Source of the DNA: a virus
Reading direction: 5' to 3' (one strand)
Length of the DNA stretch: 64,000 nucleotides
IMG/VR virus record: IMGVR_UViG_3300044837_000085
Coordinates: 32,001-96,000 of that record
Each line of letters starts with the position of its first letter. Within the stretch, counting starts at the first letter, position 1. Position numbers and translations under genes: made by a program. This document shows, one piece after another, positions 1-64,000 of this stretch. The notes below the pieces were generated by a model. It was given only the letters and a program-made list of their open reading frames with translations, was not told where the DNA came from and did not search any database.

Positions 1-64
1 TTCTGGCCCCAATGCTCAAAGCGGAGCGTTTCGTGGGTCCGCCGATTTGGAAGCGTTGTGCGAG

Positions 65-2776
65 TCATTCCGCCGCCTCCGAGTCGATAGGAGCGAATAG
101 GCTTCCTGGCTCGAACGGTGCTTTGTCTTTCCCGAGTTGCTTGACCATGTGACGGGAGCCCTCTTCCCGGCCCATAAACGCAGCCTCGATGCGCGCTTTG
201 GCGAGCGTGGCGTATTCCGGGTTCAGTTCTATTATCGTGCTGTTGCGCCCCAGCGTGGCCGCTACAAGGGCCGTAGTGCCGGAGCCGCCGAACGGATCTA
301 ATACCTTGGCCGGCTCCGGTTCATGTTCTGGGCAATCGCATGAGGGCGTCCACCCAGTAGTGACGGATCGTGCGGGGCTAACCATAGTACCGCTTGTGCC
401 AGTCCGCGTGCCGCGCTCTTCATTGCGCGCCGTCTTCCGAATAACCATCGCTGTTTTTTCGGTCTCACGGGACCAAGGTGAGCCGCAGTGTGGGCAGTTG
501 CCCGCTTCCGATGTGCCTGCCTTTATCAGCGGCTCGATCAACGCGACTGGGAAAGTATTGCCGGTAATGAAAGGCTTGCCAGCACGGCGCGCTACCCAGA
601 ATGTTGATTCAACAGAAGGGCACCAAACTGTACCGGAATATCGTTCCCTACCGATCGGCGTATGCACGCCATCTGCACTGCGCAAAGTGAGCCAGCGACC
701 ATCAGTAAGATATAAAACGAAACAGCCTTCTTTTTTCGGCGCAATATGGCCGCGCCAACCGAGGCGCATACCCATACCTTGGATGATGTCCAGAAAACCT
801 CGATCTTTCTGAACTACACAGCATCGACCGTCAGATCGGCGATGGCCGTCGCCGTCGATAACAGCGTCAACAAACGCTCGAATCTCTGAAATCGGCCATG
901 ATAGCCAAGACCACGATGCATCCTTGCGGGGGCTTGCCATGTAGAGAGACTCCGCCACGTCCCCTCTCACTGAAAAGACGATCTCAATACTTGGGCGACC
1001 GCGCCATTCACGCGAGCGTTTGCTTTCTTTGAAGTCCGCTCCTAATTCACGGAGCAATGAGCGGATCGCTTCAACCTTCTTGGGATTTGCGCTTAATGAT
1101 TGGTATATCCTGATCCATTGGCCGCGTTTTTTCTCGCCCTCCGTAAGATACCATCCAAGCAGCGCCGCAAAAGTCTCGCCGTATCCGGGAGATTCAGACA
1201 CAACCAAATTTGCAGAGACGGGAACCTGCATACCAGGTTTTAGTTTTCCGGCTTCAACGACGCCCTCGCCGCTAACTCTGCGACGGACTAGGCAGCGATG
1301 GTTCTCGGTTAGCCGCTGAGAACTGTCGCGCTTTTCGATAGCCACAAGTTCGCCGTCAAACGGGTAGCGATGGAATGTAGCGCGTTGCCAGAACGCAATA
1401 CCCTTATCCCTGTCGTAGGCCGCAATTTCGTCGCCGTCACTTAGCTCTGCGTGCAATCGCCAGCCCCGCGGCGTGAGCGCCTCAGTAGCATCATCAACAC
1501 AAGCAAAATGGGCCTCGCTGAAGCCTTGAGGATTGGCATCGATCGCCAGCGGCGTCCCGTCGCCGTCCGATATCAAGCCGAAAGGAATTTCGATCGACGA
1601 AAAGAAAAGGTCGGTGTTGCGGAAGTTGCGTTCATTGAGAACTTCCGTGGTGCTTTCGTGCCACGAATCTTTCGCTTTGATATTCGTCTCATCGCCTACC
1701 GATTTTGGCGTAACGCCGGGCTTGCGGACAACCGCCTTCATATTCCCGTTTGTCTTCGCCCCACCGTTGGCGCGCGCTGACCCGGTTTGCGAGGCCACGT
1801 TCTGCGCAACCCGCGAATTAGTTGATGCAGAAGCGGCCTTGCGCACCGCGTCCGCGTCATACCAATAACGTTCCGATTTCGTCAGCAGCGCCACTTGCTC
1901 CAGAGAGTTCGCCGGACGATCCGTGACTGATTCCGGCATGCCGTTCCGCTTGATCCACGGCAGCTTTGAGCGAATCCACCAACCGTCGTCCTGAAGCGCG
2001 ATAAATAGCCGCTCCGGGACCATGCACAAATCCTTCGCTTTGAGGTATCCGCCACCGCGCCAGCGCAGCCCATCGTCACGCAAGCCCCAACCACCAACGT
2101 CAACGTCATCCCTGTCTTCGCCTGCGGTTATGCGCTTGCCGTTAGCGACGATCCTGCCGGTATTTCCCGCCTGCCCACCTGATCCTTTATTGCCGCTCCT
2201 GCCGCGACGATCTCCAGATTCGTGATCCGGCACAAATATTGGTCCGACTGTCGAGAACGGTTTATCCCGGAAGGTGCGATCATCATCGCCCTTCAGTTTT
2301 GTGTCCGCCGCACTTCGGCCGTTCGGTGCCGTGGCGTAGCAGTCGCCGTAATTGATCCAACAGACGCCAGTCGGCTTAAGGACGCGGCGCACCTCACGAA
2401 AGACATCGACCATGACGGAGATATGCTCGGCAAGAGTCGACTCCATACCGATCTGTTCGTCGACATAGACGGCCTCACACTTTGAACAATGGCCACCAGT
2501 AAACTTCGTCATGTTGGCGTATGTGTCGCCGTTCTTGCCTGGGTTTCCCGGACCCTTGACAGAATTCGCCCATGGTGTGCGATCGGTGCCAACTCGATCG
2601 TGTTGGCAATCAACGTCTCCACCTTCCCACTTTCCAGTTCCGTAATTCCGAAGTCCCCAGTAGGGCGGCGAGGTGCAGACACAATCAAAATGATCGTCCG
2701 GCAACGTCTTGAGCATTGCTCGCACGTCCCCGAGAAGCATCGTAACCTTGCCGTTGAGAAAAGTTTCAGCGGTCAT
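65..2776 (-). CDS. Amino-DNA methyltransferase (N4-C/N6-A, beta class) containing an intein
   Basis: N-terminal TSPPY motif, C-terminal DPFGGSGTT SAM motif, HFA...TFP motif split by an intein; probable start MTAETFLNG. Confidence 0.93.
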   Translation of the reverse strand: MTAETFLNGKVTMLLGDVRAMLKTLPDDHFDCVCTSPPYWGLRNYGTGKWEGGDVDCQHDRVGTDRTPWANSVKGPGNPGKNGDTYANMTKFTGGHCSKCEAVYVDEQIGMESTLAEHISVMVDVFREVRRVLKPTGVCWINYGDCYATAPNGRSAADTKLKGDDDRTFRDKPFSTVGPIFVPDHESGDRRGRSGNKGSGGQAGNTGRIVANGKRITAGEDRDDVDVGGWGLRDDGLRWRGGGYLKAKDLCMVPERLFIALQDDGWWIRSKLPWIKRNGMPESVTDRPANSLEQVALLTKSERYWYDADAVRKAASASTNSRVAQNVASQTGSARANGGAKTNGNMKAVVRKPGVTPKSVGDETNIKAKDSWHESTTEVLNERNFRNTDLFFSSIEIPFGLISDGDGTPLAIDANPQGFSEAHFACVDDATEALTPRGWRLHAELSDGDEIAAYDRDKGIAFWQRATFHRYPFDGELVAIEKRDSSQRLTENHRCLVRRRVSGEGVVEAGKLKPGMQVPVSANLVVSESPGYGETFAALLGWYLTEGEKKRGQWIRIYQSLSANPKKVEAIRSLLRELGADFKESKRSREWRGRPSIEIVFSVRGDVAESLYMASPRKDASWSWLSWPISEIRAFVDAVIDGDGHRRSDGRCCVVQKDRGFLDIIQGMGMRLGWRGHIAPKKEGCFVLYLTDGRWLTLRSADGVHTPIGRERYSGTVWCPSVESTFWVARRAGKPFITGNTFPVALIEPLIKAGTSEAGNCPHCGSPWSRETEKTAMVIRKTARNEERGTRTGTSGTMVSPARSVTTGWTPSCDCPEHEPEPAKVLDPFGGSGTTALVAATLGRNSTIIELNPEYATLAKARIEAAFMGREEGSRHMVKQLGKDKAPFEPGSLFAPIDSEAAE
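557..1501 (-). mobile_element. Intein (315 aa) with LAGLIDADG homing endonuclease
   Basis: Begins CVDDATEALT, block B LTENHR, LAGLIDADG-like LLGWYLTEG and FVDAVIDGDG, ends VWCPSV...ITGN followed by Thr. Confidence 0.92.
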
Positions 2777-2982
2777 TCCGAAGCGGCCTCGCGCCAATAA
2801 ACCCATTTGAACGTAGACCCCTGAACCGTCTGCGCCCTCCGCTTGATCTTCCCTTCCTCGCTTAGTTTGTAGAGATTCTGACCGACTGTTTCTTCAGCCC
2901 AGCAGTCTAGTGTTCGCCATATCTCGCGAGTCGAGAGCGCGTTTGATTCTCCGAATGGCACATGAGGTGTGACGTCGATCAT
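2773..2982 (-). CDS. Small putative winged-helix DNA-binding protein
   Basis: LSTREIW...LYKLSEEGKIKR pattern; coupled to both neighbours by ATGA overlaps. Confidence 0.5.
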   Translation of the reverse strand: MIDVTPHVPFGESNALSTREIWRTLDCWAEETVGQNLYKLSEEGKIKRRAQTVQGSTFKWVYWREAASE

Positions 2983-4079
2983 GCCGCCACCGCCTTTCGC
3001 GTCTTCGATCCGCACGGCATGAGAACGTTGACCGCGCTCGGCTCCGATCGATCGACAATCCGCAGCGGCTCGCGCTCGCTCTTGATGTAGAGGTCGAGTT
3101 TTTCACCGCGCATCGACTTCAGGGCTTCGCTGAACTGCGCTGCGCGAAGGCAAACGAACTTACCCTCCGCAGATTCGCATTCGATTGTTTCGGCGCCGTC
3201 CGCAACGCCGGTTGCCGAGATTGATATCTCGTCAGCGCCAACTGAAATATCGATCAGGTCCGAGCCGCTGAAATCCCCTACCGCCCGAAGTCGCGTCAGG
3301 CATTCCAGCATCGCGTCCTTATCGACCGTGATGCATCCTTCGACAGCAGCGGGGATTGTGCGACGATAGGTCTCCGGAAATGTCGAGTCGATGATCTTCG
3401 AACTGTAGACGCGCCCTTCGGAACTGATCGAAATGATGCGGCTCGAGATCGTGAGTTCGCCGCCACCGATCTTGATAATTTCGTCCGCCGCAGTGCGTGG
3501 GATGATCGCGCCCACGAATCCCTTCGCTTCCAAGCCGGTCGAGAACCGCATCAGGAAGTTGCCGTTGGTCGCCACGGAGCAGACCTTGCCTTCGTCGCTG
3601 TGCAAGTAAAATCCCTGAAAACACAGCCGAGACTCCTTGACGTCGATCGTCGGGCGAGGTCGGACAAGCAGTTGTTCAAGGTCCGCGGAGGATACGGACA
3701 GCTTGAACCCATCCTCAGCGGTCAGTGCGTTCGGCATGTCGGCGGCTGGTAAAATCGGTAGCTTGTACCTGGATCGCCCCGACTTGATGATCGCGTCCTG
3801 ACCAATAACCTCGATCGCGACGCTCGCCGCCTTGGGCAGACCGGCAACCAGCCGAGCGAACGGCGCGCCTGGGATTGCACAGGCACCGGGCGCGGCGACT
3901 TCAGCTTCGATCGTCGCTTCGCTGGAAGAATCCAGATCGTGTCCGAGCAGAACAAGTTTGTCGTCTACTGCCTCGCACCGCACATGCTGCAAGATCGGAA
4001 TAACGGTATGCGGCTTGGTGCGGTCACAGGGGCCGCGAAGTGCGGTCGAGAGATCGCCCGCATTTACGGTGCATTTCAT
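2979..4079 (-). CDS. dnaN: DNA polymerase III beta sliding clamp homolog
   Basis: 366 aa; IPILQHV, GHDLD, VATNG, SKIIDSTFP and terminal VLMP motifs of beta clamps. Confidence 0.88.
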   Translation of the reverse strand: MKCTVNAGDLSTALRGPCDRTKPHTVIPILQHVRCEAVDDKLVLLGHDLDSSSEATIEAEVAAPGACAIPGAPFARLVAGLPKAASVAIEVIGQDAIIKSGRSRYKLPILPAADMPNALTAEDGFKLSVSSADLEQLLVRPRPTIDVKESRLCFQGFYLHSDEGKVCSVATNGNFLMRFSTGLEAKGFVGAIIPRTAADEIIKIGGGELTISSRIISISSEGRVYSSKIIDSTFPETYRRTIPAAVEGCITVDKDAMLECLTRLRAVGDFSGSDLIDISVGADEISISATGVADGAETIECESAEGKFVCLRAAQFSEALKSMRGEKLDLYIKSEREPLRIVDRSEPSAVNVLMPCGSKTRKAVAA

Positions 4080-4399
4080 GGCTTCCGCCCCACCGCATCA
4101 TGAAGTCTGACGATGGCTCGATTTGCTCTTTCGGACTGCGGGACGTCGAATTTCAGCGGGGCGACACGCTCGCATTCATCCAGGAATGCATGGATCGCTT
4201 CCTCTGCATGATCTTCGACGTCGTCTCCGGTATCTTCGAGTTCGATAATCTCGCCCTGAAGTTCCTCGATCCGCGCTTCCTTCTTGTCCAGATGGCTATC
4301 CGCGTCGACCAGCAGCTTTTGCAGCCGTGAAATCTCTTCATGACAGCGCGTCACGGTCTTCGGATATTCAACGTCGCTTTCGTCAAGCAAATAGCTCAT
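4076..4399 (-). CDS. Hypothetical acidic coiled-coil protein
   Basis: ORF translationally coupled within the operon. Confidence 0.6.
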   Translation of the reverse strand: MSYLLDESDVEYPKTVTRCHEEISRLQKLLVDADSHLDKKEARIEELQGEIIELEDTGDDVEDHAEEAIHAFLDECERVAPLKFDVPQSERANRAIVRLHDAVGRKP

Positions 4400-4641
4400 G
4401 CCGATACCTCCACAAGTCGATATCCCTTGCCGCGGACGTTGTTCACGTCGAAACCGTAGGGCCGAAGCTTCTTTCTCAGATTGCAGACCCAGACTTTGCG
4501 AGAGCCTTTATTGTGGTTCCTGCAGTGGGGAAGAATCTTTGGATAGGATTCGCGCAGATCGGTGAGTAGCCGCGCCTCAGCCGGCCGCAGACCGTAGACG
4601 CGGGCCGCGATGATCTCGCCTTCGTTGAGGAACGTCACCAT
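4396..4641 (-). CDS. Stand-alone OmpR/CtrA-type winged-helix DNA-binding domain
   Basis: KVWVCNLRKKL...NVRGKGYRL matches the Trans_reg_C recognition helix and wing; no receiver domain. Confidence 0.75.
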   Translation of the reverse strand: MVTFLNEGEIIAARVYGLRPAEARLLTDLRESYPKILPHCRNHNKGSRKVWVCNLRKKLRPYGFDVNNVRGKGYRLVEVSA

Positions 4642-5183
4642 CACGCAACGTTCCTTTGCGCTCTGCGATATTCCTGCGTTCGTAACTGAACGATCTGCGC
4701 TCGTTCTAGCTGTGTGCGCTTGATGGGATTGCGGACGATCTCCCAACAATGCGGGCAGTAGCTTTCGCCCTTTCGCGTTTCGTTACCGCATGCGAGATAG
4801 CCCGGTCCTGGCGGTTCGTCCGCGATATATCGACACTGGTTGGGCGACTCGTTCTTGAAGTCGCGAAGATCGGCAAACGGAATACGCAGATCGCCAACGT
4901 ATGGCGCTGGTTTGATGGGTGGAAAATCTGCCATCTTCTTTTCCTCATTGGGCGCCCGGTGGCGGTGGTTACGGTCGTAAAGTCTCTGGCGCTCGTTTCG
5001 TCTGCGCTGCAATTCCTCTTGGGGTAAGCGCGGCTTTGTCGCCCGGCTCGGGAGGTTAAGACGGCTGCATTTTCCTATTGCCGCATTCCTCGTGATCCCC
5101 ATTGCTGCTGCTATTTCGGACATGGACATGCCGGTCGCATGAAGGCGTTTTAGTTCTGCGGTTTTGTAGTCATTCCAAATCAT
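4641..5183 (-). CDS. gcrA: GcrA cell-cycle regulator homolog
   Basis: W...LKRLHATGMSMSEIAAAMGITRNAAIGKCSRL N-terminus; CRYI...ACG...SYCPHC C-terminal domain. Confidence 0.9.
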   Translation of the reverse strand: MIWNDYKTAELKRLHATGMSMSEIAAAMGITRNAAIGKCSRLNLPSRATKPRLPQEELQRRRNERQRLYDRNHRHRAPNEEKKMADFPPIKPAPYVGDLRIPFADLRDFKNESPNQCRYIADEPPGPGYLACGNETRKGESYCPHCWEIVRNPIKRTQLERAQIVQLRTQEYRRAQRNVA

Positions 5184-5725
5184 GCCACCCTCGCGAATTC
5201 GCCAAAGTGCTCATGAGCCGCGCGGACATATGCGGAGTGCGCCTCTTCCGCAGTATGGAAGTAGCCCAGGAAAATGAGACGCTTGTTGCCGTTCTCGTTG
5301 ATCTTTATTTGACTTCGCCACTTCATGCCTTTGCGACAGGCGTGATAGAACGCGCCCTTCAATCCGGCGCGATTGTTCGATTGAGCTCCCCTGTTCTGCT
5401 TTTGCTCGGAAGATGTCGCTATCCGGAGGTTGTCGATGGCATTATTGGAAGGATCGTTATCCTTGTGATCTATTTCGGCGCCGCCGATCTGGATTCCATG
5501 AATATAAATCCAAGCTAGCCGATGCGCGGCAAACTGCCCAAGTCCTTTAACGCCAATGTAAATATAACCAAGCCGCCTCTTGGTCCCTGCGATATCTCCA
5601 GCCTTTCTCTTGCCGCCGCGCGTATCATTCTTCCAGCGGAATATTCCTGTCGCGTGATCGTAGCTAAACAGTTCGTGCAACAGCGCTTGGTTGGGAAGCT
5701 TACGCAATCGACCCTCCAAGCTCAC
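5180..5725 (-). CDS. HNH endonuclease with AP2-like domain
   Basis: [37 protein letters not shown]. Confidence 0.9.
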
Positions 5726-6953
5726 GGGTTATCGCTTCGACATCGGCATTAAGCTGAGCGTCAATTCTGCGCAGTTCGCTTATCTTTTTAGCGCCGTGAT
5801 AAACCGAACTGTGATCTCTTCCGCCGAACCTGCGGCCAATCTCCGGCAGAGACTTGAGGGTCAGCACCTTCGAAAGATAATAACCAACTTGGCGCGGCCT
5901 CACGACGGCTGCGGTACGTCGCGCCGACAGAATGTCGGAACGAGTCACGCCATAATGCCGGGCGCAAGCTACCTGTATTTCGTCGATCCTGATCTTGCGG
6001 GGTTCCGTTGGAAGTATCAGATCGCGTATTTCGCGCTCCGCCATATCCAATGTGATGACGCATTCATTGAGTTTGCTTTGAGCCAAAAGCCGATTGACTG
6101 CGGCCTCGATGTCGCGCCCGCATTTGACAACCGCGCCTACAATGAATTCCCGAACCGTATCCGGGATATCAAACGTCGGATGATAGAGCCGCGCAGCCTC
6201 GATCCGATGCTGCAGAATGTCTATCCGTTGCTCCTCAGCCGGCCTTCCGATCTCAACGACAAGGCCAGCGACGAGGCGCGATCTGGTCCTTTCATCCAGT
6301 ATCTCAAGATCGCTCGGCAAACGGTCGGCGGCTAGGACAACTTGTCTGCCACCATCGAGCGCGGCGTTTACCGTATGACAGAACTCGGCATGGGTCGGTT
6401 TGCCCTGCAGGAACTGGAGGTCGTCGATGATAAGCACGTCAAGACAGCGAAGCGAATGTTTGAACTCCACCGCCGCTTGCCGCTTGATCGAGTCAAAGAA
6501 GCTGTAGACGAATTTTTCAGCCGTGAGATAAAGCACCTTGCGGTCTTCGCAATTTCCCGCCAGCGCGATTGCTTGGAGTAGATGTGTTTTGCCGAGCCCT
6601 ACGCCAGCATGAATGTAGAGCGGATTGAACATGACCGGATCGCCACGGCGTCCGTCAGCGATCTGACGGGCTGCGGCATGGGCAAGATTGTTGCTGCGAC
6701 CAATTGAAAATCCGGCGAAGGTGAGCCGCGGATCAAGCGATGACCCTCCCAGGTCATGATGCGCCTTGGCGTCGGCCATCGGATCTTTCGCACGGACGAT
6801 CGCGGCCTTCGGCACAGGGATATCCAGCATGACGGTTGCTTTCCGCGGTGAATTGAAAAGACGGTCTCGGCGGTCCTTGCGCGCAGCGATGCGTTCCGTG
6901 AGCGGGACGTCGAGATAGGGGTCGTGCTGAACGAGCATCGCAATTGCTTCCAT
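5700..6953 (-). CDS. dnaA: DnaA homolog (AAA+ domain III and DNA-binding domain IV, no canonical domain I)
   Basis: [18 protein letters not shown] Walker [10 protein letters not shown] Walker [22 protein letters not shown]. Confidence 0.93.
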
Positions 6954-7111
6954 TTGAAAATCTCTCCCTACTCACAATGTCCGAAACCGGACAAACCAAA
7001 TTCCGGAGCAAAAGCCAGCGTTCATCGGGCCGGTTCCCGATTTTTCTTCCAGCCTCAGAAATCCCGCTGAGGCCCGCACTGTTAGGATTGTGATGCTACT
7101 GGAACTAAAAC

Positions 7112-7516
7112 TTAGCCAACCGTGGTCTTGTTCTGCGCTTCCGCCGTTTCATGTTCGGCAATCCGTCGCTTAACTTCCGTCATCGCCGCAGCGCTTATCA
7201 GTTTGAACTGAAGTGGAGCGAGCATCGTCCTTGCGCAGTCGATAAAGGTTTCCTCGAAGCCGCGAATGGCCTGACGCCGCAGGTGAGCGCGCTGGCGCAG
7301 TTCGCTAATCTCGGTCTGCATGGCAAGTTTTCGCAGACCGAGTTCTTTCTTCTCGCTACGCCCCGCGTTTTTAATTCTATCCTCAAGGATCGAAAGTCCC
7401 TCCTTCAACTGTCGCAGTTGCTCTTCTGAAGACAGTTGCTCGGTTCCATTCACCCAATCTCTTGGGGTTCCCTGGTGCAGAACTTTTTGGCGTCTGTCGG
7501 ATGCAACCTTGTACAT
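7112..7516 (-). CDS. Hypothetical coiled-coil protein
   Basis: 134-aa ORF in operon orientation. Confidence 0.55.
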   Translation of the reverse strand: MYKVASDRRQKVLHQGTPRDWVNGTEQLSSEEQLRQLKEGLSILEDRIKNAGRSEKKELGLRKLAMQTEISELRQRAHLRRQAIRGFEETFIDCARTMLAPLQFKLISAAAMTEVKRRIAEHETAEAQNKTTVG

Positions 7517-7528
7517 TTAGTGCAGACC

Positions 7529-7951
7529 CTATTTCGCTGTAACGTGATCGACGTTATCCAGACAGTCCTTCAACGGTCGCGCGGCTTGCTGGATCTTCCG
7601 TCGCTCGTTCGGTGTGAAGACGCCATCCATCGCCGCCTCGAGAACGGTGAATGCAAAGTGCCCGGCCGCCCTAGAGAATTCCGCGATGATGTGGAAGACG
7701 CTCGCTACCGGCGCCGGATTGACCTTGCGAGCAATCAAATCGAACCCGCTTTCGCGCGCCAGTTCCTTGAGGAAGAAATTGCCCGATGCCCGATCAAGAT
7801 CAACCCAATGGTCAATCGGGATGTATCGCGTGTTGTCTGGGTTGCACCAATAGCTCAACTCGGTTTCGGAAACGCCAAGCATCTTCGAGACGTCGTGGCG
7901 GCTTCCCGTGCGCTCAATCGCATGGGCTGTGAGTTCTTTGAGGTCGGACAT
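7529..7951 (-). CDS. Putative CII-like phage regulatory protein
   Basis: HTH (VSKMLGVSETELSYW) and DGVFTPNE motif; GGGAGG RBS; lies downstream of cro. Confidence 0.6.
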   Translation of the reverse strand: MSDLKELTAHAIERTGSRHDVSKMLGVSETELSYWCNPDNTRYIPIDHWVDLDRASGNFFLKELARESGFDLIARKVNPAPVASVFHIIAEFSRAAGHFAFTVLEAAMDGVFTPNERRKIQQAARPLKDCLDNVDHVTAK

Positions 7952-8270
7952 TTTACAAAACCTCCCCGGTTAAAACATTCCATTTATGTTCGCTATCGCA
8001 ATAAACGTGCAGAAAATTCAGCGCGGGCACATCATCCAGGCATTAAAGGAGGTGCCTTATGTTGGATTTTTGCCTGCTCTCGATTATCGGAATTAGCCTG
8101 ATCGCCGCCGCGCTTGCGGGACATGGCATTCTGTGTGAGATCAAGCGCCGTGACATTGCTGTCCATGTCGCGCTGCATCCGGATACGCGCAGCACGAATT
8201 TCGATGAGGATGACGCCGATCATGCATGATGCGATGAAAAGCAGCGCCGCTCCTATGTTGGGCTGCCACG

Positions 8271-9401
8271 TCATGCTGAAACGCCTGCCAGTTTGAGCAA
8301 TGAGCCGATGATGCTGCGCGTTCGTTCTGGATGGAAAACTTCATCGAGATCGAGATCGCGCGGGTGACTGTCGAGACAGATCGGCAACGGGTAGACCGGC
8401 GGATCATCGAAATCGCCGACATCATCCGGCTCTTTGATTTCCTCGAAGAGCGATTGGAAATTTGGCGCTGCATGGCGCTCAACTTTTGGAAGCGGTGGCG
8501 AGATTTTGTCCTTGCACCGACGCGCTGCGTAAACGGAAAAGAGTTCGGGTATGTATTGCGTCTCGGAATCAGGAATTGATGCGCCATGCGAGGCTCCCGG
8601 TGGCGCCCGGTATGTGACGGCCCTCGCTGCTAGATCATCGGCGTTGCAGTCCTTTCCGATGACCTCGACCTTCTTAGGTGCGCTCTTACCCGAGCCCGCG
8701 TCCACTTCAGATGCTCGGCTGTTTTCGCTTCCGGTCTCGCAAAGTGGCTTGGAGATCGGACCTAGTGCTGCGGTCGGTATTGAATTAGCTGCCCCGAAAA
8801 TATCGCGTTCGGGGCCACACGCGGCAGGAGCTGTACTGCTTGCCGATCCCGCGTTCAGGGATGTGTTTTCAAGTGCGGTCGGCGCTTCATCTAAATCTAA
8901 AGCCGATGTTATAAATGAAGGAGTTATAGGGTCATGGCAGCCTCCTGCGTTGGCCCGGTCGATCGACATCCCTGATGCAATCGATGGGCTGGGCCTTGCG
9001 GGCACATCATGGCCTTCGCAAGGGATTCCTGAATTAGAAAAAGCGGCGGGCGCTGGAATTTGCAGGTCAGCGCCCGCCGAATTCGGTGCATCAACCTGGG
9101 CAGGTAGTGACGCGACCGAGTCTGAATTGGAAAAATCGGCTGGTGCAGAAGGGGGAGCAACGGCACCAGCCGCCGACGCGTCACAAGGGGCGGCCGAGGA
9201 CGCGGCGGATAGGGATTCGCCCGCTGCATATACCGATGTCTCCAACGGCACGGCCTCTCCCGAAGGCAGAGGTTCGAAAGGGACAGCGGGCGAAACAGGA
9301 ATAACAACGGTCGCCGCCACGGGGGTTAGGGCATGGGAGACGACGACCGTATCCGCGCTGGTGGCGGAATTGAATTCGAATGGATTAGGAAGCTTCGTCA
9401 T
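8271..9401 (-). CDS. Low-complexity Ala/Ser/Pro-rich ORF overlapping a hairpin array
   Basis: ATGA-coupled at both ends, but no recognisable domain. Confidence 0.4.
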   Translation of the reverse strand: MTKLPNPFEFNSATSADTVVVSHALTPVAATVVIPVSPAVPFEPLPSGEAVPLETSVYAAGESLSAASSAAPCDASAAGAVAPPSAPADFSNSDSVASLPAQVDAPNSAGADLQIPAPAAFSNSGIPCEGHDVPARPSPSIASGMSIDRANAGGCHDPITPSFITSALDLDEAPTALENTSLNAGSASSTAPAACGPERDIFGAANSIPTAALGPISKPLCETGSENSRASEVDAGSGKSAPKKVEVIGKDCNADDLAARAVTYRAPPGASHGASIPDSETQYIPELFSVYAARRCKDKISPPLPKVERHAAPNFQSLFEEIKEPDDVGDFDDPPVYPLPICLDSHPRDLDLDEVFHPERTRSIIGSLLKLAGVSA

Positions 9402-9706
9402 GCTTCCACCTTTTGAGAAGCGGAGCGGAGGATTTCATGAGCGAATTCGATAGAAGTCTCGCGCTCTGTGACAGGACGAAAACGATCGAGGCGGAAACTA
9501 GGCTCCGAATCCTCTGCGTTAAGCCAAGATGCAACGGGGTTACGAAGTTCCTCAAGCAGCACACCAACAGTGTTTACTGCAGTGATGAATGGCAGATCGC
9601 GAATAGTGTAAATATTTCCGCGCACCGGATACATGCGGAAGAGGACGAAGCGTTCATCCATGGAATCATCAACGCAAACCACTTTTTGCCCAACATGAAA
9701 TGTCAT
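9398..9706 (-). CDS. Hypothetical phage protein (SH3-like FHVGQKVVCVDDS start)
   Basis: Typical phage N-terminus; GGGG RBS. Confidence 0.6.
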   Translation of the reverse strand: MTFHVGQKVVCVDDSMDERFVLFRMYPVRGNIYTIRDLPFITAVNTVGVLLEELRNPVASWLNAEDSEPSFRLDRFRPVTERETSIEFAHEILRSASQKVEA

Positions 9707-10584
9707 GCGCGCGTCCCCGGAGTGAATAAGGCGTAAGCCACGAGACACGCAGCCAGTAAGCCGAATGCGATTGGAGCGATATCGAGGATGAGTTGGAAGT
9801 AGGTCATGAAGCACCCCGTTGAAATGGTGCGACGTTAGTTGTGTTGCGTGGAAGGTTTTCAGCGATGTCGAAGTCGAAGCCATACGGCCCGGCTTCCGGA
9901 ATTGAGTTTCCGATGATGGCGGAGCATGTGACGCGGTCACGCGCCCTTCCCTGTCTAATCGACCTGGGCTGTTGGATGCTTGGGCCATCACCGGAACTGG
10001 AATTAAGCGCTCCGGCCACCGTTGGGGCTGAGTTGGTGACCGGAGCTATCGCATCCAACCGGACATCGGATGCAATCTGTAAAAGAATTGCTGAGATCAG
10101 CGCAGCTTCGCATTCGTCGCACAGCAGGAAGCCTAGCTCGACCTCAACCGCTGCGGGATGTGCGCATTCAGCGCATTGGAGGGTGCTGTTGCGATTCATG
10201 CGGCGTGACCAAATCTTGTTCCAAAACGGAACCGATTGTGGCGAGATGCCGAAAAAATATTTTTCAAATCCCAGTTGTGTAACGTGCCGTACACAGTCCA
10301 GAATACATCTCTTGCGTGCGGCAGGGGGTGACAATGGGTTCGCCAAAAATGGTCGATATTCCGGGCATTCCGGAATACTTCATGACGGAAGTTGGAAGGA
10401 CGGAAGGTGCGGGCGGCGACTGCGTCAGGATTTACAACTGTGTCGAGCGTGGCGGATTTTTGATCCCGCAATGCACAGTGATAATTCCGGCGAGAAGCCT
10501 GATCGTTGCGTCGCGCGTCGTTTCCGAGGCGGCGCAGAAGGTGTTCGCAATCGAGCATGCGGAAAAACGGCAACCGATCCGCCA

Positions 10585-10827
10585 TCACTGAGCCTCCCCG
10601 AATATTTTTTCGTGGGTCTCGATGAGGTCGGGGCGAAGGTCTTTTGCTGGGATGCCTGTTCGTTCGGCGATCCCCGGCAGAAGATGGGGCTCGATCTTCC
10701 GGATGCCCTTTTCCCATCGAGCAACGGTGGTTTTGGAGACGCGAAGCTTGCGCGCCAGGTCCGCCTTGGTGAGCGGCGGCGTCTGGCTTTGCCTGTAGAT
10801 TCGGAGGGGATGCACGGCGGCGTTCAT
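10585..10827 (-). CDS. Cro-like XRE HTH regulator
   Basis: LTKADLARKLRVSKTTVARWEKG...LRPDL; divergent from repressor. Confidence 0.88.
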   Translation of the reverse strand: MNAAVHPLRIYRQSQTPPLTKADLARKLRVSKTTVARWEKGIRKIEPHLLPGIAERTGIPAKDLRPDLIETHEKIFGEAQ

Positions 10828-10836
10828 GCGCCATTG

Positions 10837-10930
10837 GTAACCGCTCCGGTCACGATCCGTCAAGAGGGAAAGTGACCATTCCGGACACTTTTTTTGTGGG
10901 TGGATCGGCTACAGTAACCGGCATGGTTAC
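10837..10930. promoter_or_regulatory. Three 17-bp operators between cro and repressor
   Basis: GTAACCGCTCCGGTCAC (10837), GTGACCATTCCGGACAC (10872), GTAACCGGCATGGTTAC (10914). Confidence 0.8.
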
Positions 10931-11246
10931 CCGTTCTAAGCCTCAGATCGTCTATCCTCGCCTATGGCGGAAGTTCATGGGCGTTAAGCCAGGACTGCTT
11001 GCCGCGGCCCTAAAGATAGATGAAAAGTCCTATTTCAGGCTTGAGCGAGAGACGTGGCGGATCGAGCTGCCGGAACTCGCGATTCTCGCCAAGGTCATTG
11101 GCATAAGGATAGAGCAGCTATTCTGGCCGCCGCCGAAGCCTGGGGAAAAGCCGGTTGTTAGCTTGGACGAACTAGCCAAGGAGGCCACCCCGGAGAAGCG
11201 GGCCGCGATAGTGGGTGCCGTCAGGGGCATTTTGGGTAGTAGCTAG
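10923..11246 (+). CDS. Phage repressor, XRE HTH without S24 peptidase domain
   Basis: WRKFMGVKPGLLAAALKIDEKSYFRLE HTH; flanked by operators. Confidence 0.75.
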   Translation: MVTRSKPQIVYPRLWRKFMGVKPGLLAAALKIDEKSYFRLERETWRIELPELAILAKVIGIRIEQLFWPPPKPGEKPVVSLDELAKEATPEKRAAIVGAVRGILGSS

Positions 11247-11270
11247 GGCCAGTGTCCAATTCGAATCGCG

Positions 11271-11296
11271 AAAAGCCCGCCTTTTGGCGGGTTTTT
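11271..11296 (+). terminator. Intrinsic terminator (possibly bidirectional)
   Basis: AAAAGCCCGCC-TTTT-GGCGGGTTTTT. Confidence 0.88.
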
Positions 11297-11313
11297 ATTG
11301 CGTCCAAAAATAA

Positions 11314-11367
11314 GTAGCCGCTCCGGTCACTTTTGCTATTGACGAATGGTGACCAACGCGGTTACCT
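11314..11367 (+). promoter_or_regulatory. Early rightward promoter with two operators
   Basis: GTAGCCGCTCCGGTCAC (11314) and GTGACCAACGCGGTTAC (11349) flank a TTGACG -35 box at 11339. Confidence 0.78.
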
Positions 11368-12144
11368 TCTCCCCACGCTCGGCAAATCCCCGCTGAGTGG
11401 TCTGGGAGTGGCAGATGGCCGATGGGAATTTTTCGATCAGTGACAGGACGCTAGCGAACTTCTCTAAAATCCTGCGCGACCGCTCGCTTTGGCCAACATG
11501 GTTTGTTGAATGGGATTATGGCGATTGCGGCAAATGCGCGATGGGCTTGGCCTGCGCCGTTTGGGGAGGACCGTATCCATGCGCGCTTGCCATGGCCCAA
11601 ATGTTTTCGTTTCCGTTGCGCGATGCAAAGACAATCTTTCTTGGCGCACATCACATTCTCGGCGTTCGGTTTTCGAGCATCACGCCTGAGAATATCGCCG
11701 ACCTGATCGACCGTCGTCTCCAGCCCGTCGTCTTGCACAAAACGGATATCAGCGCGCTGAAGGCTCTCTTGCTCCCCGGCGCTAAGATTCCAGAGGGCGC
11801 ACAGTAGTCATGTCCGACGCCGCCACCATCACCCACGCGATGTGCGAATTGGATGAGCGGATTTCGCGCGGCGAAGGAAGCTTGCTCTATGCAATCTCGC
11901 GACCGGGTCCGGGCGGTTCGAAGCACTCGCACATGCTGCGCGTCATGTCGATTTCATATCCGGACGCGGATTATCCATGGATTGAAGTTTCGGAGCCGGG
12001 AGGCTGCGGCTGCGTAGCGCGGATTTCGCTGGCCCAACTGGCGCACGTCCTGATCAACACGTCGATGCCGGAGCTTCTTGGCTTGGCTGCGCGCGAAGTC
12101 TGTCCGCATGGACACCCTCATCACGGCGAGAGGGACGAGCAAGC

Positions 12145-12861
12145 ATGACCGACGCCGCCACCATATCCCTAGACGTTACCCCAGCAATGGCGGAACTGCT
12201 GCGCGCGGGTGCGGCGGATGCGCGTGGGTTGTGCTGCAGTCCGGGTCGGGTGGAAAAGAATTTCGCGACACTGCATGAATGCGAGAAACTTGGATTTATC
12301 CGGTTTCTCGATATCGAGCGTCCATGGATTACGGATAAGGGCCGGGCCGCAATAGGCGAGCCCTCGGGCGCCGAAGCTAGCCTGGCTCGTCTGCGAGCGT
12401 TTTCGCGAGAGCGTCGCAGGCTCGAGCCAGAGAAGCGGGCCGATCCGCGAACGGACTTCGACTACCGCGCCTATAAATCAATGAACTGGGTTTGCACGCT
12501 CGCCATCCGCCAGCCCGATCCGCGCGAGAAGCCGCAGACGATTCGCGTCGGGAAGTCGCTGCACAGCGAAGCGCAATATCTCGGCGGCAAAAATTCAATC
12601 GTCCAGCCGGAGAGCGAAGGACGGTTCGTGCTCACGCTTGTGCCGAACTGGATGACGCGACCGATCACGAAGCTGGGGCGCTTGGCGCCTGCAATCTTCT
12701 CAAGCTATCCACTCGCGCTCGATCCCGACGATCCGGATTTCACGGAGGAGGAACGCGCGCTTTGGGATCGACTGCGGAACGTTTGTTTTTCAGTCAACTC
12801 CCGCATCCGGAATGCGGGTCGGCGTCCGCATGAGAAGCGTCGTTTCGGGGAGTATGCGTAA
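12145..12861 (+). CDS. Hypothetical phage protein
   Basis: 238-aa ORF coupled to its neighbours. Confidence 0.6.
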   Translation: MTDAATISLDVTPAMAELLRAGAADARGLCCSPGRVEKNFATLHECEKLGFIRFLDIERPWITDKGRAAIGEPSGAEASLARLRAFSRERRRLEPEKRADPRTDFDYRAYKSMNWVCTLAIRQPDPREKPQTIRVGKSLHSEAQYLGGKNSIVQPESEGRFVLTLVPNWMTRPITKLGRLAPAIFSSYPLALDPDDPDFTEEERALWDRLRNVCFSVNSRIRNAGRRPHEKRRFGEYA

Positions 12862-13158
12862 TGAACAAGCATCTCGCGAACGTCGTTGCATTCCGCAAGC
12901 CGCTTGAAGCACTGCGGCGAGACGAGATCGTCCTGCGCGATTGTGGCATCAACGGTCAGTTCGTTCGGTTGAGGGACTGATGATGCATCCGGGATGGAAA
13001 GTATTCATGCAGGGTTGGGGTTGCGGCATGTTCATTGTCGCCACCATGGCGTGGTTAGCGCGCGGCGACATTCTAGGCGCGTCCGTCTGCGGAACGATTT
13101 TCATTCTGACGTTTGTATGCGGCGGGCTGAATGCGGATCGATTGAAACGGGTGGCAAC

Positions 13159-13623
13159 ATGACACTCCGTCAACGCGATCCGAGAATTAGGGACGATCTT
13201 CATTTGAAGTTTGTCCGCGGGAAACCCTGCTGTGTCTGCGGGTCAATGCGCGAAGTTGAAGCAGCTCACTTACGCATGCGACGTCCGGGCAAGGAATCGG
13301 GATTGGGCGAGAAGCCGCATGATTTTTTTGTGACTCCATTGTGTGCGTACCACCACCGCACAGGCATTCTAGCGCAACACAAAATTTCGGAAGAGCACTT
13401 CTGGTTCGAAATTCACGGCCTCAACCCGTTCCAGATCGCATCCCGTCTCTGGATCGAATCCGGTGGCGCAGCGCGAGCGCTTGAACCGAAGCCCGCGAAA
13501 CGTCCCCGCAAGATCGCTGCACGCAAGCCGCAAGAACAGCGCGCTAAGATCCGGTCACGCGCCACGTTCCCGCAAGGACGCAAGCTTCAATCTCGCGGTT
13601 TCGAGCGGGGGAGGCCCGCATGA
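13159..13623 (+). CDS. DUF968-like (HNH-type Zn) protein
   Basis: HLKFVRGKPCCVCG, AHLR, KPHDFFVTPLCAYHH. Confidence 0.75.
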   Translation: MTLRQRDPRIRDDLHLKFVRGKPCCVCGSMREVEAAHLRMRRPGKESGLGEKPHDFFVTPLCAYHHRTGILAQHKISEEHFWFEIHGLNPFQIASRLWIESGGAARALEPKPAKRPRKIAARKPQEQRAKIRSRATFPQGRKLQSRGFERGRPA

Positions 13624-14378
13624 CCTCCCTCGCCTATCCCGTCACACAGCCCGTTGAATTCTGGACGTACAGCAACGATGCGCGCGAGACCTGGCCACAA
13701 TGGGTGCAGCGCCGAACGATCACGATCGACGGCGAGTTGGTGCATGAGCACTGGTCCGGCCGGCAGGTGTTGTATCGCGGTGAGACTTTGGTTCGCGAAC
13801 TCGACGGCGCGCAGAATTTTTATACGCCCAGTGAGTTTGAAGGAGCGTTTGAAGTGAGACCAGCATGATCGACCTCCTGCAAGACATCTTCTGCATCCTG
13901 GCTGTGCCGACGATTCTATTGGGTATTGCTGTAGCGCGCGAGTATGGGCTCGCACGGTGTTGAAGGAAGAGGGCTGATGGCTAACTGGCAAAGAACGCTT
14001 CGCCTCAACCCCGAGTGGGAGCAGGCGCAAGAGCATGAAATTTCAACGCAGGAATTGGCTGGAGCGGTGGCTACAAAGCTGAAACTGCTCAAGCCATTTA
14101 AGGCCGAATGGGATGACATCAATACCGAGCGCGACGACATCGCTGATGAATTTCTCAATCTCGCTGAGGACGAGGCCGCCACGCAGCAGAACTTCAATTA
14201 TGTGATGCAGTCGCTCTATGACTGGGGCGACCAGCGTCTCGACGGTGATTGGAACGGCAAGAAAGTTTGCTGGATCGATACCATGTCAAAGGTGCCCGCA
14301 TGACCCCGTGACCGGGCCACTCACGGCAAGTTGACGAATTTCCCGCGCCTCGGGGACTCAGGGGCAGGAGAAGAGAAG

Positions 14379-14687
14379 ATGATTAACCACCCTAACCGCA
14401 GCAAGCAAAATGGAGAACGCGCCGTTATCGTCACGACCGCGCACCGAGGCGTGTTCTTCGGCTACGCCGAAGATACGGACGGCGACGTTATCAAGCTGCG
14501 CGGAGCCAGGAATTGCGTCTACTGGTCAACCGGCGTCCGTGGTTTCATGGGTCTTGCCGCCACTGGACCGGACAAACAATCGAAAGTTGGTCCCGCCGCT
14601 GACATCGAAGTGCGCCAAATCACTAGCGTGATCGAGTGCACTCCGGGTGCCGTTAAGGCTTGGGAGGCTGCGCCATGGAGCCGGTAA
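14379..14687 (+). CDS. Conserved phage protein (DUF6948-like)
   Basis: VIVTTAHRGVFFG...LRGARNCVYW...GLAATGP; family usually precedes Gly-rich repeat genes. Confidence 0.7.
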   Translation: MINHPNRSKQNGERAVIVTTAHRGVFFGYAEDTDGDVIKLRGARNCVYWSTGVRGFMGLAATGPDKQSKVGPAADIEVRQITSVIECTPGAVKAWEAAPWSR

Positions 14688-15346
14688 TTCTTAGAGGCGA
14701 ACCGGCGAAGCTGGCGAGCCTTTACGGCTCCGGCTCCGGCTCCGGCTACGGCTCCGGCGACGGCGACGGCTCCGGCTCCGGCTCCGGCTCCGGCTACGGC
14801 TACGGCTACGGCTCCGGCTCCGGCTCCGGCTACGGCTACGGCTACGGCTACGGCTCCGGCGACGGCGACGGCTACGGCTCCGGCTCCGGCGACGGCTCCG
14901 GCTCCGGCTCCGGCTACGGCTACGGCTCCGGCTCCGGCTCCGGCTACGGCTCCGGCTACGGCTACGGCTCCGGCTCCGGCTACGGCTCCGGCTCCAAAGA
15001 CTATTGGCAAGCCACTATTCTTAACTTCGCGGCTAAATGGCCAGAAGCCCAGCGCGCAAGGCTAACCGACGCGAAGTTAAGCGGAGCAACGATCGCCTTT
15101 TGGCGATCGAGCGACAAGGGTCTCCCGTCAAACGGCGGCGGGAAGATCGAGCCCGCTGCGCCCGGCGTGATCCATACCGCACCAGGGCCACTGCAAACCT
15201 GCCACAGCGGTACGCTGCACGCGACGCTGATCCCACCGAAATGGGAGGGGGCGCGCTGGTGGATCGTCGCGCTTCATGGCGAAGTCGTCGGTGATGAAGA
15301 AAAGTATGGCTGCCTGAAGCGTGAAATCTTGGGCGAGGCGACATGA
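14675..15346 (+). CDS. Gly-Ser/Tyr/Asp repeat protein with globular C-terminal domain
   Basis: (G-[SYD])n tract followed by a domain containing CHSGTLHA. Confidence 0.8.
   Translation: MEPVILRGEPAKLASLYGSGSGSGYGSGDGDGSGSGSGSGYGYGYGSGSGSGYGYGYGYGSGDGDGYGSGSGDGSGSGSGYGYGSGSGSGYGSGYGYGSGSGYGSGSKDYWQATILNFAAKWPEAQRARLTDAKLSGATIAFWRSSDKGLPSNGGGKIEPAAPGVIHTAPGPLQTCHSGTLHATLIPPKWEGARWWIVALHGEVVGDEEKYGCLKREILGEAT
14726..14995 (+). repeat. Coding hexamer tandem repeat GGC-TCC/TAC/GAC, 45 units
   Basis: Directly visible. Confidence 0.95.
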
Positions 15347-16375
15347 CCCCGACACCGAGCACCCCAGCCATTATTCGGGAGGTAGAAATGACATCGGATA
15401 CCTATGCCGGTTTGGTCGTATCGACGGTCGCTATCGCGGCTCTTGCTGCGGCTTGGTGGTTCGCATGACCGCTGCACCTAACAGCATTCAGCCTAACATT
15501 GTGGAACGCATTCGTTCGCGCATCCATGATGCGCCTATGCCGATTGAGCATCTTCTGGACGAGGCCGCCGACCGCATCGAGGCGCTTAGGTTCATCAAGC
15601 CATGACCGGCTCCGTCCCGTTTTATCTGTTCTGCGCGGGTGCGGTCCTGCTGTTCGTCGCCGTTTGGCTGGACGGAAAGTACGACTGGATATTCAAGACA
15701 TGGCCATGGTGGTTGCCCATTACGTTCGCGGCAATCGTTCTGGTGCAGATGGAAACATTCCGATGATCGACATTCTCCAGAACTGGTTCTGCATCCTGGC
15801 AGTCCCGACCGCGCTTTTCTGGTACGTCCGCGCAAATGAATTGAGGCAGAGCCGATGACGATAGTTTGCAGCCGTTGCAACGGCCCACACATGCGATCAG
15901 AGTGTCCGACGACAGGGCTACGGCCATTCTCCACTGACACCACCAAAGTCCTCGATGAGGCTCGGCTCCCGGCGCAGGAGGTGTTTGAGGCGTTCGCTTC
16001 AATCTCGCGTGCTGTGTACCGCATTCGCGAATGGGCAAAGGGCGAAGGTCCGTACTCTGAGTTCATCAAAGAGGCGGCTATTATCGAGCGCCGCCTAGAA
16101 CAAATCGTCCTCGCCCTTCCCTTGCACGGTGTTGCCCAATCTGCACCGGAGCCTCAAACGCTCGCCGGCATGATCCATGCGATTTACGATGGTATGGACG
16201 CTGAAGATTGTTCTTTCATTGATTTTGAATGGGCGAGACAGCGCGGCTACATCTTGCCCGACAACGGCGCTGGTAAGCTTGCCCAAGCGGAAACAGAGCA
16301 CGTTAAGGCGATTATCCGGTACTTGACTGGTGCCCGTGCGCCATGGCATAGGATTCTCCGACAGGGCGGCGCTGC

Positions 16376-17062
16376 TTATTTAGGGTCCCAAGGAACTTGC
16401 CGTTCGGTTGGCCATCCGGGGAACGGCTTTCTGACTAGCGGCTGTTCTTGCCATCCAACGATCACCGCTGGACTTGGGATGTCCGGCGATGGCTCCATCG
16501 GTAAGTATCTGCCGATGCTCAAGCCGGTGCTCTCCGCTAGGGCTGTCATCATCTTACTGGCTAATTCCTCTTTTGGTTCGTACACGAGAACTCCAAAAAA
16601 GGCCCCTGGAATGAATGTGTACAGTGGCTTCCACTCGGACTTAACGCCCGCCTTATGCAGCGCAATTGTAAGCACTACGCCAAAACGTTGCGCTTCTCGA
16701 TCAGGGATTGAATACACGTTTAGCTCTGTGACCATGCCTTTAATTTTGGCCACGAACTTTTCAATTTGCTCTGCGTTGATATCTCTAGGCTCAGTTTCCT
16801 TTAGAAGAGCAAGACGGGCGCCCCTTTCGATTTCTAGTTTTTTATTTGCTTCAAGTGTATCCGCCTCAGAGATCGCCGCTCTTTGGTGGAGATCAGCAAT
16901 GCTTTCTTCAAAATCGTGGTCGCGGACGCGAGTTCCGAGCCACAATAACCCGACGCCACACATTGTGATGACCGCCCCCGCGACGGAGGCGCGCCATCCC
17001 CATGCGTAAAACTGATTCGCGCGATCAATTGAAATATCAAAAAAATCGGCAATCCATCCCAT
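16376..17062 (-). CDS. IS passenger gene, single-TM membrane protein
   Basis: N-terminal hydrophobic helix and coiled segment; lies inside the TIRs. Confidence 0.7.
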   Translation of the reverse strand: MGWIADFFDISIDRANQFYAWGWRASVAGAVITMCGVGLLWLGTRVRDHDFEESIADLHQRAAISEADTLEANKKLEIERGARLALLKETEPRDINAEQIEKFVAKIKGMVTELNVYSIPDREAQRFGVVLTIALHKAGVKSEWKPLYTFIPGAFFGVLVYEPKEELASKMMTALAESTGLSIGRYLPMEPSPDIPSPAVIVGWQEQPLVRKPFPGWPTERQVPWDPK

Positions 17063-17127
17063 GGGGTCCGCTCGCCTTAATAGCTTTTGCCCTTTTGTGG
17101 GGGTGGTTGATGTTATGGCTTAGTTTC

Positions 17128-18039
17128 TCAGCACCCCTCAATCGCCGTTCCGAAAATGTCATCGTTGAAGCGATTATTATACCTGAATTGGAACTCTGCA
17201 ACGTAAAGTGGCAAATACTTGGCGCTGACTTTGTGAAACGAACCAACGATACCGCGCTTGAAGATCGACCAGAAGCCCTCAATCGTTTGAGTATGCACCG
17301 CGCCGACAACGTACTGCCCCTTGGCATGATCGACGGTCGCGTGAGGAAATTTCACGCCAAGGTGCTTGTAGCCCGCCCAACTATCGGTGCAGAGCAAACT
17401 AACCTTATCCGAGACGGCTTCGTTCACGAACGCTTCCAACGTGGTGGCGCGGACGTTCTCGATCACGCGGGCGATGATGCTACCCTTGCGGCGCACTGCA
17501 CCAGCAACAATCTCTTTCCCAACACCTCCGGTCCCGAGACCCTTTCCGCGCTTGTCCTTGTGCTTGTTCTTGGCGAGACCGCCGATCAGGGTTTCGTCAA
17601 CTTCGACAATGCCGCCCAGCTTGGTTTCGGGTTCGATCAGAGCCGCGCGGATTTTGTGACACATGGAATGCGCGGTTTCGTAAGAGCCGAACCCCATGTG
17701 GCGTTGAACTTGGAGCGCGCTGATACCCTTTTTGCTGGTGAGCATGAGATGCACCACCTTGAACCACTGGCGAAGCGGCTTGTTGGTGTTCTCGAAAATG
17801 GTGCCCGCGATATGCGAGAAGCGATAACCGCCGCCCTTGACCGTCTCACACTCGTAGCACTGCCATTTAAGGCTCATCGTTTTGACGGGGAAAACGTTGA
17901 CGTTGCCGCAACGGGGGCAGTTAACCCCATCGGGCCAGCGGCGCTTAACCAGATACTCACCGCAAGCCTGTTCATCGGGGAACATGGCTTCAAACTGGCC
18001 TTCGGTAAGCTGGTGAACTGGCTTAGGTCTGCGGGCCAT
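17128..18039 (-). CDS. IS1595-family DDE transposase
   Basis: Zn ribbon CPRCG...CYEC, VEVDET, CTD, HTQTIEGFWS, YVAEFQFRYN. Confidence 0.95.
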   Translation of the reverse strand: MARRPKPVHQLTEGQFEAMFPDEQACGEYLVKRRWPDGVNCPRCGNVNVFPVKTMSLKWQCYECETVKGGGYRFSHIAGTIFENTNKPLRQWFKVVHLMLTSKKGISALQVQRHMGFGSYETAHSMCHKIRAALIEPETKLGGIVEVDETLIGGLAKNKHKDKRGKGLGTGGVGKEIVAGAVRRKGSIIARVIENVRATTLEAFVNEAVSDKVSLLCTDSWAGYKHLGVKFPHATVDHAKGQYVVGAVHTQTIEGFWSIFKRGIVGSFHKVSAKYLPLYVAEFQFRYNNRFNDDIFGTAIEGC

Positions 18040-19952
18040 TTGGCTCCCCCTGTCTATAGAGGCCAATATGGCATGTAATTCTAGACCAGTCAAGTCCCGG
18101 ATAATCGCCCACGTTAAAACCCTTCAAAGGCTTGTCACGGAATACAAAGCCCGTGCGATCGAAGTAGCGCGCGTGGGTGCCCAATCTGCACCAGAGCCCG
18201 GTGACTTGGCCACTCGCGGCGCAATCGCTCAGACATTCCTGGATGAGTGCTACGACGGTTGCGACAGCCACGACTTGGCCGACATCATGCTCAAGCACTG
18301 GGACGTGCGTTGGAAGGCATCCCAGATCTCATCGACTCTGCGCTCATCCCCCTCGGAGAAAGAATAATGCCGAATAGCAAGATCAGAGCGCAGCAACGCG
18401 TGAATTCGAGAAAGCTTGACGAGGAAGGAATGCTGTTAGTCCGGCAACGAAATTTTCCGAAGCCGACCAATTCGGTCAGCCTGCGCTATCGCAGCGAAAG
18501 AGAAATTGACCGGCGCAAACGCCAGATCGCGCGAGGGCAGCTTACGGAAAGCAACGGACTGGCGGTTTCCTCCACACCTCTTGGAGGCGGCAAGTGAGCT
18601 ACGTCACGGTCGGTCAAATCCTAGATGCTCACGCTCAGTTCGGCCAGCTTGATCTTGAAATGGTCAAAAGGGCGATGGGGCCAAATTTTCCCGAGAGCTG
18701 GAACATCATTCCGAATGGTCAGGGAATTTTCAAGGCCGCATCCCTACACACTCCGGCAGATCGCCAGAGTGAGGCGTCATGACCATATTTAAATCTGAGG
18801 GCTTGTCGTCGGCTGCGATCGAGATGATCGGCCAGCTCTACGTCAGCGGCCCCACATGGGACGGCAATGTCTGTTCAAAGCAGGGGCGTGGTGAGCTTTG
18901 CCGCGCCGGGCTGGCATGGCACGAACACGGCTATGCCTCGCTGACCCCGGAGGGCGTTCGGACAGCCGTTGAATGGCCTATTGCAGACCTCCGGCGCCGT
19001 CACGACGACCGCTGGCTCAAGAAGCGAAGGGAGTCCTGACCTATGGAACACGCAATAACCGTCGAATTCATCAGCCATAAGCGCAAAGCACAGTGCGCGC
19101 CAAACCCGGCCTATCCGAACGGCATTGACCTGGACCTGACGGACGGCGCGAAGGTCGCTTGTTTGGCTGACTTACCCTATCCAGCCGAATGCTGCGGCGT
19201 TCTGATCGTGCGCTGTCAGAAGTGCGGATCAGGGCACGCTATCACAACCGCCGGCCGCACCGATGACCCGAAGTCGGTCAAGCTTCCGTGCCACGGGGCA
19301 TCCTCTGTGTCTTCGCAGGAGCAAAAGACCCCATGAGTATCGATGGCGAAGATAATGATTTCATTTTCAGGCAAGTTAGCCGCTCAGTCACGCTTGATCT
19401 TATTCAGCGGCTGGAGCGCGTTCGATTAGCTCTTCGTGAGGACAGATGGATGGCGGCGGCGGAAGTGATATCGGATGCAATTTCCGAAATTTCCGCGTTA
19501 AGAGCAGCAACATCTTCGCAGACGCGGGGAACCCCATGAGGCGCGCTCAATCATCACGCGATGTTGAGATTCCCGCGGAAATGATCGGGCTCGCCGAGCG
19601 ACGTACAGAATTTCTTTTCCGGCATATGCAATACGGCCCGAACCCGATGAAGATGATTCTTGCCAGCGCTTACATACAGGGCATGAACGATATGTTCGAC
19701 GCGCTAGAAAACGCCGGACTTATCGGTCCCACGGTCTCGCGCCCGCACGGAGGAACCCATGACTAAAGCGAAGAAGACGGAGCCAAATGCAGCGAAGCTT
19801 TCGGTCGGGCATCATTCCGGAGAACATATTTGGGGATACGAGGTTTTTGGCGATGGAAGGATTCAGTTATCGCCAGGATTTGCCGATCGATTTTGCAGGA
19901 TTGTGGATCGCGAAGGCGGCCTACAGGCCATGCAGGAAAACGTCAATCGTTT

Positions 19953-20344
19953 CATGCTTATCCGGTTAACGCACACAAACTCTGAGGCATACTAAATGTT
20001 GAGATGGTGTTGGCATCGATGGGAGAAACGACCGAGCGAGTTAGGTTGCTACGGTATGGGGCTTGAAACATTCGAGATGCAGCAGTGCGCAAAATGCCAT
20101 CATTGGCGAGATCGTTTGAAAGGCTTAAAGCCCGATGGCCGAAGCCGTTATTCATGGGAGTGGACAGATCGTCCAGCCGTCAATTGGCGAACTCTGCCCA
20201 AGTCTGAACTTGCCGAATTATCATGCATCATCGATTGCCGGGATGGCGCGGTCATGAGCGAACGAGACGAGGCGATTCAGAAAGCGCGGAAAGAGTGTCA
20301 TGACCACAACATCTAGGGCTGTGTGCCCAAACCGGATAAGCATG
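19953..20344. mobile_element. Non-autonomous IS1595-like cassette (392 bp)
   Basis: Perfect 15-bp TIR CATGCTTATCCGGTT extended by GCACACA; 8-bp TSD AATCGTTT at 19945 and 20345; no transposase. Confidence 0.88.
19996..20316 (+). CDS. Cargo ORF of the 392-bp element (Cys/Trp-rich, possible Zn binding)
   Basis: GAGG RBS; CWHRW...CAKC; fills the element. Confidence 0.6.
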   Translation: MLRWCWHRWEKRPSELGCYGMGLETFEMQQCAKCHHWRDRLKGLKPDGRSRYSWEWTDRPAVNWRTLPKSELAELSCIIDCRDGAVMSERDEAIQKARKECHDHNI

Positions 20345-20779
20345 AATCGTTTTGTTGCCGATGAATTGACGCGCACTCACAAAGAGCGCCGCGACTGGTG
20401 GAGCGAATTATCTAAGGATACTGGGATCGACCCAGCGAAAAACTATGTGTTCGACATAAGGACTAGATCAATAGTTGAGCAAAAAAAGCCCGATCCTCCG
20501 TCTCCACAGGAAGGCGGGGAAGCCCATGAGTGACATGCATTATGACGATCATCTTGACGGCGAATGCTGGCAGTGCGGCGGCGAAGGCCGCGTGGCCGGA
20601 ACCTGCATCGATGGCTGCTGTCTGGAACAGGATGATCCGGACTGCCCGTATTGCTCGCGTCGCTGTGACGTTTGCAATCCGCCAACGCCAGAACAGGTCA
20701 AGCGCGGCAATGAGCTGCGACAAATCCTAGCGGATGCGCTCAATGCTGTGTCCTCACCACTGAACCCGGAGAAATAAGG

Positions 20780-21292
20780 ATGATGGCAAAAACCAAAGCG
20801 CTTCCATGGACTATTCTCGGCCGAGAAATAGGAACGGCGACTGGCTGGGACCAAGCAGATACATTCATCATGCAACTGTACGATTTCATGCCTGCGGCTG
20901 GTGTTGACCTTCCATCAGGAACCATCTCCATAAATTTCGAGACCGGCATGGTTGAGAGCTGGGACGATAATGGGCAGATCATCAAGGCCAGGGATATCGT
21001 TACGGCCGTCTGCGCGCTTTCGTGTTTTTCACAGAAGCCGCCAGTGAGTAGGGAAATGGAGAAATACGTCGAGATTCGCCCCGTAGTAATGGAAGGCTCG
21101 CCGGATGCCCACAATGTCTTCTTAAAGGTGACAAACCAGAGCTTTTGCGTCACGCCATACGGCTGCGAGACAAAAGAAGATGCTGAGTGGAGCCGCGACA
21201 TGCTCTGCGTGGCGCTCGAAAAAATCGTGGCTGACGCGGGGGCCGGCGATAATGTGTCCGAACCACCTACCCCGGAGAGCGGCAATGGGTGA
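20780..21292 (+). CDS. Hypothetical phage protein
   Basis: 170-aa ORF with RBS in the early operon. Confidence 0.55.
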   Translation: MMAKTKALPWTILGREIGTATGWDQADTFIMQLYDFMPAAGVDLPSGTISINFETGMVESWDDNGQIIKARDIVTAVCALSCFSQKPPVSREMEKYVEIRPVVMEGSPDAHNVFLKVTNQSFCVTPYGCETKEDAEWSRDMLCVALEKIVADAGAGDNVSEPPTPESGNG

Positions 21293-21408
21293 GAGTTTTT
21301 TCACAATTTGGGAGCGCGTCATCAAAATTCGCTTTTGTCCCCGGTGCCGCCTTCAGTCAGCGGAAGCCTTGGCGATTGATTGTGTCTGTGACTTTGCTGA
21401 AAAAGAAC

Positions 21409-21486
21409 GCGCTCGTAGCTCAGCCGGATTAGAGCAGCCGCCTTCTAAGCGGCAGGTCGCAGGTTCGACTCCCGCCGAGCGCACCA
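21409..21486 (+). tRNA. tRNA-Arg (anticodon TCT)
   Basis: GCGCTCG/CGAGCGC acceptor stem, TAGCTCAG D arm, GCCGC-CTTCTAA-GCGGC anticodon arm, GGTTCGACT T loop, encoded CCA. Confidence 0.95.
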
Positions 21487-21609
21487 CGAAATCAGCCCCA
21501 GCGGATGGAGCGTCTCATCTTCGCGTTGAGCGTGATCCGTCAGAAATGCCGGATTCCCCTGGGGCTGATACCCACTCTCGCGCAGTTGTGGGAAATGCGG
21601 GGAAGCCCC

Positions 21610-21843
21610 ATGAGTGAGTCCAATCTTCTACCCTGCCCGTTCTGTGGCGGCGAGGCCCGACTAATCACCGGCCAGCACAACTTCGTTGATGCGCAAGTTA
21701 GTTGCTTGGACTGCGGTACATCAGGCCCGGACTTCGATCATGATCCGGCAATAGGCGCTTTCGATCATGATCCAAGCACGTCGGCGGCTAAGCATTGGAA
21801 CACTCGCATCAATGGTGAGCGAACTACACCGGGGAAGCCATGA
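21610..21843 (+). CDS. Lar-family restriction alleviation protein
   Basis: LLPCPFCGG...CLDC...AKHWNTR. Confidence 0.8.
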   Translation: MSESNLLPCPFCGGEARLITGQHNFVDAQVSCLDCGTSGPDFDHDPAIGAFDHDPSTSAAKHWNTRINGERTTPGKP

Positions 21844-21880
21844 GCCCTGATCGCCGCATGACGCTAAAGCAGGCCGCCGA

Positions 21881-22444
21881 ATGAGCCGCGCCGTCACTTT
21901 CACGCAGGCCCAGGTGCGCCGCGCCGTCAAGGCTGCGGAGAGCGCCGGGCTGCGCGTGCAGTCGATCACCATCGAACCCGATGGGACGGTGAATGCAGAC
22001 GGTCCACTCCTGCACCGGCCTGATCGATTCTTTGAATTAGACAGGGCGGCCGCCTATTGCCGTAGTCGGCCAGATCAATTCAAGGCCATGATCAAGGTGG
22101 GTATATTTCCGCAGCACGGGCCAAAAAAGCTATGGGACCGTAAGCTGCTCGATACTTCACTTAAATCCGCAACGCCTGAGGTCAGGCCGGGCGGTGGCCG
22201 AGTTTACTTTCTAGCCGTTGATAAGTTCATCAAGATCGGGTTTTCCGCTGGTGGCACCCTGGGACGGGTTGCTCAGATGCAAACCGGGTCGCCATTTGAA
22301 ATTGTTTTAATCGCGGATGTGCCCGGTACCGAACAAGCCGAGCAAGCCCTGCACGATAAATTCAAATTCCTGCATGAGCGCGGCGAATGGTTCAGGCGAG
22401 ACGCCGGACTGTTGGCTTACATCGACTGGTTGCAAGGCAAATGA
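21881..22444 (+). CDS. Excisionase-like N-terminus fused to a T5orf172/GIY-YIG-like domain
   Basis: FTQAQVRRAVKA...PDG; VYFL...IKIGFS...MQTGSP...LH...GEWF. Confidence 0.75.
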   Translation: MSRAVTFTQAQVRRAVKAAESAGLRVQSITIEPDGTVNADGPLLHRPDRFFELDRAAAYCRSRPDQFKAMIKVGIFPQHGPKKLWDRKLLDTSLKSATPEVRPGGGRVYFLAVDKFIKIGFSAGGTLGRVAQMQTGSPFEIVLIADVPGTEQAEQALHDKFKFLHERGEWFRRDAGLLAYIDWLQGK

Positions 22445-22659
22445 CCCGCACCATCCCCTTCACCGCAGCGTCGCTTGCCAGAGCCATCAAAGGCGTTGAG
22501 CTGGCGGGCCGGTTTGTCGTCGGCGTCAAGCCTGACGGCACCCTGATCGTGGGGGATAAGCCCGTCGAAACCACTTCCTTAGTTCCGGCAGTTGAGCAAC
22601 CCTCACCCCGAAAATTCGGGGAGAAACTAGGTGGTCAAGGTGCATCTGGCAGGGCTTAA
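22441..22659 (+). CDS. Putative excisionase-like protein
   Basis: MTRTIPFTAASLARAIKG...KPDG; overlaps the integrase start. Confidence 0.55.
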   Translation: MTRTIPFTAASLARAIKGVELAGRFVVGVKPDGTLIVGDKPVETTSLVPAVEQPSPRKFGEKLGGQGASGRA

Positions 22660-23773
22660 AATCGTCCGCTCCAAGGGCAAATATTACGTCTATGTCCGGG
22701 CGACTGGAAAGGCGTTGCTGCGCGGGTTCGATGGCGACGAGGCGGCCCTACGCAAGCGCCTAGCGCTACCTGACATGATCGGCGCCTACAATGCCCCACG
22801 CAAGCGCGAGACGTATCCGGAGAAGACGCTAGGCTGGCTAGTGGCATGGTTCACCGATTCCGAGAAGTGCGACGAGTTCAAGAACTTGAGCGCGAGCAGC
22901 CAGGATCAGTACGGCGATGGCCTTCGATATCTTGAACCCGAATTTGACTTCCCCCTTGCCGACCTGACCGCAGCCGGCGTCTATGCAGTCCGCGACCGTT
23001 GCATCAAGGATAAGTGGCCGGTCTTTGCTGATAAGATGGTGACGGCGCTCTCGACCATGTTCAATCTCGCGGTGCAGCGTGGCTGGATGCCGACCAATCC
23101 AGCGCTGGGCATCAGGCGGGCCTACAAGTCAGACCCGAACGCCAACCGGGAATGGCGCCCTGAGGAATGGCAAACCGTAAAAGAGCGCGCGCCCCTCGCG
23201 TTGCTAATCCCGTACATGCTGGCACGGCACGTCGGATATCGCAGTCAAAGCGTCGTCGCCGTGGCGTGGCCGAACTACCAGCCAGACCCCCGGTTCGGCA
23301 TGTGCTTCCGGATGCGCCACAAGAAGAACGCCGAGGAGCATTGGCTGCCGGCGTCGCCAGAGATTCAGATGTTCCTCGCGTCGCTCAAGGTCCGCACGCC
23401 GGATGGGCCGATCGCGCTGAAGCGCAACGGTAAGCCTTGGGACAGCGAGGAGCAGCTACAGAAGCGCTCCAGCAACTTTCTGACCGGGCTGGCGCGCAAG
23501 GGACTGGTTGGGCCGGGGCTGACCGAGCACGGCCTGCGGGCAACGTTCGCGGCCGAGATCAAGCGCCTGACCGGCGCCAATGACGACCAGGTGGCTGCCG
23601 CCCTCGGGGACCGCGACGTTCGCATGGGCGCGCATTACACGCGCCACGTTAAGCAGGAGAACAAAATCCTTTTCCTGTGGGCACAGCGAACGAGAACAGA
23701 ACGAGATTTGGAAAACCGGAGCACTCAGGTTTTCCAGCAAGGCGAAAATGATGGTAATATCAGCGGCTTATAG
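22631..23773 (+). CDS. int: Tyrosine integrase
   Basis: NPA, GYR, HKK, HGLR, LGDR, AHY catalytic motifs. Confidence 0.93.
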   Translation: MVKVHLAGLKIVRSKGKYYVYVRATGKALLRGFDGDEAALRKRLALPDMIGAYNAPRKRETYPEKTLGWLVAWFTDSEKCDEFKNLSASSQDQYGDGLRYLEPEFDFPLADLTAAGVYAVRDRCIKDKWPVFADKMVTALSTMFNLAVQRGWMPTNPALGIRRAYKSDPNANREWRPEEWQTVKERAPLALLIPYMLARHVGYRSQSVVAVAWPNYQPDPRFGMCFRMRHKKNAEEHWLPASPEIQMFLASLKVRTPDGPIALKRNGKPWDSEEQLQKRSSNFLTGLARKGLVGPGLTEHGLRATFAAEIKRLTGANDDQVAAALGDRDVRMGAHYTRHVKQENKILFLWAQRTRTERDLENRSTQVFQQGENDGNISGL

Positions 23774-23890
23774 CAATGAAGAGGACGCTGAGAATGTTAT
23801 CCTATCCCTGTTTTTACTGATATTTTTTGGAAAACCGCCATGGCGCGACCCACTAGAAGTCCCGTGAACAAAGACAGATTTGGAAAACCG
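23705..23890. other. Putative attP region
   Basis: TTTGGAAAACCG at 23707, 23826 and 23879, inverted GGTTTTCCA at 23728, IHF-like TATCAGCGGCTTA at 23758. Confidence 0.65.
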
Positions 23891-24885
23891 AAACATGCAG
23901 AGAACAATGGACGAGATCAAGGCGCTGACGCCGGAACAGAAGAATTGAAATCGGTCGAAAGGCCGCTCAGGGCGGCAGGAGGATGACGATGAAGATGACG
24001 AGAGGCGACTTGAGGAACGCGACCAAATGGAGCTCCCAGCTCGACCCCAAGCCGAGCGCGACGCGGAGAACCTGCTGCCCTTCAACGTAGTCGGGATTGT
24101 CATAGACACCGGCGAAGGTGGCCTGAAACCTCACCGTATTGAGCGGGGCGGCGGTACGGGCACCGGCACGATATCTCATATTAGTTGGGCTGACGATTTG
24201 CAGCGGGAGTTCACGAATGCACTGCACCGGGTATTCCAGCAACGTGTTTTGGATGCCGAAAAGGAATTAGCCTCCCTCGGCATTGAGACGGCTGCCTAGT
24301 CCGGCAAGGAAGGCACAACATGGCGAAGCGTAAGGAACATCTGCCGGTACGCCGGGTGGCTGGCAAGGCCCGGAAGCCTAAGCCGGTTATGGCCTGGGGC
24401 GGGTTCGTTGACGGCAAGCTGTGCGAATGGCTGAGCGGGTTCTACGACGTGGAGCACCTATCGGTCTTCCGGACGCGGCGGGACGCTAGGCGATGCTGTG
24501 AGGACGTTCGGCGGGTTGAAATCCGGATAGTCCGGTAGTTTGGCAAGGAGATCGCCAGTGCCCCTTGAATTGATCCCGGTTTTCGCGGTGGAGACAATCT
24601 TGATTTGGCTGTTTCTCCGCTGGGTTTTTAGCCACTAGGCAAGGGGATCGAGGAACTGAGGCATGACGAGACCCGGAACATTCAAGGATCACGTTCGCCA
24701 AGCCTTCACTGAGGCTGTGGAGAACGGCCGCGAGGTCGAGCGGCTGCTAAAGCTGATCCAATGGTGCAGGCCGCGCCTTACCAGAGATTGCTACCGCGAG
24801 TATGTCGATAAATGTTTGGCTGATCCGTCGCTGCTTGACCCTGATCCGGACATGCAGGGCAAGATGACGAACGGTAGCTAAAGCG

Positions 24886-25377
24886 GTGATCAGTAGGCAC
24901 CACCACACCGCGGCAACATTGGAGAGACCTATGGCTGATGCAAAACCAAAGACTTCGACCTTCACGATCCACCACGACCGCTGCAAGCCCAACGATTGGT
25001 CGCTGGCGCAATGGAAGCTGCTGCAAGATTTCATCCGGGAGCCGCTAATGCAAAGAGCGGCGGCGCTTTCCCGGCTTGGCATTCAGTTGGTGCTGTCGGA
25101 GCACCACGAACCGCTTGGCGGGTCTCTTGAGAGCTTCGGATGGACGGATGATCGAGGGATGCCCCACCCCGACAGCATTAGCGACGACCTGAACGACATT
25201 GCCGAGGACGATATAACCCCCGTTGTCGAGGTCTATCGAGGGCCGACCAAGTACGCAGTCCGATTCGGCGTCGATGACGGCCATGGCGAGTTCGGCGGGT
25301 ATGAGTTCGAGATCAAGGAGACCGAGGCGGAAGCCGAGGAGTTCCTAAAATCGCTACATGAGCCGGAAACGGTCTGA
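24886..25377 (+). CDS. Hypothetical acidic phage protein
   Basis: ORF with GGAGA RBS before an internal ATG. Confidence 0.55.
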   Translation: MISRHHHTAATLERPMADAKPKTSTFTIHHDRCKPNDWSLAQWKLLQDFIREPLMQRAAALSRLGIQLVLSEHHEPLGGSLESFGWTDDRGMPHPDSISDDLNDIAEDDITPVVEVYRGPTKYAVRFGVDDGHGEFGGYEFEIKETEAEAEEFLKSLHEPETV

Positions 25378-25800
25378 TGCTTTCGAATGGTCACCATGGA
25401 GGTGAGGCGTGAAGGGTACATTTGAAGGGCTAGACATAATCGCCAAGCTTCGAATTTCTGCGCAAGATGGCCGGGAGATCATCGAGCCATGGCAGATGGA
25501 CCCGAACCTTTATGATGAAGCGGCCGATGAAATCGAGCGATTGAGGAAGATGGCCATCGATATGCAGGAAATCAAACTGATCGCCAGCGATTGGCGCTAT
25601 TCGTCAGAGGCGGTCGGGATCGCATTCCGCAATAGGCTGAGACTATCAACAGACACCGAGAGCGTGACGTGAGAGACAGCGGCGGCACCTATAGCCGTCG
25701 CGGGGAGTCGCCGCATACAAATGCCACTCAGCCCGGCGGCTCCCCAAATTCTCACTCAGCGATCCTGACCGACAACGAATGGTCACCATGGAGGTGAAAC

Positions 25801-26142
25801 GTGAAACTTGATCGGCACATCAACATCGATAAGCGCGGCAAGTATGCGCTCCTGAAACTGCGGCGGCTGGACGACTGGCTGCAAAGCGGCGCTTTCGCGG
25901 AGGTGCCACAATCAATCCAGGATGCCCTCAAGACCCTGGAGGGCGCGGGTATGGTCGATTATGGGACCTCCGGCACGGAATCCGAGTTCTTCGTGATGAG
26001 GCTCAAGGACAAGTACGCCGCCAGTGGCCTCTACGGTTACGCCAATGCGGCGTATATCGACGATCCGGAGTATGCCGAGGAAGTTGAGGGTCTGGCGCGG
26101 CGCGCTGGACCGGCAAGCCCGTTCTGCAAAAAGCCGGACTGA
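25801..26142 (+). CDS. Conserved hypothetical phage protein
   Basis: GGAGGT RBS; GKYALL...EFFVMRLKDKYA...CKKPD. Confidence 0.65.
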   Translation: MKLDRHINIDKRGKYALLKLRRLDDWLQSGAFAEVPQSIQDALKTLEGAGMVDYGTSGTESEFFVMRLKDKYAASGLYGYANAAYIDDPEYAEEVEGLARRAGPASPFCKKPD

Positions 26143-26173
26143 TTGTGCTGACAGATCATCGATGGACTGAGGC

Positions 26174-26599
26174 ATGAAGAAAATTGAAAGCTACTCGGAC
26201 GTTATCAGGGGCACGGTTACCTATGAGATCGGCGGTGGTCGATATATTACTCTCGACACGCGCACCGTTCAGGAATTTGGGCTCGCTAAGGTGATGGAAT
26301 CCTACGGCGTGGAAATACCGACAGAGCGGGTTCCGGTAATGCGATATGGGCGTCGCGTCGGCACCGTACCGGGGGACTTCGATCTGTCGTTTGCGCGCAG
26401 CCGATCGCCATTCTATGACGTGAGGCCGGGCGACCTTACCCGCCAAGGTGATGTTTGGGTCGCAGCTCGAAACATGGGCGCGAGCGATCTGGATTGCCTA
26501 ATCGGCTTCAGACGCGATGACAGCATTGAGCATGAGAAGCGCCAGGAAGAGATTCGGGATGAGACGCTGACCGCGCTTGGCGTCCCACTACCCCGATGA
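26174..26599 (+). CDS. Hypothetical phage protein
   Basis: 141-aa ORF, GAGG RBS. Confidence 0.55.
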   Translation: MKKIESYSDVIRGTVTYEIGGGRYITLDTRTVQEFGLAKVMESYGVEIPTERVPVMRYGRRVGTVPGDFDLSFARSRSPFYDVRPGDLTRQGDVWVAARNMGASDLDCLIGFRRDDSIEHEKRQEEIRDETLTALGVPLPR

Positions 26600-27012
26600 T
26601 GAGCAGTCACGGAGGATGGCATGGCATTCAACGGCGAGGGCACTTGCTCAGAATGTTACGAGGGTGGATATAAGGACGCCTTTGAAACGGTCATTGAGCA
26701 CTTCAAGAAGTCACAGGCGTTCTATAGCGGGCACGGAGATGTAATTGCCGCCGAGGTAGAGGCTCTGTTGAAGACCGAACTACCCTACTCCTAAGCGACA
26801 ACCGAGGAAGCCCCATGGATAGAGAGACCGCAATCGAATTGCTCAAGATGGAGCAGAGGAACGGCGACACTGAAGCGGCTCATTCAAACGCCGATGGTGT
26901 TCTGTGTGAACTCCTGAAGGCTCTCGGCTATGGGGATGTTGTGGACGAGTATATCCAAGTCGAGAAGTGGTTCGCCTGACGCCACACCCTCGCGCTGCTG
27001 GCCAATGAGAGG

Positions 27013-27118
27013 GACACCCGATGGAGTCGAACCATCCGTCGAACTCGGCAGAACGGCGATCAACCCGAACCGCAATGAGCCGCCCGCCCATGGCAAGCCA
27101 TTTTCCGGCGGAAGTGTC
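27013..27118 (-). ncRNA. tRNA-like RNA candidate (acceptor stem plus canonical T arm)
   Basis: GACACUU/GGGUGUC stem stacked on GAUGG-UUCGACU-CCAUC; intergenic; no canonical D or anticodon arm. Confidence 0.5.
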
Positions 27119-27140
27119 TGAGACGATGCCTATCACAAAC

Positions 27141-27180
27141 AAAAAGGCCGCGCCATCCCGAAGGACAGCGCGGCCAGTTT
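27141..27180 (-). terminator. Intrinsic terminator of the late operon
   Basis: GGCCGCGC stem followed by TTTTTGTTT on the minus strand. Confidence 0.8.
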
Positions 27181-27244
27181 CAACAGAGTGCCAGAGGGAG
27201 GAAATCTGGCAAGCTACCGCCGGAAGGGAATCCAGGCGGATTGG

Positions 27245-27616
27245 TTAGAGGGCTGCGGGCTTATTGACGTAGCCGTTCGCCTGACGCTGTACCCCGGCTG
27301 AGTTTGTGTATTGCAGGACCACGGTGTTCTGCCCGCTCCGCATTGCGGTACGCGGCCATGTGAACATGCAATAGTACTTTGGACAGGTGATGAGGAGTTT
27401 GCCATTCCCGTAGATCGAGATCGACTTCACTCCGGCCGGATCGACAATGTTCGCCAACATGAACACGTCGTGGTTAGCATCCATGTTCATTGGCATCGAT
27501 AGGATAACAGGATTTGGTCCGCCCACGTTGTTGCCGATTGTATTATAAACCAGCGCATTATCGGCAAGCGCGGGACCAGCGAGCAGCAGCATAAAAACGG
27601 CGGCGAGTTTCTTCAT
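27245..27616 (-). CDS. Secreted Ig-like domain protein
   Basis: Signal peptide MKKLAAVFMLLLAGPALA; beta-rich mature region. Confidence 0.65.
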   Translation of the reverse strand: MKKLAAVFMLLLAGPALADNALVYNTIGNNVGGPNPVILSMPMNMDANHDVFMLANIVDPAGVKSISIYGNGKLLITCPKYYCMFTWPRTAMRSGQNTVVLQYTNSAGVQRQANGYVNKPAAL

Positions 27617-28050
27617 GCTTGTTTCCTTCTAGCAGGGTGACCGTGCTTGGCTATCTGTTCGCGCATCCGATCTGACGCCTTGGCGCGCTCCCCTGGTCTC
27701 TGGTAGCGCCGCCACGCGGCCTCACTCCTGTTCTGGCGCTCGGTCTCCGATGCATAGCGGCGCTTTGCCGCCGCACTCAACTTGGCTCGGTGCTCAGGAG
27801 ACCAGCGCACGGCCCTCTTGGGCTGAGGTTTCTTGACACACCCAGTGATCCGGTGGAGGCAGCCGCAGTGCGTGGCGGCCCCGGAGATTAAATTGGAGAC
27901 GTAGATCACGCGTTCGTTGCCGCATATGCATAGACAACGCCATACCTTCCCTTTGTGCCGGCCGACGACTTCCAGACAGCCAAACATCGCTCCGGTCAAG
28001 TTGCGTCGCGGCGGCTTCCCATCAGACCAGATATGCCCCATGGCAAGCAC
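27613..28050 (-). CDS. Homing-endonuclease-associated DNA-binding protein (NUMOD3-like)
   Basis: LTGAMFG...WRCLCICG...CGC; SPEHRAKLS. Confidence 0.6.
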   Translation of the reverse strand: MLAMGHIWSDGKPPRRNLTGAMFGCLEVVGRHKGKVWRCLCICGNERVIYVSNLISGAATHCGCLHRITGCVKKPQPKRAVRWSPEHRAKLSAAAKRRYASETERQNRSEAAWRRYQRPGERAKASDRMREQIAKHGHPARRKQA

Positions 28051-28562
28051 TACGTCAGCATCCCAGATTCTCGCCGCGCGAAATACTCATGCGAAACCCG
28101 GAGCCAGTACCGCGCCCTTTCAAGCGGGACGTGGTTTTCTCTGTGATGGTGCAGCCCCGATAGCCGCGCCGTATCCATGATGGAACCCGGCGGATGCCTG
28201 GGAAAGGCCGCAATCAACGTTCCCCAACTCGGCCGCCGGTTTATCGCGTAAATCGCATGGAGCCTGCGTATTTCGTGATTGGTCCATGTGGCGTATTTCA
28301 TTTGCAGGGATCAGGCTTCCCGGCGCTGTAAGCCTCACTCATAGCCTGATATCGTCCCCCGCCCTTGCATAGTTGTTTCCATTTCTTTAGCTGCTGGCGG
28401 TCGAGATAGGCTTTGCTGAACGTCCCAAAGACCGGCTGTCCGTCGAACATATCAGCCCTCGCCTGCACGCAGGTTGCGACAAGCAGACAGGCCGCGAATA
28501 TCAGAACGGTCCAGCGCATGACGGCCTCGATTGTGATATGATGATTTGAGCAGGCGGCACAA

Positions 28563-29063
28563 ATGGTCTACTTTCGCAGCATAGTTAGAAGCCGAGGAAA
28601 GAAGCGCCCGAAAGTGACAGACGCTGAACAGCAATTATTTGAGACTGCCGCAACCGAACCAGCCGCCAAGCCGTCCCGGCAGCGCTGCACATATTGCGAT
28701 CGCGAGATGATCCGGCGTCGCGTCGCGTTCGGCAAAGTACATATTGGCCTCGCTAAGACGAAGGATCACGTTTTCCCCTATTCGCGCGGGGGCCGTAAAA
28801 CTGTTCCGGCGTGCTATGCGTGCAACCACGCTAAAAGCGACATGCCCCCGGAGATTTGGGAACTGTTCATGGCGGACAACCCGTCATGGTGGCTGCTGGA
28901 GAAGAAGGATTTGAGGAAGGCGCGAAAGAAGGCCATCCTAGCGACCGCTGAATTTAAGCGCGTGGCAATGACGGTCCCGCCGCCAGCAGTAGACGATCAC
29001 AGCGCCCTGAGAGAGCATTGGATTTTTATAGTGCGCTGCATGCGGCAGTCCCCAACCCCATAA
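28563..29063 (+). CDS. HNH endonuclease, counter-oriented
   Basis: CTYC...TKDHVFPYSRGG...ACYACNHAK. Confidence 0.85.
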   Translation: MVYFRSIVRSRGKKRPKVTDAEQQLFETAATEPAAKPSRQRCTYCDREMIRRRVAFGKVHIGLAKTKDHVFPYSRGGRKTVPACYACNHAKSDMPPEIWELFMADNPSWWLLEKKDLRKARKKAILATAEFKRVAMTVPPPAVDDHSALREHWIFIVRCMRQSPTP

Positions 29064-29102
29064 ACCGGCGGCCGGGCGGGGTGATGCTCCCGCCCGGTAG
29101 TG

Positions 29103-29468
29103 TTACGGAGACGGCGTAAGGTTCGGTGTCGCCGGATTAGCCGTCACGGCAGAATCCACAGCATCCGCGGTGCTCGTCAGCGCAGTAACGACATCGTTGA
29201 TGGCACTCTGCGTTGCGGGATCTTGCGTCGGGATTGCCGCTAGCTGCGCGGCAAGCGCGGTGTTCTGGTCCTTTAGGGCCTGTAGCGCTGCAAGTGCGGC
29301 AGTATCGCTGGCCTGCAACCGCGCAGCAACAGCTTGTAGTGCAGATACGTCGATCATGATGGTCTCCTGGTTCTTGAGTATGAGGTCCGTTGAATGCTGG
29401 ATAACCTCAAGCCGGTTTAGGACCACAGTATCCGGCAGGAAGTGGTGATAGACATCTATCTTGATCAT
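29103..29468 (-). CDS. Ala-rich coiled-coil protein
   Basis: ORF in late orientation. Confidence 0.55.
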   Translation of the reverse strand: MIKIDVYHHFLPDTVVLNRLEVIQHSTDLILKNQETIMIDVSALQAVAARLQASDTAALAALQALKDQNTALAAQLAAIPTQDPATQSAINDVVTALTSTADAVDSAVTANPATPNLTPSP

Positions 29469-29855
29469 GGTGTCACGCTAGCCCGAATAATCTAACGAGC
29501 GCTCGCGTGATCTGGACAATGAGGAAGTTGCCGAAGCCCCAACCCATCGCCGCGCCGAATAGTGCGATAAAGAATGCGCAGCACGTCTGCCATGTGCATG
29601 TGATTGGCATGGTAGCCTCCTGTTATTGCCACTCATCTTCGGTAAACTTCAATCCTCGGCTCTCGAAAGTTTCAGCCAACATCTTCGCCGTTGCTTGTGC
29701 TGCGGCCAGCCTAGTCTCGGCGGTCGCCACCTCGCTCTTGGCGTTTGCTGCCGCGCCTGTGAAGTTCATGACATCGGCGCGGTATTTGGACACAAGCGCG
29801 TTGAGGTCCATAATTTGGCTTTGTATCGCATCCCATTGATCCTGCGGCGTCGTCA

Positions 29856-30020
29856 TTAAAGTCGTCCGAGCAAAAGCAAGATCAGAACAACCACGAGCAC
29901 CAAACCAATCCCGCCTCCAAGATATGGACCGCCGCCATAAAATGGCCCGCCGCCAATTCCTGAGAATCCGCCGACCAGTAAAATGATGAGAATGATCACG
30001 ACTATCGTTCCAATTGACAT
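29856..30020 (-). CDS. DUF3309-like small membrane protein
   Basis: MSIGTIVVIILIILLVGG...GGGIGLVLVVVLILLLLGRL (absent from the ORF track). Confidence 0.75.
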   Translation of the reverse strand: MSIGTIVVIILIILLVGGFSGIGGGPFYGGGPYLGGGIGLVLVVVLILLLLGRL

Positions 30021-30248
30021 AACGGTCATCCTTTATGTTTCGTGATGCTCTACGGCGACATCGCCGTGATTGGTGGTTGGATTTCCTCAAACGTCACGCG
30101 GTAAAACTTGCCGCGCTTCAACCTGCCGCGACGCGGGTCCAGATTGTTGGTTACAGTTTCGATTTCAAGCTTCAGGAGGCTGACTTCATAGCCACTATCC
30201 ATCAGCACTGCGGCCATGCACTCGGCCTCGAACACAATGGGAGGCACT

Positions 30249-30683
30249 TCAATGCTGCCTCAAGAGCGCTACAGCCAAACTTCCAAACGCTGTCAGTATA
30301 GAGAGGGCTGATCCAATGATAACCGCGAGCAACCAAACGCCTGATGATTTTCCGCCTGTCTCCCAGCGGAATTGCTCCAGCTTGGCTGTTCGGTCTGAAA
30401 GATCGTTCTTGACCTCTTTGAGCTGCGTGGCGAGAAGCGTAGAGGCCGCATCCTGATTGGCGCGGAGAACCTTTGCCAGTTCGAGATCGAACGTTTGTTT
30501 TTGTGCTGCCAGTTCATTGATGCGCCGGGTTTCGGCTTCTCTCAGCTCGTCCTGCCTCCGATCGCTTCTTTCCCTTAAATCGTCCTGTCGCCGGATGGCC
30601 GCTTCAACGAGGTCAAGTACGTTCTTGGTCGGGTCAATGACCGTCTTGTATTGATCTGGCATTCTCGCCCCCGAAAGGGGCAA
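30249..30683 (-). CDS. Coiled-coil protein with C-terminal TM helix
   Basis: Hydrophobic C-terminus; lysis-region position. Confidence 0.6.
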   Translation of the reverse strand: MPLSGARMPDQYKTVIDPTKNVLDLVEAAIRRQDDLRERSDRRQDELREAETRRINELAAQKQTFDLELAKVLRANQDAASTLLATQLKEVKNDLSDRTAKLEQFRWETGGKSSGVWLLAVIIGSALSILTAFGSLAVALLRQH

Positions 30684-30894
30684 AGGCCCCGCTAGTGAAT
30701 GTCACCTTTGTCAATTTCAAAGCCATTGGCGAGCACGACATCGTTTAGACGCATCGAAGACCTGACTAAATCCTGCGTTGCGTTTGCGAGTTTGAGCCTG
30801 GCTTCATGGAGCTTTGTTTCCTGCTCCGTGAAGTCCCTATCATTCTGCCCGTAGTCGTCATAAAGCCTACGAAGCTGACTCAGTATCGCGTTCA

Positions 30895-31176
30895 TCACTT
30901 TGACCTTACTTCTGCGGCCAAACTCTCAAGCGCGCGGGCTGCATTGTTTGCAGCGATGGCGCTGCCGTGGATCGCTTCGCCTATCCTGTCCGCCGCATCT
31001 ATTCTCTCGTCATAGCTTTCGCGAAGCTGGTTCTCCAACATCTGAATGCGGGCATCCTTTTTCTCTTCGCGCTTCTCGGATTTGTAGAGAAAAACCCAAA
31101 GGATCACGGCTATGAGGCCGGGCGGCCCCCATGCCTTAATAAATTCTTGCAGAATGTCCACTTGGCATTTCCTCAT
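30895..31176 (-). CDS. Holin-like single-TM protein
   Basis: WGPPGLIAVILWVFLY followed by a coiled coil. Confidence 0.55.
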   Translation of the reverse strand: MRKCQVDILQEFIKAWGPPGLIAVILWVFLYKSEKREEKKDARIQMLENQLRESYDERIDAADRIGEAIHGSAIAANNAARALESLAAEVRSK

Positions 31177-31298
31177 TCCTAGCTCGTTAACTTCTGTCCG
31201 CTAGGAATCATCCCAGCCGTCGATCGGGATTGCGCCCGGTTGGCGGTCAGGGTCGTCGCTGCGCCTCGAACGCAACGGCGGCCCGCCTCTTAATTCCT

Positions 31299-31901
31299 TT
31301 ATTGCCCGTTACGCAGTCGTGACATCTTGTCCTTGGCGTCCTGCATGTCACGTTCGTTCTGCTTGATGAATGTCTCCAACTGAAGAACGCGGGTCTGCAG
31401 CATTGTGTCGTTTTGATCTTTGGATAGTGCCAGCTTGACCGTGGCGAGTTGCCCCTGCAATGACTGCAACTGCGTGAATGCAAGCTTGGAAGCCATTTCT
31501 GCCGATTCCATCGCGGATGCGTTCTGGCTCTTGGAGATGGTGCCAAGCGTCTTGGTTAGCTCCCCGAGGCTTCCGGTGATTTCTGTTTTGATGTCGTTCT
31601 GATTCTTGACCACTTCCCTTTTGGTGTCGTCGATCTTGACTCCGACCTCCTTCTTCACGCCACTTATCGACTCCTCCAGTGTTCGATCTGTGACCAGGGT
31701 CTTGCCGCCCATACCAACCCAGCCCTGCCACGCGAAGCCGAGTACGGTGACTACCGCGATGATGATCAACGCTCCCTTGTAGTACGGACCCATCTTCTTG
31801 TTGAAGCTGTTGACGAGAACAGGATTGTTTTCGCGCAACTCCCGCTTGGTGACGGGATGAGGTCGAGTTCGACGCCGCACCGTCTTCTTTGGTGCACTCA
31901 C
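31299..31901 (-). CDS. Membrane-anchored coiled-coil protein (possibly spanin-like)
   Basis: One TM helix then a long coiled coil, downstream of endolysin. Confidence 0.5.
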   Translation of the reverse strand: MSAPKKTVRRRTRPHPVTKRELRENNPVLVNSFNKKMGPYYKGALIIIAVVTVLGFAWQGWVGMGGKTLVTDRTLEESISGVKKEVGVKIDDTKREVVKNQNDIKTEITGSLGELTKTLGTISKSQNASAMESAEMASKLAFTQLQSLQGQLATVKLALSKDQNDTMLQTRVLQLETFIKQNERDMQDAKDKMSRLRNGQ

Positions 31902-32416
31902 CTGATAATCTGCACTGGCAATGTCTTTGGCTGGACTGCAAGCGTGGCGGCCATCCGCTGGCTTCCCCTGAGCATCATGCGATCACCGAACCAGAATCCA
32001 ATGATGGCACCGAACATGGCCTGAGTTTCATCCGGCCACAGCACCTTGACGAGTTGTCCAAGGTCGTAGCCGCTGTTCACCGCATAGATGAACATGAACA
32101 CCTCTAGAAGAATCCAGAGATGGAAGAAAACCAGAGTGACATAGGGTCTGACAAATACGGCCAATCCGTCAACAAACTTGTTGCCAGAAGAGCCGCTGCC
32201 AAAACTGTAAATATGGTCTGCCTGTCGAATATCAGCCTGAGCGTTAGCGAGATCAACCTGTAGCGCCACGCCGTCCTTAGTAGCCTGGAGCTGGAGTTCG
32301 GCCATTGCGAGTTGCTGGGCATTGGTCGCCTTCAGGGTGAAGAATTGAATGATCGCCGGGACCATGCCGGCAAGCGCACCTAAAATTGCCGGGAGAGCGG
32401 CGAGAACAGCTATCAT
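31898..32416 (-). CDS. Holin-like protein (3TM type)
   Basis: VRPYVT...IIGFWFGDR motif, multiple TM helices. Confidence 0.7.
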   Translation of the reverse strand: MIAVLAALPAILGALAGMVPAIIQFFTLKATNAQQLAMAELQLQATKDGVALQVDLANAQADIRQADHIYSFGSGSSGNKFVDGLAVFVRPYVTLVFFHLWILLEVFMFIYAVNSGYDLGQLVKVLWPDETQAMFGAIIGFWFGDRMMLRGSQRMAATLAVQPKTLPVQIIR

Positions 32417-32652
32417 GTTTTTTTCGCCATATCTTGAATGGTGGCGTCCTTTGTTGCCGAACCGGATGATGAGCCAACCCAGAAGCTCACGACTTGCCCA
32501 AACGCCGCCCCGAGCGCACCGAGCATAACCAACATGACCTCTGGCGGAGCGTTGCCTTGCGTCTTGGTCGTAATCACGATAACCAGAATTACCATAAATC
32601 CAGTGGTGACGATCACGGAAACCACAACCCTGCCCCAGTCGTTCAGTCCCAC
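32413..32652 (-). CDS. Holin-like 2-TM protein
   Basis: LGAL...VVSFWVGSSSGS motif. Confidence 0.7.
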   Translation of the reverse strand: MGLNDWGRVVVSVIVTTGFMVILVIVITTKTQGNAPPEVMLVMLGALGAAFGQVVSFWVGSSSGSATKDATIQDMAKKT

Positions 32653-32653
32653 G

Positions 32654-33568
32654 CTATTTTGCCTTCGGTTTGAAGAGATCGAGGAATCTACCCCAGAAGG
32701 TTGGCGCCAGATCGGTACGGGCTTTGGTGCCCGGTGGCGGCAGGACGATTTCCGGCGGGACGGGTATCGTTGGGATGGGCTTGCCAGACAATAGCGCGGC
32801 GTCCAATGCGGTAAACGTCGCCGGGCCTACCAGACCATCAACAACAAGGTTTTGACTCATCTGGAACGCGCGCACGGCGTTCCGCGTGGCAGGCCCGACC
32901 GCCCCGTCGACCGCTAGAACCGGATTGGCGCCAAGTTTGTTCAGCGTGGTTTGCAGCCATACACCGTCATGGATGGTGGCAGGGACCGGCGGCAGGATGG
33001 GGCCGGCAACACTGCCGTCCATTTTGATCGAGGCGTCCAGCGCCATCATCGCCAGCAATAGTCCGGCGCATCCCGGCTGCGTGTCGACAGTGCTCGGATC
33101 GTAAACCCCGTCCGCGATGTACTTGCCTGAGACGTACTGATCGGTTTCTGCCCATAGGTACGGCGAGGGCCTACCCTTGTTGGCGTAGCCAACCCCGTTG
33201 TAGAGTTCCAGATTCGTCAGCACCTCGCCCGCGTTCCGCCATTTCTTTCGCGCGAGGTAAGGACCACAGTTCACGAGAGCATCGATCGCGACAGCCTCCC
33301 ATGTGCCTGCGGGGCGGCCTGCAGGAACGTGAATGGAAGGTTGGTTGATCGGGTCGCCCTGAGCCAGCGAACGCGACCAGTTCTGCGACGACTCCCGCTC
33401 ATGGATCACAGCGATGACGAACCATGGGACACCGGTCTTGGCTTCGACCGCCTGATAGCGCGCCTTTGCCGCGACCAGGTTCTTGGAGATTGCGTTGAAA
33501 TTTCGCGTCAGCTTTGCGTTAGGCCAGCGGCTAGCGTTCGCCTGCGTCAGCGCGGCAACATCGACCAT
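32654..33568 (-). CDS. Endolysin: lysozyme-family domain plus peptidoglycan-binding domain
   Basis: IHERES, YNGVGY...SPYLW, GKYIADG; VDGAVGPATRNAVRAFQ...VDGLVGP. Confidence 0.9.
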   Translation of the reverse strand: MVDVAALTQANASRWPNAKLTRNFNAISKNLVAAKARYQAVEAKTGVPWFVIAVIHERESSQNWSRSLAQGDPINQPSIHVPAGRPAGTWEAVAIDALVNCGPYLARKKWRNAGEVLTNLELYNGVGYANKGRPSPYLWAETDQYVSGKYIADGVYDPSTVDTQPGCAGLLLAMMALDASIKMDGSVAGPILPPVPATIHDGVWLQTTLNKLGANPVLAVDGAVGPATRNAVRAFQMSQNLVVDGLVGPATFTALDAALLSGKPIPTIPVPPEIVLPPPGTKARTDLAPTFWGRFLDLFKPKAK

Positions 33569-33577
33569 ATGATTTTC

Positions 33578-34117
33578 CTAGACTTTGTTCTGAGCGAGAA
33601 TTTCGTTCATGGTGAACACCCGCCCGAAAAGCATCACGATGTCGTCGTGACATGCTGCGATCGGAAGCCAGTTGATGTATTCGGAGACGGGAATCAGGTG
33701 ATCGAACTTTTGATCCAGCGCATGCCATTCGTTGGCGAGGTACGCGGCACACCACGCATGCGGAATATGCCCGTCCAGCGCTTCGATTGATTTGATCTGC
33801 CCGACCACCAGACGAACCGGAACGCCAGCCTCCGCGAGCAGCGCGTATTTCAGGATCGCATAGTCTTCGCAATCGCCGTGACCGAGTTGGAGCGTGTCTG
33901 ACGGCCTCTGCCAGACGTCCTGGCCTTCGGGTTCGGCCTGATACTTGATCAGCCGGTTGACAGCGAGATTGAGCGCGGCTGGTGACTTTTGCGAAAGGTC
34001 TTTCGCCGTAACGCCGTCAAGCTTCAACGCGGATTTTACCGTTCCCCATTTGATTCGCATGGGATCATCAGGTCCGGCCGCGAACGACCGATACCCTGCA
34101 AAGCTGAGTTCGGTCAT
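33578..34117 (-). CDS. Transglutaminase-like cysteine peptidase (BTLCP/LapG family)
   Basis: DVWQRP...GDCEDYAILK...HA...LD Cys-His-Asp triad. Confidence 0.88.
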   Translation of the reverse strand: MTELSFAGYRSFAAGPDDPMRIKWGTVKSALKLDGVTAKDLSQKSPAALNLAVNRLIKYQAEPEGQDVWQRPSDTLQLGHGDCEDYAILKYALLAEAGVPVRLVVGQIKSIEALDGHIPHAWCAAYLANEWHALDQKFDHLIPVSEYINWLPIAACHDDIVMLFGRVFTMNEILAQNKV

Positions 34118-34500
34118 TATGGCCCCGGAGCGACTGGAATGTTTTGCGGTGTGGTGGTGATGTCCGCAGCAACGGTATCTGCTGCGACCGTCAGCAAGTC
34201 TGGATCGGCCACGATATCCACCACAAAAACGAGCGGTGCCATCCCTGAGTTCGTCACGGTAACGGTGAGACCCGGTGAGACCTGAACCTTTGGCGTCAGC
34301 ACCAGAGTAAACGTGTTGTTGCTGCCAAGCTGGACGCCCGCAACGAGGCTGGCTGGGTTACTCGATACAGCTTGAGGGCTGGAATTGGCCGGCCAAGGCT
34401 GGGCAACACCTGCGGCGTTCTGCGGCTTGATCGAGAAGGTCCAAACCTTGTCGTTATAAAGCTGGAAGTTCATTTTGGTGGCTCCTTGTGGATTGCGCAA
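34117..34500 (-). CDS. Putative Ig-like virion accessory protein
   Basis: Beta-rich ORF at the end of the tail module. Confidence 0.5.
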   Translation of the reverse strand: MRNPQGATKMNFQLYNDKVWTFSIKPQNAAGVAQPWPANSSPQAVSSNPASLVAGVQLGSNNTFTLVLTPKVQVSPGLTVTVTNSGMAPLVFVVDIVADPDLLTVAADTVAADITTTPQNIPVAPGP

Positions 34501-34717
34501 CTCAAAAAATTTGAGTCACGTCAAGTAGTTAGAATGGTTGATAACAACCGGCTTTACTCTGCGCGGTTGCGTAGGCTAGTATTCCTTTGAAAATGGGGGA
34601 ATCCTTGGCCAATGACAGATAACGACTTTGCAAACCAAGCATTGGTCATCACACTAGCCGCCTTCGTGATAATTTTGATCGCAGCCGGAGCCGTTATATA
34701 TTTCGCCATAGCGTGAG

Positions 34718-35545
34718 TTAGGGAACACCGACCGCAGTCATATAAGTGCGGAGGCGATTGTATAAATTAGTCACATCGGTTGAGTTTAAAGACGACCCCA
34801 TGCTCGCCATCGCGATCTGGTGGGTCGATATGACAAGCGTACTGCTATCATAATGATACTGGGCGCAGACGGGGAAGTTGTGGTTCAGGGGGGCGTGCGA
34901 GTTGTCGGTTGCGGTAAGAACGCTGCTGCCGTTTTTGTAACCCTGAACCGCAGTTGAAGAGGATCGGTTGGCTATGAAATGCCCAACTGGAGAGGCGTTG
35001 GTGACGCCGCTGATCGCTGAACCGTTGATCCGAAAATATGCGTTCCCGTCGTTGTAACGCGGGAATATCTCCGTCTCGCCAAGAAAAGAATCAATGCCCA
35101 TTGGTGAGAGGGCGACGCCACCTATGTCGATCACGCTCCACAGAGAAATATGAGATGAATTTTGCACATAGTTGGGAGAGCCCGCGGTAGAGGGGTTGAA
35201 CCCGCTATCGATGTAGTTCCCCGATACTCCGGTGAACCCACGGTCGGCCGTGAACGTCGGTGCAGTAACCAGGGTCGCATTGTAGCTAGACGAAACCAGA
35301 TTGAGCAGCGCTGTCGTGCTATCCTGCGTCGCATAGACTTGCAGCCAGTCGAACTTGGCGAAAAGAGAATCTGTATCCAGACCGTTGATGAAATCGATAT
35401 ACGCGTTTCTATGCGTCGTATCGAGCCCTGAGGTTCTGGCGAGAAAAGCCGTTGCATTAGGGCCAGGGGCAGCCCCGCCTCCGCCACCTCCGCCGCCACT
35501 AGTAAAAACGCGAGTTCTGGCTATTATCTGAGGACTAAACAGCAC
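34718..35545 (-). CDS. Lectin-like tail accessory protein, paralog of the tail-tip C-terminal domain
   Basis: FLART.GLD.TH...LYNRLRTYMTAVGVP shared with 36431..38509; probable GTG start. Confidence 0.75.
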   Translation of the reverse strand: MLFSPQIIARTRVFTSGGGGGGGGAAPGPNATAFLARTSGLDTTHRNAYIDFINGLDTDSLFAKFDWLQVYATQDSTTALLNLVSSSYNATLVTAPTFTADRGFTGVSGNYIDSGFNPSTAGSPNYVQNSSHISLWSVIDIGGVALSPMGIDSFLGETEIFPRYNDGNAYFRINGSAISGVTNASPVGHFIANRSSSTAVQGYKNGSSVLTATDNSHAPLNHNFPVCAQYHYDSSTLVISTHQIAMASMGSSLNSTDVTNLYNRLRTYMTAVGVP

Positions 35546-36236
35546 GCGCTTGCCAGCCTCTCGCCGTGCCGATGATGGTCGTGGAGTTGGCAGATGGCGT
35601 GAAAGCCTCAACCGCCTGATATTGGATGTATAGTGTTTTTGCGCCGGATGTTGGCTTGGTTGTTATGAACCCGCCCGCCTGCGAATAATTGGTCTCGTTG
35701 AATGACGGGACGAGTCTTCCGACAGCCCCGTCAGAAAAGCCCGTCTCCATGTAGCCCATGAAAGCGCCGATATAGCCGGCCTTCTTTTGCGAATATGCCG
35801 CGTTGTCTCCAGCTCCTACACCCGTTGATGCGGTCGGATCGCTGTTGAACAGATATGCGCGAAGCTTCTTGCCGGCCAACCCCGTGTCAGTCGATGATAT
35901 CAAAATCTCGCTGATGAAAATCGGGTCATCGTTCACATCGGAAATCGTGGCTGACAGCGCTGTGACAGAGCCCGCCGTGGCGTTATCAGAAATCGAATCC
36001 GCCGCAGTATAGGCAGTTGTATTCGCCGGTCTTGTCAGAGTGGAAAACGAGACGGAAAATGCTCGGTTAGAAAGTCCGCTGGTATTACGAATCAAGGCGC
36101 CGGAAGTAGAAACAATAGAACCGCCAGCACCATCACCAAGAACCGTAACCGCAGATACGGCCGACCCGTCATCCCATTCCCGCGCTGTGAATGGCGTGCC
36201 GCTTCCGTCTCTGTAGCTTTTAGTAGTAGCCGCCAT
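35535..36236 (-). CDS. Putative virion structural protein
   Basis: TRPANTTAYTAAD motif; Thr/Ser/Ala-rich. Confidence 0.65.
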   Translation of the reverse strand: MAATTKSYRDGSGTPFTAREWDDGSAVSAVTVLGDGAGGSIVSTSGALIRNTSGLSNRAFSVSFSTLTRPANTTAYTAADSISDNATAGSVTALSATISDVNDDPIFISEILISSTDTGLAGKKLRAYLFNSDPTASTGVGAGDNAAYSQKKAGYIGAFMGYMETGFSDGAVGRLVPSFNETNYSQAGGFITTKPTSGAKTLYIQYQAVEAFTPSANSTTIIGTARGWQARAV

Positions 36237-36430
36237 TACCGCACCCTGTGGTGTTGAATAAAGCCGTTATAGAATTTCGAGAAGTCGTGGCTGTACGTGA
36301 CCGTCGATGGGTCGTAGGCATCCGGGTCCAGCAATGATCCGGGCGTGATAACGACAGGTGTCGTTCCGCTGCTCGCCCCGATATTCCCAGGTTCGAATAC
36401 AGAGTTGATACAGCTATCAAGGATGGGCAT

Positions 36431-38509
36431 TTACGGAACACCGACAGCGGTCATGTAGGCGCGAAGGCGATTGTAGAAATTAGAAACATCCGTGGCGGAC
36501 AAACTGGCCCCCATACTCGCTGCTGCGATCTGGTGTGCAGATGGCGTGGTCGTGCCAGCGAATAAGTGACGCATGGCGCAGATCGGAAAACTATAGTTTT
36601 GGACGGGGGATGAAGTCGCTGACGTGTTGGTCAGTACGTTACTGCCGTTTTTGTAGCCATCAACTCGGCTGCTGCTGCTGCGATTGGCCAGATAAAAACC
36701 GGCAGTGGTTGTGTTAGCAACACCGCTGATCGCGGAACCGTTGATCCTGTAGTATGTATTACCGTCACCATAGAGCGGGTGTATTTCTGTCTCCCCTGCA
36801 AACGAGTCCACACCCATTGGACCGTCAGCGGTGCCGCCAACGTTAGTCACGCCCCACAGCGCGATGTGTGCTGAATCCTGCACGTACTTAGGAGAGCTGG
36901 CGGTGAAGGGGTTGAAGCCGCTATCGATGTAGCCGCCGGGACCCCCGGTCATCCCCCTGTCGGTAACAAAATGTGCGCCAACCGATGTGCCATTGTAACT
37001 AGATGCTGACACCAGATTAAGGACCGCAGCAGTACTGTTCTGCGTTGCAAAGACGTAAAGAAAATCGAACTTGCTAAAAATTCCATCGGATACGAGTCCG
37101 CATATCAGTTCGATGTACGCGTTGGTATGTGTCGCATCCAGGCCAGGAGCACGAGCCAGGAAGGATGTGGCTTCAGAGCAGCCAACCAAGGCTGTCCCGA
37201 GCGAGCACCTGAGAATTGCCCGCCCTACGAACTCAACGACGTTGTTAACGCCGCGGGTGGTCTCGACTATCTTGAAAATCTCGCTGCCAAAATCTCCCCC
37301 AGGATGGATCGAGGCCAAAGCGCCCGGCTCTATCTCAAGCCCATACGCCATCGCGGTGCCGGTTATGGTCTTACGGGCGTTTTCCTCATGATATTTTGTA
37401 AAGGTTACAACTGCCGTCCGCGTGAACGCATCCATAATTGCGGGCAGATACGCTGTGTCCTTTCCAACACTTGTTGTCACTGCAACGGGGTCGCGAGGGC
37501 GCTGCGCTACAGAGGGAACGATGGTGTAGTCGGCCCCGTTATCGATGGTGGAAAGTTCGAGGTCTTTCGCGATCGTGTCGGGACCAGCCCTCGTAACGAC
37601 GACTTGGCCCATCAGTCTCGTTGTATCAAGAACGATGTCCGCCGCTACAACCGCGCCGCGATCAACGACTCTCAGCTTGTCGGTTTGGAGAATGTCCCAA
37701 TTTGGATAGAAGCGACCGAACTGCTGGATGGTTTGCAGGAATTGTGAGTCCTGCGCGAAGATAAGACCGCCGTTTGGAAGACCGTCAGTTATTCCCAATG
37801 TTTCAAATGCGGCGAGGTTGACCCACGGTGACGCTGCCAGTCGCTCAAAGGCTTCACCGTAGTTGGCATCCTCCCCGCTCGTATCGCTAAGGAGAAGTGC
37901 GATGTACGGTATTTTGCCAAACTTGGTATTTGCGATCGGCAGATTCTCCACTGCCAGCAATATCTGCGGACGATAGGCATTTGCCTGCGCGCCAAAGTGC
38001 GAAGTCTCCAGCGCGTCAGCGGCCTGTGTTAGTTTTCCGTCATAGAAACGGCAGGTAAATGGCTCCGTGGTGAATCCCGCCGAAGAGGGCGTTCCTGCAC
38101 CCGTCAGACTCCCGGTCCAGACTACTTCGGAGTCAAGCGCGATCTCTTCCAGAATGCGCGTGCCGCCTGGATCAGCGGGAACACCCGCAGATACGATGAA
38201 TGAAGCGGTTCCGTTATTGAACCATGGGCCAGCGATAATTTCGCAGCCTATGCGGCCACGGCCGAACACAGAGAGCGGTATCGTGTGTCCGTACAGTGAG
38301 TATGAAGTCTCGACCGGATTGACTCCGGTAACTGTGGCGACGGCAGCGGCGGTTGGTGCCTGCGTCACCGTCTGCTGTGCTGCTACCCAACCCCAACTTG
38401 TTATGTTGCCGAGGGCATCATGAAAAATCGTAAAATTCTGAAGCTGGCCGTCCAGAATGCGCGTTTGGCCGCTTGGTCCATAATACGCAGTGCCGGGACC
38501 GGATGCCAC
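36431..38509 (-). CDS. Tail tip/central fibre protein with C-terminal lectin-like domain
   Basis: YGHTIP.. GRGRI, RFYDG...Q, AYRP, FGKIP motifs; follows DUF2163. Confidence 0.8.
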   Translation of the reverse strand: MASGPGTAYYGPSGQTRILDGQLQNFTIFHDALGNITSWGWVAAQQTVTQAPTAAAVATVTGVNPVETSYSLYGHTIPLSVFGRGRIGCEIIAGPWFNNGTASFIVSAGVPADPGGTRILEEIALDSEVVWTGSLTGAGTPSSAGFTTEPFTCRFYDGKLTQAADALETSHFGAQANAYRPQILLAVENLPIANTKFGKIPYIALLLSDTSGEDANYGEAFERLAASPWVNLAAFETLGITDGLPNGGLIFAQDSQFLQTIQQFGRFYPNWDILQTDKLRVVDRGAVVAADIVLDTTRLMGQVVVTRAGPDTIAKDLELSTIDNGADYTIVPSVAQRPRDPVAVTTSVGKDTAYLPAIMDAFTRTAVVTFTKYHEENARKTITGTAMAYGLEIEPGALASIHPGGDFGSEIFKIVETTRGVNNVVEFVGRAILRCSLGTALVGCSEATSFLARAPGLDATHTNAYIELICGLVSDGIFSKFDFLYVFATQNSTAAVLNLVSASSYNGTSVGAHFVTDRGMTGGPGGYIDSGFNPFTASSPKYVQDSAHIALWGVTNVGGTADGPMGVDSFAGETEIHPLYGDGNTYYRINGSAISGVANTTTAGFYLANRSSSSRVDGYKNGSNVLTNTSATSSPVQNYSFPICAMRHLFAGTTTPSAHQIAAASMGASLSATDVSNFYNRLRAYMTAVGVP

Positions 38510-38510
38510 T

Positions 38511-39341
38511 TTAGACCTGCTGCGCCGCAGCGGCAGTGCCGAGAAAATGGTTCTCAGCCTGCATGTTTATCCAGTTCGAAAACTTTCCGCAGCCGCCCAC
38601 CCCATCTGTCTTATCGCAGCCCGGATAGACCGTCAGAACTTGAGCGATCGCCAGAAGGCGATCGATCGGAAGATATGTCGTGAATGTCTGTGTTGACTGG
38701 ACCCAACCAGCGATCTCACGCGCGACGCCATCCGCAGTAACGAATACTCCCTGATTGTAATGTCCGTCCGCCTGCGCAACGCCGCTTACCGTGAACGAAA
38801 AGGCAGTAGGAATCGTTGCTATCGTGACAGACGCGACATACGAAACCTTGTTCACCTGACACAGGGCGGAAAACAAATCCGTCCGGCACATCGGGGAGCG
38901 CGTCTGCGTCATCAAAATTTTTGACGATGCAGACGACCCCTTCACATTAAATGATACTTGATGCTCAATAGGATTGTATGAAATGTCAGAAATAGCGCCC
39001 GTGAACTCTAATCCCTTTCGACTCAGATTTAGCCTATCGACCTTGTAGATTTGAACAGTCGCGCCGTCGAAAAGACCTACGTCCAAATCTTGGCTATCGA
39101 ATGTATATCCGTCTCCATGCACGGCAACAATCTGGCATGACGGCACTTCGCCGTTTGAGGTTTCCTTGACCGCGCTGATCTGTAAACCGGGAATAACCGC
39201 GAACGTGTCTGGTGAGACCACGATTGCAGTATCCGACTCTGCAAAGCGAATAACGACCCCATCCACGCGCGTGATGACGCCGACGCGAGCGGGAAAGCCG
39301 ACGACTGCATCGGTGATGGCAAGCGGCGAAAAGTCTTTCAC
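38511..39341 (-). CDS. DUF2163/BR0599 tail hub protein
   Basis: SPMCRTDLFSALC, PGCDKT...C..FSN. Confidence 0.88.
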   Translation of the reverse strand: MKDFSPLAITDAVVGFPARVGVITRVDGVVIRFAESDTAIVVSPDTFAVIPGLQISAVKETSNGEVPSCQIVAVHGDGYTFDSQDLDVGLFDGATVQIYKVDRLNLSRKGLEFTGAISDISYNPIEHQVSFNVKGSSASSKILMTQTRSPMCRTDLFSALCQVNKVSYVASVTIATIPTAFSFTVSGVAQADGHYNQGVFVTADGVAREIAGWVQSTQTFTTYLPIDRLLAIAQVLTVYPGCDKTDGVGGCGKFSNWINMQAENHFLGTAAAAQQV

Positions 39342-39961
39342 GATTCGCCAATGACTTCTTTGATTGGTATTGAGCGAATGCCCGCGAGATTACCCGCGTT
39401 CATGATAACGGGAAGACTCGGAGTATCAAATCTAACCGGGATATCGAATGTGCCATCCCACGTCAGATCCCCTGTGGGCGCGGATGTGAATGTCACAACG
39501 CCGGAAGAAATCGTGAATGCGACCGTTGGCGTTCCACCAACTTTGATGATGGGTGTCCCGACTGGAAGCGTTATATCTCTGACATAAAAAAACGAGCCGG
39601 GAATCCCGAGCAATATTTCACTCGGATCGTAGGTCATCGTGAGTTGGAATTGGGTCTCTACGCCCGCTCCGGTTCCAAACAATTCGTCTTCCGCCGTGCA
39701 ATCATAATGGCAGCGGAATCTCCACGGATAAAGCGTGCCGCGGTGTGCCAGAAACATTGAGTAGATTGCGCGAAAATCTCCCAACGGATCGTCGGAGTCT
39801 TGCAGTCCCAGAGACAGGTCGCCGACGCCTCGGCATTTTGTCCAGCGCGCGAAACGCTGCTCGGTTCCTGCAATGGATACTTGTTCGACGTTATCCCAAC
39901 TCGGTCCGAAGCCTGAACCGCTTTCGATATTGTCAGGAAGACGATAACCCTGGATGGTCAT
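39338..39961 (-). CDS. DUF2460 distal tail protein
   Basis: GFGP.W...GTEQRFARW, HRG..YPWRF, FDIPVRFD. Confidence 0.9.
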   Translation of the reverse strand: MTIQGYRLPDNIESGSGFGPSWDNVEQVSIAGTEQRFARWTKCRGVGDLSLGLQDSDDPLGDFRAIYSMFLAHRGTLYPWRFRCHYDCTAEDELFGTGAGVETQFQLTMTYDPSEILLGIPGSFFYVRDITLPVGTPIIKVGGTPTVAFTISSGVVTFTSAPTGDLTWDGTFDIPVRFDTPSLPVIMNAGNLAGIRSIPIKEVIGES

Positions 39962-42900
39962 TAGCCGACAGCCCTTAACTGCCGCGCCGCTGTTTGTGCA
40001 GCCTGGTACCCGGTTCTTCCGAACTCATCCTTCGCGTTGCCGCTCATCATGAACGACTGGTTTATATTGACGACCTGTGTCTTTGAATCGCCTCCTCCTC
40101 CTCCTCCTCCCATACCTCTCTTGGAGAACTGAGGATCGACATATAAAATATTTTCACCTGAAGCCACCGGGAACGTTGCCATCATGTTGTCATTGACGCT
40201 TGGTGGGCCGGGCACCGGGAAGCCGCCCAACGCCATACCCTGCGAGCGGAAACCAATGTGCGATGTCCGTGGGTCTTGCGTGTAGTACGGAGACAAAGCA
40301 TCCGTATTTGCGCTGGTTGCGCTCGTGTTGGCCCCGGTTGCGGTTGCGAGTGACTGAATCTCAGATGTGAGCGATGAAATCGCCTGAAGACTTTCAACCG
40401 TCTGCGGTTGGGTCTGAAGCCACGCCATAAACTGCTGATCGTTCGTTATCTTCGCGGCGTTGTCGGTGGTTTGCGAATTCAATATAGAATAGAGAGTCCC
40501 GGCCGAGCTTATGTCTCCCAGGCTCTTTGCGGTCGCTATGCCCGCGCTGACCCCACCACCAGCTATAGAACTGTCAATTAGCTGGGAGTTCGGCGTAGGC
40601 GGCGCGATTGGCAAATTATATCCGAAGGGCGCAAGCGCCAGGGCCTCGCCTGGAGAGATGCCGCCCTTGGTGGCAATCTCTCGTCGCAGCATTATACTTG
40701 TACTTGGGTCAACGTTGTCGGACGTATATTGCTTGCCCGGAGTAGTGGCGAATGGATCAAAGCTACCAAGCCCTGACGCCTTACCCGCCGCGACCTGTTG
40801 CGAGTTATATGAAGCGGTGGACTGATCGATTTGATTCTGAGTCTGCAATACCTGGAGCAGGCTGGCCTGGAGCGTATTCGCCGCAATAATGTTGGCCTGC
40901 ATCGCAGTCGCGCCGTTCTGGATCGCGTCACGGTAGGCAATGGAGGATGCGACGACGCCCTCCATACCCGTTCCCTGCGCCTGTATCTTGTCGAGATTGT
41001 CCTGTGAGGACTGGACAAGCTTTTGGGCGCTCGCAACAGCTTTTGCTTTAGAGTCGGCGTACTGAGCAGCGGCAGCCGCCCCCGCCGTTTCCGCCGAGAC
41101 GCCATCGTGGATTAGCTGGTTATAGGTGGCCTCATACTGCGCCTTCATCTGTGTCGCAGTTGTCCAGGCTTGAGACACGGCTAGATTGTTTTGTAGAGAC
41201 CATGTCTGAGCCTGCGCGGCGGAATTAGCTGCGGCTTGCGCTGCAGCCAGATTGGCGGCGGACAGGAACGCGGCCTCGGTCGACGTCTTCCCGCGGTCCA
41301 TTGCATTGGCGTAATCGGCGGCTTCTTGCGCTGCCATCCTAGCTGCACCGCCGACCGCCTGAATAACCGGAAGTTGGTTTCGTGACGCCTGCAAGGAGAG
41401 CGCTGTTGATTGTCCGACCTCGCCCCACGACTTGCTGATCTCGGCAACAGCCTGATTGTAGCGCTTAGATTCGCTTTCGGCCTCTTGGGTTTTGGCGATC
41501 AGATTCTGTTGGGCCGTAATCGCGGCGTCATTATTCGGACCACCTGCCCCTGCATCCCTAGCGGCCTTGAGTTGATTAAGCCTGATCTCCATTTGCTTGA
41601 GCTGTTCAATCTCTGGGATCAGGGCATTAGTACCTAACCTGGCCTTCTCAGCGATGTCATCGAATACAGCCGAAACTTTCCCATCAACAACCTTCTGTTG
41701 CCGGGCATACAGGTCTTCGTATTTTCTGCTTAAATCCTCCACGCCCTTTGAGACTTCGGCCGGGGCCTCCAACCCTGCCTCGGCCCATTTAGTCGCTGTC
41801 TCTATGGCCGCATCCAGTTTATTTTTTACATTATCCAGTGAGGTTTCGAGTCCGGTCGGTTTTTGCGTTGTGCCCATAACATTCGCCAAGCCGCGCCATG
41901 CGCTTTCAGCAGCCCCCATATGTTGTGCGGAGGCTTTGAATTTTTCATTCATCCCATCAACAATGGCGTTCATTGCCGATGTCTTGTCTCCGACCGCGAC
42001 GAAGCTTTCGACTAGGTCTCTGGTTCCCTGATTCACCGGCCCAAAGACCTTACCCAACTCATCCATCGCTTTTATGGGATCTTGACCGAAACCGACGAAC
42101 GCCTTGATGGCGGCATCCACACTCGTTTTGCTCTGGTTGGCAAACCCAACCACGGCATCGCTCATGTTGTGCAACTTGCTGATAACGATGTCGCCGGTTT
42201 GAGTCATATCTTCCGCGAGAGTCCTCGATTCTTTTTGTGAAAGGCCGGCGCCCGTAAACACCGAAGGAGTGTTCTTAGCCACGAATGTATTGATGTCACT
42301 GGTTGTCGTGCCTGTCCTTGCACCCGCGCCGCTGAGAGCCAGATTCGACGACACGTTCAGTCTATCCATCTGCACCGCAGCGGCGACAGCAGCAGCCCCA
42401 AGAGCGACAGTGGCGGCTATTGCGACATTTGTCGGCGTCACATACTTCATAAGAGACGTGCCAGCGCCGCTGAACGCATAGGACAGGTTTCCGGTCTCCA
42501 TCGCTATCGTGCGCGTGAGCGGAATACCGGCCATGTAGGCGTCGAACATATGCCGAATGGCGGCTGTAAAAGCCATCGACTGGGTCGAGCCTAGCGCGGA
42601 AGCGAGCCCGAACCCTTCGGTGGCCCCAGCCGCTGACTTGGCAGCGTTTTGAAACTCGCTGAGTTGATTTCCCAAAAGCTTTTGCGCAGCAGCGTATTCA
42701 ACCGTCGTCATCGCGCCGGACTTCAATGCAGCGCTATACGTGGCTGACTGAGCACCTAGTTTGCCCTGCTCGACCTCCAATGGATTCATCGACGCGCGCA
42801 GTTTGTTGATCGCGTCTTCCTGCGCTAGGATTGTTTGCTTGAAGACGTCGGCCGATTGCGTCGCGGACTTTGGTGCAGACCCGATATTGAAGCTACTGTT

Positions 42901-43731
42901 AAGATCGTCCTGAAAGTTCTTCCCGATCTGTATAGCTTTTTGCTGAGCGATTGTATCAAGACGATCCAGTTCGGCGCTGAACACGCTCGCAGAATCTCTT
43001 GCAGATTTGCCGACGCCTGCAATCAGACTGCCATCCAGACTGTCCTGGAAATTCTTTCCCACCTGCACGGCTCGCTGCTGCGAGATAGTATCCAGTCGAT
43101 CAAGTTCAGCAGAAAACACGCCAGCGGAATCTCTTGCAGACTTAGCCGTACCCGCAATCATGCCGGCGTCGAGAGACTCGCCGAACTGTTTACCGATTTG
43201 GGCGGCCTTTTGGTCAGCGATATCCATCATCGCAGCGAACTGAGCGGCGTATTGATTTGTATCCACCTTGCTCTGCGACGATCCGGTGATCTGGTTAAGG
43301 CTGATAGATGTCCCGCCTATCGATCCCGTAGTCGCCGACGCATTCGTCATCATATTGGATTGCTGACGGCGGAGTGATTCCGCAGCAACTGCCGCAGCCT
43401 CGAGTTTCGCCCGATAAACGTCCAGACCCTGACCTGCCTTGTCCAGCATGGATGAGTTCTGGTCCAGCGCCCTGCCGAAGGTGGCGTAGTTCTTTTCCAG
43501 CGTCTCAAACGCGCGCGAGGCGGGATCAATCGCACGAGCCATCGCATTAAAGGCAGCCGCAACAGAAGTCTGCCGACGCGCTGATGATTCGGTCGCGTTG
43601 CCGAGATTAGTCGCCGATGCCGCTAGCACATCAAGCGCTGATGCGGTTGCCTTTGCGTCAGCACGAACCGCGTCTCCGCCCTCGGCGACTTGCCTTATCG
43701 TCTGCGTCGCGATGAGATCTCGTTCATTCAT
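39961..43731 (-). CDS. Tape measure protein
   Basis: 1256 aa, Ala-rich helical, between chaperones and distal tail gene. Confidence 0.9.
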   Translation of the reverse strand: MNERDLIATQTIRQVAEGGDAVRADAKATASALDVLAASATNLGNATESSARRQTSVAAAFNAMARAIDPASRAFETLEKNYATFGRALDQNSSMLDKAGQGLDVYRAKLEAAAVAAESLRRQQSNMMTNASATTGSIGGTSISLNQITGSSQSKVDTNQYAAQFAAMMDIADQKAAQIGKQFGESLDAGMIAGTAKSARDSAGVFSAELDRLDTISQQRAVQVGKNFQDSLDGSLIAGVGKSARDSASVFSAELDRLDTIAQQKAIQIGKNFQDDLNSSFNIGSAPKSATQSADVFKQTILAQEDAINKLRASMNPLEVEQGKLGAQSATYSAALKSGAMTTVEYAAAQKLLGNQLSEFQNAAKSAAGATEGFGLASALGSTQSMAFTAAIRHMFDAYMAGIPLTRTIAMETGNLSYAFSGAGTSLMKYVTPTNVAIAATVALGAAAVAAAVQMDRLNVSSNLALSGAGARTGTTTSDINTFVAKNTPSVFTGAGLSQKESRTLAEDMTQTGDIVISKLHNMSDAVVGFANQSKTSVDAAIKAFVGFGQDPIKAMDELGKVFGPVNQGTRDLVESFVAVGDKTSAMNAIVDGMNEKFKASAQHMGAAESAWRGLANVMGTTQKPTGLETSLDNVKNKLDAAIETATKWAEAGLEAPAEVSKGVEDLSRKYEDLYARQQKVVDGKVSAVFDDIAEKARLGTNALIPEIEQLKQMEIRLNQLKAARDAGAGGPNNDAAITAQQNLIAKTQEAESESKRYNQAVAEISKSWGEVGQSTALSLQASRNQLPVIQAVGGAARMAAQEAADYANAMDRGKTSTEAAFLSAANLAAAQAAANSAAQAQTWSLQNNLAVSQAWTTATQMKAQYEATYNQLIHDGVSAETAGAAAAAQYADSKAKAVASAQKLVQSSQDNLDKIQAQGTGMEGVVASSIAYRDAIQNGATAMQANIIAANTLQASLLQVLQTQNQIDQSTASYNSQQVAAGKASGLGSFDPFATTPGKQYTSDNVDPSTSIMLRREIATKGGISPGEALALAPFGYNLPIAPPTPNSQLIDSSIAGGGVSAGIATAKSLGDISSAGTLYSILNSQTTDNAAKITNDQQFMAWLQTQPQTVESLQAISSLTSEIQSLATATGANTSATSANTDALSPYYTQDPRTSHIGFRSQGMALGGFPVPGPPSVNDNMMATFPVASGENILYVDPQFSKRGMGGGGGGGDSKTQVVNINQSFMMSGNAKDEFGRTGYQAAQTAARQLRAVG

Positions 43732-44191
43732 GTCTTGGGAATCTCACACGCTTATTGATTGGCTGTTGTTTTCGATTTTTAGCGAGACCAGAAACGATCC
43801 GCTTCACGCCTTGGGTGTCTCCGGCCGCAGCCTGATCTGCCATCTCTTGATTGGCCGCGAGAGCTGATCTGGACTTGTTCTCGACGCGACGCATTACAGC
43901 AATGAACAAGTCGACTTCCTCGCCGACGAGACCAAGATCATCTTCCGCATAGGACTTGATTTTAGAACGGGGAATCACGCCGTAACTCACGCTTGCCATG
44001 GTTGCGATGACCGGGCGCTCGGTCACGAGTTCATTCCATGCACTGAGATAATAAAGGGTGGTGTCATCGATATCCGGGCGATTGTAGTAAGCTTCCGGGA
44101 TGTCGGTATCGCCTCTGACGTAGCGGCGATTCCAGGCTTCAAGATGAATGCCGTACTTGCCGTACCACCCTTGCGCCGCAGTCAGTTTCCC
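43724..44191 (-). CDS. Tail assembly chaperone, -1 frameshift extension (gpT-like)
   Basis: -1 frame open from GGGAAAC through YYLSAWNELVTER to 43724. Confidence 0.8.
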   Translation of the reverse strand, partial: GKLTAAQGWYGKYGIHLEAWNRRYVRGDTDIPEAYYNRPDIDDTTLYYLSAWNELVTERPVIATMASVSYGVIPRSKIKSYAEDDLGLVGEEVDLFIAVMRRVENKSRSALAANQEMADQAAAGDTQGVKRIVSGLAKNRKQQPINKRVRFPRHE

Positions 44192-44592
44192 ACGATTTCC
44201 TCGATCTTATCTTCGATGCCCTGCGCGACTCTTTCACAAGCAGTCTGCACTCCGGCCCGGAACCTCTCTCCCTCCAAATATTTAGCTGCGGTTTTCTTGT
44301 CGTATGGGACTGGGCCATTATCGTCCTCAATATTTTCCCAATCCAGCAATCCGGTGTTGAGCAAGATAGCTGCCGAAACGCGCACAGCTTCATCCTGATC
44401 TAGTTGCCCGTTTACTTTCTTCTTACGAGGCACAGCATTTATCAATCGCTGTGCCATGCGGCTCCAATCCTTATTATTGGCTCCACGAACCTTCAGCCGG
44501 ATATTGCCCATTTCAGGCAAGTCGCCAACCCAAGCCCCAACCTCTACCAAATTTTTCTGCTCTTCAGTCAGTTCCAGACTTTCGATCTTCAT
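44182..44592 (-). CDS. Tail assembly chaperone (gpG-like)
   Basis: Follows major tail gene; LLDWEN; ends ...VGN on a slippery heptamer. Confidence 0.85.
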   Translation of the reverse strand: MKIESLELTEEQKNLVEVGAWVGDLPEMGNIRLKVRGANNKDWSRMAQRLINAVPRKKKVNGQLDQDEAVRVSAAILLNTGLLDWENIEDDNGPVPYDKKTAAKYLEGERFRAGVQTACERVAQGIEDKIEEIVGN

Positions 44593-44656
44593 AAACGCTC
44601 CCTAGAAAAACAAAAATCCGGACGGCACGAATGCGCCGCCCGGTCTCAATTCAGAT

Positions 44657-45136
44657 TTACGTTGACGCCGGATCTTCGAGGACCGCCGAGTTGATCTCGA
44701 CCGAGAAATTTTTTCTCACGATATTTTCGTTATTGCCGACGTTGAGACGCTTACCCATCACCAATCCTCGGAAATACTGGATCGTGTCGCTGTATCCAGC
44801 AGGACCGTCAGGCAGGATGACCTTGAACATATAGTTGACGTTCGTTGCCTCAGCGGCAACCAACGCAGCCTGACCCGTGTCGGTTGGATCGTGGCCACAA
44901 ACGATGGCCAGCGTGCCGGCGTCTCGCGCACCTTTTGACTTACGAACGCGGCCGTCGCCAAGCGCTTCGAACGTGACCTTGTTCGCTTGGTCTCCGTACT
45001 CACCGACCGACTCCACCAGACCGATTTCAACCCATCCAGACGTCGCCTCGAACTCAGCAATCGTATCGATGGAAGAAGTTGCAGCTGCTCCGATAAACAC
45101 TCGTGTACCTGACGCCGTGACTACATCACCCGCCAT
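44657..45136 (-). CDS. Major tail tube protein
   Basis: WVEIG.VES.GEYGD...RVRKSKGARDAG...D.GQ. Confidence 0.88.
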   Translation of the reverse strand: MAGDVVTASGTRVFIGAAATSSIDTIAEFEATSGWVEIGLVESVGEYGDQANKVTFEALGDGRVRKSKGARDAGTLAIVCGHDPTDTGQAALVAAEATNVNYMFKVILPDGPAGYSDTIQYFRGLVMGKRLNVGNNENIVRKNFSVEINSAVLEDPAST

Positions 45137-45267
45137 GACCTATCTCCTTAATGTTGTGGGGGCGCTCATCCGAGACGCCAAGGACGCTGCAGCCCACGCA
45201 GCGATAGTGATTGTCCGACCGAGTGGGCTGCTCGGCAGGATTGGTGGATTTGAAATGTCTGGATTGC

Positions 45268-45696
45268 CTACGGGCTGTCGCCGCTCGGCGCGTTGAATTG
45301 GTATCTATAAGGGACGATGACAGCGAGCTCGAAGTAGTTGCCGTCTTCGTTGTTGTCGTTGATGATCGGCGGAGACGGTTCGAAGATCTCGACGCCGCTG
45401 ATGATCAATCTGTCGCCACGAAAGGCGTTCGCGATAGCGTCTGCTTTGGCCAGCGGTCCCGGAAGTCCTGAACTCACTTGCGCATTGTAGATGATGCGAG
45501 CAGCGCCTTCCTCGAAGCGCTTGGTCTTCAACATCGGTCGCGTGTTGTTTGCGACCGGATACTGAATAATGAGGAACGGCGAACCGTCGCTCGGTGCCGT
45601 CATCACCTCATTCGATCCAAGGATAACGCCGTCCGCGATATTCCAATTGGCTTCTAGCCGTGTCCTGAACACAGCTTCGACCGCGGCTGATGGCAT
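45268..45696 (-). CDS. Tail terminator protein
   Basis: Size, position and the V.VPYRY C-terminus. Confidence 0.7.
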   Translation of the reverse strand: MPSAAVEAVFRTRLEANWNIADGVILGSNEVMTAPSDGSPFLIIQYPVANNTRPMLKTKRFEEGAARIIYNAQVSSGLPGPLAKADAIANAFRGDRLIISGVEIFEPSPPIINDNNEDGNYFELAVIVPYRYQFNAPSGDSP

Positions 45697-45697
45697 T

Positions 45698-46564
45698 TTA
45701 CGAGGCCATCCCGTAGTTCAGTTTTTTGGACACTCGAATTCGATAAGCTATCGCCGGCCGCGTAACTCCCAGATCTTCTGCGGCGGCAGTCATTGAGGGG
45801 TATGTGATGCCATCGATGATCACTGACTTGGATGGACGAAGGCGCATTTGCTCAACCTCAGACTGAGATTTCTTTGGTCGCTGGATCAGTGGTTTTAAGC
45901 AGAAATATCCTGGATATCCTGACGCTATCCGCCGGTTTATGGTTGCCACCCCAACGCCAAGAGCATCAGCGGCTGCATGAACGCCGGGATAGCGGATTTC
46001 GTCTATAATGACGGGCCTACTTATTGCGGCCTTGGCTGAATCGCTAAGTTTGCATCCAGTGCGCCTCACTCGCATTTGCTGCACATGCTCCGGCGAAAGC
46101 TTCTTTCCTCTATGCGCAGCGCCAATCCTTGCCCTAGTTTCAGCGGTGTTCTTTCTTCCGGTTCTAATCGCCGATTGCTTGGCCCTAGTTTCAGCGGTGA
46201 CAACAATTCCGGATACACCATCTCCGCCCAGCGTCATATTATATCCGGCACCGAACGAACCAGTTGTCGCTATCCATCTGATCTCCGCAGCAACCAACTC
46301 ACTCCTGCTACTGCACTCCTCTAAGACGGAGATTTCGAAATCTTCTTCCCCGTACTTGCATATTGCCATTTCGAGAAATCTACGCGGTCTATCACCGCGA
46401 AAAACCCGAGCAGCGCGAACGTGGTGATACCATCTTTTTGATATTCCGAGGGTAGTTATGCCGATGTAGGCCTTCTTTGAAGTTTTGCATCTTATTAAAT
46501 AGACTTGGCCAATCACTGCACACCTCAAAGGATAACTATTATCGCCGGCTGACGCCTGAGCCAC
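45698..46564 (-). CDS. GIY-YIG homing endonuclease with NUMOD3/NUMOD1-like repeats
   Basis: VYLI...YIGIT...R; GYNMTLGG; TAETRAK repeats. Confidence 0.9.
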   Translation of the reverse strand: MAQASAGDNSYPLRCAVIGQVYLIRCKTSKKAYIGITTLGISKRWYHHVRAARVFRGDRPRRFLEMAICKYGEEDFEISVLEECSSRSELVAAEIRWIATTGSFGAGYNMTLGGDGVSGIVVTAETRAKQSAIRTGRKNTAETRARIGAAHRGKKLSPEHVQQMRVRRTGCKLSDSAKAAISRPVIIDEIRYPGVHAAADALGVGVATINRRIASGYPGYFCLKPLIQRPKKSQSEVEQMRLRPSKSVIIDGITYPSMTAAAEDLGVTRPAIAYRIRVSKKLNYGMAS

Positions 46565-47190
46565 TCAGCCTGACCCTTGGCGCGCTTCTTCTTGCCCCAA
46601 GCAATTCCGGCAGGGCTAGCAGCCCAATTCTCGATCGCGCCGAACAGTGGCGTCTCGTATCCGAACTGGATTTTTGCGACGTTGCTGAACTTGGATGACG
46701 CCAGTTTAGCAACCACTTGATAAACGCCATCAGGTGCCTGCGGTGAAAGCCCTCGTTCTATTTTTCGACTGTATGGGACAACGTTCGTAAATGTGATTCT
46801 TGATGCGACGGGAGGGACCGAACCTTCAGGAACGGCAACACCATCAGCAATCATAACGTGAGACTTCTGGTATCGGCCCGACTTCACCGGAGAGAACTGC
46901 TCCAGCATATCTCCTATCCACGTCAGCGCCTCAAACACCAACTCATATTCAACAAAGACGACGCCGCCCGGCTTCACCGATTCCAGTGGAGCTCCAAGGC
47001 GACCATCAACCGAAACCGTATATGGAGGAACGCGGCCTAGAACACTTGCGTTATGTGCCTTGCCTTCTTCGATGACTTGAGCCGCGAACTCAGCAAACAA
47101 CTGTGACTGAATTTCAGGAGGCAGGGCGTTCGATATAAACTTCTCGTAAGGAACGTTGATCGGCGTGAACTTGATCCGCAGCGCCATCAC
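46525..47190 (-). CDS. Neck/tail completion protein (HK97 gp10-like)
   Basis: SPVKSGRYQKSH, N.VPYSRKIE.G.S.QAPDG. Confidence 0.8.
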   Translation of the reverse strand: MMALRIKFTPINVPYEKFISNALPPEIQSQLFAEFAAQVIEEGKAHNASVLGRVPPYTVSVDGRLGAPLESVKPGGVVFVEYELVFEALTWIGDMLEQFSPVKSGRYQKSHVMIADGVAVPEGSVPPVASRITFTNVVPYSRKIERGLSPQAPDGVYQVVAKLASSKFSNVAKIQFGYETPLFGAIENWAASPAGIAWGKKKRAKGQAEWLRRQPAIIVIL

Positions 47191-47803
47191 GAACTCCCAG
47201 CGCCTCAGCCAAGGACATCTTCGGGTAAGCCGTTAGGGCTGATGGCCCGACAACCACGACTTCGACACCGAGGGATTTGAACTGCTCCGCGCATCCGTCC
47301 AGCGCGACCCGCCAACTCTTAACCCTGCCTGCATCCGGTTTCGATACGCCGCGATAATCTGAATTCCAATGAGCACCGTTCGACAGCGTCATGTCGAAGC
47401 CGACCAAGACAATCTTCCTTGCTCCGAACTGGATTGCCAGATTGATTGCCTGAAACCCTGAGTGCCCGCCGCCTGTCCTTAGACCGCAGCCCAGAACTCC
47501 GGTTTCTCCGGTCAGGATTTCGGCCCTCGCCTTCAGGCTCACTTGCCGTAGACCAAACACTCTCGCAGCCGTGGGAGACGGCGTCACCTTCAATCCCTTA
47601 AAGTCTGGAACCCCATGGTTGGCGAGCCACCAGCCCTTGTCGAGGCCATATAGAAGCGAAGCCCAAGGCGCCAGTTTCCATGCGCCTTTGATCGCAATCG
47701 CTCTGGCGAGCCCGCGCGCTTGATCTAGCGGCGCATCCTTCGCACTCGGACCCGTCCCTATGATGACCGCAGTCTGGCCGGACCAGTTGGGCCACTCCGT
47801 CAC
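47114..47803 (-). CDS. Maf/DUF115-like putative glycosyltransferase (paralog 3)
   Basis: WPNWSG, IIGTGPSA, HSGFQAINLAIQFGA, LVGFDM. Confidence 0.7.
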   Translation of the reverse strand: MTEWPNWSGQTAVIIGTGPSAKDAPLDQARGLARAIAIKGAWKLAPWASLLYGLDKGWWLANHGVPDFKGLKVTPSPTAARVFGLRQVSLKARAEILTGETGVLGCGLRTGGGHSGFQAINLAIQFGARKIVLVGFDMTLSNGAHWNSDYRGVSKPDAGRVKSWRVALDGCAEQFKSLGVEVVVVGPSALTAYPKMSLAEALGVRDGAADQVHADQRSLREVYIERPAS

Positions 47804-47936
47804 TTCTTCGCCGGCCACCAAGGAAAGACGCGCGACCAGTAAAGCCCGCCGCCATTGAGATGGGCCGCCACGATAAGCCGCCGGTTGTGAATGCGCCAAA
47901 CCCATTTCCATGGCGGCTGCAGTTGAGGCTTTGGCT

Positions 47937-48335
47937 TCACCCAAGCACCCTGAGTTCGATCCTCACCAGTTCGTCGTCGACATAGATTGGCTTGGGAACC
48001 TCGATATTCCGAGGCTTGCCTTTGACTACCGCCTTATCGTTCTTCCGCGGCACTCTTCGATCAATTCCAGGATTAACCGGCTCTGCTGCTGAAGGCGTCC
48101 AAGGCCCAGGCCATCCCGCCGCCATGATCTCTGACGGACTCATGATGATGTTGCTGGAGTCCTGCGTGATCCCGGAAATCAATTCCTCTGCGGTAATCGG
48201 CCTAACGAACGCACGGCACCTGACGCTGACAGGGATTAACTGTGTTCCGTACAGACGACGGATTTCGATCCACTCTCCGTCCTCAGCGAGACTCATATTG
48301 AGGTCTGCGATCTCCCGATCAGATGCAAAACTCAT
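47937..48335 (-). CDS. Head closure/head-tail joining protein
   Basis: Position; VRIELRVLG C-terminus. Confidence 0.65.
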   Translation of the reverse strand: MSFASDREIADLNMSLAEDGEWIEIRRLYGTQLIPVSVRCRAFVRPITAEELISGITQDSSNIIMSPSEIMAAGWPGPWTPSAAEPVNPGIDRRVPRKNDKAVVKGKPRNIEVPKPIYVDDELVRIELRVLG

Positions 48336-48742
48336 CGCGCGACGGCGCTACAGACCAATTGAGTTGATCCGGAATACGTCCCTACGACAACTATCTTGAC
48401 ACGATATCGGTCGCCAACGATGCCATCAACGGTCGTATCCGAAGCCAACGCGCCGTCAGATGGCGTCACCTGAGTTGTCTTTGGAGTCAGGGCACTGAAA
48501 TTGAATACGGCATTCTCGCTTGCAACCCCGAATGCCACAGCAGCGACGTCGATAGGAGTCGTTCCATCATCCGCCGATGTTTGGACGTAAGCGACCACGG
48601 ACGTTCCGTTTGCACCATAAATAAACCGAAGGTTAATCAGAGCAGACAGACATCCTTCGAAATCATCATTCCAGTCGCCTGTGAATGTCCCTGCCGTCGT
48701 AATAGAGAATGCGCCGAGAGATTTATAGCCAGGAGACTGCAT
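48332..48742 (-). CDS. Putative virion decoration protein
   Basis: YVQTSADDGTT..DVA motif; beta-rich. Confidence 0.55.
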   Translation of the reverse strand: MQSPGYKSLGAFSITTAGTFTGDWNDDFEGCLSALINLRFIYGANGTSVVAYVQTSADDGTTPIDVAAVAFGVASENAVFNFSALTPKTTQVTPSDGALASDTTVDGIVGDRYRVKIVVVGTYSGSTQLVCSAVAR

Positions 48743-48971
48743 CAGGCAACCCTCTCGTCGATCTCAGCCTTGGTCAGAACGGATAGTTCAACGCCACGAT
48801 CAATGATCATTATGGTGATGCCTTGCGGTAGAAGGCTCTTGAGATGCTTGCGGACTCGCTCCGTTACATCCTGCGACATCGGCCTGTCAGTTTTGACTAC
48901 CAGAACGTCACCGTTCTGAAGCTGCAGTTTGCCGATCTCAAAGGCACCAATGATCTTGATGCCGACCTCGT

Positions 48972-49625
48972 TCACGCGACCACCAAGTTGACGTATCCGC
49001 CGCGGATCAGGATATCCATACATTCACCAGGAATTATTGAGGTGGCCTGCTTGTCTGATACCCACCATTCGCGGTCACTCACGCCCGATATACTCAGGCG
49101 CTTGAGCAATGGATCTCGATTGCTAGTGACGATCTCTGACTTAACGAACTTGATCGCTGCATATTTCAGATCAGCCGGAACTACTTCAAATCCCGCACTG
49201 TACTCAACGACCGTATTTCCAATTGGCCACCATCCCCACGGACCGTTAGGCATCGTGTAATAGTAGTAAGGAAACATCGTGCGATAGAGAACGCCAGAGG
49301 CTGCGTCTACAGCATAGTCCGTATTGACGAGTAGACTCTCAGTCTGCGTCACCGAGATAATTTCAACGACCGGGCGCCGAGACAGGACCAGAGACTTCTG
49401 CAGGCTCTTGAACAGGAATGTTTCGGTTACGGTCTCGAGGCGAAGAGTCGGCGGAATGATCCCGGCCCTACTCACCTTGCATGCGGACGTCAGCAGCGCA
49501 GAGACATATTCACCGAGAGGAACCAACGTCGCGTCCTTACTTCCATCGGACACACCGGCCGCAGCACGCAACTCCGCCAGCGTCAACAGCGAACGATCCG
49601 TATTCGGTGACGCGATGGTCAGCAT
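48972..49625 (-). CDS. Head-tail connector (gp6-like)
   Basis: LLTLAELR, LSRRPV, VEYSAGF..VPADLK.A. Confidence 0.85.
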   Translation of the reverse strand: MLTIASPNTDRSLLTLAELRAAAGVSDGSKDATLVPLGEYVSALLTSACKVSRAGIIPPTLRLETVTETFLFKSLQKSLVLSRRPVVEIISVTQTESLLVNTDYAVDAASGVLYRTMFPYYYYTMPNGPWGWWPIGNTVVEYSAGFEVVPADLKYAAIKFVKSEIVTSNRDPLLKRLSISGVSDREWWVSDKQATSIIPGECMDILIRGGYVNLVVA

Positions 49626-49809
49626 TACTGGCGAGTCCCGAACGGAACGACATTCTCCAATGTCGGCTGCTGATCCTGACGGAGATCGGCAGGCGTCAAA
49701 TATTCAATCCGCTTCAAGTTTCCGTTCGGATAATATTCGAGCGCTTTGACCAGAAAACACTTCTGCCCTTCATGCTCAGAACCACACGTCCAACATTTTG
49801 CCATTTGCA

Positions 49810-50418
49810 CTAATTCCAGTCGTTTCGATGCCATAACCCAAGAATTCTGCCATCGCCGTCAGCAATTGATCTGTGCGGCGACGGTAGATTGAACGGCGCG
49901 ATCATAAGATTTAGCGGTCGAAACATTCCGCTCTTCTCAATATCTGCGTTCTGTTCGTTGTTGTGCGACGTCGCCAACAACCACGAAATCCCGCTGGTAC
50001 GAAAGTTATTGAGCACCACGGAAACCAAGTAGTTTGGCAGATGTTGCAGAAAATCGCGGCACAGCATCAGGTCTGCCGGCGGCAGCAAGTCCCTGAAGAT
50101 ATCCAGCTTCACGACCTTCTTTGATCTTGGCCGAAACCTGGACGGATCAGACTCCCTAGCCCTCGTCCAATCGCAATGAACCTGATCGTAGTCGGCTCCG
50201 ATGTAATCGACATCGGATAAATCCGTTCGCGACATCCAGTTGAAATCGCCGCAAGGCGCATCAAGCAGCGTCCGAACCTCAAACTCCCGCAGCAGACGTG
50301 GCAACTCTTCCCTAATACCAGCCGTGAATGACAAGGTAGAACCGGCACCGCATCCCGTCTCCGGAAGACCGGCCGTGAACGGCATCTTCAGAATCACCGC
50401 CAATTTTGCTTGCACCAA
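49810..50418 (-). CDS. SAM-dependent methyltransferase (glycan-associated type)
   Basis: GAGST, LDAPCGDFNWM, CRDFLQHL. Confidence 0.85.
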   Translation of the reverse strand: MVQAKLAVILKMPFTAGLPETGCGAGSTLSFTAGIREELPRLLREFEVRTLLDAPCGDFNWMSRTDLSDVDYIGADYDQVHCDWTRARESDPSRFRPRSKKVVKLDIFRDLLPPADLMLCRDFLQHLPNYLVSVVLNNFRTSGISWLLATSHNNEQNADIEKSGMFRPLNLMIAPFNLPSPHRSIADGDGRILGLWHRNDWN

Positions 50419-51011
50419 TCGAATTGCGTCAAAGCATTCATCTTTGGTCGCCCATGGCAGTAAATTATTCTTGCCTCTCCGATACCGACATCACGAACAC
50501 GGTGCGCTTTCACAGAGCGTATTTGTCCTGGCCAGAGATCATCTATCGGCTGCCACGGAAACGTCCGCAGCCACTCCATGTCATTTTCGCCGCGCCAGTC
50601 ATCAAAGACCTTGCGCCAGCCTGCAGGGACTAAAGCGACTCCGTTGATAGATTGCTCAGCCTTGTATGGATTGCGCGGGAGCGCGATTTTGTCTCCCGTC
50701 AAGCAATAATCTGCGAAGTGATCGATGTTTCCGACGACGATCGTATCCAGACCAACGAGGATCATGGGCTCATTGAGCCTATACGGCTCCGTGAAACTTC
50801 CGTAGTCCGGTTCTTTCGAACCTAGCAGCTCCTGCTCGATCCCCTCGCCGAACTTCCGCGGTCTGTCCGTGAACACCACGAACCGAAACGGCACCGTCAG
50901 GTTTCTGGCAAATCCTCGATAAAGCTTTTCACACCAACTTTCATCGTATCCGCGAGAGAAGTCCTGAGTATGGCGGTTAGCATTCCAAAGACACGTCGCT
51001 ACGGTTATCAA
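50394..51011 (-). CDS. GT-A fold glycosyltransferase
   Basis: FVVFTD, GLDTIVVGNID, HGRPK. Confidence 0.75.
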   Translation of the reverse strand: MITVATCLWNANRHTQDFSRGYDESWCEKLYRGFARNLTVPFRFVVFTDRPRKFGEGIEQELLGSKEPDYGSFTEPYRLNEPMILVGLDTIVVGNIDHFADYCLTGDKIALPRNPYKAEQSINGVALVPAGWRKVFDDWRGENDMEWLRTFPWQPIDDLWPGQIRSVKAHRVRDVGIGEARIIYCHGRPKMNALTQFDWCKQNWR

Positions 51012-51243
51012 CTTTTGAACGCACTGGTGATCTGACGTCTGTAGCCGCGGCGTGCGTCCGCGCTAATTCCATGGTCGACGTTTATGGTGATATTACGGAC
51101 AATGGTAACGCGCTCGTCTTTCGAGGCGCGGAAGTTCATGGCGTTATCCCACCTTGCGATACAATCCGCAGCGGTCTTGTCGTCGATAAGGACAGGACGC
51201 CGCTCCATCCTTGCGCGGATGGCGCTGTAATCAAATACGATCA

Positions 51244-51771
51244 TCATGCTAATTCTCCATAGGCCGATCCCGCCAACGGCATACGCTCCGGAGTACGGGG
51301 ACTAAGCGGCACCATTTCTCCAGATCGCTTGTGGAGATAATGTGCCTTGACGTTACGACACACGGTCGACCCGGCAGCGATAACCGCACCTTCGCCGATC
51401 GTAACGCCCGGAAGTATCTGACATCCGGCGCCGATGCTCACTTCATCCGCGATATCGACCGTCACCGCTCCCTTTAGCAGCGCGCCGACGTCAAACCCAT
51501 CCTTGCCAACTCGAGGCCAGCGATCGTTGCATATCGTCACAAGAGGCCCGACGAAGACGTTATCGCCAATCCGCGTGCCCGGATTGATCGAAGACCCGTG
51601 CCCAACCAGACAACCGCTTCCCAAGATCGCGCCGTCAATAATTGCGCCGCTGGCGATGTTGCAGTCGTCGCCAACCTCAGCACCGCGGATAACGCTTGCG
51701 AACTGCCAGACCCGCGTCCCCTTGCCTATCGTCGATCTCTCGACGTGGGCGAGGTGATGGATTTGGATCAT
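51244..51771 (-). CDS. Hexapeptide-repeat acetyltransferase
   Basis: IGKGTRVWQF, IGDNVFVGP, ILPGVTIGEGAVIAAGS. Confidence 0.9.
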   Translation of the reverse strand: MIQIHHLAHVERSTIGKGTRVWQFASVIRGAEVGDDCNIASGAIIDGAILGSGCLVGHGSSINPGTRIGDNVFVGPLVTICNDRWPRVGKDGFDVGALLKGAVTVDIADEVSIGAGCQILPGVTIGEGAVIAAGSTVCRNVKAHYLHKRSGEMVPLSPRTPERMPLAGSAYGELA

Positions 51772-52577
51772 GTAAGGTGCTTCCAGAGGAATCCAGTGGT
51801 CATCTCGGATTCCGAGTATTGCGAGTGCGCCAGAGAACTTAACCATGGCTGCCGATCTGGGTAGATCGGTCTTTCGATTTCATTCAAGTCCGTAAGACCG
51901 ACCAGAGCCGCCGCGCTGTCCGGATGAACCACAACAGGACAGCCCATGATGACGGCCTCAACAGCGGCGTTGCTGCCGTGAGTCACCAGGCAATGCGCCC
52001 CCTTTAAGTCCTGATGCAGCTTGCGCCCGAAGCGCTGCATTTCCTTATTACGACTAATGACGGGACGCTTGGTGACAGTCTTGAGCGCAGCTATTGTTCG
52101 CTCTGTCCAGCCCTCAATCGCGTGGAATCGCTCATATGTAGGCGACGGCTCGGCAACGACGATGTGATCGCCTGTCTTGGACCAAGGCCAAACGTCTGTT
52201 TTTAGAGCCTTCCATCGGTCATCCGAGACATTTCGGATTTCCATCATTTGGTATCCGTTAACAATCCATCGATAGTAGCCACCGTCTTTTCCCGGTGGAA
52301 GATCGGTAGCAAAGACCCTACGGCATGCTCCACGATCCCAATATATCCAGCGCCGTCCGGTCTTAACCCAATCATCAATCAGGGGCCTGAGCTCCGGAGT
52401 ACAGCCTACGATCGGCGTGTAGTCCTTTGCCAGATCGGAAAGCTTACTGAAGTCTCCCTTTACGACCTTGCCGCCCCTTGCTTCGATCGTCTGACCGATC
52501 TTATCGAACAAGCGAAGTTTGAATGCCTTGAGGTGACCGGGGCAAAAGAACACCACGGAAGACGGGTCAACACTCAT
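51768..52577 (-). CDS. GT-B-like protein (capsule biosynthesis KpsS/KpsC-like C-terminus)
   Basis: YWDRG; VTHGSNAAVEAVIMGCPV. Confidence 0.65.
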   Translation of the reverse strand: MSVDPSSVVFFCPGHLKAFKLRLFDKIGQTIEARGGKVVKGDFSKLSDLAKDYTPIVGCTPELRPLIDDWVKTGRRWIYWDRGACRRVFATDLPPGKDGGYYRWIVNGYQMMEIRNVSDDRWKALKTDVWPWSKTGDHIVVAEPSPTYERFHAIEGWTERTIAALKTVTKRPVISRNKEMQRFGRKLHQDLKGAHCLVTHGSNAAVEAVIMGCPVVVHPDSAAALVGLTDLNEIERPIYPDRQPWLSSLAHSQYSESEMTTGFLWKHLT

Positions 52578-53375
52578 TCAATCAAAAAGGCTGTATTGAG
52601 ATGGGGCGCTATGCTTACTCTTTGATCTCACTGGACGCTTACTCATAGTCAGGCGACTCTTTCTTATACTCTCCGACGCCCTGCGTTTGAATTCTGGATC
52701 GGACCACGCCTTGCGCCGATTTTCCGACATCGCAGCCTTACGCTCCGGGGTCCATTGAGATTTCACCAATGCGCTCTTGCGGGCGGTTTTCTCAGGACAG
52801 GACCAGACCTTTTTCAATAACGCGCGGCGCTCTGCGGCTCGCTTGGGATCGTCCCAAATCGATCTGTGAGACGCCATCCAGCTTTTTCTAAACTCAGGAT
52901 CGGACCAAAGTCCGTTTGTCGTAGCTCTGGCACGCTCCCGATAAGCTGGATCAAGGTGGCCTCTAGCTATACCAGACCTAAACTTTTCTCTTTGAATAGG
53001 ATCTGACCAGAAGCTACGCATCATATCCGCGTCGCCGCCGCTCCCTCCTTTATGGATGTTACACAACTGCTCTTTCGGAAATGAGGCAATTGTCTCCATC
53101 TCCAAAAGATACGCTTCGGCGTCATTCATTCCACTAGAGAGAACCTGTATTTCAATCTTCCTGCCCAGCCTCATAGCCTTAGCTACGCTGTTGGTAACTC
53201 TCATAGCCTTGATCTTTTCACCCTTCGCGCGACGCTCATTAACATCTCTGGCGTTCCGGAAGTGTTCTAATGCGCGGTATCTTCGGCCCTTACCTACATA
53301 TCGAACAACACCGTCCACTTTCAAAAAGTAGACGTAGGCCCCGACAAAATCTTTATGTATGAGTCTTCTACCCAT
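52578..53375 (-). CDS. GIY-YIG endonuclease with W-x-D-P helical repeats
   Basis: YVYFL...YVGKG...R; N..KGG.GG; repeated WSDP. Confidence 0.8.
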   Translation of the reverse strand: MGRRLIHKDFVGAYVYFLKVDGVVRYVGKGRRYRALEHFRNARDVNERRAKGEKIKAMRVTNSVAKAMRLGRKIEIQVLSSGMNDAEAYLLEMETIASFPKEQLCNIHKGGSGGDADMMRSFWSDPIQREKFRSGIARGHLDPAYRERARATTNGLWSDPEFRKSWMASHRSIWDDPKRAAERRALLKKVWSCPEKTARKSALVKSQWTPERKAAMSENRRKAWSDPEFKRRASESIRKSRLTMSKRPVRSKSKHSAPSQYSLFD

Positions 53376-53463
53376 TCTGACCTCTCATCTAGGTTGGGGT
53401 GGTTAGAGCCGTCACGGTGGTGAGACACCTTGGCGGCTCGCTTTATATCGACTGTTTAACCGA

Positions 53464-54105
53464 CTATTTCCAGTTGTTTTTTATCCAGTCAAGGTGAGAA
53501 AATTTTGAAGGATCCCGCCACCCAGGAAAGGCAACGATCCGCGCATCCTTTGGCAGCGCCTCACCGGCCGGCCACTTTTTCTTCGCGAACGCATAAATTC
53601 CAGAATCCGGCCCGACTTCCCAATTTTTTGCATCGGGGCACTCATGCTCTAGCCACGCCTGATCATCGGGAAATTCTGAATAGCGAATCTGAGAAGCCGA
53701 CTTTAGCGAAAAGTCACTCCAGACATCAGGCCGGTATCCAGCCATGAACGAAAAGACACTGCCGTTGTAGCGCAGCGGATTGCTCATATTGGCGTTGAGC
53801 AAAATCGCGAACTCATCTCCGATATCGAACAGTGGATCGAGCGGCCCGGTTATAACCGTATCCAAGTCGATCGAGACGATCCTGTCTCCGGGAATAATAT
53901 TGTGCCTCGCCTGCCATTCAGGATCGAACGCTCGAAGCCGGCAGAAGCATCCCGGAATCTTTGTCAGATATTCATCTTCCGCCATGGGCGCGAAGACGCC
54001 GAAGATATATTCCTGCTTCAGGTTTCGCGCGATCCCGGCCTTGAGCCGTTCAACATAGTGGCCAGCGTATTTCGAGCCCCAACGAAAAGTAACGACGTGA
54101 AGCAT
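53464..54105 (-). CDS. GT-A fold glycosyltransferase
   Basis: WGSKY...YVERL, DLDTVITGPLD, YNGSV, DQAW. Confidence 0.8.
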   Translation of the reverse strand: MLHVVTFRWGSKYAGHYVERLKAGIARNLKQEYIFGVFAPMAEDEYLTKIPGCFCRLRAFDPEWQARHNIIPGDRIVSIDLDTVITGPLDPLFDIGDEFAILLNANMSNPLRYNGSVFSFMAGYRPDVWSDFSLKSASQIRYSEFPDDQAWLEHECPDAKNWEVGPDSGIYAFAKKKWPAGEALPKDARIVAFPGWRDPSKFSHLDWIKNNWK

Positions 54106-54303
54106 CCCCTTATGCGTTGTCGTTGTTGGTGTAAACATGGTCTGACGAACTCGCCGTGGTAACGCGACCATAGCCACGCTCAACCAGCAATTTCGCCAAA
54201 TGAAACTCACATGTTGCATAATCAAACCCACCCAACTCCCGGCGAATTTTCTTGATCTCTGTTTCCAGTTCCACCACATCGAAATCGCTTGTCATGTCAT
54301 TAC

Positions 54304-54891
54304 TCATAAGTTCTTCCAGAGAACGCCAATGCCGTTGTTCTTGCCAGTCGGGCAGAACTTGAATTCCTGATGGCGATAATCGACCTTGATCGAGTCCCAG
54401 AACTCAGGGACGTCGATCCGAACGCCTACCCAATCCGGAGCTCGGCGCCACGATATGTCATGGAATGCGATGATGTTGCCAAGATCACCATAGTTGTCCC
54501 AGTCCGAGGTAACGCCAAGACGGCGATGATCACCATCCAACATAACCGCGTGATAAGGACCGTATCTCCGGCACTTCTTGACAACCTCTGGATCTGCGCT
54601 ATCGCCCCAGATGACGCGAGCGTCGTATCCGATTTCGTTCAGCTTCGCGACGCAATTAACCAGTGACGCGCTGCTCTCCTGCCAAGCCTTGGTGCCGTTC
54701 GGAAGATCAACAGAAACAATACGAGAGCCTTTAGGCAGCGCATTTGCAACGCGCCAGAGAGAGCCGCCGAACTTTGATCCGATCTCGAGGTAGGTACTAA
54801 CCCCATTGGCCTGAAACAGATTGCATAGTGCGTCGATTTCTTCCGGAACCTGAGCCATCTCGGTTTCGTACTTTTGCACTACCGGCCCCAT
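54304..54891 (-). CDS. Class I SAM methyltransferase (Methyltransf_24-like)
   Basis: LEIGSKFGGS, LDGDH, AFHDI. Confidence 0.88.
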   Translation of the reverse strand: MGPVVQKYETEMAQVPEEIDALCNLFQANGVSTYLEIGSKFGGSLWRVANALPKGSRIVSVDLPNGTKAWQESSASLVNCVAKLNEIGYDARVIWGDSADPEVVKKCRRYGPYHAVMLDGDHRRLGVTSDWDNYGDLGNIIAFHDISWRRAPDWVGVRIDVPEFWDSIKVDYRHQEFKFCPTGKNNGIGVLWKNL

Positions 54892-55463
54892 ATTGCAGCC
54901 ACGCCTAGATCATTCGAAATGTAGGAAGTATGGATACGCTTCAATCCGACTTCTTTCAAGTCGCGATCCAGCGCCCTGATCTCCAGTTCGTTCTCTTCGA
55001 ACTGCTCTGACGTTCCTCGCCATGCGAAGTATTTCTTGGTCCAGTTGCCGAAGAACTGCATCAACTTGGTCAACTCTTTTGCCGGCATGACGCGCTTGAG
55101 TTTGTGGTAGGTCGCCAGGCAGAGAACGAAGTCGTAGCTGTTCATCTCGAATATCTTCAGGGCGCCCGGCCCCTTTGTAAGGTCGACCACTTCAAACCTG
55201 GAATCGACGTTTCGAAGATCGCCGAACCACTCTCTCGCTGCGTCGATTCCGCGCTCATAGATGTCGCATCCATGAACGACGGCCGCATAGTTCTGGTAGA
55301 ACTCGTACCCGACCATCCCGCGATTGCATCCGATATCGAAGACCGACTTTCCCTTAGCCCTCGCAACGAGATCGGTGATGCCGTCGAGCCTGATATTGTT
55401 AGGCCCTGCTACTCTCCGCTGAACTTTGTAGGACGCTCCCAGCGGTTGCATCATGTCGACCAC
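54879..55463 (-). CDS. Class I SAM methyltransferase
   Basis: VFDIGCNRG, GCD, YDFVLCLA..H. Confidence 0.85.
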   Translation of the reverse strand: MVDMMQPLGASYKVQRRVAGPNNIRLDGITDLVARAKGKSVFDIGCNRGMVGYEFYQNYAAVVHGCDIYERGIDAAREWFGDLRNVDSRFEVVDLTKGPGALKIFEMNSYDFVLCLATYHKLKRVMPAKELTKLMQFFGNWTKKYFAWRGTSEQFEENELEIRALDRDLKEVGLKRIHTSYISNDLGVAAIWGR

Positions 55464-56229
55464 GAAGTATCTCCTCTGTCGCGTTGATCACCGACTCTAC
55501 CGAGATCGCTTCCATTGCTGCCCGGCAGTGATCGCACTTGAAGATCGAACCGCACGCTTCAAATCCACCGTTCAAATTGGTGTGGCCAGGATAGCCAGTA
55601 ACAACGGGAGGAATAAAACCGCCAAAGAGAACAACAGCCCGAACCCCAACAGCAGCCGCCCCATGGTGCAGCCCTCCTTCAGGCAAGATCGCCATCCGCG
55701 ACCTTGTCAGCGCAATAGCGGCTTCCCTGAACGATGACACTGGAATAACTCTGACACCGCTAAGTCGAACTTGGCCGAAACTAAACTGAGCGACCTCATA
55801 TCCTCGTGATATCAGTTCGTTTGCTGCAGCCTGATATTTTGCTTTGCCCCAATCCTTATTTGGCGCAACGGATTTATGCCACGGCACGTTAGGTTCGATC
55901 AGAATGAATCCTGGCTTTATCCTCTTCGAAAAATCGATCTCTTCTTTATCGAATACGATCTCTCCGGGGATTGCTCTAAAGTCCAAATTCCAGATCCAAC
56001 GATTTCCGGCAAACTTATTGTAGAGACGATTTCCCTTATAGAAAGGGATCCATTCGACATCCGACTGATGTTCAGTTCTGGGAATTGCGATGTTCTTATT
56101 CTTGCGAAATATCTCTCGGCTGTGCTGGTCCCAGATAATTTTCTTGCCGTCGCCAAATGCTATCCTCTTTCCTCTATCCTGCGCGCCTCTCGCCATTCCT
56201 GCTGCGAGGAGCTGATCACCGATTCCCAC
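55399..56229 (-). CDS. GT9-like (heptosyltransferase-like) glycosyltransferase
   Basis: GIGD, NKDW, EGGLHHGAAAVG...VVLFG, C...C..C. Confidence 0.85.
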   Translation of the reverse strand: MGIGDQLLAAGMARGAQDRGKRIAFGDGKKIIWDQHSREIFRKNKNIAIPRTEHQSDVEWIPFYKGNRLYNKFAGNRWIWNLDFRAIPGEIVFDKEEIDFSKRIKPGFILIEPNVPWHKSVAPNKDWGKAKYQAAANELISRGYEVAQFSFGQVRLSGVRVIPVSSFREAAIALTRSRMAILPEGGLHHGAAAVGVRAVVLFGGFIPPVVTGYPGHTNLNGGFEACGSIFKCDHCRAAMEAISVESVINATEEILRGRHDATAGSVLQSSAESSRA

Positions 56230-56233
56230 GAAA

Positions 56234-56992
56234 TTACGATCCGAAACTCAGCGGACCTCGCGCCCAGTCATCTCGAACCATTCTCCATTCATCGGCATAT
56301 TTTTGTTCGGAGTACCCGTCCATGTCGGGCGTCCCGCTGGTGAAATGACATATTGTCGCTGACAATTCAGGAGCGGTGTGACCTACTAGGTAGTTCCACG
56401 CTTGATCAAGTTCTCCGATATCGGAATCATTAAGCCAACAGAAGCGATGTAGGTCTCTGCCTGGCGTGGTGTTGAGGACTTCCAGCGTGAGCACCTTGTT
56501 TGCGGGATGATCCAGATTCACCGCCATCACGCTTGACTGATTTTTTCTCGCGTAAACAGACTGAACTTGATTATCCATTTTCACCGAGGATACCGGCGCA
56601 TAATCGTGATGAACACAATAGAGCGCCTTGGAATCCTCAAGCTGCTCGAACAAGCGACACACGTTACCGCGAAACATTACATCGCCATCAACGAACAGAG
56701 CCCAGCCACCGAGACCCATCTTCTTGGCTAAATGAGGTAAAAAGAATCTCGCGTTGGCATGGTCCGTACTCTGCGGATGATCGCTCACCACATCCCACAT
56801 AATGGGCTTGTCGGCCGCGCTCGGGCGATATTCGATTGGACGAGTATACAATCCCATCTTGATCAAATCGTCCAACAGCAATCCGTAAATCGGGATCGGA
56901 GCGGTTAGGTGTCTTCGGCAGGATTCACGAGCGACCGCAAATGCTGCGGCCTCACGTCTATCCCATCCGATCCAGATACTACGCTGCATCAA
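56234..56992 (-). CDS. GT8-like glycosyltransferase
   Basis: IGWDRRE, FVDGD, RKNQSSVM, WNYLVG, HFTSGTP. Confidence 0.85.
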   Translation of the reverse strand: MMQRSIWIGWDRREAAAFAVARESCRRHLTAPIPIYGLLLDDLIKMGLYTRPIEYRPSAADKPIMWDVVSDHPQSTDHANARFFLPHLAKKMGLGGWALFVDGDVMFRGNVCRLFEQLEDSKALYCVHHDYAPVSSVKMDNQVQSVYARKNQSSVMAVNLDHPANKVLTLEVLNTTPGRDLHRFCWLNDSDIGELDQAWNYLVGHTAPELSATICHFTSGTPDMDGYSEQKYADEWRMVRDDWARGPLSFGS

Positions 56993-57629
56993 CCAAATCC
57001 CAAATCCGCAACGTTTCTTCTATCGATCGACGCTCAAAACACTTCAACGAACTATTATTGGAGGCGTTGAACACCTGAATGCCCCGATCTCTGAGCTTCG
57101 GAGCGGCCAATTCAAAGGCGCGAATCCACCTACGAAAATTGTCTTCCGTTGGGTTATTGCCGCCCTGCCAGTTATTCCGTCCGTACCAGTGCGCTCCGCT
57201 TCGATCGTTCATATCGAAACCGATCAGCAGGATATGCTTGACGCCGAACTGGACCGCGAGATTGAGCGCCTGAAATCCAGAATTGCCGCCGGATCCGAGT
57301 TTTCCGCACGACTCGAAAATCAGATCATCAGACTTGGCGGCAACATCAACCAACTTCAGGTCCGGATACGGCGCCGCCGGGTGAGCGTTGTCACCCTTCC
57401 ATGTAATCTTGAGACCCTTGAACTCCGGAAGACCGTTCCGCGCCTTCCACCATGCCGAGTCGCATCCATAAACAACATCTGCCCAAGGCGCTAATTCGAC
57501 ATTCTCCTTGATCGCGATGACTGGCATGGCGTCACGAAGCGCCGGGATATTTGCCTTCTTCGCTGACGGTCCAGACGCTATGATCGCAACGGCAAATCCG
57601 GACCAGTCCAGATACCAGTCAGGTTTCAA
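56979..57629 (-). CDS. Maf/DUF115-like putative glycosyltransferase (paralog 2)
   Basis: IIASGPSA, YGCD..WW, NSGFQALNLAVQFG, LIGFDM, HWYG. Confidence 0.7.
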   Translation of the reverse strand: MKPDWYLDWSGFAVAIIASGPSAKKANIPALRDAMPVIAIKENVELAPWADVVYGCDSAWWKARNGLPEFKGLKITWKGDNAHPAAPYPDLKLVDVAAKSDDLIFESCGKLGSGGNSGFQALNLAVQFGVKHILLIGFDMNDRSGAHWYGRNNWQGGNNPTEDNFRRWIRAFELAAPKLRDRGIQVFNASNNSSLKCFERRSIEETLRIWDLVDAA

Positions 57630-57632
57630 GTA

Positions 57633-58730
57633 TCAATCACTCGGGCTTGTGGTGGCGTTGGTCATGGTGCCTTCAACCGCGAAGTTGCCGGCCGATCCCT
57701 TGTTGTTCATGTATGTTGTGGAGTCACCAGACAGGTAGATCAGCGGCCGAGAACCCGTTAGCAGGCTGCCATCCGCGCCCTGATCCACCGGCTTTCCATT
57801 GCTGATGATCTTTGCAACAATCGCCGGATCGGACAGGTCAACAGCCCGCGACACATCCAGATACAGATCGGAGAAATCGCCGATGAATGGTTCTGACAAC
57901 GAATAGACAAGACCATTATTTTGCCAGCCATCCGAACCAATCACGAAATCAGCAACCGACCAATCGATTTGGAAAGCAGCACCGTCCTCCCAATCAATAA
58001 CGACGGTGCGCAGCACACCATTGCGCAAAATCTGATAGGTACGCGATCCCGCCGCCGCGTTGACGTTCCAGCTATAAGCTACAAGCTGCCAATCACCAGT
58101 TTCCACGTCGGCGTGCTCGGAGACGCCCAAATCATTGTCAAAGCCCGTAAGACCATTCTGTTGAAATTGATAGAACGGTTGCCCGCCGCTGCCGACGTAG
58201 AAATTAGCCGGATTGTAGCCGTCCGTTTTCGGCAAGGTGGCGTGCGGAGCAGGTTGCGTTCCGGTATCGGAAAAATTGGCGATGGTAGACAAAATGCTCG
58301 GCGTTGACGCCGCCTTAAGCCAGTGGAAGAACGTTCCAACCGAACTTGGTGAACCTACAAACGAGCGCGTCCACAAAGTAGTCGCACCATCAAAGTTGAC
58401 CGCGCCAGCTACATAGTCCCCTCCCCCGCCTCCACCTGTATCGGCAGCACCCAACAAGGACCGATTCAGGATAGCCAGAGCATCCGTAAAGTCGCAGTTA
58501 CCGTTGTTGAGGTTCAGTGAGCTGAAGTGCGCCGCAAGCTTGATGACGATGTCCGGAAGCGAGTCCGAGTAAATCGTCGATGACGATCCACTTAGATCCG
58601 TCAAGCAAGATGCCAGATATCTTGAAAGAGATTTCTGATTACGATTGAAGGGATAACCATTGGCCTCGAGATAGGTGATAACGACCTCTGCCCACTCTTC
58701 GCTTTCGCGAACGGTAAGGTTACGGGCCAT
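57633..58730 (-). CDS. Virion accessory protein with ConA/LamG-like domain
   Basis: Poly-Gly linker, AVNFDG, WQLVAYSW, NKGSAGNF. Confidence 0.65.
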   Translation of the reverse strand: MARNLTVRESEEWAEVVITYLEANGYPFNRNQKSLSRYLASCLTDLSGSSSTIYSDSLPDIVIKLAAHFSSLNLNNGNCDFTDALAILNRSLLGAADTGGGGGGDYVAGAVNFDGATTLWTRSFVGSPSSVGTFFHWLKAASTPSILSTIANFSDTGTQPAPHATLPKTDGYNPANFYVGSGGQPFYQFQQNGLTGFDNDLGVSEHADVETGDWQLVAYSWNVNAAAGSRTYQILRNGVLRTVVIDWEDGAAFQIDWSVADFVIGSDGWQNNGLVYSLSEPFIGDFSDLYLDVSRAVDLSDPAIVAKIISNGKPVDQGADGSLLTGSRPLIYLSGDSTTYMNNKGSAGNFAVEGTMTNATTSPSD

Positions 58731-59387
58731 TTAAGCCTCGCAAGCATTCGATTCCAGCAAGCCACATGACCGCATGGCCTCCTCTATGGACATCTTTCGA
58801 AACGCTTTCAGGCTACTCACAGCAGATGCATTGATAACGTCGACACCACGATCAAGAAGATCGGCTGCAGCGCCATCAAATGCAGCGCGCCATCTCCTAA
58901 AATTATCCTCGGTCGGATTGCTCGCGAACGCCCAAGCGTTGCGTCCATACCAGTGCTCGCCACCGACGCCATGCATATCGAATCCGATAAGAAGAATTCT
59001 CTTGGCGCCGAACTGGACTGCCAAATTGAGAGCCTGAAATCCGGAATTTCCGGCGGCCCCGACCGTTCCTATCCTGTCGAACAGAAGTTTGTCGCCGTGG
59101 ATGTTGGGAATCTCTACTTTGCGGATGCCGTATTCATCGCCACAGACATGCTTGTCATATGCTAGCTTCAATCCATTGAATTTCATGAGCCCGTGGACGT
59201 CGCGCCACCAATGATGATCACATCCGTAAACCACATCAGCCCACGGTGCGAGTTCGACGCTTTTTTTGATCGCCAACACGCGCATCTTTCCACGCAGCAA
59301 TCCTACATTCGACTTCTTCGCCGAAGGTCCAGAGGCGATGATTGCGACCGCTTGTCCGGTCCAGTCAGGCCAATCCGTCACGCCCAA
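58731..59387 (-). CDS. Maf/DUF115-like putative glycosyltransferase (paralog 1)
   Basis: Same motifs as 56979..57629. Confidence 0.7.
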   Translation of the reverse strand: MGVTDWPDWTGQAVAIIASGPSAKKSNVGLLRGKMRVLAIKKSVELAPWADVVYGCDHHWWRDVHGLMKFNGLKLAYDKHVCGDEYGIRKVEIPNIHGDKLLFDRIGTVGAAGNSGFQALNLAVQFGAKRILLIGFDMHGVGGEHWYGRNAWAFASNPTEDNFRRWRAAFDGAAADLLDRGVDVINASAVSSLKAFRKMSIEEAMRSCGLLESNACEA

Positions 59388-59839
59388 CTTTTCCCATCCT
59401 TGCCTGGAGCGCCATTCTTACCGTCGATCCCGTGCTTTCCGTCTCTACCGTCGCGCCCTTTCTTGATCGAAAGCCTCCACGATGAAGACCCATCAAGGGG
59501 CTTCTCCGTAGCCTCGGTATTGCGCTGGGCGATGTAGAATTGTCCGCCCCAAGTAACGCCATCGCCCTTGGCGTAAGACTGCTCTTTCCAGACGCCGCGG
59601 TCGATCACGATAGGAAAATCGAAACTGAATTCCTTAACGTTATCGCCGCGAACGAACCGGAGAGTAATTTTCCGCTCTCCGTCATGGACCACCTGCAGAT
59701 CATCGAACCCCAACCCGTCCGGACCTCGAGGTCCAGGCAACCGAGCTAGACTCCTGATTTCCTCCATCGCGCGCATACTCGCTGAGATGGCTACGTTTAT
59801 CGCCTCCCAGATCGTATACTTTGGCACCATTTTCGACAT
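59378..59839 (-). CDS. Head accessory protein with collagen-like ends
   Basis: GPRGPDGLGFDD, RGVW...Y.KGD.VTWGG, KKGRDGRDG. Confidence 0.7.
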   Translation of the reverse strand: MSKMVPKYTIWEAINVAISASMRAMEEIRSLARLPGPRGPDGLGFDDLQVVHDGERKITLRFVRGDNVKEFSFDFPIVIDRGVWKEQSYAKGDGVTWGGQFYIAQRNTEATEKPLDGSSSWRLSIKKGRDGRDGKHGIDGKNGAPGKDGKSWA

Positions 59840-59849
59840 TCAAAATTCC

Positions 59850-61343
59850 TCAAGCCGCCATCAGCAGCAAGTCGTTATCGATGTCGACCGGATTAGGACC
59901 AAGTGTTGCTGTAGACGAACAAGAGTCGCCACGCTCTTTCGCGGAAACATCTGCATTGATAGCTTGCGGCGCCGGCAACTCAAAACGTCGATACGGAGCG
60001 GGCCGCGATATACTACCGCCAAGGAACGTTTGCCGTATCGACAGTGTAGAGGTCGACTGAACGCTGTCGCCGGTCTCAGTCGCATCCAGACTTCCGACGA
60101 TCGCGCTTTCGGATCCGGCAGAAGAGGAAAGTGTGTCAACACCTTCTGTAGTCGCCAGGCTGGCCGCAATATGCAGGACACTCGCTGATGTCAGACTGTC
60201 GGACGATTCCGACTTCGTAAGCGAAGCCTGTATCCTCAGCAAACCGCCAGAAGTAAGATCATCAGCCTGCTCAATCGCAGGAACAGATCCATGTATCTTC
60301 AGCAGCGACGCCGACGTCAGAGTATCAACAGCCTCAGTCGAATCCAGCGAAGCACTTGTTTGACGTTGCGTAGTCGATGAAAGCGTATCCGCACCTTCCG
60401 TAGCAGATAGCGTCGCTTGAAGCTTGAGGCTCGCGGCTGAACTTAGAGTATCGGCCTGTTCAGTGCCGGCTTCTGCGGCCTGCAATTTAACTTTAGCAGC
60501 AGAAGTTAGGGTATCGGCAATCTCGGTATTCGATAGCGAGGCGTGGAGTGCCAAAGCGCCGGAAGCGATCAGAGTATCGGCCGTCTCACTTGCAGAAAGT
60601 GATGCCTGAAGTTTTAGGGCGGCGACAGACGTTAGAGTATCGGCGACTTCCGTCGAAGCTTCGCTGGCCTGCAATTTCAGGGCAGCCAGCGAGACTAGGG
60701 TATCTGAGACCTCAGTGTTTGCGAAAGTAGCCTGAAGTTTAAGCGCGCCGACCGACGACAGCGTATCCGCAGATTCAGTTGTCGATTCCGCTGCTTGTAG
60801 CTTGACCTTAGCAGATGACGAAAGCGTATCAGCCGCCTCAATGCCCGCCTCCGTTGCTTGAAGTTTAACCTTTCCGACAGAAACGAGAGTGTCCGCGACT
60901 TCGGTTGAAGTAAGCGTAGACTGTATTTTTAGGGTAGTCGTCGTCGCTAGAGTATCAGTACCTTCTGTCGCTGACAGGCTCGCCTTGATCTTGAGAGAAG
61001 AAGTTGCTGAAAGCGTATCCGCGACTTCAGTGGCCGAAAGCGCGGCCTTGAGTTTGATAGCCGCAGACGAAGATAAGGTATCAGAAGATTCCGTCCCCGC
61101 CTCGGTTGCCTGAACCTTAACCTTGGCCGCGGAAGTGAGCGTATCCGCCACTTCAGTTGAAGTAATGGACCCCTGAAGCTTAATTGAAGCAACTGATACA
61201 AGGGTGTCGGCAGATTCTGTTGTTGATTCCGTTGCCTGCAGCTTTACGGACGCGATTGAAACAATGGTATCTGCTGTCTCAGTCGCCGCCAGATTTGCAG
61301 CAACTACTTGCTGCTCAACAAGCGAGCGAAGATCGAGAAGCAC
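59850..61343 (-). CDS. Ser/Thr/Ala-rich 20-aa tandem repeat protein (fibre-like)
   Basis: About 20 copies of TE.ADTL.S...K.QA. Confidence 0.85.
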   Translation of the reverse strand: MLLDLRSLVEQQVVAANLAATETADTIVSIASVKLQATESTTESADTLVSVASIKLQGSITSTEVADTLTSAAKVKVQATEAGTESSDTLSSSAAIKLKAALSATEVADTLSATSSLKIKASLSATEGTDTLATTTTLKIQSTLTSTEVADTLVSVGKVKLQATEAGIEAADTLSSSAKVKLQAAESTTESADTLSSVGALKLQATFANTEVSDTLVSLAALKLQASEASTEVADTLTSVAALKLQASLSASETADTLIASGALALHASLSNTEIADTLTSAAKVKLQAAEAGTEQADTLSSAASLKLQATLSATEGADTLSSTTQRQTSASLDSTEAVDTLTSASLLKIHGSVPAIEQADDLTSGGLLRIQASLTKSESSDSLTSASVLHIAASLATTEGVDTLSSSAGSESAIVGSLDATETGDSVQSTSTLSIRQTFLGGSISRPAPYRRFELPAPQAINADVSAKERGDSCSSTATLGPNPVDIDNDLLLMAA

Positions 61344-61349
61344 TGTAGT

Positions 61350-62018
61350 TTACGTCTTATAAATCAACTGAACTTCATGCCATCGAACGAAGGGGAAGCA
61401 CTGCGATGCTGCTGCAGCCGCAGATTTGATCACGGCGATGTTAAACCCTCCCGTTGGAGGGATAAGGTAAAGCCCACGCACCTTGGTCTCGGTAACACGC
61501 CATAGTGTGCCAGCGAATACGGTCGGTGGGGTTATAGCCTCGGCTCCGTGATAGTTCCAACCGTCGTTAACCACTGTGGGGGCTGACGTGATGCGCGCCT
61601 TGCCATCATAGCCGGAACGACCACTGAGGCTGCGTATAGCGACGCCCGCGTCTGTCTGCACCGTGGTAGGAGCCTTATTGCACATCGCCAGCAGGATCGA
61701 TGTGTCGTTTTGCGTGGCGTCAGTAACGCCTTCCGCATATCCGAACGAATCAATCGCGTAGCATTTTCCGCCACCCGGCTCTGCGTTATACAAACTCATC
61801 ATCGCGGTCGTCGTAGGAAGTGCAGTCGCAGCCGCCACGCCTGTTGTAAGATTGACCTGCCACGAACCACCAAGTCGAACTATTTCAGTGAGTTCTGGCA
61901 GACCTTGGGCCACCAACTGTTCGCCGCGATTATTCAACTGGAATTGTTCATCTTCGCGATTTTCCGGATAATTTCCGGAGAAAAGTCCACGGACACGTCC
62001 GGTAATTTTCATCAACAT
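61350..62018 (-). CDS. Hypothetical virion protein
   Basis: 222-aa ORF in the late operon. Confidence 0.55.
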   Translation of the reverse strand: MLMKITGRVRGLFSGNYPENREDEQFQLNNRGEQLVAQGLPELTEIVRLGGSWQVNLTTGVAAATALPTTTAMMSLYNAEPGGGKCYAIDSFGYAEGVTDATQNDTSILLAMCNKAPTTVQTDAGVAIRSLSGRSGYDGKARITSAPTVVNDGWNYHGAEAITPPTVFAGTLWRVTETKVRGLYLIPPTGGFNIAVIKSAAAAASQCFPFVRWHEVQLIYKT

Positions 62019-62030
62019 GAAGAAGTCCCC

Positions 62031-62345
62031 TTAATTCTCAGCGAGCGCCGTCAACAACATCTTGATCTCCTGAAGTGACTGGTCGATCGATTCGAGAATA
62101 GACAGCGACGAGCCATCTACCATCAGAACCCCTCTGTCGACTTCTCCACGAACGCCAGCGCCGCCACTCGCTGAAAGAGGATCGCCAATGACAACTCGCT
62201 GACGATAATAGATCGCGTCAGCAGCAAGCGTCGTCTTGGTGCCGTCAGATCCGACAACCACGGTCCCGGCAGGAACGGTGATTGCCGATTGATCGATACT
62301 CTTTCCAGAGCCATCGACCGCGACCTGGACGAAACCATCAGCCAT
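62031..62345 (-). CDS. Hypothetical virion protein
   Basis: RQRVVIGD motif; coupled to upstream gene. Confidence 0.55.
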   Translation of the reverse strand: MADGFVQVAVDGSGKSIDQSAITVPAGTVVVGSDGTKTTLAADAIYYRQRVVIGDPLSASGGAGVRGEVDRGVLMVDGSSLSILESIDQSLQEIKMLLTALAEN

Positions 62346-62746
62346 CAGGCGTTGTTATCCGTAATGGTGAACGTATTGACGATGAAGTCTTGACCAGCCG
62401 TGAAACTGACGGAGTCAACGATCATGTCAGTGCCGCTCGTGCCGACTGTGCCCTGGATATGCTGGGTCGATCCATCGCTGGCATAAATCCGGAAATGCGC
62501 TGCCGTGCCAGAGGCGTCAGCCGCAGTATCTTCCCACGTTCCGGATTTGGCCTTCGCGCCGCTCGATGCGGCAGCCATCCAGTCCGAAGGTAACGACACC
62601 GTTGCAAGCACAGTACCACTGTCCGCAGCCGCAACGTTTACGGGCGCGGCACCCGTCCTAATCTTTAGAACCGCAGACGTGCCGATCGCGGTTTCGATGG
62701 CGTCGAGTTTCGCGTTTCTCACGACAGCGCTATACTGGAGGGTCAT
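62345..62746 (-). CDS. Conserved virion structural protein
   Basis: RNAKLDA...IRTGAAP...GTAAHFRI...IQG.VG. Confidence 0.7.
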   Translation of the reverse strand: MTLQYSAVVRNAKLDAIETAIGTSAVLKIRTGAAPVNVAAADSGTVLATVSLPSDWMAAASSGAKAKSGTWEDTAADASGTAAHFRIYASDGSTQHIQGTVGTSGTDMIVDSVSFTAGQDFIVNTFTITDNNA

Positions 62747-64000
62747 TCCTCGTCAACCTCTCGCTTCTCAAATGTCTTGATGCGACCGGACTTGTCCCAA
62801 CCGGTTACGGTCGTTACTTCCTTGCCGCGCTTCGGCATCTCGACTTTCGCAGGCTCAACGTTAACGATCGGCGCCGCCATGTTGACGACCGGAGCCTGCT
62901 GCTCTGGCACACTCACATTCACAACAGTCTCGGGAAATTTCATCTCCGGAAGCCGCACGTCCGAATAGACGTTGATCGGCTGCATTTCCTTCTGAACTTG
63001 AGTCTGCGGCGTCTCTGCCATCATCTTGACGATGAGAGCGACGTTAGACGCGACGTCATCAGGGACGAAGTCATCGCTCTTGCGGAAGTCCTTCGATATC
63101 CGCTCAAGCTCTTGCTCGACGAACTTCGCCACTGTGGTCTTATCTAGTTCAGGAGCCTGAATGGACTCCAGCTTTTCCTCGATCATCCGCTCAAGCGGTT
63201 CGATTTCAGCGTCCTTGCCGACGATCGGACCAAGCTTCTTCGTCTTGCCGTTCGAAAGTGTCGCTACCAGCATCCCGGCGTGATCGATCAGAAGGTCGAC
63301 TACGTCGGCGCCGTCAACACCGTCCTTTGGTTTCGCAATCTCAGCGAACTTCTGCTCGATCATCTCCTGGATGGCGGGCATCACTTCATCGACCGTGACA
63401 CCCTTCCCGTCAGCCGGTACCGGGATCAACTTGGCTACGTCTTCGACAATCAGCGCTGCGATTTCTACGGGATCAGCGTCTTTGCCGTCCTTTGCAGGCT
63501 CAATCGCGGAAACCACTTCCTCGATCAGCGGACGCACGTCATCGATAGTAACGCTCTTGCCATCAGCACCCGGAGCACCAGGCTCACCGTCCTTCGGAGG
63601 CGCAATACCAGCGACCGCAGTCTCCACTTCCGCGACAATGATGGGAATAAGATCTTGGATATCGACGCTCGTTCCAGCCTCGCCCTGCGGCCCTTGCTGA
63701 CCTTCAGGAATTACCAACTTCGCGAACTCAAGTGCGACAGCACCATCGACAAGCGTCGCAATCTCATCCATCGTTACAGACTTGCCGTCGACGCCATCCT
63801 TGCCGTCCTTAGGCACGGGCATCAGATCAACAAGTAGATTCGCAACCACGGCCGGATCGACCGGATCCGCATCCTTGCCGTTCTCTGGCTTCGGAATTGC
63901 AGCAACCATTTCTTCGAGCAGCGGTCGAACATCATCGACCGTAACGCTCTTTCCGTCTGCCGGATTCTCGATCGCATCAACCGCCTTCGAGACCTCCGCC
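62743..64000 (-). CDS. Head-associated protein with GKDG/collagen-like repeats (probably 5'-truncated by the window)
   Basis: Repeated P.DGKD/GKSVT.D units; the repeat pattern continues to the window edge. Confidence 0.75.
   Translation of the reverse strand, partial: AEVSKAVDAIENPADGKSVTVDDVRPLLEEMVAAIPKPENGKDADPVDPAVVANLLVDLMPVPKDGKDGVDGKSVTMDEIATLVDGAVALEFAKLVIPEGQQGPQGEAGTSVDIQDLIPIIVAEVETAVAGIAPPKDGEPGAPGADGKSVTIDDVRPLIEEVVSAIEPAKDGKDADPVEIAALIVEDVAKLIPVPADGKGVTVDEVMPAIQEMIEQKFAEIAKPKDGVDGADVVDLLIDHAGMLVATLSNGKTKKLGPIVGKDAEIEPLERMIEEKLESIQAPELDKTTVAKFVEQELERISKDFRKSDDFVPDDVASNVALIVKMMAETPQTQVQKEMQPINVYSDVRLPEMKFPETVVNVSVPEQQAPVVNMAAPIVNVEPAKVEMPKRGKEVTTVTGWDKSGRIKTFEKREVDEE

Follow-up and report, generated by a model that had tools for sequence, protein, structure and literature searches.

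In the early right operon of phage lambda (cII - O - P - nin genes - Q), a lysis-lysogeny regulator is followed by an origin-binding/replication gene, accessory DNA enzymes and an RNA polymerase reprogramming factor. Three single elements of the set described below have already been published in phages. The Caulobacter phage phiCbK and its relatives encode a GcrA homologue, gp222, that was proposed to alter the replicative state of the host (Gill et al. 2012, PMC3556154). In the roseophage RDJL Phi1, a receiver-less CtrA gene is reported to adjoin the gene for a GafA homologue that carries a DnaA-DBD-like domain (Fogg 2019, PMC6363796). The GafA protein of the Rhodobacter gene transfer agent likewise has such a domain and works with CtrA and RNA polymerase. 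A CcrM-like methylase is present in Sinorhizobium phage PhiLM21, as summarized in PMC12429752, which cites Dziewit 2014. Furthermore, an insert in the orphan DNA methylase of actinophages has been described as an intein (PMC9957025).

The locus analyzed here lies in a stretch of 64,000 nucleotides (the window) from a phage of about 105 kb that infects a Bradyrhizobium-type soil bacterium. It is a single translationally coupled early unit on the minus strand, at 65-7951, and encodes in order a CII-like regulator, a 134-aa protein, a DnaA-like protein, an HNH endonuclease, a GcrA-like protein, an 81-aa winged helix, a coiled-coil protein, DnaN, a 69-aa small winged-helix-like protein and a methylase. 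The earlier note had named the last eight of these genes, and all eight are present on the minus strand in the order claimed. They had also been described as overlapping or coupled, and at six successive junctions the genes do share 4 nt (ATGA) or 1 nt, while the HNH gene begins 26 nt before dnaA ends. The coupled operon therefore stands, but not its extent of 65-6953, since the unit begins upstream at the CII-like gene (7529-7951, minus strand; PF06892 Phage_CP76, 8e-07, 29.5 bits vs. a cut-off of 26). A 37%-identical homologue of this gene is found at the corresponding place in the relative L126, and in L131 a CP76 gene precedes the DnaA-IV gene. A divergent intergenic region (7952-8058) lies beside the CII-like gene. 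The 134-aa protein of unknown function (7112-7516, minus strand), encoded between cII and dnaA, gave no match in a Pfam search, and a 158-nt spacer with two hairpins separates its gene from dnaA. Past the methylase, the operon continues into DUF3310 and ThyX genes. The ordering logic is like that of the lambda operon, although by analogy only; none of the genes is homologous to O, P or Q, and copies of host cell-cycle proteins would fill their roles.

On balance, what was observed here (homologies, coupled translation and partly conserved synteny) probably reflects an early operon on the cII side of a temperate-type phage with a host of the Bradyrhizobium/Nitrobacter family, in which long-domesticated host cell-cycle proteins control replication and transcription for the phage lineage, mainly on phage DNA. 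This reading is favored because a CII-like gene stands at the head of the operon and DUF3310 and ThyX genes follow at its far end, because the gene order is kept in L131, L133 and L134 and partly in L132, and because DnaA-domain-IV genes hold the initiator position in Bradyrhizobium phage ppBeUSDA76-2 and in L126. Moreover, the GcrA-like protein keeps both of its domains, and the winged helix has an OmpR/PhoB fold and is CtrA-related without a receiver. Long residence in the phage lineage is suggested by the phage-like GC3 of the dnaA-like gene (0.60 vs. 0.885 in host dnaA), by derived features common to L132 and L133, and by the identity of about 30% between the GcrA and DnaN proteins and their host counterparts. 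Dependence on the host replisome is suggested because searches of the phage record, which is 100% complete by CheckV, gave no match to DnaB_C, DNA_pol_A or DNA_pol3_alpha.

The functional steps that we infer from the sequences are as follows. The DnaA-like protein, with its changed DNA-reading helix, would bind phage sites at the origin, at promoters, or at both, and would recruit the host replisome, perhaps through AAA+ co-assembly with host DnaA. The phage clamp and its coupled coiled-coil partner would feed host Pol III. The GcrA-like protein would bind the host sigma-70 RNA polymerase and turn on later phage promoters, and it may read marks left by the operon methylase, which could also shield phage DNA from restriction. 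Methylases are common in phage early regions and are non-orthologous in the relatives, so the link between GcrA and the methylase may be a coincidence. The receiver-less CtrA-derived winged helix would be a phage regulator that binds DNA without phosphorylation control, and the HNH gene and the intein would be selfish passengers. Against the favored reading, searches of the operon and its surroundings revealed neither an origin or iterons nor a DnaA-box cluster or shared promoter motif, the lack of domain I removes the route by which DnaA is known to load the helicase, and the enrichment of GANTC in intergenic DNA is mild (53 sites vs. 40 expected, on a rough gene map).

The DnaA-like protein (417 aa; 5700-6953, minus strand) scored 370.9 bits against TIGR00362, above the equivalog cut-off of 343.9, and matched Bac_DnaA (2.5e-50) and Bac_DnaA_C (1.1e-23). 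The alignment showed a phage-specific N-terminus, a complete AAA+ domain III with Walker A and B motifs and an altered domain IV; unlike bacterial DnaA, the protein has no domain I. Residues 60-412 are 63-65% identical to the chromosomal DnaA of Nitrobacteraceae (Bradyrhizobium/Nitrobacter/Afipia), whereas the 11-residue signature helix is changed (DHSSV) from the host DHTTVLHAVRK, which is otherwise invariant. The derived features of the N-terminus and domain IV that are common to L132 and L133 include GYYLS and an LGGS tail, at 62-65% identity. The domain-IV-only proteins of rhizobial and Bradyrhizobium phages (such as ppBeUSDA76-2 and RHph_N28_2) occupy the same operon position, but the window protein, unlike them, retains the AAA+ domain. 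Nearly all of the full-length DnaA matches among GenBank phages came from records that are short or contaminated with host DNA. The free-standing HNH homing endonuclease gene that follows dnaA (5180-5725, minus strand; HNH_3 2e-13; phrog_99 6.5e-55) has a 61%-identical copy in L133, likewise between DnaA-IV and GcrA.

An alternative reading takes the DnaA-like protein, together with its domain-IV-only counterparts in the relatives, for a GafA-like transcription factor rather than a replication initiator, and the DnaA-, GcrA- and CtrA-like trio for a cascade of late-gene activation. Most relatives retain domain IV alone, which is unable to open an origin, the DnaA(IV) gene is always coupled to a homologue of a sigma-70 cofactor, and the RDJL Phi1 arrangement (PMC6363796) sets a DnaA-DBD-like protein beside a receiver-less CtrA in the same way. 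We consider this a serious though unlikely alternative. The full AAA+ domain and the score above the DnaA cut-off argue against it, as does the fact that the N-terminal DnaA-like domain and sigma-like C-terminus of GafA are not seen in the window protein, whose similarity to RDJL gp38 is insignificant (E 0.16). Furthermore, the part of the phage genome that was screened yielded no second candidate for an initiator.

The GcrA-like protein (180 aa; 4641-5183, minus strand), which in the favored reading would act on phage promoters, scored 72.2 bits against PF07750 (cut-off 26.9), but just 47.5 against the 280 of the NCBIfam GcrA equivalog. It retains both the HTH at its N-terminus and the Cys motif at its C-terminus and is 27-30% identical to host GcrA. 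Its subfamily has 23 relatives at 32-65% identity, and a tblastn search of GenBank phages gave no match at E <= 1e-3. Although phiCbK gp222 is also a phage-encoded PF07750 member, the window protein belongs to another subfamily and is extended at the C-terminus by about 25 aa. Its gene lies in an early operon of a temperate-type phage and always follows a DnaA-domain-IV gene immediately.

The receiver-less winged helix is encoded at 4396-4641 on the minus strand; the gene had been recognized earlier, but its start is ATG 4641 (81 aa) rather than TTG 4749. The family comprises 16 clusters, its profile matches PhoB-family DNA-binding domains (2.5e-11), and 12 of 13 members match Trans_reg_C. The AF2 model has a pLDDT of 90.1, and its best Foldseek matches are the DNA-binding domains of SaeR, ArlR, AdeR and PhoB. 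As modeled, the protein is a stand-alone OmpR/PhoB-type effector domain. The earlier assignment to an OmpR/CtrA type, for which clustering away from CtrA was the point to check, agrees with the trees. The family joins CtrA and the published receiver-less phage CtrA with support of 97/95 (limited sample), while 19 other Bradyrhizobium OmpR-type regulators are placed apart; with the core family only, the CtrA grouping has support of 85/96. CtrA was also the best match of the family in hhalign.

The same tree group contains RDJL Phi1 gp37 and the CtrA of Rhodobacter phages such as RcSalem gp58 (Fogg 2019, PMC6363796; Huang 2011). The RDJL Phi1-type system and the window both have a receiver-less CtrA effector-domain gene and, close by, a gene whose product carries a DnaA-type DNA-binding domain, and in RcSalem ThyX and a methylase also lie within a few genes of CtrA. 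However, identity to the CtrA DNA-binding domain is 45-58% in these phage proteins, whereas the 81-aa protein aligns to CtrA over helix 3 and the wing only (38%, 32 columns). It has no N-terminal beta-sheet, a shorter helix 2-helix 3 loop, and several altered residues in helix 3 and the wing (SRKVWVCN / VRGKGY vs. IIDVFICK / VWGRGY in CtrA). No TTAA-N7-TTAA site was found in the phage.

The methylase gene (65-2776, minus strand; N6_N4_Mtase 6.2e-29 in two stretches; phrog_67 1.2e-45) most likely starts at 2776 and is split by an intein; the ORF is 913 aa and the mature predicted enzyme about 588 aa. It is a predicted beta-class N6/N4 enzyme whose SPPY motif lies close to the N-terminus and whose DPFGGSG motif lies close to the C-terminus. 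The earlier note had called it an amino-methylase with SPPY that was not demonstrably CcrM, and CcrM is now ruled out by a score of 57.9 bits against the equivalog cut-off of 830 and by likeness to host CcrM at the motif level only. Orphan methylases in 240 phage records match the extein, and the enzyme is predicted to be a common phage orphan methylase; its family, unlike CcrM, is widespread in phages and is also present in actinophages, cyanophages and archaeal viruses. With CcrM and the PhiLM21 enzyme, it has in common the beta-class order (motif IV before motif I), an alphaproteobacterial phage and a nearby GcrA homologue, but it has SPPY rather than DPPY and carries an intein.

These comparisons bear on whether the proteins act mainly on host targets, driving the host into a replication-competent state for a replisome-dependent phage. 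The GcrA-like protein would then activate the host S-phase regulon, the receiver-less CtrA-like protein would compete at CtrA boxes, for example to relieve or impose a block at oriC, the DnaA-like protein would force or poison oriC initiation, and the methylase would reset methylation. The same idea was proposed for phiCbK GcrA (PMC3556154), and CtrA tracking is already known for phages of these hosts (PMC9437464). Host counterparts exist for all three regulators, the winged helix is related to CtrA, an active host replisome would be needed since searches of the phage revealed neither a helicase nor a polymerase gene, and a DnaA that has an intact AAA+ domain but lacks domain I is built as a dominant-negative partner would be expected to be. 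Nevertheless, such an override of the host cell cycle seems rather improbable, because the DnaA signature helix and the recognition helix and wing of the CtrA relative all depart from the host forms, the GcrA-like protein is distant from host GcrA, the methylase is not CcrM and the relatives do not keep the set together.

In all four of the other contigs, the DnaA(IV) gene lies directly upstream of the GcrA-like gene (5/5 loci with the window), and its recurrence in four independent contigs indicates that the arrangement is beyond chance. The order CII, DnaA(IV), [HNH], GcrA, with a methylase further on, is found in L131, L133 and L134. L132 has DnaA(IV)-GcrA-wHTH, in which a 60%-identical winged helix follows GcrA as the same ATGA-coupled pair as in the window. 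HNH occupies the DnaA-GcrA junction in two of the five loci. A winged helix is present in one of the four other contigs, and a methylase lies downstream in three, non-orthologous in each case; the methylases of the relatives are of MT-A70, DPPY, SPPF and SPPY types. The complete 46.8-kb relative G006 has the CII-like gene, DnaA-IV, the coiled-coil gene and DnaN in common with the window, but GcrA and the winged helix are absent. Co-occurrence thus holds for the DnaA(IV)-GcrA pair and fails for the full set, and the co-linear set proposed earlier is conserved in part only. That the genes are independently acquired, functionally unlinked accessories, which look like a circuit because alphaproteobacterial phages often acquire such genes, would fit G006, the non-orthologous methylases and the unequal distances to the host copies (DnaA 65%; GcrA and DnaN 30%), but is distinctly improbable given the DnaA(IV)-GcrA adjacency in all five loci with HNH at two of the junctions, the coupled GcrA-wHTH pair in L132 and the six consecutive overlaps in the window.

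The clamp of the favored reading, DnaN (366 aa; 2979-4079, minus strand; phrog_947 2.1e-45), has the N-terminal, central and C-terminal DNA_pol3_beta domains, although its score against TIGR00663 (127.1) is below the cut-off of 137.65. It is 29-30% identical to host DnaN and 45% to the L126 copy. The acidic coiled-coil protein coupled to it (107 aa; 4076-4399, minus strand) gave weak coiled-coil Pfam matches only; in L126 a homologue (52% identity, 64 aa) lies immediately before dnaN. The small wHTH gene of the earlier note is present at revised coordinates (2773-2982, minus strand; 69 aa), with ATGA overlaps at both ends. A weak BLACT_WH match (0.0069) and a structure search of the ESM Atlas (TM 0.77-0.78 to FUR and IclR-type HTH domains) offer a lead to a winged helix.

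The intein within the methylase, which was overlooked in the earlier note, is a LAGLIDADG element of 315 aa (557-1501, minus strand; Cys1 ... Gly-Asn / Thr+1; LAGLIDADG_3 4.3e-4). It is inserted at an HFA|TFP motif, and excision restores HFATFP. Over its full length it is 32-34% identical to the inserts in methylases of actinophages, among them that of Dorothy gp75 (981 nt = 327 aa). The actinophage intein (PMC9957025; Kelley 2016, PMC5050341) is likewise of the LAGLIDADG type and resides in the same methylase family, but the intein described here is in an alphaproteobacterial phage and its penultimate residue is Gly rather than His.

The phage record, of which the window covers bases 32001-96000, has 104,614 bp, a GC content of about 55% and a CheckV completeness of 100%. 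Pfam, PHROG and NCBIfam matches located every gene named in the earlier note, and all of them are on the minus strand and follow the sequence listed there. In the direction of transcription these are dnaA (5700-6953, 417 aa), a free-standing HNH endonuclease (5180-5725; phrog_99, 6.5e-55), gcrA (4641-5183), an 81-aa winged helix protein, an acidic coiled-coil protein (4076-4399, 107 aa), dnaN (2979-4079; phrog_947, 2.1e-45), a 69-aa protein (2773-2982) and an N6_N4 methylase with an open reading frame of 913 aa. The proposed coupling was borne out when the junctions were read: each of the six genes from gcrA to the methylase gene starts 1 or 4 nt within the previous stop (ATGA). These overlaps fix the starts of the winged helix and the small protein, and that of the methylase is most likely 2776. 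The winged helix was previously started at TTG 4749, a choice now replaced by ATG 4641.

The genes assigned to 65-6953 are there, but the operon extends beyond these boundaries. Upstream of dnaA lies a 134-aa gene and, at the upstream end, a CII-like regulator (Phage_CP76, 7529-7951), both on the minus strand, while a 168-aa gene, DUF3310 and ThyX follow downstream. The CII-like gene at its head and DUF3310 and ThyX downstream mark it as the cII-side early operon of a phage of the temperate type. A divergent intergenic region flanks the CII-like gene upstream, and a 56-aa hydrophobic ORF (8059-8229, plus strand) diverges from the cII operon across this region (7952-8058). A megablast search with the operon found no match among GenBank phages.

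The DnaA-like protein, with both Bac_DnaA and Bac_DnaA_C domains, scored above the curated equivalog cut-off (TIGR00362, 370.9 vs. 343.9 bits). The Walker A and B motifs of its AAA+ domain III are intact (GVGLGKTHL, LIIDDLQ), and this domain is 66-68% identical to host DnaA. Alignment showed that residues ~1-75 of host DnaA, comprising domain I, have no counterpart in the phage protein. The N-terminus of about 62 residues that replaces domain I is common only to L133, a contig of a related phage. The signature helix of domain IV is also altered in the window; DHTTVLHAVRK is found in all five host genomes compared and in the related phage L126. The nearest phage relatives of the N-terminal 62 residues and domain IV are L133 (48% and 65%) and another contig, L132 (62%), both of which share GYYLS and the C-terminal LGGS tail with the window protein. 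The possibility was considered that domain III is a recent capture from the host, and it was ruled out by the phage-like composition (GC3 of 0.60 vs. 0.885 in host dnaA) and the identity to the host of only 66%. Since the GC3 is phage-like and the best matches to the N-terminus and domain IV come from related phages, we read dnaA as an old resident of the phage lineage that would have kept the AAA+ domain lost by most of its relatives. The DnaA-like protein of L133 (8732-9469) consists of the phage-specific N-terminus and domain IV without the AAA+ domain. This short form and the long form in the window suggest that a captured dnaA was reduced step by step in a single phage lineage.

A database with one genome per prokaryote species was scanned with the DnaA-like protein. 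The best 80 matches were all chromosomal DnaA of Bradyrhizobium, Nitrobacter, Afipia, Tardiphaga and Rhodopseudomonas (60-65% identity over residues ~60-412), which points to a host in the Bradyrhizobium/Nitrobacter/Afipia family. Full-length DnaA matches among GenBank phages were almost entirely short or evidently host-contaminated records, and the genuine rhizobial and Bradyrhizobium phages there encode domain IV proteins only. A DnaB-type helicase, a family A polymerase and a Pol III alpha subunit were not detected in the phage record, so that the phage must rely on the replisome of its host.

The GcrA-like protein matched positions 1-148 of the 155 in the PF07750 profile (72.2 bits vs. a cut-off of 26.9), and alignment with host GcrA showed that it retains both blocks, the HTH at the N-terminus and the Cys-containing one at the C-terminus. 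The proposal that it is a GcrA counterpart holds for the family and both domains, but not at the equivalog level, where the score was 47.5 bits against a cut-off of 280 (NF050816). Identity to GcrA of five host-family genomes is 27-30%. The protein belongs to a subfamily of 23 relatives (32-65% identity) that is rare in the host family, with one of 301 genomes matched at E <= 1e-20, and a tblastn search found no match among GenBank phages. Across the whole phage genome the GANTC sequence is strongly under-represented (340 sites, where a second-order Markov model predicts 504 +/- 21; z = -7.8), and its enrichment between genes is only mild. Genome-wide, there are likewise few copies of the extended motif of GcrA type, YGAKTCK (68 vs. 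154 expected). In the chromosomes of Bradyrhizobium (G001:C1:666735-668146) and Nitrobacter (G003:C25:62848-64288), cellular gcrA adjoins a gene for a PhoB-like response regulator of the OmpR type that is encoded on the other strand.

Taken alone, the winged helix of the window gave a marginal match to Trans_reg_C (E 0.001-0.002). An exhaustive HMMER search was employed to assemble its family, which has 16 clusters of proteins mostly about 80 aa long; the other 15 members are singletons on short contigs. Trans_reg_C was matched by 12 of 13 family members, and the family profile retrieved OmpR/PhoB effector domains from the PDB, the best match being to a PhoB-family regulator (2.5e-11). The fold predicted from the single sequence was poor (pLDDT 46.7), and the usable model is the alignment-based AlphaFold (AF2) model with a pLDDT of 90.1, the Foldseek neighbours of which were all OmpR/PhoB DNA-binding domains (TM ~0.65). 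Profile, model and structural neighbours all confirm the stand-alone OmpR-type winged helix described previously. The protein is an effector domain only, without the receiver domain and phospho-acceptor Asp. A tblastn search with the winged helix found no match among GenBank phages. Scanning IMG/VR for patterns of the winged helix, GcrA, DnaA and P0007, a metagenomic family member, gave nothing useful; the alignment of the winged helix family is too variable for a pattern scan. A family profile search for longer proteins found none among proteins of at least 250 aa, a range that leaves CtrA-sized proteins outside.

The assignment of the winged helix to the CtrA type was then a matter of comparison with CtrA and 19 other OmpR-type regulators, all from one complete Bradyrhizobium genome, so that the outgroup is a single genome. 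The NCBIfam CtrA model matched 3 of 13 family members, the window's protein not among them, and the NCBIfam models overall showed no CtrA preference. With host CtrA alone, a CtrA clade was not recovered, either in the first, unresolved tree (AU p 0.41) or in a later test (p 0.31); neither rejects the clade. Among the 20 regulators, the Cys-containing recognition helix V-x-[IV]-C-x-LRKKL was matched only by CtrA (FICKLRKKL), which also led the hhalign matches, though narrowly (55.0 vs. 51.2). The long branch was broken by adding two published receiver-less phage CtrA genes, RDJL Phi1 gp37 and RcSalem gp58. In the resulting tree, 15 family members, CtrA and the two phage genes were split from all 19 other regulators with a support of 97/95, and RcSalem gp58 was the sister of the family (94/86). 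When the more CtrA-like distant members were omitted, support for the CtrA grouping was 85/96. Thus, the CtrA grouping is recovered when the phage CtrA genes are included but not with host CtrA alone; descent from CtrA is likely, as judged from this limited sample.

The window's winged helix has diverged: it lacks the N-terminal beta-sheet, and the loop between helices 2 and 3 is shorter. The recognition helix and wing read SRKVWVCN...VRGKGY in the window vs. IIDVFICK...VWGRGY in CtrA, with changed residues in both helix 3 and the wing; given all these differences, binding to CtrA boxes is doubtful. The TTAA-N7-TTAA motif has 0 sites in the 104.6-kb phage, with 0.2 expected. Two distant members of the family, P0018 and P0020, have kept a CtrA-like recognition helix and wing (IVDVWICKLRKKI ... 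IWGEGY) and may mimic CtrA more faithfully than the protein in the window does.

The DnaN protein contains the three beta-clamp domains PF00712, PF02767 and PF02768 in order. It scored below the equivalog cut-off (TIGR00663, 127.1 vs. 137.65 bits), is about 30% identical to host DnaN and has its nearest relatives among the clamps of rhizobial phages such as 16-3; these matches mark it as a diverged clamp of the phage type. In both the window (4076-4399) and L126 (7825-8001), a small gene for an acidic coiled-coil protein is coupled in translation to dnaN, and its product may be a clamp partner.

The methylase has the beta-class motif order (motif IV before motif I), with SPPY occupying residues 46-49 and DPFGGSG close to the C-terminal end of the ORF. 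The earlier note had cautioned that an enzyme with SPPY is not demonstrably CcrM, a caution that proved justified. The CcrM model NF050803 gave 57.9 bits for the phage enzyme vs. a cut-off of 830, with host CcrM at 608-615; BLASTP aligned only the catalytic and AdoMet motifs with host CcrM; and the motif is SPPY, not the DPPY of CcrM. On these grounds, the identification as CcrM was ruled out. The extein belongs to a widespread family of orphan phage methylases, the same as the actinophage enzymes, which is matched by 240 phage records.

Within the methylase ORF there is a 315-aa insert (557-1501, minus strand) that had escaped the earlier note. It contains two LAGLIDADG-like blocks (LAGLIDADG_3, 4.3e-4), begins with Cys1 and ends in Gly-Asn followed by Thr+1. 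The insert is positioned at HFA|TFP, and excising it re-creates the methylase motif HFATFP. Gly replaces the usual penultimate His, which some active inteins lack as well. On these features the insert is a LAGLIDADG intein, and splicing is predicted. A PDB sequence search with the intein gave no match. Over its full length, the insert is 32-34% identical by tblastn to methylase inserts of many actinophages, including Dorothy, Bobi and Lilac. The actinophage insert has been described as an intein, of 327 aa in Dorothy (PMC9957025), and the Dorothy match spans 981 nt, or exactly this length. The two are related, and the window's copy resides in a phage of an alphaproteobacterium.

The gene order was compared with that of related phages, the closest of which are few; contigs L131-L134 were found through the GcrA subfamily. 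L131 has CII, a DnaA domain IV protein, GcrA, a 123-aa gene and an MT-A70 methylase. In L132, a domain IV protein (65%) is followed by GcrA and a winged helix (60%, same ATGA overlap), where the contig ends. Both L133 and L134 have GcrA, DUF5131 and, at a distance, an N6_N4 methylase; these follow the N-terminus with domain IV and HNH (61%) in L133 and a domain IV protein in L134. The complete 46.8-kb L126 (record G006) has a CII-like gene, a 244-aa DnaA domain IV protein, a 116-aa gene, the coiled-coil gene (52%), DnaN (45%), DUF6378 and, further on, a C5-methylase-like gene; neither GcrA nor the winged helix was found anywhere in this record. A DnaA-type DNA-binding gene lies directly upstream of the GcrA paralogue in all five loci (the window and L131-L134), and the four that are long enough also have a downstream DNA amino-methylase, the family of which varies. 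The pair of DnaA-type gene and GcrA paralogue is therefore the conserved core, and the winged helix and DnaN are variable additions. The co-linear set proposed earlier thus recurs as this adjacency, not as a whole. HNH occupies the same DnaA/GcrA junction in L133 (9462-9980) and in the window (5180-5725) with 61% identity, a shared position that could reflect common descent or homing to the same site. Additionally, Rhodobacter phage RcSalem (2638-6207) has a ThyX-like gene and a DNA methylase gene only a few genes downstream of its receiver-less CtrA-like gp58, a neighbourhood with the same make-up as in the window.

On balance, we lean towards the reading that the operon is a replication and transcription module of the phage lineage, built from long-domesticated host regulators that would act mainly on phage DNA. 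A serious, if unlikely, variant assigns the DnaA-type protein a GafA-like transcriptional role. In roseophages a receiver-less CtrA adjoins a GafA homologue that resembles the DnaA DNA-binding domain (PMC6363796). Override of the host cell cycle is improbable. Its boldest version seems a long shot: a lineage of temperate phages of Bradyrhizobium-type bacteria would carry in one coupled operon a self-contained, phosphorylation-independent shadow circuit consisting of a GcrA paralogue, a methylase, a minimal DNA-binding domain derived from CtrA and a DnaA that lacks domain I. This circuit would hold infected cells in a state competent for replication, with the DnaA-like protein co-assembling with host DnaA and the CtrA-like domain displacing CtrA from its sites. 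A pure mosaic of genes is quite improbable, because the DnaA-GcrA adjacency recurs.

The components of the operon have precedents. To our knowledge, single look-alikes of cell-cycle regulators are known in alphaproteobacterial phages, and their roles have never been tested. GcrA is carried by phiCbK (PMC3556154), host CtrA sites occur in phages and CcrM analogues in Sinorhizobium phages (PMC9437464), and the genes of phiLM21-like prophages include GcrA and DnaA (PMC12429752). With phage GcrA, CtrA, DnaA and CcrM analogues published, the kind is therefore already known. However, we found no earlier description of a phage DnaA with the AAA+ motor, without domain I and with an altered DNA-reading helix, of a DnaA-type DNA-binding gene conserved next to a GcrA paralogue in several uncultured phages, or of a family of minimal CtrA-related winged helices of about 80 aa. 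Also new is the presence of a long-form DnaA, the DnaA(IV)-GcrA pair and a minimal CtrA-related protein together in one coupled operon. The operon is a compact, clearly delimited case in which all look-alikes are translationally coupled, and it offers constructs for asking whether phages reprogram host replication and transcription or recruit these proteins for their own origin and promoters.

No perfect DnaA box was found in the phage genome, and a search for iterons and DnaA-box clusters in or near the operon gave only chance-like two-copy repeats. A sigma-70 promoter scan gave a result below the shuffled expectation. Two strand-polarised repeated motifs were observed in bases 5,500-17,000 of the phage record, ahead of the window, with one copy at window positions 2-10 (minus strand). 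TACGRCTGATT occurs in pairs 25-27 bp apart, with 8 exact copies, all on the plus strand; as a consistent carrier of GANTC the pair was rejected, GANTC being present in 2 of 9 copies. GGGGCCAGA has 11 copies on the plus strand and 2 on the minus strand. Both motifs often lie directly upstream of plus-strand genes and are candidate phage promoter or regulator sites.
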